A DNA stretch of 34,722 nucleotides from a virus (lineage: Duplodnaviria; Heunggongvirae; Uroviricota; Caudoviricetes). A program made the position numbers and the translations under genes. Shown piece by piece: positions 1-34,722 of the stretch (its first letter is position 1; every line of letters begins with the position of its first letter). The notes under the pieces were generated by a model that was not told the origin of the DNA, searched no databases, and worked only from the letters and a program-made list of their open reading frames with translations. The stretch is taken from IMG/VR virus record IMGVR_UViG_3300018050_002226; one strand, 5' to 3'.

Positions 1-225
1 AGCTAAAATACCTCCAGAAACTCTATACTTCTGAACCTTGTCCTCAGGTGTTGTTTCTTCGTCTTTGAACTCTTCATCATCCTGAGTTATTTTAGTTTCG
101 ATGTCTTTTGCAACATCAATTTGAGTGTCAGTTTGACCATTCAAATCAGTTTGTTCAAAAATCATCCTCGACTTTCTTAAAAGTGATTTGATTTCATCAT
201 ATCTCTCGTTGTGTATATTGTTCAT
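1..225 (-). CDS. Acidic hypothetical protein, 3'-truncated by the window edge (not in ORF track)
   Basis: Manual translation from ATG at 225: MNNIHNERYDEIKSLLRKSRMIFEQTDLNGQTDTQIDVAKDIETKITQDDEEFKDEETTPEDKVQKYRVSGGILA, open to base 1; overlaps the end of the amidase gene. Confidence 0.75.
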   Translation of the reverse strand, partial: MNNIHNERYDEIKSLLRKSRMIFEQTDLNGQTDTQIDVAKDIETKITQDDEEFKDEETTPEDKVQKYRVSGGILA

Positions 226-814
226 TTTCAATTTTTTTAATTAAAGTTTCGAAATCGAATGAGGGACTTAGGTCTGTAAACCTTGTGTCGTAATTACTTC
301 TTGAACATATACCTTCAAACTTTGTCATTCCCTCCACTCTCGTATTGTGTCCGACACAAGTTTTAGGTATTCGTAGGTCCTCACATAAGTCCGAACAAAG
401 TTGACCCAAACTCAAAATTTGTTCTTCCCTATATGGTTCCCAAAAAAAGTAATCTCTCCACTTTTTCTCGAAAACCTTACCCTTATAAATACTCGCATTC
501 CAGTTAATATAATAGTCAGTAAGGGGTTTCTTCTCCAACCAACCTAAATTCTCCAAAACGATGGTTACAGATTTTTTATTCATTACATCGTCCCCGATGT
601 AATTAGAGTATCCATGGACGTCCAAAAGTTGTATTATCTCACCTTTGTTTGTAAGCACAAAATTTGGTATCTTATCATACCTACCATTGTATCTAAATTT
701 AAGGGAGGTGAGATAATCCCCCACCTCCCTTGATGTATGACAAAGAATTATTTGTGTCTTATCTTTGTGTTTACCTAAAGACTTAAAATTTCCGTATTTC
801 TCAAGTTTGAGCAT
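197..814 (-). CDS. N-acetylmuramoyl-L-alanine amidase (Amidase_2-like), probable endolysin
   Basis: IILCHT (Zn His), IVLEN (catalytic Glu position), EQILSL..LC..L helix, CVGHN (Zn His), TDLSPSF (third ligand position). Confidence 0.75.
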   Translation of the reverse strand: MLKLEKYGNFKSLGKHKDKTQIILCHTSREVGDYLTSLKFRYNGRYDKIPNFVLTNKGEIIQLLDVHGYSNYIGDDVMNKKSVTIVLENLGWLEKKPLTDYYINWNASIYKGKVFEKKWRDYFFWEPYREEQILSLGQLCSDLCEDLRIPKTCVGHNTRVEGMTKFEGICSRSNYDTRFTDLSPSFDFETLIKKIENEQYTQREI

Positions 815-1481
815 CCCTTTTTAAATAACTCAATCTTCTTTTATTTCTAACTTCCTCAGGTTCAATTTCTTGAAACTGTTGAATTTTATTAAGTTCTTCG
901 TTTAGTTTTTGTAAGTCTCCTTCTGATGGAACATATCTTTCTTCTTCAATCTCAGCTTCCATTTTTCCTGCTTTTCTACTTAGTTCCTCAATATTAATCT
1001 CAAGGGTTTTATCTTTTTTTCCCTCTTCTTCAAATTTAACTAACATGTGTAAGAATGAAAGGGAAATTATAGGAAGCATTCCACCGGCAAATAATGCCAA
1101 AAATCTTTTGTGACCTACAAAATCTCCTGACTCAACTCCCATAAAACTTACTATCGGGTCAACCATATCAACCCAATCTTTGAAAGACTGACTATTGATA
1201 TTAATGTATTGATAAGCAAAAAATATGTTACCGATAAACTGTATAAGAGTTACAATTATGAAAGGAAAATAAACTTTCTTACCCATCTGTGCGGCAATCG
1301 CTGCAAGAGCAGAAAGTGCTGCAATTTCTATACCTACAGATAGATAGATTGCCCAACTAAATGGATTTGATATTCCATACCATTTTGTTACGTGTGAAAT
1401 AGAAACTATCGCAACCGTTATAATTGGCACCAAAAATGCAAAATATATAAGGGTTTTGAAGTTTTTTTGAAACCAGTTCAT
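801..1481 (-). CDS. Multi-pass membrane protein with charged coiled-coil C-terminus
   Basis: About four hydrophobic segments in the first 150 aa, then an E/K-rich tail; overlaps both neighbours. Confidence 0.7.
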   Translation of the reverse strand: MNWFQKNFKTLIYFAFLVPIITVAIVSISHVTKWYGISNPFSWAIYLSVGIEIAALSALAAIAAQMGKKVYFPFIIVTLIQFIGNIFFAYQYININSQSFKDWVDMVDPIVSFMGVESGDFVGHKRFLALFAGGMLPIISLSFLHMLVKFEEEGKKDKTLEINIEELSRKAGKMEAEIEEERYVPSEGDLQKLNEELNKIQQFQEIEPEEVRNKRRLSYLKRDAQT

Positions 1482-1765
1482 TATTTAAGACTGTTTAATT
1501 TTTTTATCTCTTCTTCAATTTCAGTCTGTCTTCTAACATCCAAAAGTTTTCTGTCGGTAGCCTGAATCATTCTTTTTTCAGCCTCCAATCCAGAAATTCT
1601 GAGTTCAATACTCAATTCACGTTTGGTGTATGTTGAATCTTTGATTGATTGAATTTCTTTTTTGATTTTTGTAATCTCTCGAGAATCTCCACAACCTTTG
1701 AAAAAACTGAGAAGGGCAATGACAAGTACAATTACGGTAAAATTTGTTTCGATAAATTTTTTCAT
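1481..1765 (-). CDS. Small membrane-anchored or lipoprotein-like coiled-coil protein
   Basis: N-terminal hydrophobic stretch VIVLVIALLSFF followed by KGCGD, then a helical charged domain. Confidence 0.65.
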   Translation of the reverse strand: MKKFIETNFTVIVLVIALLSFFKGCGDSREITKIKKEIQSIKDSTYTKRELSIELRISGLEAEKRMIQATDRKLLDVRRQTEIEEEIKKLNSLK

Positions 1766-1795
1766 AATAATATAATTTTAATACATCCTTTAAAT

Positions 1796-1828
1796 ATAAA
1801 AGGTGTATCATATAAATACACCTTTTAT
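1796..1828 (-). terminator. Perfect 13-bp hairpin just downstream of the sigma factor stop
   Basis: ATAAAAGGTGTAT (1796-1808), 7-nt loop CATATAA, ATACACCTTTTAT (1816-1828); T-runs on both strands. Confidence 0.7.
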
Positions 1829-1833
1829 TCAAT

Positions 1834-2631
1834 TTATAGGAAGTCAAATAGAATTCCAGTTTCATTTCGGAGTTTTCGAAGGGCTTTCTCCTTAATTTGT
1901 CGGACCCTCTCCTTAGTTAAATCAAAATCATTACCAATATCTTCAAGGGTTCTAGTGTTACCTGTGAGACCGAAATAATCTTCAATAATCACCCTCTCTC
2001 TTTCATCCAAGACATCTAACATAGACAAAAGTTTATCTTTAAGAGTTTGCTCTGTAGATTCACAAGTATCTGCAGCATCTGCATTTGGGTTTATCAAGAC
2101 ATCCATAAGTGTATCACCATCCTCATTGAGGGGGCTATCCAAATCTACAGTGTAAGGAAGATTGACAAATTTGTCAGGGAGTTCAACTCCCGCTTTGTCT
2201 AATTCTTTTTTTGCTTTTTGGAGTTCTTGTACAACGTTTACAGGAAGACGTATGGTTCTAGCGTTCTCGTTCAATGATTGAAGAATGGATTGACGTACCC
2301 ACCAAACGGCGTATGAAATAAATCTTAGTTTTTTTGACCAATCGAAATTTTCGATTGCCTTCATTAATCCGTAATTCCCCTCTGCAACCAAGTCAGGAAA
2401 ATCTAACCCTTGATTTTGATACTGTTTAGAAACAGTAATTACAAATCGGAGATTTCCTTCCAATAATTCTTTCTTAATTTCATCCTTTTCCTTATTAGAA
2501 GTATTAGGATTAAGCATTTTCTCTGCCAATTCTCTTTCTCTCTCAGGAGTCATGACAGTAATTTTACGAATGTCTTTAAGGTAACTCGAAATTTCTTCTT
2601 GGTTGATAGGGATTACTGATTTTTCTTTCAT
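1834..2631 (-). CDS. RNA polymerase sigma70-family factor (RpoD/RpoS-like, no region 1.1)
   Basis: Region 1.2 SYLKDI; region 2 NLRFVITVSKQYQNQGLDFPDLVAEGNYGL...FISYAVWWVRQSI; region 4 TLEDIG..FDLTKERVRQIKEKALRKL. Confidence 0.95.
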   Translation of the reverse strand: MKEKSVIPINQEEISSYLKDIRKITVMTPERERELAEKMLNPNTSNKEKDEIKKELLEGNLRFVITVSKQYQNQGLDFPDLVAEGNYGLMKAIENFDWSKKLRFISYAVWWVRQSILQSLNENARTIRLPVNVVQELQKAKKELDKAGVELPDKFVNLPYTVDLDSPLNEDGDTLMDVLINPNADAADTCESTEQTLKDKLLSMLDVLDERERVIIEDYFGLTGNTRTLEDIGNDFDLTKERVRQIKEKALRKLRNETGILFDFL

Positions 2632-2656
2632 AAAGTGGGTTTACGGATTTATATAT

Positions 2657-3169
2657 TTACTTGTTCTTTGAGTAAGAATCTAATGTGTCTTTTTCATATG
2701 GGGTCAAAGACTCAACACCTTTTTCTAACACCTTGTCCAAAAGTTGGTCCAAGGTGGGAGTTTTAATTTGTTTTTTTACTTCATCCAAAAGAAGTGCCAC
2801 AAACTCATCGTCCTTCTCCAACTCGTCGAAGGTACGGGTTTGATTAATATTAATCTTCATTTCAACATCATCACTGTCGTTGTCTAAATCTAACAAGTGT
2901 TCTCTTACTTTTTTTGGTAAATATAATGACACTTTGTCAGTATTTTCTGCGAGAACAAAAGATGAAACCATGTCAAAAAGACTTACCATAATATAATCAT
3001 ACATCTCTTCTTGACTCACTTCTGTTGCGAAGTGGAAAACTATTGCCCCTTTAGTGTGATTAAATTTTAAATGTGAGGAGTCAACAAGAGGGGTTAAAGC
3101 TAAAGCCGCTTTCTTACATATATCCTCAGACTCGAAATCTCCAAACAAAATCAAAAAATATTTTTTCAT
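2657..3169 (-). CDS. Hypothetical protein with C-terminal DUF6576-like helical domain
   Basis: C-terminus TLDQLLDKVLEKGVESLTPYEKDTLDSYS resembles the ILDKI...G.ESLT.EEK..L motif I recall from Bacteroidota rhomboid tails. Confidence 0.6.
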   Translation of the reverse strand: MKKYFLILFGDFESEDICKKAALALTPLVDSSHLKFNHTKGAIVFHFATEVSQEEMYDYIMVSLFDMVSSFVLAENTDKVSLYLPKKVREHLLDLDNDSDDVEMKININQTRTFDELEKDDEFVALLLDEVKKQIKTPTLDQLLDKVLEKGVESLTPYEKDTLDSYSKNK

Positions 3170-3181
3170 AATTAATTTTTA

Positions 3182-3189
3182 CAAATATA
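3182..3189 (-). promoter_or_regulatory. Bacteroidota-type -7 promoter box TATATTTG
   Basis: Matches TAnnTTTG, 12 nt upstream of ATG 3169. Confidence 0.45.
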
Positions 3190-3191
3190 GG

Positions 3192-3722
3192 TTAAACTCT
3201 TTTTGAATGAGAAATAATTTGATAGAAATCTTTCTTTCCTTCACAAAAATCTTTCATAAGAAGTAAAAGACCTTTGAACATGAACGCGTTGGGAGTTTGT
3301 TTTTCACATTTTGTAAAGAGCTCTATAATTGTAGAAAGAAAGTCAACTTTATATGTACCATAGTGATTGAGAGCAATGTCATAACTTTCAGAAAATTGTT
3401 CTGTGTATAAAAGTTGGTAATTGTTTCTCTCTTCGACCGATTTGAAAGGTTCTATTGAATCGTAAAGCTTAATCCAATCATCCACGAACCCTTCTACATT
3501 TATATTGTTGGAAAATGATTTTACGATTAAATCAACAATCCAGTGGGTGTGTGAAATAGCCCTCAATCGTTTATTGGGTGCAAGGTATTTAACCACAAAA
3601 TCCAAATCTGGATTAGCACCCCTTTCTCCTTGGTACATAGCAATGATTGTCCCATCGTTCATTCTCCAATGTTTAATAGGTTGATGGACAACTCCTTTTC
3701 TCTTATACGTAAGTTTCTTCAT
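3192..3722 (-). CDS. Hypothetical protein (176 aa; start revised to MKKLTYK)
   Basis: ATG at 3722 gives a 20-nt overlap with the glycosylase stop; the ORF-track start (3788) overlaps it by 86 nt. Confidence 0.7.
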   Translation of the reverse strand: MKKLTYKRKGVVHQPIKHWRMNDGTIIAMYQGERGANPDLDFVVKYLAPNKRLRAISHTHWIVDLIVKSFSNNINVEGFVDDWIKLYDSIEPFKSVEERNNYQLLYTEQFSESYDIALNHYGTYKVDFLSTIIELFTKCEKQTPNAFMFKGLLLLMKDFCEGKKDFYQIISHSKRV

Positions 3723-4194
3723 AATATTTTCTCCCATTTTTTCCTGAGTGTTGTTCGTACCATTTTCCTTCAGCATCCATCCAAACATAAGGGTCTGAGG
3801 GGTCTTCTGTCCACCCGTATTTAGAATAGAACAGAGGGTCTTTTTTTAATAAATTTGCTCTGTGAGATGAATGAAATTTTTCGTTTCCAATGAAGGGTGG
3901 AATTATAATATCTTTTTCTGAAAAGTCATCCACGAACATTGTGTTTTTGAAACCTCTTTCAACCCATTCTGTTATTGAAATTTTCAGATAAAGTTTGAGG
4001 GCCGGTACATAGTCTTTCCACATTATTGTACAAGGGTGATTTAACCAACCTTTGTAAGGTGTTCCATCGAGTTTTGGTCTTCTTGTGATAGCCGAAATTA
4101 TTTGATAGGTTTCAACTCGTTGTTTTCCCAATCTTTTATTGTCCAAGACTTTAAGAGATTGTCTAAAACTTGGATACGGTAAAAATATTTGCAT
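3703..4194 (-). CDS. Pyrimidine-dimer DNA glycosylase-like protein (MSMEG_6728/DenV-related)
   Basis: MQIFLPY start, LDNKRLGKQRVETYQI, GWLNHPCTIMW, FHSSHRANLLKKDP..Y, YVW motifs; start revised to 4194. Confidence 0.85.
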   Translation of the reverse strand: MQIFLPYPSFRQSLKVLDNKRLGKQRVETYQIISAITRRPKLDGTPYKGWLNHPCTIMWKDYVPALKLYLKISITEWVERGFKNTMFVDDFSEKDIIIPPFIGNEKFHSSHRANLLKKDPLFYSKYGWTEDPSDPYVWMDAEGKWYEQHSGKNGRKYYEETYV

Positions 4195-4198
4195 GGAG

Positions 4199-4206
4199 CA
4201 AATATA
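4199..4206 (-). promoter_or_regulatory. Bacteroidota-type -7 promoter box TATATTTG
   Basis: TAnnTTTG match ending 4 nt before ATG 4194. Confidence 0.45.
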
Positions 4207-4230
4207 ATAAATTAAAAACAAGTAAAAAAA

Positions 4231-5067
4231 TTATTCTATAGGGTAATTTGTAATTACTAAATGATTGAGGTTGATTTCATCACCAATTCTTCCCCCATAT
4301 ATTTTGAAAGAGTACTTCTTTGGGTATTCGAATTTAATATAACCATCGTAAAGTTCTCTTATAAAGTCACTACCCCCAACAACCATCAAACATTTACTTT
4401 CTGTATTTTTGAATATTTCGGACAGTTCAATTTGTTTTTGTCTATCGAAGTTATCAAACCCATAATCGTTAAAAACGGAGTCATATGGTTGGTCTATGAA
4501 ATAAAAATTTTCTGAGCCAGGAAATTTTTCGAAAACTTTTGTGTAATCACCTTCCATTATTTCTGTTCTCTGAAGAAGATTTACATAATTTTCATTTAGT
4601 AGTTCTGAAAAATTTACTGTTTTGTATTTTCCCCAAGGAATATTAAATTCCCCTTTTGAGTTGTATCTCAACATTCCTCTAAAACAAGTTTTTCTTAAAT
4701 AGAAAAACTGAGCTGCTTTTTCAATATCATTTTTCGGTTTGAATGGAACATCATTAGGAGTCAATTTTTTACCTCCACCTCTAACAATATAATAATCTTT
4801 TTCAGTTGTTCCGTACCTTGAAATTATATCATGAATTTCTTTGGCGTGACCTAAAGAAATTTGTCTATAAAAGTTAACAAGTTCAGGGTGTATATCGTTT
4901 ATAACATTCGAGCCACTAAAATTCAAATCAAAATAAACTGCCGCCCCACCTGCGAACGGTTCAAGGAACCTTTCAAAATTAGTTGGATAATATTTTTTAA
5001 AGAATTTAATTTCATCCCTTTTACCTCCAGACCACTTACACAAGGGTTTTAGTGTTTTTTTCTTCAT
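4231..5067 (-). CDS. Dam/D12-class N6-adenine DNA methyltransferase (variant motif IV DQPY)
   Basis: KWSGGK, EPFAGG (motif I), INDI, FFYL, YNSKGEFNIPWG; motif IV reads FIDQPY. Confidence 0.9.
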   Translation of the reverse strand: MKKKTLKPLCKWSGGKRDEIKFFKKYYPTNFERFLEPFAGGAAVYFDLNFSGSNVINDIHPELVNFYRQISLGHAKEIHDIISRYGTTEKDYYIVRGGGKKLTPNDVPFKPKNDIEKAAQFFYLRKTCFRGMLRYNSKGEFNIPWGKYKTVNFSELLNENYVNLLQRTEIMEGDYTKVFEKFPGSENFYFIDQPYDSVFNDYGFDNFDRQKQIELSEIFKNTESKCLMVVGGSDFIRELYDGYIKFEYPKKYSFKIYGGRIGDEINLNHLVITNYPIE

Positions 5068-5071
5068 ATTT

Positions 5072-5079
5072 TATAAGTA
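5072..5079 (-). promoter_or_regulatory. TAnTTATA motif (TACTTATA), putative phage promoter
   Basis: Ends 4 nt before ATG 5067; same spacing as other copies. Confidence 0.45.
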
Positions 5080-5086
5080 TAGTCTT

Positions 5087-5758
5087 TTATTTGAATAAGT
5101 CAGGATAGTATCTACGAGCAATTTTCAAACAATATTCTTTTTCAGTTATATCGTTTTCTTCGATATCCATTGACCTTTCGTTATTAATTTCGTCAAAATC
5201 AAAATTATTTTCTGTACAAAAGTCAAAACCTGTTTGAAATACTTCATCTATTCTATCATCTTTGATATCGTGGTCCCCATCCGAGTTGAACGCTATCAAT
5301 TTAGATACTGTGGTGTATCCTTCATTTCTTAAGGTTTCAGCACAATTCAAGATGGTATCAATTTCCGCCATAGATTTTTTAGTATCAAGATTATTACCAT
5401 CTTTGAGTTCGATTATTTTGATATTTTGGTTTTGAATTATCAACAAATCTACTTCACAAACTTTATCCTTACCGTTTGAATTTTTTATTTTTATTTTTCC
5501 ACCAATGATGATACAACCATTTGGGTTTTTCGAAATTATTTTTTTTGTTTTGTCGAGCGAATTTACCTCTTTACCTCCAAATATGGGTAAATTACCGTTA
5601 TAGTGTTTGGACATCTTTATAGGTAATTCATTACCATTACGAATTACTGTGCTGTGTACAGCGGTATGGTGTAAAGCCATATCTGAGTCCGAAAATAATC
5701 TAGAGTAACCTCCTGAAGATTTATTTTTCGACGAATCATAATCTTTTATACGTGCCAT
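5087..5758 (-). CDS. PD-(D/E)xK nuclease, putative type II restriction endonuclease
   Basis: EVDLLI...IIELKDG catalytic-type motif; directly upstream of and co-oriented with the methylase. Confidence 0.6.
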   Translation of the reverse strand: MARIKDYDSSKNKSSGGYSRLFSDSDMALHHTAVHSTVIRNGNELPIKMSKHYNGNLPIFGGKEVNSLDKTKKIISKNPNGCIIIGGKIKIKNSNGKDKVCEVDLLIIQNQNIKIIELKDGNNLDTKKSMAEIDTILNCAETLRNEGYTTVSKLIAFNSDGDHDIKDDRIDEVFQTGFDFCTENNFDFDEINNERSMDIEENDITEKEYCLKIARRYYPDLFK

Positions 5759-5774
5759 AATTTCAGCAAATTAA

Positions 5775-8105
5775 TTATTGTGAAACTTTTGAAATATTGT
5801 CAACCTTTGTAATCCTAATGATATTGTTTGCCCAATTATTAACCATCGGGTTATGGGTAATTACAAAAATTTTCTCGAAATAGTTTTTCAATTTGGTGAA
5901 AAACTCACCAACTAAATCTAAGTTGTCGTTTGATATTTTTCCAAAAACCTCATCAAAAGCTATGATATTTGGTTTCGGTAAAGAACATACTTTTGTCAAC
6001 ACAGCTCTAAGAGCCAGAGCGGCAATTGTTTTTTCGTAACCACTTCCACTTGTCATTAGTTTTTCAACCCCTGTTGAATTGTCAATCATAATGAATTCAA
6101 CTTCATTTTTATCATTAATTCTGATTTCCAAATTGAAGTAACAAGAGTCCATCAATAGAAACTGAAGTTCTTGATTAATGATTGGCATCATAGTTTTCAT
6201 GATGATTTTGGATATTCCGTTTTTCCCAAACACATCGAGATAGATTTTGAATATTTTTTCTTTTTCAAACTCTTCAGCGATTTTCAAAATGATGTCGTTA
6301 TTGTTTTCAATCCGACTTTGTAAATTTTTTATTTGAGTTTGGTTTGAGGTTTGAACTCTCTCATAGTCTCTCTTCTCAATTATTAATTCATCAATTCTGA
6401 GATTAGCCTTGACTAATTGAGCCTCAATTTCTTTGTTTTTCTTTATTTTATCTTGAACCTCTTCGTATTTTTTTAATTTTGATTTTTGTTGTTCTAATTT
6501 CAACTTAATTGATTCCAAAGAGATTTCATACTTTTCTTTAATCAACTTTTTTCTTTCATATTCATCAAAGTCTTTTTTAAGTTGTGTGTAAGTTTTTTCT
6601 TTTGAATCAAGGGTCTTCCATACTTTAGATAACTTATCAACTTTCTTTTCCCAATCACCCAACTCATCAATTTTTTTCTTGGTTAAGGCGGCTTCCATCA
6701 ATTTGATACCACAGTGTTCACATTGAATACCGTCCCCGAACTTTTTAACAAGTTGTTCAATCTCTTCAACCTTGTTCTGAGCAAGAACTAATTCACCGTT
6801 TACTCTCTTCATTTCCTCTTTAATCTCATCATGTTTGTCTTCATGATAAAACTCTTTTGGTTCAACGATTTCAATCTCATCAATACTCTTTTGTGTTTGA
6901 TTTTGTTGAGTTTCCAAAGAATAGATATCCTCTTGGAGTTTTGTTGGGTTTAAAATGACAAGTTCTTGGTCCAAATCACTGAACTTGGACTTGAGAAGGT
7001 TGTCTTTATATTCTTGTCCTTTCTGCAATCTATTATCAACGTCGACTATGTTTTTTTGTGCAGATTCAATTTCAGTGTTTAGAGTTTCAATCTCTGATTT
7101 GTGTTCTTCGTTGTTTTGTTTAAGGGTTTCCGTATTATAGACATTGGACATCATGGATTTTGAAAAATCAGAATAGATTTCTTTTGCAGACTCTTCTTTC
7201 TTTCTCAAAAATTCCAAACCCAAAAATCTTGATAAAACTTGTCCTCTTGCTGTTGGTTTAGCTTCGAGTAAGTCTTCAAGATTGGATGCCGTTGTTAAGA
7301 TAGTCATCAAAAAGTCATCCATTGTTCCAATTGAGTTTTTGATGAAGTTCTCAGTTTCTCTTCTTTGTTCTCCTGTGAAATTTTGTAATTCTCCGTTTGG
7401 AAGTTTTTTGAAGAAATCTAACTCTGTTTTGACATTCCATTCACCAGACTTCGCTTTCTTCCTTTCTATCTGACGAGCAATTATATATTCCTCACCATCA
7501 ATTTGAATTTCTCCCCTGACTGATACCTTATTTTTGTCCGTAAATCTATTGAATATTTCTTCTGCTTTTTGAGTTTTAGTTGTGGTATTAAAAAATAAAA
7601 ATAGTAGAAGGTCTACCGTTAGAACTGTTTTTCCTCCGAAGTTTGGTGGGTCTGATTCAACTACAGAAATTCCATTACACTTTTCGAAGTCCAAAATTTG
7701 ATTTTCACCATAAGATAAAAAGTTACTGAACTCTATCTTTTTAATATACCACCTTTTGAATGGTGATACTTCAATTTCTTCAGCAGTCATTTTGTTCTCC
7801 ACTGCTAAATCTATATTCATCACTTGTTCGTAATATTTCTCAAGTGATTTGGACTCCAATAGATTTTTAATAAGTTCTCTAAGATAGTTCTTGTCCATAA
7901 GGTTAATGGACACGTCGATGGTTTGCTGTGAATCGTCAGTTACTTTAACCTTGGTGATAACGTTTACATTAGTTGAACCATACTTTTTGTAGAAGTATTG
8001 TTTGACTGACTTGATTCTTTCTTGTGTAAAGTTCTCCGCAGTATCTTCCCAAATGACTTGAATATTGGGATTTTCTAATTGAGAAATGTCCAGCTTTGTA
8101 GCCAT
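5775..8105 (-). CDS. sbcC: SbcC/Rad50 (gp46-like) SMC ATPase with ~115-aa N-terminal extension
   Basis: IKKIEFSNFLSYG, Walker A variant NFGGKT, coiled coils, zinc hook CEHC, signature variant GSGYE, Walker B FDEVFG, H-loop VITHN; start revised to MATK (8105), which has a TAATTATA box 5 nt upstream. Confidence 0.9.
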   Translation of the reverse strand: MATKLDISQLENPNIQVIWEDTAENFTQERIKSVKQYFYKKYGSTNVNVITKVKVTDDSQQTIDVSINLMDKNYLRELIKNLLESKSLEKYYEQVMNIDLAVENKMTAEEIEVSPFKRWYIKKIEFSNFLSYGENQILDFEKCNGISVVESDPPNFGGKTVLTVDLLLFLFFNTTTKTQKAEEIFNRFTDKNKVSVRGEIQIDGEEYIIARQIERKKAKSGEWNVKTELDFFKKLPNGELQNFTGEQRRETENFIKNSIGTMDDFLMTILTTASNLEDLLEAKPTARGQVLSRFLGLEFLRKKEESAKEIYSDFSKSMMSNVYNTETLKQNNEEHKSEIETLNTEIESAQKNIVDVDNRLQKGQEYKDNLLKSKFSDLDQELVILNPTKLQEDIYSLETQQNQTQKSIDEIEIVEPKEFYHEDKHDEIKEEMKRVNGELVLAQNKVEEIEQLVKKFGDGIQCEHCGIKLMEAALTKKKIDELGDWEKKVDKLSKVWKTLDSKEKTYTQLKKDFDEYERKKLIKEKYEISLESIKLKLEQQKSKLKKYEEVQDKIKKNKEIEAQLVKANLRIDELIIEKRDYERVQTSNQTQIKNLQSRIENNNDIILKIAEEFEKEKIFKIYLDVFGKNGISKIIMKTMMPIINQELQFLLMDSCYFNLEIRINDKNEVEFIMIDNSTGVEKLMTSGSGYEKTIAALALRAVLTKVCSLPKPNIIAFDEVFGKISNDNLDLVGEFFTKLKNYFEKIFVITHNPMVNNWANNIIRITKVDNISKVSQ

Positions 8106-8110
8106 CTTTT

Positions 8111-8118
8111 TATAATTA
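8111..8118 (-). promoter_or_regulatory. TAnTTATA motif (TAATTATA)
   Basis: 5 nt before ATG 8105. Confidence 0.45.
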
Positions 8119-8133
8119 TATTCTGGTTTCGGA

Positions 8134-8334
8134 TTAAACAGATTCCACTCCTTCGTCTGAGACCGTATTTCCTGAGGATTCTGCATTTTTTTTCTTTAAC
8201 TCCTCTACTTGTAGTTTAATAGATTCTTCAAACAATTTTTGGATTGCACCTTGTTGTTTTTTAATAGTCTCGTTTCTTGAACTGACTTTTTTTCTGTGGG
8301 CCTTGGCACCATTTCTTTTTTTACTTTGTGGCAT
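8134..8334 (-). CDS. Small protein with basic N-terminus
   Basis: MPQSKKRNGAKAHRKK..., tight packing with neighbours. Confidence 0.65.
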   Translation of the reverse strand: MPQSKKRNGAKAHRKKVSSRNETIKKQQGAIQKLFEESIKLQVEELKKKNAESSGNTVSDEGVESV

Positions 8335-8335
8335 T

Positions 8336-8536
8336 TTAATCTTCTTTAATTACATAAGTCACGTCTTTATGGATTACTTTCCCTTGAGGGTCCTGAAGGA
8401 AACCTGAACAAAGAAGTCTTACCCTCTTTTCACCTTCTTCCATGATTTTGTTTTTCAATTCAAAACCTGAAATGTTGTTCGATACGACCATATCATTGAT
8501 TTTGATGGTCAATTTGAATTCTGCGTCTACTGTCAT
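8336..8536 (-). CDS. Hypothetical protein (66 aa)
   Basis: Fits the co-oriented gene run with 1-5 nt gaps. Confidence 0.65.
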   Translation of the reverse strand: MTVDAEFKLTIKINDMVVSNNISGFELKNKIMEEGEKRVRLLCSGFLQDPQGKVIHKDVTYVIKED

Positions 8537-8541
8537 AATTT

Positions 8542-8889
8542 TTAATTTTTTGGTCTGTTTGTTTCAAACCATTCTATAATTGAGTTTATTGCCCATGTTG
8601 AGCCTGAAGCGAGCATCCCATCGAAAAACCAAGAAACCCAAGGTGTCACCAAAAGAATCTCACTTGTAGGAGAATATAAGAAAATTCCGAAGAAAAATCC
8701 AACCCAAGTTGGTGTACACATCATACATTTTAACATGTCCGCTAAAAATACGTATAATCCATGAAATAGACCTTTGCCGTGTTCGGCTTCATTAAAGATG
8801 TAAGTTCTTGGTCTATTAAAAATACTTCCGTAAACGAGGATGTTACTTATTCCATAAGTCATAACCATCCATAAAAATAATTGTGTCAT
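8542..8889 (-). CDS. Membrane protein, DUF1360-like
   Basis: Three hydrophobic segments and a CMMCTPTWVG motif. Confidence 0.6.
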   Translation of the reverse strand: MTQLFLWMVMTYGISNILVYGSIFNRPRTYIFNEAEHGKGLFHGLYVFLADMLKCMMCTPTWVGFFFGIFLYSPTSEILLVTPWVSWFFDGMLASGSTWAINSIIEWFETNRPKN

Positions 8890-8894
8890 TTGTT

Positions 8895-9710
8895 TTATTT
8901 ATAAAGTTTATCATCCAAATTGGAACCTTTCATAAAGGCGGCTTGTTTGTTATCTTGAAACTTTTGGATATCTTCAATTGTTTTTTGATACTCCTTAATT
9001 AGACGGTCTTTCTCCAAAGTTTCCTGTCTGAGTTTCATAACCGTTTGTTGAAGTGCATCGAATTTATTTTTGTCTACACCTCCAGTCTCCTTTTCAACAA
9101 TCACTTCTTTTACGACTTCGACGATTTTTTCAATTGGTACTTCCACCCTTTTTTCGTGTACCACAACTTTCTCCACGGGTATTTCTTTAATAACCTCCAC
9201 CACCTTCGGAGGTTGGTTTTCAAGTTGTTGTATTTTTGATAACAGCTCGTTAATTTGTGTGTCATCGGAAACTTTGACTATTTTTTCTACAACTTTTTCA
9301 ACCGGTACTTCTTTCACAACCTCTTGAACCACAACTTTTTCAACCGGTACTTCTTTTATGATTTCTACTACTTTTTCTACCACTCTGTCTACGGGGACCT
9401 CTTTTATTACCTCTACAACTTTTTCAACTGAGACTTCCTTAACAACTTCTACAGGTTTTTCAACCTCAACATACTCGATTTTTACAACCTCTCTTTCTTC
9501 TATTTTCGGTACCTCTACATACTTCACCACTTCCTTCTCAACAATCTTCTCTTTGACTTGAGGACCAGCATTCAAAAGACCATACCTTTCAATGTTAAAT
9601 CCAGTTGTAAAGGAATCCTTGACAACTGAACTTATAAGAAGGTCATTTAGATTACAATAAGCAACTAAATCCTTGTGTTCTTCAGCCGTAAGTTTGAGTT
9701 TTACTTCCAT
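8895..9710 (-). CDS. Protein with EKVVEV/KEVPV (alveolin/IMCp-like) repeats and C-terminal coiled coil
   Basis: Repeated VEKVVEVIKEVPV-type units over ~160 aa. Confidence 0.8.
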   Translation of the reverse strand: MEVKLKLTAEEHKDLVAYCNLNDLLISSVVKDSFTTGFNIERYGLLNAGPQVKEKIVEKEVVKYVEVPKIEEREVVKIEYVEVEKPVEVVKEVSVEKVVEVIKEVPVDRVVEKVVEIIKEVPVEKVVVQEVVKEVPVEKVVEKIVKVSDDTQINELLSKIQQLENQPPKVVEVIKEIPVEKVVVHEKRVEVPIEKIVEVVKEVIVEKETGGVDKNKFDALQQTVMKLRQETLEKDRLIKEYQKTIEDIQKFQDNKQAAFMKGSNLDDKLYK

Positions 9711-9711
9711 T

Positions 9712-10491
9712 TTAGAAGTTGATTAACTTTTCAGTTCCTTCAACAAGACAATCTATTGAGTTTATATAAAATGAAAGGAATGGTTTGGGGTTTGGTAAAT
9801 CTACAAAGTCATATTGGTCCTTATCAATCTGATAAACTCCATATCCATGTTTTCTAACGGTCTCACCAAAGTTCTGTTGAATGGTAGAACCGACCATGTA
9901 AGCCTTCTTACCACCAGGGATATCAAAGATTTGTCTTTTGTGAATATCACCACACAAAACTAAATCACAACCTTTGAATTTATTAACATCAAATCCCTCT
10001 TCAAATTTATATCCAATATCCGTATAAAGTCCTTGCACTGGTCCATGAAAAAGACCTATGTTTAACTTATCGGACTTAATAATTTGTGGGGGAACATTAT
10101 GGTCCATCAAGGAAAAAACACACCAATTGATGTTATCGTCTACATACACACCTCTTTCTTTGTAGTAAACTATATTTTCATTTTTCAACGATTCTATAAT
10201 TGGTGTCAAAGCATCCAACCTCGATGTGTTGTTTTCCAAGAAGTCGTGGTTTCCTATAATGACAACTGTTTTTGTGATTTTAGAACATTCAGTCAATATC
10301 CATGCCACGAATTCGATGAGTTCAGGTGTCATTTGATTTTTGGAATGAACCAAATCACCGGTAAAAACAATCCTGTCTGGTTTGATAGATTTCCACTCAT
10401 GCAAGGCCTGTTCAAGGACTTTTTTATACAAATCATGGTCCTTGAAAAGTCTTATATGTAAGTCAGAAAAGTGGATTAATTTATTTATCAC
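9712..10491 (-). CDS. sbcD: SbcD/Mre11 (gp47-like) metallophosphoesterase nuclease, short form
   Basis: HFSDLH, FTGDLVH, IGNHD, LFHG, GDIHKRQ motifs. Confidence 0.88.
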   Translation of the reverse strand: MINKLIHFSDLHIRLFKDHDLYKKVLEQALHEWKSIKPDRIVFTGDLVHSKNQMTPELIEFVAWILTECSKITKTVVIIGNHDFLENNTSRLDALTPIIESLKNENIVYYKERGVYVDDNINWCVFSLMDHNVPPQIIKSDKLNIGLFHGPVQGLYTDIGYKFEEGFDVNKFKGCDLVLCGDIHKRQIFDIPGGKKAYMVGSTIQQNFGETVRKHGYGVYQIDKDQYDFVDLPNPKPFLSFYINSIDCLVEGTEKLINF

Positions 10492-10723
10492 TTTCTACAA
10501 TTTTTTCTTCTTCCAATGGATTGAACCCTTTGTTTACATGATTACACTCAATACACATGTAGACTGGAAAGGGAACTGGTTGGTCATGAGACGCCCCTTG
10601 AAGTTTTGAAACCCACTTGAGGTAAAGAGCTTCTTTAAAATATACACTTCCGCATTTCTCACATTTAATTGTAGGACACTCTCGGATGTTAATCCTTGGT
10701 GTCAATAAGTCTTGTTGGTCCAT
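10481..10723 (-). CDS. Small zinc-ribbon protein
   Basis: CEKC...CIEC pair. Confidence 0.7.
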   Translation of the reverse strand: MDQQDLLTPRINIRECPTIKCEKCGSVYFKEALYLKWVSKLQGASHDQPVPFPVYMCIECNHVNKGFNPLEEEKIVESDK

Positions 10724-10773
10724 AAAAATAGTTTGTTTAAATATAATAAAAATTTACACCAAATTCAACTGAG

Positions 10774-11616
10774 TTACTTCTTAATGTACTTATTAACGTC
10801 CATGTTCATTACAGTATCAATAACATTTTTTGGAACTCTGAATTCTTCGAACTGTGTATCTTCTCTCAAATGTGCAATAATACATCCATAGAGTTTTAAA
10901 TTCTCATACTTCGTACCTTGAAGCATCTTTACCAATAGTTTACCATATAGAGGTAATTGGACGTAATAGTGTCCTAAAGCTGTGTTCGGTAAACTATCAA
11001 AAGGTTTATACATTCTTTCAGTATAAGAGGTCTCTTGGAAGTTTTTGGGTTTGTTTGTTTTCCAATCAGTAATTAATAACCCGAATTCAGTTCCCGCCTT
11101 ATTCATCGTCAACCATACCTTATCGGGTTGACCTGTATATCCAAGGTCAGGGTCACCCAAGACCATTTCAGTATCTAGTAAAACAACCTTCCTTTGCTCA
11201 AGTAATTCCAAATATCTTTTACCCGCAACAATCATTTTATCACTAGTCATTAGTTGAGTCAAGTCACAATCGAAAATTGGTTTTCTCAAATCTTTGTACG
11301 AACCATTTTTTTTGACAACCTCATCTTCTAAAACAAAGTGAACTCTACTTCCGAGATTAGTTGAATAGCTACCCGCAGCCGCCCATTCTTCCATCAATTG
11401 TTTTTGTCTTTCAGGGTCCCCACCTGCTTTGTTATAAGCGGCCTCTTCGGTGGGAAATGCTTTATAAAATTTTTTCAATACTTTAGAAACTGACGGATAG
11501 TCCTTACGACCATTCATAGTATAGATGTGTTTTTCTTCTTCGAAAACTAATCCTAATTCGTCTTGACGTTTTTTGATTAATTCTCTAATCTCAGAAGCAA
11601 CAATTTTTAAGTCCAT
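10774..11616 (-). CDS. PD-(D/E)xK exonuclease (RecB/Cas4-like superfamily)
   Basis: YPSVSKVL, GSRVH, DTE, GQPDK, ITDWKT, YVQLPLY motifs. Confidence 0.8.
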   Translation of the reverse strand: MDLKIVASEIRELIKKRQDELGLVFEEEKHIYTMNGRKDYPSVSKVLKKFYKAFPTEEAAYNKAGGDPERQKQLMEEWAAAGSYSTNLGSRVHFVLEDEVVKKNGSYKDLRKPIFDCDLTQLMTSDKMIVAGKRYLELLEQRKVVLLDTEMVLGDPDLGYTGQPDKVWLTMNKAGTEFGLLITDWKTNKPKNFQETSYTERMYKPFDSLPNTALGHYYVQLPLYGKLLVKMLQGTKYENLKLYGCIIAHLREDTQFEEFRVPKNVIDTVMNMDVNKYIKK

Positions 11617-11619
11617 GTA

Positions 11620-12534
11620 TTATTTTATTTCGTGATAAAATTCGGAAATGTTTCCTTTCAAGTCACAAATATCCTTATCTTTTGGCAATTTAACAATTTT
11701 AATTTTGTTATAGAGCCTTCCACCGTTCAGTTCGTGATAAATCTTCAAACCATCCTCCCAAGCATCCCCGTCCGTGCAGACAATAATGTTCCCCTGAGCC
11801 TTTTCGTAAATTGTAGTAAATGCCAGTTTTGATAATTTCTTACCGAGCATAACCAAAGGATTGTCCAAGAAAAAACTATCAAAGACACCTTCACAGAGAA
11901 AGACATCTTTACTCCAATCAATCAATCCCTCGTTGAAAATAATCTCATCTTTTTGGGCTGTTGGGTTTTTGTATTTCATTTTTTTGGGAACCCAAGCCCT
12001 CGCAACAAAATAATTCAAATTACCTTGAGAGTTATAGGAAGGAACAATAACTCTGTATGCAAAATCCCCTTTGACAGTATATCCGATTTTGTATTTCTCA
12101 ATCATCTCATCGGTAATTCCTCTGTCCTTTAAATAACTGTAAGCCTCTCTGTGAGGAATAAATCTTGAGTTGGAATCTTTGAATTGGGTATAACCTTCAG
12201 GGAGCCTTAAATAAACTCTTTTTTTGTCTTCGATTTTGAGTTCTTCAGGTTTGACTAAATCGTAAAGTTTTTTTTGTTTCTTGGTCCCCCACTTGTCAAA
12301 CAATTTACCGAGTGGTCCGTGTGTTCCGAGTGTGTCTCCACAAGCCCAACACTTGTATACGTGTCTTGAATAATTTACTTCGAAGTTCCCTTTACCATCA
12401 CCGTTTTCCAATCCTTTTTCTGCTGCGCAGACAGGACAATCGAATGAAATTTGTGCTTTCGATTCATAGTGATTTTTGGGGTCACCTAAAACATCACTCA
12501 AAAGTTCAATAAGTACTTCTACTTCGTCTTGCAT
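11620..12534 (-). CDS. dnaG: DNA primase (Zn finger + TOPRIM)
   Basis: CPVC...HVYKCWAC zinc finger, YLKDRGI, LCEGVFD, DGDAW, KDICD; start revised to MQDEVE (TAATG overlap with the upstream stop). Confidence 0.9.
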   Translation of the reverse strand: MQDEVEVLIELLSDVLGDPKNHYESKAQISFDCPVCAAEKGLENGDGKGNFEVNYSRHVYKCWACGDTLGTHGPLGKLFDKWGTKKQKKLYDLVKPEELKIEDKKRVYLRLPEGYTQFKDSNSRFIPHREAYSYLKDRGITDEMIEKYKIGYTVKGDFAYRVIVPSYNSQGNLNYFVARAWVPKKMKYKNPTAQKDEIIFNEGLIDWSKDVFLCEGVFDSFFLDNPLVMLGKKLSKLAFTTIYEKAQGNIIVCTDGDAWEDGLKIYHELNGGRLYNKIKIVKLPKDKDICDLKGNISEFYHEIK

Positions 12535-12719
12535 TAACCCGCAAAGTTTTTCCAATTATTGTCATCGGGGTCAGGAGCCAAAATATGTTTCCTCCACCAT
12601 TTTTTTATTGGGTGGGACTCATTAAACTTTCTCTCAATGATTACACCAACGACCATTCCCAAACAGGTCAAGAATAGTAAACAGAGCCAAACAATTCCAA
12701 CTATTTTTAAAATTTCCAT
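12534..12719 (-). CDS. Small single-pass membrane protein
   Basis: Hydrophobic N-terminal 28 aa, then HPIKKWWRKH. Confidence 0.6.
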   Translation of the reverse strand: MEILKIVGIVWLCLLFLTCLGMVVGVIIERKFNESHPIKKWWRKHILAPDPDDNNWKNFAG

Positions 12720-12720
12720 A

Positions 12721-13110
12721 TTATTTCCAATTTATTCTTTTTATTTCGTAGTAACCGTTCAAACTTAAACCGAAATATGAAAGGCGGTTTTGTATTTTAT
12801 CTACAATAGATTTTCTAATAAATCTGTTGATTTTAATTTTGGAAAATCCATTTTCGGTTAAAATTTTGGAGGAGAACCACTCCAAACCTTTTGAAGATTT
12901 TCTTGCTCTAATTACTCCTTGGAAGGTAACGTCTACTTCCAAAGTGTATGGAAATCTTGAGTTAATTCCATAGGAAGTATTGTAAAATCTAAGGTTTTCA
13001 ATAAAAATTTTACCCTCGATATTTTGTTCTTTGATTTTCAATTCTTGCGAAAACTTCAGAACTTTTGATTTGAGAAATTGAGTTTCGTTTGACTTTTCAC
13101 ATCTTAACAT
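12721..13110 (-). CDS. Hypothetical basic protein
   Basis: 129-aa ORF with a full promoter match upstream. Confidence 0.65.
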   Translation of the reverse strand: MLRCEKSNETQFLKSKVLKFSQELKIKEQNIEGKIFIENLRFYNTSYGINSRFPYTLEVDVTFQGVIRARKSSKGLEWFSSKILTENGFSKIKINRFIRKSIVDKIQNRLSYFGLSLNGYYEIKRINWK

Positions 13111-13114
13111 ATTA

Positions 13115-13146
13115 CAAAGATAAGATATGTTTTGTAATCTACCAAA
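13115..13146 (-). promoter_or_regulatory. Full Bacteroidota sigma70 promoter: TTTG-N20-TATCTTTG
   Basis: -33 TTTG at 13143-13146, 20-nt spacer, -7 TATCTTTG at 13115-13122, ending 4 nt before ATG 13110. Confidence 0.6.
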
Positions 13147-13153
13147 AAATTTT

Positions 13154-13756
13154 TTACCAAAGGTCTACTGATTTCATATAACCTAGCACAGCACAATAGG
13201 CATCTGTTTGGTCGTAGTTTTCTTTTTTCAGGGTATTATTTTTGGTGTATTGCCAAGTTATTTGGGGTTCTCTTTTTGCAACAAGTTCCCAAATAACAAC
13301 TTTTTTATCTATGTCTTTTGAAAATCCACCGAACAATACAAACTTACCTTTTTCATTTTTTTGGACCAAGTGAGGGAAAGCGAATTTTCTTGAGTTATAT
13401 GTTGAAATAAATTCAGGGACTATACCCAAAACATCATATACTTCTTTACAAATAAGAGTGTTATATCTCATAAGTGTGCTAACAGTCCATATGTTATTGG
13501 AGTTAAGTAAGGGTTCTTCGATTACAACCTTTTGTATTCCAAGACCAACGTATTGTTGTAATTTATTTCTAAAAATAATTGCTTTGAGAATTAATTCCTC
13601 CATTTTATTTTCGACATCCTTAGGTCTTGGGGAAATATGAGTGAGCTCTAATAGATTTTTGGATTCTATATCAAAAAGTGCCCATCCGATTGTTTTTGTT
13701 GAAATATCTAAACCGAGGACTTTCGGTGAATCCTCTTTGATTTGTTTACGTCCCAT
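13154..13756 (-). CDS. ruvC: RuvC-like Holliday junction resolvase
   Basis: VLGLDISTKTIGWA, VVIEEP, DQTDAY acidic triad pattern. Confidence 0.75.
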   Translation of the reverse strand: MGRKQIKEDSPKVLGLDISTKTIGWALFDIESKNLLELTHISPRPKDVENKMEELILKAIIFRNKLQQYVGLGIQKVVIEEPLLNSNNIWTVSTLMRYNTLICKEVYDVLGIVPEFISTYNSRKFAFPHLVQKNEKGKFVLFGGFSKDIDKKVVIWELVAKREPQITWQYTKNNTLKKENYDQTDAYCAVLGYMKSVDLW

Positions 13757-13758
13757 AA

Positions 13759-16008
13759 TTAGAAATCTAATTTAACTACATACTGCTGAACGCCTTGTCT
13801 TTTCTCAGGAGATTGTAGTTTAGATATAACTATAAGATTATAATTTGAATCGTAAAGACCAATTTCGGTGACGTAAGATGTTGTCCCTGAAATCCATGTA
13901 GGGTTTGAAGTATTTGTAAATTGGTTTCTACCCAAATTCACAAGATATTTCATTTCGTAAATGGTTGCAGCAATATCAGTTTCCAAACTTCCGTAGAAAT
14001 AATACTCACCTCCAAAGTTTAAAGTTGGTCCTGTTGCGCCAAGTAGAGGGATATCGATATAATTTGAGAGATTGTATGTATTGGGAGCTGCGTTGTCGAA
14101 AGTTGTGCCGTCTATTTGGAAAGTGTTTCCAGTAATTCCACTCACGGTTAAATACCCGTTCAACAATGTAGTTGAAATATCTGAAGTAACATCTATTTCT
14201 CTCCATTCAGTTTGTGAAGGTTTTGTATCTCCACTCACTTTTTGAACCAATAATTTGATTGAGTTTGCACTAAAACCTGTAACGTTAGTAGAACTCCAAT
14301 TTGAATTCAAATAAGGAAATTCATCTCCAAATTGAACAGCCAAATTATAACAATTAGTTGTTGTAGTGTTACTTGGTGCTTTAACTTTGGAATAGTAGTT
14401 ACAATGTAATGAATTTGTAAAACCACTTGAATTTGAGTCCAATCTATATGACACCCAAATTGTATCTGAGGACTGGGTGAATAAAGGAAGGTTATTATTT
14501 GTACTACAAACATTTGGAACAACGGCACTGACTTTTGGAGCCGTTAATGTCCAATTTCTGTTAGATTTGTTAGAAAGTGCTGCAACAATCTCTTCATCAT
14601 CGATTACAATAATTTGTTGGTCAGGGAAAACTTTACCTACCCTGTTCAAATTATTATTAGCATCTGGATTCAAATCCCAAAGTTGGAAATACCTCATACC
14701 TGGTTCATTCATCCTCAGGTTCTTGGTAGACTTCATATAATGAGGTTTACACAAATCATAATTAGGTGGGTCAATCATGAAAGTCTGACCAATTGTAGAC
14801 CCTGTCGATTTGTGCCACATTAATGTTGGAATATAAAGTTTGAAGTGACGAGCAAGTCCTATATCGTCTGTAGGGTTTTGTGGGTCAAAAGGGACGGTTG
14901 CAAATTTTTCACCATAGACAAAATCAATATCTTGATTTGTGTAGTGAATTATTGCAATGGCTTTTTGCTGATTTGGGTATACTTTAATTTCTTCATCATA
15001 AGAATTGTAGTAGTACGTATCAGTAAGTTCGTTCGCTCTTGTTGTAGAGATTTCGAAGGTTTGACCTGATTGAGTTGAATATCCCAAATACTCTTTCGAA
15101 CCTAAATATGAAACTGAATCGTAATATTGATATCCTTGTACTGTATTAGAAAAAACTCCTGCGGGACTTTCTGACCAAGGAATATTCATGTTCCAAATCA
15201 AAGTATTTTCCCTGTTTGTAACATCACACGGAGATTCGAAATTCAACGTATCAGTTTGCCAATATGGAGCTGGTGTAATGAAGTCATAAAGAACAGTCAT
15301 TCCCGAAGGATAAATTAGTGTTCTTGTATAACTTCCTGATGTAAGGGCTGTATAGTTAGGTACTTCTCTATCTAGTGTAACTACCCAAGGACTCTGACTT
15401 GTAGTACCAACTGACGGTGATAAATTAGTAATCTTATAAGTTAATATTGGGACATTGTTGACATCTTGACAACTACCAATTCCGTCAAAGAAAATCGTGA
15501 TGAAATCACCTATTGAAGGTGTTCCTGTTGTAGTCGCACAAATAGTAGGGTCAAGTTCAATTGAAATTGAAGTCTGACCAGAACAGGTTGACATATCAAC
15601 AACATAGTTTGAGGTTATTGTGTAGGCCGAACTTATCTGAGCAACCCAAGGTGTGGTTGAACCAGTGTTGAAAAATCCCTTTAATCCGGCACTGTTGTAA
15701 ACCAATTGGTAATCGCTAGCCATGAATGGAATTCCAAATGTACCACCCTGTCCACCTGAAACGTAATAAGGGTATTTGATATTTTCTTTGTTAGCCTCCG
15801 GAAAACCCGTATTATTTTGAGCATCGAAAGAAGGCATCAAGATATTGTTATTAACCTGATTGTAATTTGTTGCTGCGGTGTAACAAACTTCACTATCTCC
15901 AATTTGAAAATAAGAAATATTGAAACTTCCTTGGGAGATTTGTCTTCTCCCTACGTCAGTCAATCTTGTATTAATTAAACCAGATGTATTTTTAATTACG
16001 TAACCCAT
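13759..16008 (-). CDS. Virion baseplate/tail-collar-like structural protein
   Basis: N-terminal LTDVGRRQIS...YFQIGD and C-terminal TEIGLYDSNYNLIVISKL..P resemble the two halves of tail-collar fibre (DUF3751-like) domains; beta-rich interior. Confidence 0.55.
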   Translation of the reverse strand: MGYVIKNTSGLINTRLTDVGRRQISQGSFNISYFQIGDSEVCYTAATNYNQVNNNILMPSFDAQNNTGFPEANKENIKYPYYVSGGQGGTFGIPFMASDYQLVYNSAGLKGFFNTGSTTPWVAQISSAYTITSNYVVDMSTCSGQTSISIELDPTICATTTGTPSIGDFITIFFDGIGSCQDVNNVPILTYKITNLSPSVGTTSQSPWVVTLDREVPNYTALTSGSYTRTLIYPSGMTVLYDFITPAPYWQTDTLNFESPCDVTNRENTLIWNMNIPWSESPAGVFSNTVQGYQYYDSVSYLGSKEYLGYSTQSGQTFEISTTRANELTDTYYYNSYDEEIKVYPNQQKAIAIIHYTNQDIDFVYGEKFATVPFDPQNPTDDIGLARHFKLYIPTLMWHKSTGSTIGQTFMIDPPNYDLCKPHYMKSTKNLRMNEPGMRYFQLWDLNPDANNNLNRVGKVFPDQQIIVIDDEEIVAALSNKSNRNWTLTAPKVSAVVPNVCSTNNNLPLFTQSSDTIWVSYRLDSNSSGFTNSLHCNYYSKVKAPSNTTTTNCYNLAVQFGDEFPYLNSNWSSTNVTGFSANSIKLLVQKVSGDTKPSQTEWREIDVTSDISTTLLNGYLTVSGITGNTFQIDGTTFDNAAPNTYNLSNYIDIPLLGATGPTLNFGGEYYFYGSLETDIAATIYEMKYLVNLGRNQFTNTSNPTWISGTTSYVTEIGLYDSNYNLIVISKLQSPEKRQGVQQYVVKLDF

Positions 16009-16012
16009 CCCT

Positions 16013-16020
16013 TATAAATA
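16013..16020 (-). promoter_or_regulatory. TAnTTATA motif (TATTTATA)
   Basis: 4 nt before ATG 16008. Confidence 0.5.
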
Positions 16021-16046
16021 TAGTTTTTTAGATTTCATTTTATAGT

Positions 16047-18245
16047 CTAACTTGAAATTGTGTAAGTATGATTATTGACCAATACCAAATTCTGTGTTTG
16101 AACCGTATAACATGGATTTCCTAAAACTTTGAAATTTGAAAGGGTCATCGAAATTGTTTGTTTAGCTGTGGTTGAGCAGTTAAATTGAGTAATTCCACCC
16201 GTAATATTCAAAGATGAAACAGTTGTACCTGTCAAAATAAAACCATTTCCTAAAGTAACAAGAGTTGATTGTGAATAATTTTCATTAGATGCTGAAACTA
16301 AAGCCGAATTACATGTACTTGGAATACTTTGAGTTATAACAGGAGACGTTGTTAAAGTAAGAGTAGAATTATTTTGAACCGCAACGTTAGATGCATTGAT
16401 TATATAAGTTGTTACTGGACCTGAAGAGCTAGTCGGACCTTGTTCTGTTTGTGAAATTTCGAACAAAATTTGACCCGTTAAAGAAACACCAGCAGGTATT
16501 GGTGGATTAGAAGTTATTTTCCATGTTACTGTTTGTAAACTTGGTCCACTTGCAACAGGTCCATTACTTGTAATGATTTCAGGTTTCAATTGCAAAGTAG
16601 TTGCGGCTCCTGAACCAATTGTTATGGATTGTGTATAAGTTTGATTTACAGCATCTTTTATTGTGAGACCGAAAGTAGAAGGACACAAATTGTTAAAAAT
16701 ATTTGAACTTTGGAAATTAACACCATTAACCGAGTAGCTGAATGGTGGCATTCCACCTCCTGGCACAACAACCAAACTTCCATTACAAACTCCAGGACAA
16801 GAAGCGGGTGTTATTTGATATTCAAAAACTAATGGAGAAACCGAAGGACATTGACCTCTTGATGAAACAATTTGGGAATAAACACCAGGTGTTCCCAAGA
16901 ACTGCCATCCTGTGTCAGGTATAGTCCCTTGATTTGTAGATATAGGTGTTCCTCCATACGGCCAATTTGTTATATCCCATCTGTTAGGAGTTACTGAGTT
17001 ATTCCATATAATCGAAAGATTTTTTGAATAATTATACCAAGTTGGTTTCCCGTTTTGGTTTCCAGAGGTTACGAAAGTCAGAGGTAATTCCTTATACATA
17101 GCAGAACCTCCAGACCCTCCGAAGCTCGGTGGTGAAACAAATCTTAAACACAACGGTGGAGCGTTAGGTGGTGTTGTTGATGGTGTGGGTGTGATTGTTG
17201 GTGTGGTAGTAGCTGTTGGTGTTGGAGCCAATATATTACACGCAGTTGTGGCGGAATAATCTCCATAATAATCCACAACAAGAACTGTGTACCTTCCATA
17301 AGGTATGTTAGAAATGGTTTGAGTCCTTTCACCAGTATTCCAATAGAAAGTATAAGGTGCTGTTCCACCTGTCACATTAACCGATAATATACCATCAAAT
17401 CTTCCCACAGTTGGCTCTTTAATTAAGTTACACTGAACTCCCATATCGAATAGAGTGAAAACTTCACACTCGTTGGCTAAATTTGGTTGAGCAGAACACG
17501 TAGGTACAGGGGTAGATGTAGGTGTTATGGTTTGCGTTTGAGTTTGAGATGGAGTTTGAGTTTGAGATGGAGTTTGAGTAGGTGTTTGAGATGGTGTTTG
17601 TGTGGGTGATGGTGTTGGACAAATAGTAGAAGTCGAAAGATTTAACTTTGTTACTCCTTGATATGGTTTTGTATAATCGAAAACAATTTCTTGACCTGCG
17701 CCTGTAGATGATATCAGATTTCCACAACAGTCGTAATAATAAAAACTTTGAGATGTTACTCCTATACCACAGACAACTTTTGTGGGTGAAGGTGTTTGAG
17801 TTTGGGTTTGTGTTTGAGTAGGTGTTGGTGGTGGTGTGCCCGTTTGTGAAGGTGTTTGAGTTTGGCTTGGTGTTTGGGTTGGAGATGCTGTCAATGTAAG
17901 AGTTGGTGAAGGTGTTTGAGTTTGTGTCTGAGTTTGACTAGGTGTTGGTGGTGTGTAACAATTTCCATCAAATGTACAATCACCCAATATGTTTACAACA
18001 ATCGAGGGAATTTCCGATGGTGTTAATTTTGTTCCACTAAATCCATAGCTAAATTCAATACCATATTCGTTGTCTAAACATATATCATAAACAGCGGTTG
18101 TTCCATCCATGTAAGTCAATAGAGCCCCATTCCAAACAGCTGCAATATAATATCCATTACAAAGTTTTTGCCAAAGGTATATTTCATTAATACCATCAGT
18201 TTGAACTGATTGTGGAATTTCTATATGGTGGCAATTACAAGACAT
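16047..18245 (-). CDS. Thr/Pro-rich, Cys-rich virion-type protein with two SprB-like repeats
   Basis: TPTQTPSQ linkers; GILSVNVTGGTAPYTFYWNTG...YTVLVVD and CNGSLVVVPGGGMPPFSYSVNG...LTIKD units. Confidence 0.75.
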   Translation of the reverse strand: MSCNCHHIEIPQSVQTDGINEIYLWQKLCNGYYIAAVWNGALLTYMDGTTAVYDICLDNEYGIEFSYGFSGTKLTPSEIPSIVVNILGDCTFDGNCYTPPTPSQTQTQTQTPSPTLTLTASPTQTPSQTQTPSQTGTPPPTPTQTQTQTQTPSPTKVVCGIGVTSQSFYYYDCCGNLISSTGAGQEIVFDYTKPYQGVTKLNLSTSTICPTPSPTQTPSQTPTQTPSQTQTPSQTQTQTITPTSTPVPTCSAQPNLANECEVFTLFDMGVQCNLIKEPTVGRFDGILSVNVTGGTAPYTFYWNTGERTQTISNIPYGRYTVLVVDYYGDYSATTACNILAPTPTATTTPTITPTPSTTPPNAPPLCLRFVSPPSFGGSGGSAMYKELPLTFVTSGNQNGKPTWYNYSKNLSIIWNNSVTPNRWDITNWPYGGTPISTNQGTIPDTGWQFLGTPGVYSQIVSSRGQCPSVSPLVFEYQITPASCPGVCNGSLVVVPGGGMPPFSYSVNGVNFQSSNIFNNLCPSTFGLTIKDAVNQTYTQSITIGSGAATTLQLKPEIITSNGPVASGPSLQTVTWKITSNPPIPAGVSLTGQILFEISQTEQGPTSSSGPVTTYIINASNVAVQNNSTLTLTTSPVITQSIPSTCNSALVSASNENYSQSTLVTLGNGFILTGTTVSSLNITGGITQFNCSTTAKQTISMTLSNFKVLGNPCYTVQTQNLVLVNNHTYTISS

Positions 18246-18256
18246 TTTTTATATTC

Positions 18257-18264
18257 TATAATTA
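18257..18264 (-). promoter_or_regulatory. TAnTTATA motif (TAATTATA)
   Basis: 11 nt before ATG 18245. Confidence 0.35.
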
Positions 18265-18278
18265 TAGTTTCATTTTTT

Positions 18279-19580
18279 TTATGTACAACTACTTTGTGCA
18301 GTTAGCACCCCTCCTGATTGGAAAGACACTGTACCGTCTTGAGCACAAATAGAAATATTATTCGGAATCGCTTGATTCAAATGTAATGTTCCATCACAAT
18401 CGTTCCAATCATAAAAAGCATCAATACCTGACAGATTTATCCATTGTGTACAAGTTATGGGTGAAGGTGTTGGAGTTTGAGTTGATGTTTCAGTTTGTGT
18501 TGGTGTTGCTGTAAGGGTTGGAGTTGTAGTTGGCGTTTGTGTTGGTGTCGCTGTAAGGGTTGTAGTTGTAGTTGGCGTTTGTGTTGGTGTCGCTGTAAGG
18601 GTTGTAGTTGTAGTTGGCGTTTGTGTTGGAGTCTGACTTGGTGTTTCGGTAGGTGTTGGTGAAGAACCTATAGTTGCTGTAGTTGAAGGTGTTGTCGTTT
18701 GAGTTGGTGTTTGTGTCTGCGTTTGTGTTTGAGTTGGTGTCTCTGTAGAAGTTTGAGTTGGTGTTTGAGTAGGTGTTTCAGTTGTTGTTGGTGTTAAACC
18801 TTCAGTCACACTCGGAGTTGGTGTTTGTGTAGAGGTTTGTGTGTTCGTTGGAGTTGAGGTCTTAGTTGGTGTATTAGTTGGTGTGGAAGTTGGTGTTTTT
18901 GTTGGTGAAGGAGTTGGATTTTCTTGACAAAGAACAAAATCTTCAATGATTCCCTGTGGGGAAATTAAAACCGCATAGGTTCCATTTATCCAACTCATCA
19001 AAATCCAATTGTTTCCACCGTTGTATTGATTGTACAAAACAGAATTGTAATACGTTGAGTATATTGTAACACCCAAGACAGGTTCAACTGTAGCATCGAC
19101 TGTATAGTTATAAAGTTTTTGTGTGGTAAGAACGTCTGCACAGGCATTTGAGGAGTCACAACCAACACTTTGTCCAATTTGGTGTTGAACAACATTATTT
19201 GTTGGTTCAACTGGAGGATACACAACGATTGTTGAGGTCGGTGTTTGTGTTGGGGTTCCTGTTTGAGAGGGTGTTTGTGAGTTTGAAGGTGTATTCGTTG
19301 GTGTAACCGTGGAAGTTCGTGTTGGTGAAACCGTTGGTGTTGGTGTCACCTGTCCTGTCGGTGTGGGTGTAATAGGAACTAATTCATAATATTCACATCC
19401 CTGTGTGTCCTCAATTTTAATAACGAAATTTTGCTCATCGTAGGGTGCTGGTACGTCAAAAACAAATGGGAATGTAGCCACACTAGAAACAAAAACGCAA
19501 GAAGCACTGAGTGAATCACAATAATATATGTTTACCGGGGTGTTTGCAGTTACTGATGTTATGGTTACTTGTTGGCTCAT
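18279..19580 (-). CDS. Thr/Pro-rich modular virion-type protein (start revised to MSQQ)
   Basis: Small Cys-containing domains separated by TP linkers; ATGA overlap with the upstream stop at 19577-19580. Confidence 0.75.
   Translation of the reverse strand: MSQQVTITSVTANTPVNIYYCDSLSASCVFVSSVATFPFVFDVPAPYDEQNFVIKIEDTQGCEYYELVPITPTPTGQVTPTPTVSPTRTSTVTPTNTPSNSQTPSQTGTPTQTPTSTIVVYPPVEPTNNVVQHQIGQSVGCDSSNACADVLTTQKLYNYTVDATVEPVLGVTIYSTYYNSVLYNQYNGGNNWILMSWINGTYAVLISPQGIIEDFVLCQENPTPSPTKTPTSTPTNTPTKTSTPTNTQTSTQTPTPSVTEGLTPTTTETPTQTPTQTSTETPTQTQTQTQTPTQTTTPSTTATIGSSPTPTETPSQTPTQTPTTTTTLTATPTQTPTTTTTLTATPTQTPTTTPTLTATPTQTETSTQTPTPSPITCTQWINLSGIDAFYDWNDCDGTLHLNQAIPNNISICAQDGTVSFQSGGVLTAQSSCT
18493..18629. 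repeat. Near-perfect 42-nt tandem repeat (~3.3 copies; TPTQTPTTTTTLTA)
   Basis: Unit GTTTGTGTTGGTGTCGCTGTAAGGGTTGTAGTTGTAGTTGGC; copies 2 and 3 identical, copy 1 differs at 2 nt. Confidence 0.9.
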
Positions 19581-19792
19581 AATGATTGGGTGGAAGTTAT
19601 AATACAACCTACAGCATCTACTATTTTTACCATATATGAAGTTGATGTATCATAAGGTGCGGGTATGTCAAATGTATAAGGTGTGGATGAAATCTGATTT
19701 ATATAAAAACATCCAGTACCATCCCCTTCACAGAGATATACATTGTAAGGTGACGTGCCAGTTATTGATGATATGGTTATTGTAAGTGCCAT
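19577..19792 (-). CDS. 71-aa stand-alone domain, paralog of the next gene's N-terminus
   Basis: TI.S.T...P.N.Y.C......C.......P..FD.PAPYD......KI.D..GC shared with MSQQ... Confidence 0.8.
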   Translation of the reverse strand: MALTITISSITGTSPYNVYLCEGDGTGCFYINQISSTPYTFDIPAPYDTSTSYMVKIVDAVGCIITSTQSL

Positions 19793-22700
19793 TTATCCTA
19801 TTTCTGAATTTTGTTCTACCGTTATAAGTAATATGTCTCCTCTATTTAATTCTCTCAAACACGGGTTTGATACACAGTTTATTTGTTCGAACAAACCTCC
19901 AATTTGAATTCCAAAGTTTTCGCTATTTCCCTCAATAAGTTGTGTTACTTGGCTTGCTAAAACTCCATTTATGTATGCTTTGACAACAACATTTGCTTTC
20001 GAGAAAAATCTTCCGTGTATTACTCCGACAGCTAGCTTGGATATCGAATATGGGTCTGAACCAATTAAGGTAATCAAATTGGATACAATTACACCATCGT
20101 TCAACACATCAGATGGTGGGTAGAACAATGTTCCATTATTTGGGTCAATTCCATCATAAAAAGAGACTCCAAAATTTGGACTATCGAATGTTGTTGTCGC
20201 CCCACTTGGAATATATCCCTCGAAGCTCGGTAAAACCTGAAGTTGAAGATTTATCTTTGTAGATGTTGTAAGGCACTCGTCACAAGTGTCTGATTGTAAT
20301 TCTCCCGCGGTACCGAAATAATTGTCTTGCCAAATCAAGTCAACGTAATTTGGATTTGGAACAATCGCTGTTGTAAATCCTTCATATGTCCAACACAAAC
20401 CATTGTCATCGGTGAATACTTTGGTTGGAAGAATTGGAACCGTTAATGATGAAGTTTGGAATAATCTATTAAACCTTATTGTACTTTCTTGATTAGGACA
20501 AAGGGTAAACACATAATACTTTTGCAAATTTGTTGGCGTTGGTGTCTGAGTATAAGACGGAGTTGGAGTATTTGAAGCCGTATTTGTCGGTGTTATTGAT
20601 GTAGTTGGGTCAGGGGTCAAACCTGGTGTTCTTGTAGTTGTTGTGGTCGGTGTTACTGTCGCAGTTTGGGTGGGTGTTGCAGTATTAGAAGGTGTTTGAG
20701 TTTGAGTAGGAGTAAGAGTTACTGTTGGTGTTGGGAAGACAACACAGCTCTGACAATCTGAATAAAGGTTAATAATAGAGGTTATTACAGAATTTGATGA
20801 AGTGTTAGAACGATTACCAATATATTCAACGCAAACATACTGTCCATTGATGATTGCATTCATTATTGTACCAGGTTCCACAACAAGACCGTTATATACC
20901 AATTGATTTAGTGCACAGAAATAGAAATCTGTTCCTTGAGTACATTCTTTTAGAATGGCCACCTCAGGACAAGAGATTGGTGAATCAAAAATTTCGAATG
21001 AGACTTTTCCACCCAGAGGTTCATAAACTCTTGAGCTAGTTGGTGTTGTAGTGTTAGTTGGTGTTGGTGTAGGTGTGGACTCATATAATTGGAATTCCAC
21101 GGCTTTTCCTGTACATGGATTTGTTGATGTAGGTGTTGGAGTCAATCCAAAACTGTTAAAATCAAAATCAACGTCATCACACGGTACTGACGGGCTAGGT
21201 GTTGGTATAGGTTCCCAATCACAATCGAAATATGCAACAAAGTCAATTGTGCAGGCAGATGGTGAAGGTGTAGGTGTAGGACAAACACCTGAAGTGAAGA
21301 AGTTTCCACTTACATCAGGACAGTTGGAATTACAAGGAGATGCGCCTCTTAACAAACAGGAGCCTCCAAGTGAATCACTCAAACACCAATAACTTTCAGT
21401 TGAAGAAGTAAAATAATAAATTACACCGGTGTTAATTCCATCACCTGAATATGTTAATTGAGTGTTGTAGATATATCCGTATTCTGTATAATTTCCACTA
21501 TAGTCTTCCAACTCAGGTAAAGTCGTTCTAAAACAGAAAGTAGAATATGTACATGCACTTGGTGTTGGTGAAGGTGTTGGAGTGTGAGTTGGCGTTTCTC
21601 TTGGCGTTACGGTTGGTGTTGGTGTTGGTATACATGCCGTATCTTCACAATCAAAATAACTTGGTGAACCAAGGTACGGACCACCAGGTCCATCAAATCT
21701 CACAAATTTCCAACAATCTCCTTGATAGAAATAAACACCGTATTGAAATGCCGTGTCTACATCCACCATGAAATAACTCAACAGACCATCCCTACATCTT
21801 GCAAGTTGTGCAGCCTTTCTATCAGTTCTTGGACAGTAAGTCGTATTACCACAGTAATCAATTTCAGTAAATGTAACTCCAGCAGAATTATAAAGGGGAC
21901 CTTCTGAAGTGTATGATACGACAGTGGCGCAACCTGAGAAATCCAAACTACCCTCAATCAAATAAACTGAATCAACAGGGAGATAAGGCATCGGACTACC
22001 CGCAAAACGGAATACAAAGTTCGAATCACACTCTCTAAATTGAATAACTAACTCAGGAGTCAACGTTTGGGTTGGTGTTTGGGTTTGGGTTGGCGTCTCA
22101 CTTGCAGTCTGAGTTGGAGTTTCTGTATTAGTTGGAGTTTGTGTTGGTGTCTCACTTGCAGTCTGTGTTGGGGTTTCAGTAGGTGTTTCGGAAGGAGTTT
22201 GTGTGGCTGTCTCTGTTGCTGTTGGAGTCTCTGTTGGAGTTTCTGTAGCTGTAGGTGTTAGGGTACTATTAGGTGTCGGAGTTTGTGTAGGCGTCTCGGT
22301 TTGCGTTGGAGTTTCAGTAGGTGTCTCACTCGCAGTCTGAGTTGGGGTTTCAGTAGGAGTCTCTGTTGGAGTTTCTGTTTGTGTTGGAGTTGGTGAATTA
22401 CCAGGTGTTGGAGTTTGAGTTGGTGTTTCTGTTTGCGTTGGAGTTTCAGTAGGTGTCTCGCTCGCAGTCTGAGTTGGGGTTTCCGTTGGGGTCTCACTTG
22501 CAGTTTGAGTTGGTGTTTCCGTAGGGGTTTCCGTTGGAGTTTGTGTAGGCGTGGAACCTATTGTTGCCGTAGTTGATGGAGTTGCAGTCTGAGTTGGAGT
22601 TTCAGTTGGAGTTTGTGTAGGTGTTTCAGTTTGTGTAGGCGTTTGAGTTGGAGTGTCGGTAGAGGTTTGCGTTGGTGTTTCAGTTTGTGTAGGTGTTTGA

Positions 22701-23614
22701 GTCGGAGTGTCATTAGAAGTCTGAGTAGGCGTCTCGGTGAATGTGGGTGTTTGAGTTGCAGTTTGTGTAGGGGTTTCCGTTGCAGTTTGTGTAGGTGTCT
22801 CAGTTGGAGTTACGGAAGGAGTTTGACTCGGTGTTTCAGTTTGTGTGGGTGTTTGGGTTTCGGTCGCCGTAGGTGTTAATCCAATTGTTGCAGTTGTTGA
22901 AGGTGTAGGAGTTTGAGATGGGGTTTCTGTTTGGGTGGGAGTTTCAGTTGGTGTTTCGCTTGAAGTTGGAGTCGGGGTCACATCAGCACAGACTTGGAAC
23001 TGAGAAGGTGTAATTCCTGAAATACCTAAACTAAGAGTACTTACATTGAAACTCGTACAAATCGAATCTGTTGGGCATGTGTCATATCCGTTTTGAACAT
23101 ATACAAAGAGATTAGTGCTGTTTCCAGCAAGGATTCCTGTATTATAATATACGGTTCCGTTGTAGTCAGGACAAGTGCTTGTTGAAGTGGCGGAAAATAC
23201 AACAGTTATGTTGGTAGGTGCAGGAATTTGATTTCCTCCCGGACTATCTAACAATTGAAGTTGTATTCTTCTTCTCGTATCAGTGTTTCCAATTCCACAA
23301 GGTGAGTTTATGGTATCATATACATCGTCGTCCCATACAATACAACCACCCCAAGTAGTAGGTGTTACAGTAGGTGTTGTAGTTTCTGTTGGAGTAGGAG
23401 TCACAGGACATGTCCCATAATCTACAGAGGTATCAACAAAAATACCAGTGTTAGTACCAGTATTTCCACTATACGTAACAGTGTAAAAATCTCCAGATAT
23501 TCCACTATATACAGCACCTACTGTGACTGTACCAGCAGTGGGAAAATTGTCCCATAACTCGTAGTTCAGACCATCTGTACAACTATCACCTGAAAATACC
23601 CAAAATCCTGCCAT
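19793..23614 (-). CDS. 1273-aa mucin-like modular virion-type protein
   Basis: ~310-aa TPTETPTQTA stalk (about 22070-22990) plus several Cys-rich modules joined by shorter TP linkers. Confidence 0.8.
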   Translation of the reverse strand: MAGFWVFSGDSCTDGLNYELWDNFPTAGTVTVGAVYSGISGDFYTVTYSGNTGTNTGIFVDTSVDYGTCPVTPTPTETTTPTVTPTTWGGCIVWDDDVYDTINSPCGIGNTDTRRRIQLQLLDSPGGNQIPAPTNITVVFSATSTSTCPDYNGTVYYNTGILAGNSTNLFVYVQNGYDTCPTDSICTSFNVSTLSLGISGITPSQFQVCADVTPTPTSSETPTETPTQTETPSQTPTPSTTATIGLTPTATETQTPTQTETPSQTPSVTPTETPTQTATETPTQTATQTPTFTETPTQTSNDTPTQTPTQTETPTQTSTDTPTQTPTQTETPTQTPTETPTQTATPSTTATIGSTPTQTPTETPTETPTQTASETPTETPTQTASETPTETPTQTETPTQTPTPGNSPTPTQTETPTETPTETPTQTASETPTETPTQTETPTQTPTPNSTLTPTATETPTETPTATETATQTPSETPTETPTQTASETPTQTPTNTETPTQTASETPTQTQTPTQTLTPELVIQFRECDSNFVFRFAGSPMPYLPVDSVYLIEGSLDFSGCATVVSYTSEGPLYNSAGVTFTEIDYCGNTTYCPRTDRKAAQLARCRDGLLSYFMVDVDTAFQYGVYFYQGDCWKFVRFDGPGGPYLGSPSYFDCEDTACIPTPTPTVTPRETPTHTPTPSPTPSACTYSTFCFRTTLPELEDYSGNYTEYGYIYNTQLTYSGDGINTGVIYYFTSSTESYWCLSDSLGGSCLLRGASPCNSNCPDVSGNFFTSGVCPTPTPSPSACTIDFVAYFDCDWEPIPTPSPSVPCDDVDFDFNSFGLTPTPTSTNPCTGKAVEFQLYESTPTPTPTNTTTPTSSRVYEPLGGKVSFEIFDSPISCPEVAILKECTQGTDFYFCALNQLVYNGLVVEPGTIMNAIINGQYVCVEYIGNRSNTSSNSVITSIINLYSDCQSCVVFPTPTVTLTPTQTQTPSNTATPTQTATVTPTTTTTRTPGLTPDPTTSITPTNTASNTPTPSYTQTPTPTNLQKYYVFTLCPNQESTIRFNRLFQTSSLTVPILPTKVFTDDNGLCWTYEGFTTAIVPNPNYVDLIWQDNYFGTAGELQSDTCDECLTTSTKINLQLQVLPSFEGYIPSGATTTFDSPNFGVSFYDGIDPNNGTLFYPPSDVLNDGVIVSNLITLIGSDPYSISKLAVGVIHGRFFSKANVVVKAYINGVLASQVTQLIEGNSENFGIQIGGLFEQINCVSNPCLRELNRGDILLITVEQNSEIG

Positions 23615-23633
23615 TATAAATTTGCTCTTACCT

Positions 23634-23641
23634 TATAAATA
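23634..23641 (-). promoter_or_regulatory. TAnTTATA motif (TATTTATA)
   Basis: 19 nt before ATG 23614; divergent from the copy at 23714-23721. Confidence 0.45.
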
Positions 23642-23713
23642 ACCCGTTCCAATGTTTTTATACACTTCAAAATATAATTTCTTAACTTGGTAAATAAAGG
23701 AAGGAATTGACAA

Positions 23714-23721
23714 TATTTATA
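23714..23721 (+). promoter_or_regulatory. TAnTTATA motif (TATTTATA)
   Basis: 4 nt before ATG 23726. Confidence 0.5.
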
Positions 23722-23725
23722 GGAT

Positions 23726-23905
23726 ATGAAACTTCTCAAAACAATAAAGAAGATAATACAAGAGGCTGAAGAACAATATAATTTGGCTTGTGAAACAAAT
23801 ACGCCCATCGAAGAATTGGATAGGTTGGAAAAACACTACAAGGATTCCTTGAAACTTCTTAGACTTTATAATGGGAAAGAAAAAACCAAAATTTCCAAAG
23901 ATTAA
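23726..23905 (+). CDS. 59-aa helical protein (below the ORF-track cutoff)
   Basis: MKLLKTIKKIIQEAEEQYNLACETNTPIEELDRLEKHYKDSLKLLRLYNGKEKTKISKD*; preceded by the shared promoter-like motif. Confidence 0.7.
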   Translation: MKLLKTIKKIIQEAEEQYNLACETNTPIEELDRLEKHYKDSLKLLRLYNGKEKTKISKD

Positions 23906-23975
23906 TTTATTACACAACTGATGTTTAATTTTCATAAATCAGTTCGGTCCATATAGATTTTGTTGTTATTTTAAT

Positions 23976-23983
23976 TATTTTTG
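23976..23983 (+). promoter_or_regulatory. Possible Bacteroidota -7 box TATTTTTG
   Basis: 5 nt before ATG 23989; low-complexity match. Confidence 0.35.
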
Positions 23984-23988
23984 AAGGG

Positions 23989-24933
23989 ATGAAAGAGGTA
24001 TGCTTAGATTTATCCCTTGCAAGAGGTTTAGGTGACACTATTTGTGCAACTCCATCTCTTAGAAAATTATATAATTCTTATGGGAAAAAGATTGCGGTAT
24101 TAACGGTTCATCCTGACGTTTTTAAAAATAGTCCATACGTTAGTGAACTGTATTTTACTGAAAATAGTAATAGAGATATTATTTCTGAAAATTACGAAGT
24201 TCTCACAAGTTTTTATCCGAACATTGAAAATAAGTTTGGAATAAGTTTAAGACACAATCAATTTGACATTAGACAATTCCATGCCTCAGGTTTAGGATTT
24301 CAACTCCTTCCCGAAGATATGGACATGGATTTTTTTCCTGATAAATTTATTACTATCGAAAATTTACCCGAAAGGTTTGTGGTAATTCATCCAGTACAAA
24401 CTTGGGCATCGAGAACTTGGTCAAAACAAAATTGGACACTTTTAACCAATATGTTGAACGATTCGGGAATTGGTGTAGTCTCGGTTGGAAAGGATTCAAG
24501 TGAAATTGGAAATTCAAATGTGCAAAAACCGGTTTTTGATTTCCCTATTGAACTAGGTTTAAATTTACTCAACAATGCTAATTTATCTCAGACTTGGTGG
24601 TTAATGGAAAAATCAGTTGGTGTTGTAACGATGGATTCGGGAATGCTTCATTTAGCTGGAACAACTGATGCCCATATCTTTCAATTAGGTAGTTCGGTAG
24701 ATTACAAACTCAGAGCACCCTTCAGGAATGGATTACAAAACTACAAATATGACTATATTTCAGGTGAATGCAAAATAGCTTGTGCTTCTGACATGAAATA
24801 TGGTGTAAAATATTGGGAGTCAGTAAGAGGGATTCCTTCTCTTGTTGGTTGTTTAGAAAATTATCAAACATTCCTTTGTCACCCTAATGTTTTACAGGTT
24901 TACAATAAAATAATGAATACAATAGAAAAATGA
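23989..24933 (+). CDS. Glycosyltransferase family 9 (heptosyltransferase-like)
   Basis: RGLGDTICATPSLRKL, FVVIHP, VVTMDSGMLHLAGT; C-terminal Cys cluster. Confidence 0.85.
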   Translation: MKEVCLDLSLARGLGDTICATPSLRKLYNSYGKKIAVLTVHPDVFKNSPYVSELYFTENSNRDIISENYEVLTSFYPNIENKFGISLRHNQFDIRQFHASGLGFQLLPEDMDMDFFPDKFITIENLPERFVVIHPVQTWASRTWSKQNWTLLTNMLNDSGIGVVSVGKDSSEIGNSNVQKPVFDFPIELGLNLLNNANLSQTWWLMEKSVGVVTMDSGMLHLAGTTDAHIFQLGSSVDYKLRAPFRNGLQNYKYDYISGECKIACASDMKYGVKYWESVRGIPSLVGCLENYQTFLCHPNVLQVYNKIMNTIEK

Positions 24934-27900
24934 AAAAACATTTTAATTTCATTGAAATTGGAACATCCGATTTTCACACCCTAATAGAACAATCAACTGA
25001 CAATACTGTTGGATTAAGTATTGAACCAATAGAATATTATTTGAACAGATTACCCAATAAAAAAAATGTAAAAAAAATTAATGCCGCAGTCTCTAATGAA
25101 AACGGAGAAATAGAAATTTATTTAATTGAACCTGAAGACATCATTAAGAATAACTTACCTATTTGGGTAAAAGGATGTAACTCAGTTAATAAACCTCACG
25201 AATTTACTAGAAACAAGTTGGGTCCTGATTTTTATGATAGTATCGTAAAAATTAAAAAAGTGCCAACAATCGACTGGAATACAATCATTAACGAAAATGA
25301 AGTAAAGAGTGTCGGTTACGTTAAAATTGACACTGAAGGTTATGACCACGTGATACTAAAAAATTATTTTGAATATTGTGAAAAAAACCCAAGTCTTTAC
25401 GCAAACAAGATTATGTTCGAATATAATGAGTCCTCAAACAAAGAGGAGCTTGAAAAACTAATAAAGAATTTACCCAATTACACAATTGAAAGATTGGAAG
25501 AGGATATTGTTTTACACAAAGTATCAGGTCTTTTTTACAAAGGTAAAAAAATTGCAGACAGAGGTTGTGTAATCAATTTACCCGAAAGAAATGATAGAAG
25601 GATTAATATTGAAAAAACATTAACAGAATTAAATTTCAGTGGTTTCGAATTTGTGGATGGTGTTGTAATGGAGAATGAAGAATACAAGAAATTAGGTTGT
25701 ACACAAGCATATATGAACATATTCCAAGATTTTCTTGATTCAGATATGCAAAATATTTTGATTTTTGAAGACGATTTGAAATTGATGGACGGAGTAACCG
25801 AAAAACAATTAGATAAGATATTTGATAATTGGCATGAATCGGTTGAAAGATACGATGTTTTAGCGCTTGGAATTAAACTACTCCCGAGAAGCAAAATATA
25901 CCCCAACTCAGAAACGGATGGTTCTTTTAAAGAAATGTTATGTTCCCAATCTCTTTTTTATAAAAGAAATTTTATAGAACATTATGTAGACCAAATGAAG
26001 AACTATCTTGACCCGAGCCATTACCTTTACAAATGTACCATTGATATGTTTTTGAATGATTCAACAAACTCTCAATTTAGATTCCGTCACGGAGCAGGTC
26101 ACAAAGTTTTTGATTTTGGAATTACAATCCCGATGATTTTTACTCAGACGTTAAGTTATTCTGATAATGAAAACAAAATTCAAAATTATGATTCCATAAT
26201 GAAAGATGTATTTTGGAAAAGTTTAGTTCATCAAAGAGGTTATGTCTATTTAGCAAATGAAAAATATTTCGATATTGTTCAAACTTCGGCTCGTTCTGTT
26301 AGAGAGTTTAGTAAGTATCCAATTTTTGTTTACATGTTGAACTCAGACAAAAAGGTAAATGTTGAAAATACAACGACAATTCGGTGGGATGTAAATTTAC
26401 CTAAATCCTCTGAACCGATGTATAACTCTGATGGTGAAAATTTTTATATCGATAGAAGTAATTCCACCATTTATAATATATTAATTCAACGAATTAACGC
26501 TGTTAAACACGCTCTTGAAAATTTTGTTCAAACCGCTGTTTATATCGATAGTGATTCTATCGCAACTCCATACATTGATTCCATTTTTGACATGTATAAT
26601 GAAGAAACCACATATCCTTTCTTTGTTGAAGGAATTTATGATTGGATGTTTCTCAATGGTAGAGGTGGTGCCGAGTCCATGGATGACCTTAGCAATACAT
26701 TAGAGGCCCCCGCTTGTGAATTATTCAACATTGACCAATATGTTAGACAAAAATATAGACAAACAGGGTATTTTGTTGCTGGTCAAAAATCCTTAGATTT
26801 CCTTGAGGAGTGGTATTGGTACTGTACTCATCCAAAAGTATTAAAAAATACTTCTTGGTACGCCGCGTACAATGAAGAAACAATTATGAATGTTCTGACT
26901 TACAAACATAAAATATTTGATGGTCTTCCATATATCTACGTGAACGGTGGTCCAGAGATTGTAGATAAAATGTATACAGAAGTAGAATTTTTAGGAGAAG
27001 ATGTAAGAAATCATTTAGGAAATTGGCTTCGAGCACCTGAATCCAAAGAAAAAATATTGTTTTTCCATGGTGAAAAAAGAATAGATAAAATGGAAAAAAT
27101 GATTGAGAAGATTAAGGGTTATTTTGAATATGATATTAAACCTCCGAAAAATTGGGGTGATATAATTTCTCATAAAGTTATTCAACATTTTTCAGGTCAA
27201 AAAATATATTCTTCAGATGTGTTTCATTTTGACCCAGACGCGAGAGTTCCTTTCTTGGAAGGAAAACTATTGGCCGCAGGAAGTATCCTTATGTATTCCC
27301 TACCAACAGATTATGTTTGGGGTTCGGGATGTATCAAAGAAAACGAAGTGGGTCTCCCACCAAAAAAATATTATGCTGTCAGAGGACCATTAACACGAAA
27401 TGAACTTTTGAAAGTAAACAGGGAATGTCCCGAAGTATATGGAGACCCTGGACTTTTGTTTCCAAGAATATACAACCCCGACATTGAGAAAAAATATAAG
27501 TATGGAGTAATTCCACACTACATAGATTTTAGACACCCAGAGACTTTAAAATGCCTTAAAAAGTTAAAGGAGATGGGAGCTAAAATAATTAACATTACGG
27601 CGGGTTTATATGAATTTGTTGACCAATTAAAAGAGGTTGAATTTGTAATCTCATCAAGTCTACACGGTCTTATAGCCGCAGATGCTTATGGAATTCCAAA
27701 CTCAAGAATATATTTTTCAAATAACATCAATGGCGGCGATTTCAAATACATGGACTATTATTATTCTGTTAATAGACATTATGAAACGCCAAAAACAATA
27801 ACTTACGAAAACGCAGAACAATTAATTAATGAACTCGTTTTCGATTTAGGGGATACAAGTATTGCGGATAAACTATTAGAATCCGCACCTTGGAATGACC

Positions 27901-30083
27901 CATCATGTATTTTATTTAATTCAAACAAAAAAATGAGATTACTATTTGTTGCCCCGCATTTATCCACAGGTGGAATGCCCGGGTTCCTATTGAAAAAAAT
28001 TCAATTATTAAAGCAGTATTACCCTGAAATTAAAATCTACGTCGTAGAGTATCAGAGTTATGGAGACGCATATGTTGTTCAAAGAAATCAAATTATCGAC
28101 ATTGTTGATAGAGGTAATTTCTGGACTCTCGGTCCCGATAAATCTGAACTTATCCGTATTATTAAAAGCAATGAAATAGATATTGTCCACGTACAAGAAA
28201 TGATAGAAGGATTTGATTCTTTTAATCAAATGCCTCCTGAAATAATGAGTCAACTTTATAGTAATGATAGGACATGGAAAATGGTTGAAACTTGCCATAA
28301 CGTGTGGTTCAACCACGAGGAACACAAGATATTTTATCCTGAGGCCTTTGCATTCTGTACCCCTTATCACAAAGATGTTACATTCAAAAATGTTCCATCA
28401 TATAGTGAAAATATTGAATTCCCAATTGAAAAGAAAATCTTTACAGAGGAAGAACGTATTGCCGCTAGAAGAGAGTTAGGGTTCGGAAAAGACAAAATCC
28501 ATGTGATAAATGTTGGACTTTGGACAAAAGGAAAAAATCAGGGGGAAGGTGTTGAAATTGCCAGACTTCTGAGAAAAACAAACCCCGAAATAGTATTTCA
28601 TTTTATTGGAAACCAAGCGTCCAATTTCAAAGACTATTGGGGACCAATCATGAAAAATCTCCCGATGAACGTGAAAGTTTGGGGTGAACGTGCGGATGTG
28701 GATACTTTTATGAAAGCCGCGGATGTTTTCATGTTTAACTCGACTTGGGAATGTAACCCCCTCGTTCTAAGAGAAGCAATATCCTATGGGTTAAAGGTTT
28801 TATGTAGAAACCTTCCACAATATATGGATATGTTTACTCCATACATCGAACCAATTGATGAGAATATCGAAACAACAAAAGAAAAGTTGTTGTCTCTTAT
28901 CAAAGAAGATGTTAAATACAAAACTCCACAAGGACAAGAAGAAATTTTTGCTTCCAAATATTCTGATTTTTATAAAAAGGTTTTGGACCTTCCTGTAAGA
29001 GAACAATACTTTAAAACAAAATTGTCTGTAACCCAATATTTCATTAATCAACCTTTCATAGAAATAAAAGGAAAAAGTGAAAACAAATTCAAAATTCAGT
29101 TTTTTGATGAAAAAGGGGTTTTACATTATGAAAATCATCTTGCGATTAACAGTTGGGTTAAACTTAATAGACAATATTTCACAAGATGGACCACGAAGGT
29201 TTGGGAAAATGACAATTTAGTTTATGAAAACACTTTAAATTACGAAGGTAAACGTGTTTACATTGCTTTTGACTCGAAATCCTTGGGTGATACAATTTCA
29301 TGGGTTCCTTACGCAGAAGAATTCAGAAAAGTTCATAACTGTGAAGTAGTGGTTTCAACTTTTTGGAATCATCTTTTTGAATCTGTTTACCCCGATTTAA
29401 AGTTTGTACATCCAGGGACTACTGTCAATGGAATTCACGGAATGTATAAACTTGGTTGGTTCTATAATGTAGATATGCAACCCACAAAACCAAACCTTAT
29501 CCCCTTACAACAGACAGCAACCGACATTCTTGGTTTGGAATACAAAGAAATTCAACCAAAAATACATTATGAGATTAAAGAAAGACCATATGCGGAAAAG
29601 TATGTGACAATAGCAACAAACTCTACCGCAGGATGTAAGTTTTGGACAAGAGAAGGTTGGCAAGAAACCATAAATTATCTAACATCACTCGGTTATAAAG
29701 TAGTAAACGTTTCCAAAGAAAATAACCCATTTGAAAACCAAATTAGAATTACCGACACCTCAATGGAGAATACCATGAATGTTATACACCATAGTGAATT
29801 TTTCATAGGATTGTCGAGTGGATTAAGTTGGCTCGCTTGGGGAATGGGTAAACATGTTGTAATGATTAGTAACTTTACAACTCCTGACCACGAATTTCAA
29901 TCCAACTGTACAAGAATAATAAACTTATCAGTTTGTAATGGTTGTTGGAATAAACCCGAATTTACTTTTGATAAAGGGGACTGGGATTGGTGTCCTGTAC
30001 ACAAAGGAACTGAAAGACATTTCGAATGTCATAAATCAATCACATCCGACATGTTAATCAAACAAATACAACATTTATTATGA
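24930..30083 (+). CDS. 1717-aa multi-domain glycan-processing enzyme: FkbM-like MTase, GT25-like, DxD GT-A, polysaccharide pyruvyl transferase, GT4, TibC/Aah-like glycosyltransferase
   Basis: IEIGTSD/KIDTEGYD; INLPERNDRR/IFEDD; YIDSDS/NEET; NWGD/AVRGPLT/GDPGLL/SSSLHG; GGMP/ADVFMFNSTWE.NPLVLREA; SKSLGDT/FIGLSSGLSWLAW/CNGCWN..WCP..FEC. Confidence 0.85.
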   Translation: MKKHFNFIEIGTSDFHTLIEQSTDNTVGLSIEPIEYYLNRLPNKKNVKKINAAVSNENGEIEIYLIEPEDIIKNNLPIWVKGCNSVNKPHEFTRNKLGPDFYDSIVKIKKVPTIDWNTIINENEVKSVGYVKIDTEGYDHVILKNYFEYCEKNPSLYANKIMFEYNESSNKEELEKLIKNLPNYTIERLEEDIVLHKVSGLFYKGKKIADRGCVINLPERNDRRINIEKTLTELNFSGFEFVDGVVMENEEYKKLGCTQAYMNIFQDFLDSDMQNILIFEDDLKLMDGVTEKQLDKIFDNWHESVERYDVLALGIKLLPRSKIYPNSETDGSFKEMLCSQSLFYKRNFIEHYVDQMKNYLDPSHYLYKCTIDMFLNDSTNSQFRFRHGAGHKVFDFGITIPMIFTQTLSYSDNENKIQNYDSIMKDVFWKSLVHQRGYVYLANEKYFDIVQTSARSVREFSKYPIFVYMLNSDKKVNVENTTTIRWDVNLPKSSEPMYNSDGENFYIDRSNSTIYNILIQRINAVKHALENFVQTAVYIDSDSIATPYIDSIFDMYNEETTYPFFVEGIYDWMFLNGRGGAESMDDLSNTLEAPACELFNIDQYVRQKYRQTGYFVAGQKSLDFLEEWYWYCTHPKVLKNTSWYAAYNEETIMNVLTYKHKIFDGLPYIYVNGGPEIVDKMYTEVEFLGEDVRNHLGNWLRAPESKEKILFFHGEKRIDKMEKMIEKIKGYFEYDIKPPKNWGDIISHKVIQHFSGQKIYSSDVFHFDPDARVPFLEGKLLAAGSILMYSLPTDYVWGSGCIKENEVGLPPKKYYAVRGPLTRNELLKVNRECPEVYGDPGLLFPRIYNPDIEKKYKYGVIPHYIDFRHPETLKCLKKLKEMGAKIINITAGLYEFVDQLKEVEFVISSSLHGLIAADAYGIPNSRIYFSNNINGGDFKYMDYYYSVNRHYETPKTITYENAEQLINELVFDLGDTSIADKLLESAPWNDPSCILFNSNKKMRLLFVAPHLSTGGMPGFLLKKIQLLKQYYPEIKIYVVEYQSYGDAYVVQRNQIIDIVDRGNFWTLGPDKSELIRIIKSNEIDIVHVQEMIEGFDSFNQMPPEIMSQLYSNDRTWKMVETCHNVWFNHEEHKIFYPEAFAFCTPYHKDVTFKNVPSYSENIEFPIEKKIFTEEERIAARRELGFGKDKIHVINVGLWTKGKNQGEGVEIARLLRKTNPEIVFHFIGNQASNFKDYWGPIMKNLPMNVKVWGERADVDTFMKAADVFMFNSTWECNPLVLREAISYGLKVLCRNLPQYMDMFTPYIEPIDENIETTKEKLLSLIKEDVKYKTPQGQEEIFASKYSDFYKKVLDLPVREQYFKTKLSVTQYFINQPFIEIKGKSENKFKIQFFDEKGVLHYENHLAINSWVKLNRQYFTRWTTKVWENDNLVYENTLNYEGKRVYIAFDSKSLGDTISWVPYAEEFRKVHNCEVVVSTFWNHLFESVYPDLKFVHPGTTVNGIHGMYKLGWFYNVDMQPTKPNLIPLQQTATDILGLEYKEIQPKIHYEIKERPYAEKYVTIATNSTAGCKFWTREGWQETINYLTSLGYKVVNVSKENNPFENQIRITDTSMENTMNVIHHSEFFIGLSSGLSWLAWGMGKHVVMISNFTTPDHEFQSNCTRIINLSVCNGCWNKPEFTFDKGDWDWCPVHKGTERHFECHKSITSDMLIKQIQHLL

Positions 30084-30751
30084 ATTTAGAAAATTTTATT
30101 TGGGAACCCGAGTGTTATGAGGGTTTTAAACAAACAGTTTACAAAGAAATTTTTGTAGATAATCTGTATGAAAAATACTTTGAGGTTGAACCAGGAGATG
30201 TTGTTTTCGATGTAGGAGCAAGTTTGGGTCCTTTCACTTTCTCTATTTTGAATAAAAATCCCTCTCATGTCTTCGCGTTTGAACCATCTTTAGCTGAATT
30301 CATAACACTAGTTAAGAATACTAACTTTGGTCCTGTTACACAAATTAATAAAGGTATCTCTAATGTTGATGGTGAATTCAATTTTGAATTCGTTTTTGAA
30401 AACCAAGATAATAATAAACTATACTCAACCACATTCAAATCTGTAATTTCAAGTTACAATATTTCGAAAATCGATTTTTTAAAAACTGATTGCGAGGGAG
30501 GTGAATATGATATTTTCAATATTGAAAATTTACTTTGGATAAAATCTAATGTTAGAAAAATTGTAGGAGAATGGCACCTAAGAACACCAGAATTAAAATC
30601 TAAATTTAAAATTTTCAGAGACACTTACCTGAGGATTTTCCCAAATTTCAAAGTAAGGTCTTGGAATGGTTTAAACATAGAAGAAAAATTTTGGACTGAT
30701 GAGTTCATAGATGTTTTTACTGAAATTATAATTTACATAGATAATAGATAA
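30080..30751 (+). CDS. FkbM-family SAM-dependent methyltransferase
   Basis: VVFDVGASLG, VFAFEP, LKTDCEGGEY. Confidence 0.9.
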   Translation: MNLENFIWEPECYEGFKQTVYKEIFVDNLYEKYFEVEPGDVVFDVGASLGPFTFSILNKNPSHVFAFEPSLAEFITLVKNTNFGPVTQINKGISNVDGEFNFEFVFENQDNNKLYSTTFKSVISSYNISKIDFLKTDCEGGEYDIFNIENLLWIKSNVRKIVGEWHLRTPELKSKFKIFRDTYLRIFPNFKVRSWNGLNIEEKFWTDEFIDVFTEIIIYIDNR

Positions 30752-30753
30752 AA

Positions 30754-30779
30754 AAAAGGGAAGTTTTCACTTCCCTTTT
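30754..30779. terminator. Bidirectional hairpin terminator between convergent genes
   Basis: AAAAGGGAAGT-TTTC-ACTTCCCTTTT, between stops at 30751 (+) and 30785 (-). Confidence 0.8.
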
Positions 30780-30784
30780 CAATT

Positions 30785-33700
30785 TTATTTATTCGGTTTG
30801 TACTCTAATAAGACCTTTTCCACATCTTTACGTTCAGCTTGAACCATGAAGTAAGCGTTTATTTCACCTGTCTCAGAGCCAATCACAACTGTGTTCTCTT
30901 CAACTTTCACCACGAAGTGGTCGTTTGACTTTCCGATAGGTGTTAGATGAACTGTTGTTGTTTCAAGGTCTACCAATTCACTCCAATAGTCAGGTAATTC
31001 AATTACTTCACTTGTAGCTTTACCTCTGTGGTAAACTCCGTGTTCAGGACCTTCCAACACACCGTATCTTAATCTATATCCTTCTTTTGTTGGGTGAGGA
31101 ATGTCAAATGACTTGGACGCCGCTGTTAGTGAACCTGTAATCGTAACATCGCCCGTAACTGATAAGGTTGTACCGTCGAATTGTAAATTTGCTTCACCAT
31201 TGATAGTTCCCGCTGTTCCAGTTGCTGTTAGAACGTAGTTGTTTACATTATTGTTAATCGTTCCAAGACCTGAAGTACCTGAGGTTCCTGTAGTTCCTGA
31301 TGAACCAGATGTTCCTGATGAACCTGAAGTACCGGTTGTACCCGAAGTACCTGTTGTTCCTGACGTTCCGCTTGTACCAGTCGTTCCTGATGTTCCGCTA
31401 GTACCTGATGAACCATTAGTTCCGGATGTACCAGAGGTTCCTGTAGTTCCGCTTGTACCAGATGTTCCAGAAGAACCAGAAGTTCCCGTAGTCCCAGATG
31501 TTCCAGAGGTTCCTGTAGTTCCACTAGTACCTGATGAACCATTAGTTCCAGATGTACCAGATGTTCCTGTAGTTCCGCTTGTACCAGATGAACCAGACGT
31601 ACCTGATGAGCCAGAGGTTCCTGTAGTTCCTGATGTACCAGATGTTCCTGTAGTTCCGCTTGTACCAGATGTTCCAGATGAACCTGATGTTCCTGTAGTT
31701 CCAGATGTACCAGAAGTTCCGGATGAACCTGAAGTTCCTGTAGTTCCGCTTGTACCAGATGTTCCAGATGAACCTGACGTTCCTGTTGTACCCGAAGTGC
31801 CAGACGTACCTGATGACCCAGAAGTACCTGTTGTTCCACTCGTACCTGACGTACCTGATGAGCCAGAAGTACCTGTTGTTCCGCTTGTTCCAGACGTTCC
31901 ACTTGAACCTGACGTTCCTGTTGTACCAGATGTGCCTGAGGTTCCTGAAGAACCATTAGTTCCTGACGTACCTGATGTTCCACTTGAACCTGATGTTCCT
32001 GAAGTACCTGTTGTTCCGCTCGTACCTGATGTTCCTGAAGTACCTGTTGTTCCGCTTGTACCAGATGTTCCACTTGAACCTGATGTACCAGTCGTTCCAC
32101 TTGTACCTGACGTTCCACTTGAACCTGAAGTTCCTGATGTTCCACTTGTACCAGACGTTCCACTTGAACCTGATGTACCAGTCGTTCCACTTGTACCTGA
32201 CGTACCTGATGAACCTGATGTTCCTGATGTACCACTTGTCCCTGAGGTTCCAGATGAACCATCTGTACCACTTGTTCCTGAAGAACCTGATGTACCCGTA
32301 GTTCCTGAAGTACCACTTGTACCAGTTGTACCAGAAGTTCCCGATGTACCTGAAGTACCGCTAGTTCCGGTTGTGCCAGATGTACCTGATGTTCCACTTG
32401 AACCTGATGTACCAGTTGTTCCTGAAGTACCTGATGTTCCACTTGAACCTGAAGTACCGCTTGTTCCTGTTGTTCCACTTGTTCCTGAAGAACCTGAAGT
32501 ACCACTTGTACCTGTTGTTCCAGAAGTTCCCGATGTACCAGAAGTTCCAGATGTACCATCAGTACCACTTGTTCCTGATGAACCACTTGTACCAGACGTA
32601 CCACTTGTTCCTGTCGTACCTGAAGTTCCAGATGTACCTGAAGTACCTGTTGTTCCTGAGGTTCCAGATGTGCCTGAGGTACCTGAAGTGCCCGTTGTTC
32701 CAGAGGTTCCTGAAGTGCCCGTTGTTCCAGAGGTTCCTGACGTACCTGAAGTACCTGAAGTACCTGAAGTGCCCGATGTACCATCCGTTCCACTTGTTCC
32801 CGATGAACCACTTGTTCCTGATGTTCCACTAGTTCCTGTAGTTCCAGAAGTACCAGATGTTCCTGACGTACCACTTGTTCCAGTTGTGCCAGATGTACCT
32901 GATGTACCACTTGTTCCTGTTGTGCCTGAAGTACCAGATGTTCCCGAAGTTCCACTTGAACCTGATGTACCGTCAGTTCCACTTGTTCCTGATGAGCCTG
33001 ATGTTCCTGAAGTTCCAGTAGTTCCTGAAGTTCCACTTGTACCTGATGTACCTGTAGTACCTGAAGTTCCTGAGGTACCGCTAGTTCCAGTCGTTCCGGA
33101 TGTTCCTGAAGTTCCACTTGAACCTGATGTTCCGGTTGTACCTGAAGTACCAGATGTTCCCGAAGTTCCACTTGAACCTGATGTACCGTCAGTTCCACTT
33201 GTCCCTGAAGAGCCTGAGGTTCCCGAGGTTCCTGAAGAACCACTGGTACCTGATGTTCCTGTAGTGCCTGAAGTTCCACTTGTACCTGATGTTCCTGTTG
33301 TACCCGATGTACCGCTGGTCCCACTTGTACCTGTTGTACCCGATGTACCGCTGGTCCCACTTGTACCTGTTGTACCCGATGTACCGCTGGTACCACTTGT
33401 TCCAGTTGTACCCGATGTACCGCTGGTACCACTTGTTCCAGTTGTACCTGAAGTACCCGATGTACCTGAAGTTCCGGAAGTTCCATCTGTACCGCTAGTT
33501 CCTGATGAACCTGATGTTCCAGAAGTACCGCTAGTACCTGTAGTACCGGAAGTTCCACTTGTACCTGTTGTACCCGATGTTCCACTAGTACCTGATGTAC
33601 CGCTAGTTCCAGTTGTACCAGAAGTTCCACTTGTGCCAGAGGTACCCGTTGTACCAGATGTTCCTGATGTACCACTTGTTCCTGTTGTACCTGAAGTACC

Positions 33701-34722
33701 CGAAGTTCCACTTGTTCCCGTTGTACCTGAAGTACCCGAAGTTCCACTTGTTCCCGTTGTACCTGAAGTACCCGAAGTTCCACTTGTTCCAGTTGTACCT
33801 GAAGTACCCGAAGTTCCACTTGTTCCAGTTGTTCCTGAAGAACCTGACGTTCCTGAAGTTCCACTTGTACCCGAGGTTCCATCAGTTCCACTTGTACCTG
33901 ATGAACCTGATGTTCCTGAAGTTCCACTTGTACCTGTTGTTCCACTTGTACCTGAAGTTCCGCTTGTACCTGTTGTACCTGAAGTACCACTTGTACCCGT
34001 TGTTCCAGAAGTTCCGCTTGTTCCTGAAGTACCACTTGTTCCCGTTGTACCAGATGTACCACTTGTTCCCGTCGTACCAGAAGTACCACTTGTCCCGGAT
34101 GTTCCACTAGTACCCGTTGTTCCAGAGGTTCCTGACGTACCTGAAGTACCAGTTGTACCTGAAGTGCCACTTGTTCCTGATGTGCCTGAAGTGCCTGAAG
34201 TACCAGTTGTACCTGAAGTACCACTTGAACCGGATGTTCCCGTTGTTCCGCTGGTTCCAGATGTACCTGATGTTCCACTTGTTCCTGAAGTTCCATCAGT
34301 ACCGCTAGTCCCTGATGAACCTGATGTACCTGATGTTCCGCTAGTACCTGTTGTGCCAGATGTACCTGATGTTCCACTAGTACCTGTTGTGCCAGATGTT
34401 CCCGAAGTACCACTAGTACCTGTTGTACCGGATGTTCCTGACGTTCCACTAGTACCCGTCGTACCAGATGTACCACTAGTGCCGGAGGTTCCACTTGTAC
34501 CTGTCGTACCTGATGTACCACTTGAGCCAGAGGTACCTGTTGTTCCACTTGTTCCAGTTGTTCCACTTGTACCTGAAGTACCACTTGTACCTGTTGTGCC
34601 AGATGTGCCTGATGTTCCTGATGTACCACTTGTACCTGTTGTGCCTGATGTGCCAGATGTACCTGATGTTCCCGTTGTACCTGAAGTACCCGAAGTTCCA
34701 CTTGTTCCAGTTGTACCTGAAG
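30785..34722 (-). CDS. Giant Gly-Thr-Ser repeat fibre protein, 5'-truncated (at least 1311 aa visible)
   Basis: Frame from 34720: SGTTGTSGTS... continues without a stop into GLGTINNNVNNYVLTATGTAGTINGEANLQFDGTTLSVTGDVTITGSLTAASKSFDIPHPTKEGYRLRYGVLEGPEHGVYHRG...KPNK*, absorbing the 91-aa ORF 30785-31060. Confidence 0.92.
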   Translation of the reverse strand, partial: SGTTGTSGTSGTSGTTGTSGTSGTSGTTGTSGTSGTSGTSGTTGTSGTSGTSGTTGTSGTTGTSGSSGTSGTTGTSGTSGTSGTSGTTGTSGTSGTSGTTGTSGTSGTSGTTGTSGTSGTSGTTGTSGTSGTSGSSGTSGTDGTSGTSGTSGTSGTSGTTGTSGSSGTSGTTGTSGTSGTSGTSGTSGTTGTSGTSGTSGTTGTSGTSGTSGTSGTTGTSGTSGTTGTSGTSGTSGTSGTTGTSGTSGTTGTSGTSGTSGTTGTSGTSGTSGSSGTSGTDGTSGTSGTSGTSGSSGTTGTSGTSGTSGTTGTSGTSGTSGTTGTSGTSGTSGTTGTSGTSGTSGTTGTSGTSGTSGTTGTSGTSGTSGTTGTSGTSGTSGTSGTTGTSGTSGTTGTSGTSGTSGSSGTSGTDGTSGTSGTSGTSGTTGTSGTSGTSGTTGTSGTSGTSGTTGTSGTSGTSGTTGTSGTSGTSGTTGTSGTSGTSGTTGTSGTSGSSGTSGTSGSSGTSGTDGTSGSSGTSGTSGTSGTTGTSGSSGTSGTSGTTGTSGTSGTSGTTGTSGTSGTSGTTGTSGTSGSSGTSGTDGTSGSSGTSGTSGTSGTTGTSGTSGTSGTTGTSGTSGTSGTSGTTGTSGTSGTSGSSGTSGTDGTSGTSGTSGTSGTSGTSGTTGTSGTSGTTGTSGTSGTSGTSGTTGTSGTSGTSGTTGTSGTSGTSGSSGTSGTDGTSGTSGTSGTSGTTGTSGTSGSSGTSGTTGTSGTSGSSGTSGTSGTTGTSGSSGTSGTSGTTGTSGTSGTSGTSGTTGTSGTSGTTGTSGSSGTSGTDGSSGTSGTSGTSGTSGSSGTSGTSGTTGTSGSSGTSGTSGTSGTSGSSGTSGTSGTTGTSGSSGTSGTSGTTGTSGTSGTSGTTGTSGTSGSSGTSGTSGTNGSSGTSGTSGTTGTSGSSGTSGTSGTTGTSGSSGTSGTSGTTGTSGSSGTSGTSGTTGTSGSSGTSGTSGTTGTSGSSGTSGTSGTTGTSGSSGTSGTSGTTGTSGTSGTTGTSGSSGTSGSSGTSGTTGTSGTSGTNGSSGTSGTTGTSGTSGTTGTSGSSGTSGTSGTTGTSGTSGTNGSSGTSGTSGTTGTSGTSGTTGTSGTTGTSGSSGTSGSSGTTGTSGTSGLGTINNNVNNYVLTATGTAGTINGEANLQFDGTTLSVTGDVTITGSLTAASKSFDIPHPTKEGYRLRYGVLEGPEHGVYHRGKATSEVIELPDYWSELVDLETTTVHLTPIGKSNDHFVVKVEENTVVIGSETGEINAYFMVQAERKDVEKVLLEYKPNK
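31271..34717 (-). repeat. 383 consecutive Gly-X-Y triplets (X=T/S; Y=S/T, rarely D/N)
   Basis: 3447 nt = 383 x 9; GGN-ACN-TCN/AGY/ACN pattern with synonymous variation and local 36-nt exact repeats. Confidence 0.92.

What the first reader, a model, noticed from the sequence alone, without database searches (positions are those of the whole stretch)
30785..34722. Hidden giant gene: 383 unbroken, proline-free Gly-Thr-Ser triplets
The ORF track shows only a shifted-frame 1152-aa ORF and a 91-aa tail, but they belong to one gene whose start lies beyond the window. Gly occurs at every third residue for at least 1149 aa, with no Pro and almost no charge. As a collagen-like helix (~0.29 nm per residue) that is at least ~330 nm; alternatively it could be a polyproline-II bundle like Gly-rich springtail antifreeze proteins, with a regular Thr/Ser face that might bind ice. 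Established: glycosylated Thr stabilises Riftia cuticle collagen, and Bacillus anthracis BclA collagen repeats are O-glycosylated, so folding may depend on the neighbouring GTs.
Basis: partly seen in the sequence, partly recalled or inferred. Interest (0 to 1): 0.85.

Follow-up and report, generated by a model that had tools for sequence, protein, structure and literature searches.

The report
Giant proline-free collagen-like phage fibre gene
An uncultured freshwater phage hides, in a frame that gene callers miss, a fibre gene of at least 2,500 codons made mostly of proline-free Gly-Thr-Ser triplets, ending in a predicted trimeric knob and lying next to an enzyme that probably sugar-coats it.

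Summary
Observation confirmed. The minus frame 30785-34720 is open for 1311 codons: 383 unbroken Gly-X-Y triplets (GTS 262, GTT 72, GSS 38, GTD 8, GTN 3; no Pro), then a 158-aa C-terminal domain. Codon statistics and homology fix this frame. JGI and ENA gene calls took the antisense strand instead.

Overlapping contigs from other samples agree base for base, apart from in-frame 36-nt and 9-nt indels. They extend the gene to at least 2529 aa and about 713 triplets (longest run 414), with a 59-aa Cys node and a 168-aa jelly-roll node. The 5' end is still open.

The C-terminal domain belongs to a large unnamed phage family (6063 clusters). It is predicted to be a homotrimer and resembles tail-fibre and tailspike tip domains.

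Complete relatives exist in IMG/VR: 2058 aa, and about 2642 aa with a 622-triplet run. So this gene is one member of an undescribed class, not a unique case.

The convergent neighbour ends in a TibC/Aah-type protein O-glycosyltransferase that passes the TIGR04414 cut-off. That pairing held in all 7 lineages tested. This scan has already flagged the same pairing on other DNA, in at least 38 genomes.

The triple helix and the glycosylation are inferred, not shown. The antifreeze and ice-binding idea has no support.

The parts
30785..34720 (-). 3' part (1311 codons plus stop) of the collagen-like fibre gene. The 5' end runs off the window.
   Evidence: Open frame. The ENA contig L002 continues the same frame to 1953 aa. 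JGI contig L010 brings the composite to at least 2529 aa, still open at the 5' end.
31271..34717 (-). 383 unbroken, Pro-free Gly-X-Y triplets (GTS/GTT/GSS/GTD/GTN). This is the window's share of a 414-triplet run.
   Evidence: Triplet and codon counts. Codon-position entropy. Pfam PF01391 8.8e-37. 414-triplet run in L002.
33330..33391 (-). Zone of a 36-nt (12-aa, four-triplet) length polymorphism between the window/JGI version and the ENA version.
   Evidence: One gap and 0 mismatches over 14.6 kb. Position located.
31136..31270 (-). GLG triplet plus the neck between the array and the knob (residues 1151-1195). Low confidence as a monomer, but makes dense inter-chain contacts in the trimer model.
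   Evidence: Monomer pLDDT 45-75. Trimer interface includes A1 positions 13-68.
30788..31135 (-). Conserved C-terminal beta-sandwich knob (KSFDIPHPTKEG...LEGPE...AERKDV motif block).
   Evidence: phrog_17490 3.3e-40 and phrog_28536. tblastn hits to T4-like cyanophages and Flavobacterium phage immuto. 6063 clusters in the representative library. AF2 core pLDDT above 90. Structural matches to fibre and tailspike tips. Trimer score 0.95 against a best control of 0.00.
30753..30780 (.). Bidirectional intrinsic terminator hairpin between the fibre gene and the convergent glycosyltransferase operon.
   Evidence: 12-bp stem followed by a T-run, on both strands. Sequence seen.
31243..34701 (-). Spurious shifted-frame 1152-aa ORF (Q/V/L/E-rich).
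   Evidence: ORF list. Frame composition.
31239..34721 (+). Spurious antisense ORF (V/P/E/D-rich). This is the one the JGI and ENA gene callers actually annotated (1207 and 1301 aa).
   Evidence: Called genes in L002 and L003. Frame composition.
24930..30083 (+). Convergent 1717-aa multi-domain enzyme: FkbM methyltransferase, GT25, a block between GT25 and the pyruvyl transferase that has no Pfam hit here, pyruvyl transferase, GT4, and a TibC-type domain at 29067-30080. Candidate modifier of the fibre.
   Evidence: Pfam. PDB 4rap 3.9e-50. TIGR04414 290.9 bits, above the 200-bit cut-off. Synteny in relatives.
30080..30751 (+). FkbM-family methyltransferase, last gene of the cassette.
   Evidence: PF05050 1.7e-08. 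58-68% identical orthologues in the same position in L012-L016.
23989..24933 (+). GT9-family glycosyltransferase, first gene of the cassette.
   Evidence: PF01075 1.3e-10. 67% identical orthologue in L012-L015.

Best explanation
The region is the 3' two-fifths of one real, very large structural gene of an uncultured freshwater tailed phage. Its product is a segmented, homotrimeric collagen-like fibre.

Reading from N to C in the composite of three overlapping contigs:
- an N-terminus not yet found; in complete relatives this is a roughly 50-aa 'ITDLP...DRLYIVT' module
- at least 149 Gly-X-Y triplets
- a 59-aa Cys-containing node
- 138 triplets
- a 168-aa TNF/C1q-like jelly-roll node
- 12 triplets, one Ala-for-Gly triplet, then 414 triplets
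- a neck and a 115-aa beta-sandwich knob

Proposed mechanism:
1. The knob (and the jelly-roll node) trimerise and set the register.
2. The Gly-X-Y stretches then zip into triple helices. This would give a thin fibre with a contour length of about 0.6 micrometres or more, at about 0.29 nm per residue.
3. Because the array has no Pro and no ion pairs, the helix is probably stabilised and protected by O-glycans. These would be put on the Y-position Ser residues in the cytoplasm by the TibC/Aah-type domain of the convergent 1717-aa enzyme, then elaborated by its other transferase domains.
4. The fibre would enlarge the phage's capture radius, and the knob would sit at its distal end.

Shown here: the gene, its frame, its extension, the family membership of the knob, the TibC-type identity of the neighbour, and the conserved pairing.

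Predicted in silico: the trimer and the folds.

Inferred: the triple helix, the glycosylation of this protein, its place on the virion, and its function.
For: Frame and gene.

Extension from independent samples: 0 mismatches over 14.6 kb and over 2.06 kb, with only 36-nt and 9-nt in-frame indels that keep the Gly register.

No repeat collapse expected in the window: the longest exact repeat is 71 nt.

Collagen Pfam: 125 bits against a cut-off of 27.2.

Knob: phrog_17490. It is found at the C-terminus of proteins of 150-3405 aa (listed best hits) in a family of 6063 clusters. A homologue sits next to gp5 and tail-fibre genes in cyanophage S-SSM7. A homologue is annotated 'putative tail fiber-like protein' in Flavobacterium phage immuto. 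Best structural matches are the cyanophage Pam1 tailspike C-terminal domain (Z 8.2, rmsd 1.9, 65 aligned), the AP22 gp53 fibre tip (Z 6.3) and the R2 pyocin fibre (Z 5.9).

Trimer: ipSAE 0.95 against a best control of 0.00, partner pLDDT 91, runs agreeing in at least 93% of contacts. In the tool's calibration, 20 of 30 proteins solved as pairs of one chain reached the mark and 1 of 23 solved as single chains did.

Internal node: pLDDT 84.9, jelly roll. It matches the CocE C-terminal domain (TM 0.70-0.72) and the TNF family, the BC2L-C lectin and a cyanophage A-1(L) short-tail-fibre domain. It has homologues in 336 collagen-repeat proteins.

Register: not one break in 414 triplets.

Neighbour enzyme: TibC 4rap 1.6e-51, with Asp110, Thr226, Lys230, Trp305 and all four iron-finger Cys conserved. 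TIGR04414 equivalog passed. TibC modifies Ser, not Thr (PMC4358343).

Pairing: a TibC-like gene lies within 10 kb in 7 of 10 IMG/VR loci whose knob-bearing fibre has a Pro-free Ser/Thr-rich array, and in 0 of 70 without one. The records of the other three loci (two lineages) carry one 12 and 16 kb away.

A GT1 + FkbM cassette also lies near the fibre gene of a distant relative.
Against: The start codon and N-terminal anchor were not found, so the full length and the attachment end are unknown.

Gly-Thr-Ser triplets lack every classical triple-helix stabiliser (Pro/Hyp, Lys-Asp/Glu pairs). From published host-guest data as I recall them, an unmodified helix would be marginal.

The knob is 40-75% identical across phages of cyanobacteria, Flavobacterium and unknown hosts. 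That is unusually conserved for a host-specific receptor-binding tip, so it may be mainly a folding or trimerisation cap, or even the virion-attachment end.

The fold matches for the knob are middling: the best Z is 8.2, a range the tool says can be common.

The TibC-type domain has Thr in place of the sugar-binding Arg286, so the donor sugar is uncertain.

Four other Ser/Thr/Pro-rich proteins (16047-23614) flank the cassette on its other side and could be its substrates instead, or as well.

The lineages in the co-occurrence count are related, so the count is not a probability.
Confidence: 0.7

Rival explanations
1. The Gly-Thr-Ser array is not a triple helix. It is a flexible, mucin-like, heavily O-glycosylated spacer (an entropic bristle or tether), held together only at the trimeric globular nodes.
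For: There is no Pro and almost no charge. About 66% Ser+Thr is typical of mucin-type glycosylated linkers. A protein O-glycosyltransferase cassette sits next door. Other Thr/Pro-rich stalk proteins lie in the same neighbourhood, according to an earlier first-reader note on 16047-23614 that I did not check.
Against: A disordered linker has no reason to keep Gly at exactly every third residue for 414 triplets without a break, or across about 713 triplets with a single Gly-to-Ala exception. Nor has it reason to keep that register in relatives with up to 622 triplets. Both length polymorphisms seen are multiples of 9 nt, which preserves the register, although n is only 2. The flanking nodes are of trimeric fold types.
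Confidence: 0.17
2. The array folds as a bundle of antiparallel polyproline-II helices, like springtail (snow-flea) antifreeze proteins, with a Thr/Ser face that binds ice.
For: Period-3 Gly and small side chains. A 36-nt (12-residue) higher-order unit exists. The source is a cold freshwater habitat (sample records).
Against: Gly is 33.3% of residues, with one Gly per triplet. Close polyglycine-II packing in the known antifreeze bundles uses far more Gly (from my knowledge). No turn or register break occurs in 1242 residues. The array is bracketed by trimeric fibre-type domains and belongs to a phage fibre family. Nothing in the data bears on ice.
Confidence: 0.03
3. The real gene is the antisense (Val-Pro-Glu/Asp-rich) or shifted-frame ORF that the public pipelines annotated, and the Gly-Thr-Ser frame is a by-product of the repeat.
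For: The antisense frame has 0 stops over the array, and it was the frame called in the JGI and ENA records.
Against: The variable positions are the third codon positions of the Gly-Thr-Ser frame only. Ser is conserved across the TCN and AGY codon families. Only this frame continues into the conserved knob, the jelly-roll node and the Cys node. The terminator follows its stop codon.
Confidence: 0.01

Closest known systems
Phage collagen-like tail-fibre proteins (Smith et al. 1998, 'Bacteriophage collagen'; Gly-X-Y ORFs of T4-like cyanophages such as P-SSM2 orf28, PMC1079782; prophage EPclA-type proteins of E. coli O157:H7, PMC3368898)
   Same: Gly-X-Y repeats in a phage structural or fibre context, bracketed by non-collagen trimerising domains. 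X and Y are often Ser/Thr in the cyanophage examples. The same C-terminal knob occurs in T4-like cyanophage proteins.
   Different: Scale: a 414-triplet unbroken run and about 713 triplets in at least 2529 aa, against at most 136 triplets in the 273 relatives first sampled. Pro is completely absent. The fibre is paired with a TibC-type glycosyltransferase cassette.
Uncultured-phage relatives in IMG/VR: L015 (2058 aa, 252-triplet run) and L019 (about 2642 aa, 622-triplet run, record rated 100% complete)
   Same: The same knob (58-71% identity over the core, tblastn). Pro-free GTS/GSS arrays. A TibC-type enzyme adjacent or 12 kb away. Segmentation by small nodes.
   Different: Different nodes: neither has the jelly-roll node of this gene in the same place. 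Triplet mix also differs: GSS-rich there, GTS/GTT-rich here. Those genes are complete, while this one still lacks its 5' end.
Bacillus anthracis BclA exosporium protein
   Same: A Thr-rich collagen-like stalk that is O-glycosylated, with a C-terminal trimeric jelly-roll domain that nucleates the trimer (PMC8968730, and my knowledge).
   Different: BclA repeats are Pro-containing (GPT) and number at most a few dozen triplets. There is no sequence similarity to the knob or the node here. The glycosylation machinery is different.
Riftia pachyptila cuticle collagen
   Same: Here Ser occupies Y in 300 of 383 triplets.
   Different: It is an animal, secreted, Pro-containing collagen carrying galactosyl-Thr. 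It is not homologous, and here the modification is only inferred.
TibC-TibA and Aah-AIDA-I (bacterial autotransporter heptosyltransferases, BAHT; PDB 4RAP; TIGR04414)
   Same: The neighbour's last domain passes the equivalog model and keeps the catalytic Asp and the iron-finger Cys tetrad. BAHTs hyperglycosylate Ser residues of a long repetitive substrate in the cytoplasm.
   Different: The domain is fused into a multi-domain phage enzyme. Arg286 is Thr and Pro300 is Ser. The presumed substrate is a Gly-X-Y array, not a beta-helix passenger domain.

Membership tests
Collagen triple-helix repeat proteins (Pfam PF01391) | Gly at every third residue over long, uninterrupted stretches | tested here: met
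   383 unbroken triplets in the window and 414 in the ENA contig. PF01391 scores 125.1 bits against a cut-off of 27.2.
Collagen triple-helix repeat proteins (Pfam PF01391) | High imino-acid (Pro/Hyp) content in X/Y, or another known stabiliser such as charge pairs | tested here: not met
   0 Pro, 0 Lys/Arg/Glu and 8 Asp in 1149 residues.
Collagen triple-helix repeat proteins (Pfam PF01391) | An adjacent non-collagen domain that trimerises the chains | tested here: met
   In silico only. C-terminal domain x3 scores 0.95 against a best control of 0.00, with pLDDT 91. The internal node has a TNF-like jelly-roll fold.
Collagen triple-helix repeat proteins (Pfam PF01391) | Right-handed triple helix of three polyproline-II strands (CD, melting, protease resistance) | not testable with these tools
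   Needs recombinant protein. No structure job was available for the array.
Phage fibre C-terminal knob family (phrog_17490 / phrog_28536; no Pfam or NCBIfam model) | Full-length match to the family profile, located at the extreme C-terminus | tested here: met
   3.3e-40, profile positions 96-241 of 266. All 150 listed relatives carry it at their C-terminus. There are 17 invariant columns in a 48-sequence alignment. No Pfam or NCBIfam hit.
Phage tail fibre / receptor-binding protein | Virion location and host binding | not testable with these tools
   Indirect evidence only: fold likeness to fibre and tailspike tips, the genomic place of homologues next to gp5 and tail-fibre genes, and a depositor's annotation 'putative tail fiber-like protein'.
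Springtail-type polyproline-II bundle antifreeze proteins | Very high Gly content and short PPII helices joined by register-breaking turns into a compact bundle | tested here: not met
   Gly is 33.3%, and there is no register break or turn motif in 1149 (window) or 1242 (ENA) residues. The family features are recalled from knowledge, not from a tool.
BAHT / hepto_Aah_TibC (TIGR04414), for the neighbour's C-terminal domain | Score above the equivalog cut-off | tested here: met
   290.9 bits against a cut-off of 200, profile positions 27-373 of 374.
BAHT / hepto_Aah_TibC (TIGR04414), for the neighbour's C-terminal domain | Catalytic base Asp110, sugar-binding Thr226/Lys230/Arg286/Trp305, iron-finger Cys339/342/358/370 (PMC4358343) | tested here: inconclusive
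   Asp110, Thr226, Lys230, Trp305 and all four Cys align identically. Arg286 aligns with Thr. Pro300 aligns with Ser, as in Aah.
BAHT / hepto_Aah_TibC (TIGR04414), for the neighbour's C-terminal domain | Heptosylates Ser of an autotransporter passenger domain | not testable with these tools
   No autotransporter is present in this phage window. The substrate is inferred to be the Ser/Thr-rich fibre from conserved pairing.

The most novel reading that the evidence does not exclude
Large freshwater phages build micrometre-scale collagen triple helices that contain no imino acids at all. The helices would be made foldable in the bacterial cytoplasm by dense O-glycosylation of the Y-position Ser by a TibC-type enzyme. 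That would be a third, independent solution to collagen stabilisation (after hydroxyproline and charge/hydration networks) and a genetically compact, recombinantly accessible one. This gene would be among its longest examples, with a run of at least 414 unbroken triplets in a fibre of about 0.6 micrometres.
Probability: 0.35. Interest if true: 0.85.

Novelty: new variant of a known kind. Interest (0 to 1): 0.6.

Why it matters
1. Annotation. Public pipelines called the antisense strand, so the true protein is missing from protein databases and a spurious Val-Pro-Glu repeat protein stands in its place. The same error probably hides many such genes.

2. Collagen biochemistry. An unbroken run of 414 triplets is longer than the roughly 338 of fibrillar animal collagens (my knowledge), yet it has no Pro, Hyp or ion pairs. 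That asks how such a helix could be stable. The conserved TibC-type partner offers a directly testable answer.

3. Phage biology. A fibre of about 0.6 micrometres would be several times longer than classical tail fibres. It suggests a long-range host-capture strategy in dilute lake water.

4. Phage-encoded protein glycosylation is known for a few mycobacteriophages. A fibre-specific system would widen that picture.

Because complete relatives exist in IMG/VR, and the pairing was already flagged repeatedly in this scan, this locus matters as an extreme example rather than as a first sighting.

Tried and rejected
- Own genome: not held.
- An exact 41-nt pattern from the knob was not found in IMG/VR. 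Megablast of 21 kb of the window against GenBank phages found nothing.
- Walking along the long parent contig failed: the look-up of encoding contigs returned only short contigs for a gene at the window's other end.
- The hunt for the N-terminus failed. The single metagenome scan gave one contig (L010) that is itself open at both ends. A search with the 59-aa Cys node mostly returned matches to the Gly-X-Y flanks. A search with the N-terminal 50 aa of the closest complete relative found three proteins, none from this phage.
- The internal node has no Pfam, PHROG or NCBIfam family; its PHROG and Pfam hits came only from its Gly-X-Y flanks.
- Foldseek against the PDB with the knob gave nothing at E <= 0.001. 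Only the VIA-align search gave coherent but middling matches.
- The 314-aa GT9 protein has no PDB relative by sequence.
- Literature searches for phage collagen plus glycosyltransferase, or for virion glycosylation, found no description of this class in the held library. That is weak evidence of absence.
- A distant relative's locus (L011) showed no glycosyltransferase within its flanks.
- Records G004 and G005 (arrays with less Ser/Thr) had no TibC-like match, but they are only about 30% complete.

Full report
OBSERVATION

The minus-strand frame from 34720 to the TAA at 30785-30787 is open for 1311 codons. After one Ser come 383 consecutive Gly-X-Y triplets: GTS 262, GTT 72, GSS 38, GTD 8, GTN 3. 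A GLG triplet follows. There is no Pro, Lys, Arg or Glu. The last 158 residues are non-repetitive.

An open frame is not decisive here. The repeat keeps the antisense frame free of stops, and a second sense-strand frame has only one. The sense frame is fixed by other evidence:
- Codon positions 1 and 2 of Gly and position 2 of X are invariant over 383 units, while the three third positions carry 1.4-1.7 bits of entropy.
- Ser is held through both codon families, TCN 246 and AGY 92.
- Only this frame runs on into conserved globular domains.
- A 12-bp hairpin plus T-run follows its stop.
- Pfam Collagen scores 125 bits against a cut-off of 27.2.

IS THE ASSEMBLY SOUND, AND HOW BIG IS THE GENE?

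No genome is held for the window, so I used exact protein look-ups of a neighbouring gene.
- A JGI contig (L003) is 100% identical to the window over 14,643 nt.
- An ENA contig from another sample (L002) has 0 mismatches and one 36-nt gap, located at about 33330-33391.

Repeat units are only about 70-73% identical at DNA level, and the longest exact repeat inside the window's array is 71 nt. Collapse is therefore not expected. In both public records the gene callers annotated the antisense strand (1207 and 1301 aa) plus the 91-aa tail, so the gene really is hidden.

L002 continues the frame to 1953 aa, still open. It reads: 345 aa of triplets, a 168-aa globular node, 12 triplets, one Ala-for-Gly triplet, a run of 414 triplets, and then the C-terminal domain.

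A third contig, L010 (JGI, another sample), overlaps L002 by 2,061 nt. That overlap includes the unique node and has 0 mismatches and one 9-nt gap. L010 is one open frame from end to end. It adds at least 149 triplets, a 59-aa node with five Cys, and makes the segment before the jelly-roll node 138 triplets long.

The composite is at least 2529 aa with about 713 triplets, and its 5' end is still open. Exact repeats of 115-122 nt occur in that upstream part and explain why contigs end there. The repeat count upstream is therefore less secure than in the window. I did not find the start.

WHAT THE GLOBULAR PARTS ARE

C-terminal domain:
- It has no Pfam or NCBIfam model but matches phrog_17490 (3.3e-40) and phrog_28536.
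- By tblastn it occurs in T4-like cyanophages and in Flavobacterium phage immuto, where the depositor calls the protein 'putative tail fiber-like'.
- In cyanophage S-SSM7 the homologue lies just after gp5 and near tail-fibre genes.
- An exhaustive profile-free search found 6063 clusters at E <= 0.001. In all 150 listed hits the domain sits at the C-terminus, in proteins of 150 to 3405 aa.
- A 48-sequence alignment has 17 invariant columns.
- The AF2 model has a confident beta-sandwich core.
- Foldseek found nothing significant. VIA-align's best rows are all distal domains of trimeric phage fibres or spikes: cyanophage Pam1 tailspike (Z 8.2, rmsd 1.9, 65 aligned), AP22 gp53 (Z 6.3) and R2 pyocin fibre (Z 5.9). 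These values are middling by the tool's own note.
- Three copies are predicted to form an intertwined trimer. The score is 0.95 against a best control of 0.00, partner pLDDT is 91, and the runs agree in at least 93% of contacts. In the tool's calibration, 20 of 30 proteins solved as pairs of one chain and 1 of 23 solved as single chains reached the mark. The counts hold only roughly here, because three copies and my own alignment were used.

Internal node:
- It is a jelly roll (pLDDT 84.9), like the C-terminal domain of CocE-type hydrolases (TM 0.70-0.72). More weakly, it resembles TNF-family ligands, the trimeric BC2L-C lectin and a cyanophage short-tail-fibre domain.
- It recurs in 336 metagenomic collagen-repeat proteins, many ending in a Peptidase_S74 tail-fibre chaperone domain.

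HOW UNUSUAL IS IT?

Among the first 273 relatives, Pro-free Ser/Thr-rich triplets were the rule, but the longest run was 136 triplets.

A scan of IMG/VR with the knob alignment showed that most knob-bearing fibres have no collagen array at all. It also turned up complete giants:
- L015: 2058 aa, with a 252-triplet run and 71% knob identity.
- L019: about 2642 aa, with a 622-triplet run, on a record rated 100% complete.

Both begin with a short N-terminal module (M..ITDLP..DRLYIVT..GTSG), also seen in three other proteins. So this gene is an extreme member of a real but, as far as my searches of the held library show, undescribed class. Collagen-like ORFs in aquatic phages are mentioned in papers only in passing, as candidate tail fibres.

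THE NEIGHBOURING TRANSFERASES

A + strand operon converges on the fibre gene: a GT9 protein, a 1717-aa fusion, and an FkbM methyltransferase. The fusion contains FkbM, GT25, pyruvyl-transferase, GT4 and a final GT9-like domain.

That last domain of the fusion is the only part with a solved relative, and the relative is TibC (3.9e-50). TibC is the enzyme that heptosylates Ser residues of the TibA adhesin in the cytoplasm (PMC4358343).
- The alignment keeps Asp110, Thr226, Lys230, Trp305 and the four iron-finger Cys.
- Arg286 is Thr and Pro300 is Ser.
- It passes the NCBIfam equivalog TIGR04414: 290.9 bits against a cut-off of 200.

Of 80 IMG/VR loci with the knob, ten have a Pro-free Ser/Thr-rich array of at least 50 triplets.
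- Seven of these ten have a TibC-like gene within 10 kb, in the same convergent position and with a similar cassette at 40-68% identity.
- None of the other 70 do.
- The records of the three exceptions (two lineages) carry one 12 kb and 16 kb away.
- With the window, that makes 7 of 7 lineages.

These lineages are related, so this is a pattern and not a statistic. A more distant fibre relative has a convergent GT1/GT1/FkbM cassette 3-9 kb away, and another showed none within its flanks. The scan's notebook shows the same pairing flagged on other DNA in at least 38 genomes. I used those notes as agreement, not as evidence.

MECHANISM

My best reading is a homotrimeric, segmented collagen-like fibre.
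1. The knob and the jelly-roll node set the trimer and the register.
2. The Gly-X-Y segments zip into triple helices.
3. At about 0.29 nm per residue, the 2139 collagen-register residues seen so far would span about 0.6 micrometres.
4. Since the array lacks all classical stabilisers, I infer that O-glycans stabilise and protect it. The TibC-type domain would put them on Ser, which occupies Y in 300 of 383 triplets; TibC takes Ser and not Thr. The other domains would extend them. The parallel is glycosylated Y-position Thr in Riftia cuticle collagen, and glycosylated BclA (my knowledge).
5. The function would be long-range host capture.

Caveat on the knob: it is so conserved across phages of different hosts that it may be chiefly a folding cap, or even the attachment end, rather than a host-specific receptor binder.

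RIVALS

- A mucin-like disordered tether. This is plausible from composition, but it does not explain a Gly register that is unbroken for 414 triplets here and 622 in L019.
- The springtail-type polyproline-II bundle. Disfavoured: 33% Gly, no turns, and a trimeric fibre context. Nothing bears on ice.
- The antisense ORF. Excluded by the codon evidence.

VERDICT

This is a new variant of a known kind (phage collagen-like fibres), and one extreme example of a recurrent, apparently undescribed class paired with a protein glycosyltransferase.

Noticed in passing
window 31239-34721 (+); L002 11160-15065; L003 11172-14792: The JGI and ENA pipelines annotated the antisense Val/Pro/Glu/Asp-rich ORF of the array as the gene. 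Protein databases therefore hold a spurious repeat protein and lack the true one. The same error is likely for other Gly-Thr-Ser arrays.
   Followed up: partly
L010 1348-1524 (residues 450-508 of P0274), upstream of the window: A 59-aa node with five Cys (GLSCLSYDVYNP...NGVCNG) interrupts the collagen array. It has no family assignment. A search with it returned mostly matches to the Gly-X-Y flanks.
   Followed up: partly
window 33330-33391; L002 about 14708-14716: Natural length polymorphisms of 36 nt and 9 nt between samples. Both are multiples of 9, so the Gly register is kept. Otherwise there are 0 substitutions over 14.6 kb and 2 kb between lakes or samples.
   Followed up: yes
L012 7742-10483, compared with L015 4304-10483: Two IMG/VR contigs have the same glycosyltransferase cassette (identical tblastn identities and coordinates), but in L012 the fibre frame is broken inside the array and the upstream part reads in a shifted frame. 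This could be an assembly error or a real frameshift.
   Followed up: no
window 29067-30080 (+): The TibC-type domain has Thr where TibC has the sugar-binding Arg286, and Ser where TibC has Pro300 (the D,D- versus L,D-heptose determinant; Aah has Ser). This hints at a different or Aah-like donor sugar.
   Followed up: partly
window 16047-23614 (-): Large proteins on the other side of the transferase cassette share phrog_15511, and one has SprB repeats (Bacteroidota gliding adhesin module). An earlier first-reader note calls them Ser/Thr/Pro-rich, which I did not check. They are alternative or additional substrates for the cassette, and they hint at a Bacteroidota host.
   Followed up: no
P0126 (3198 aa) and P0194 (3405 aa): The knob family includes giants of more than 3000 aa. 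P0126 matches the query in 13 separate stretches, which suggests internal repeats of the neck motif.
   Followed up: no
window 30753-30780: A single hairpin serves as an intrinsic terminator on both strands for the two convergent transcription units.
   Followed up: yes
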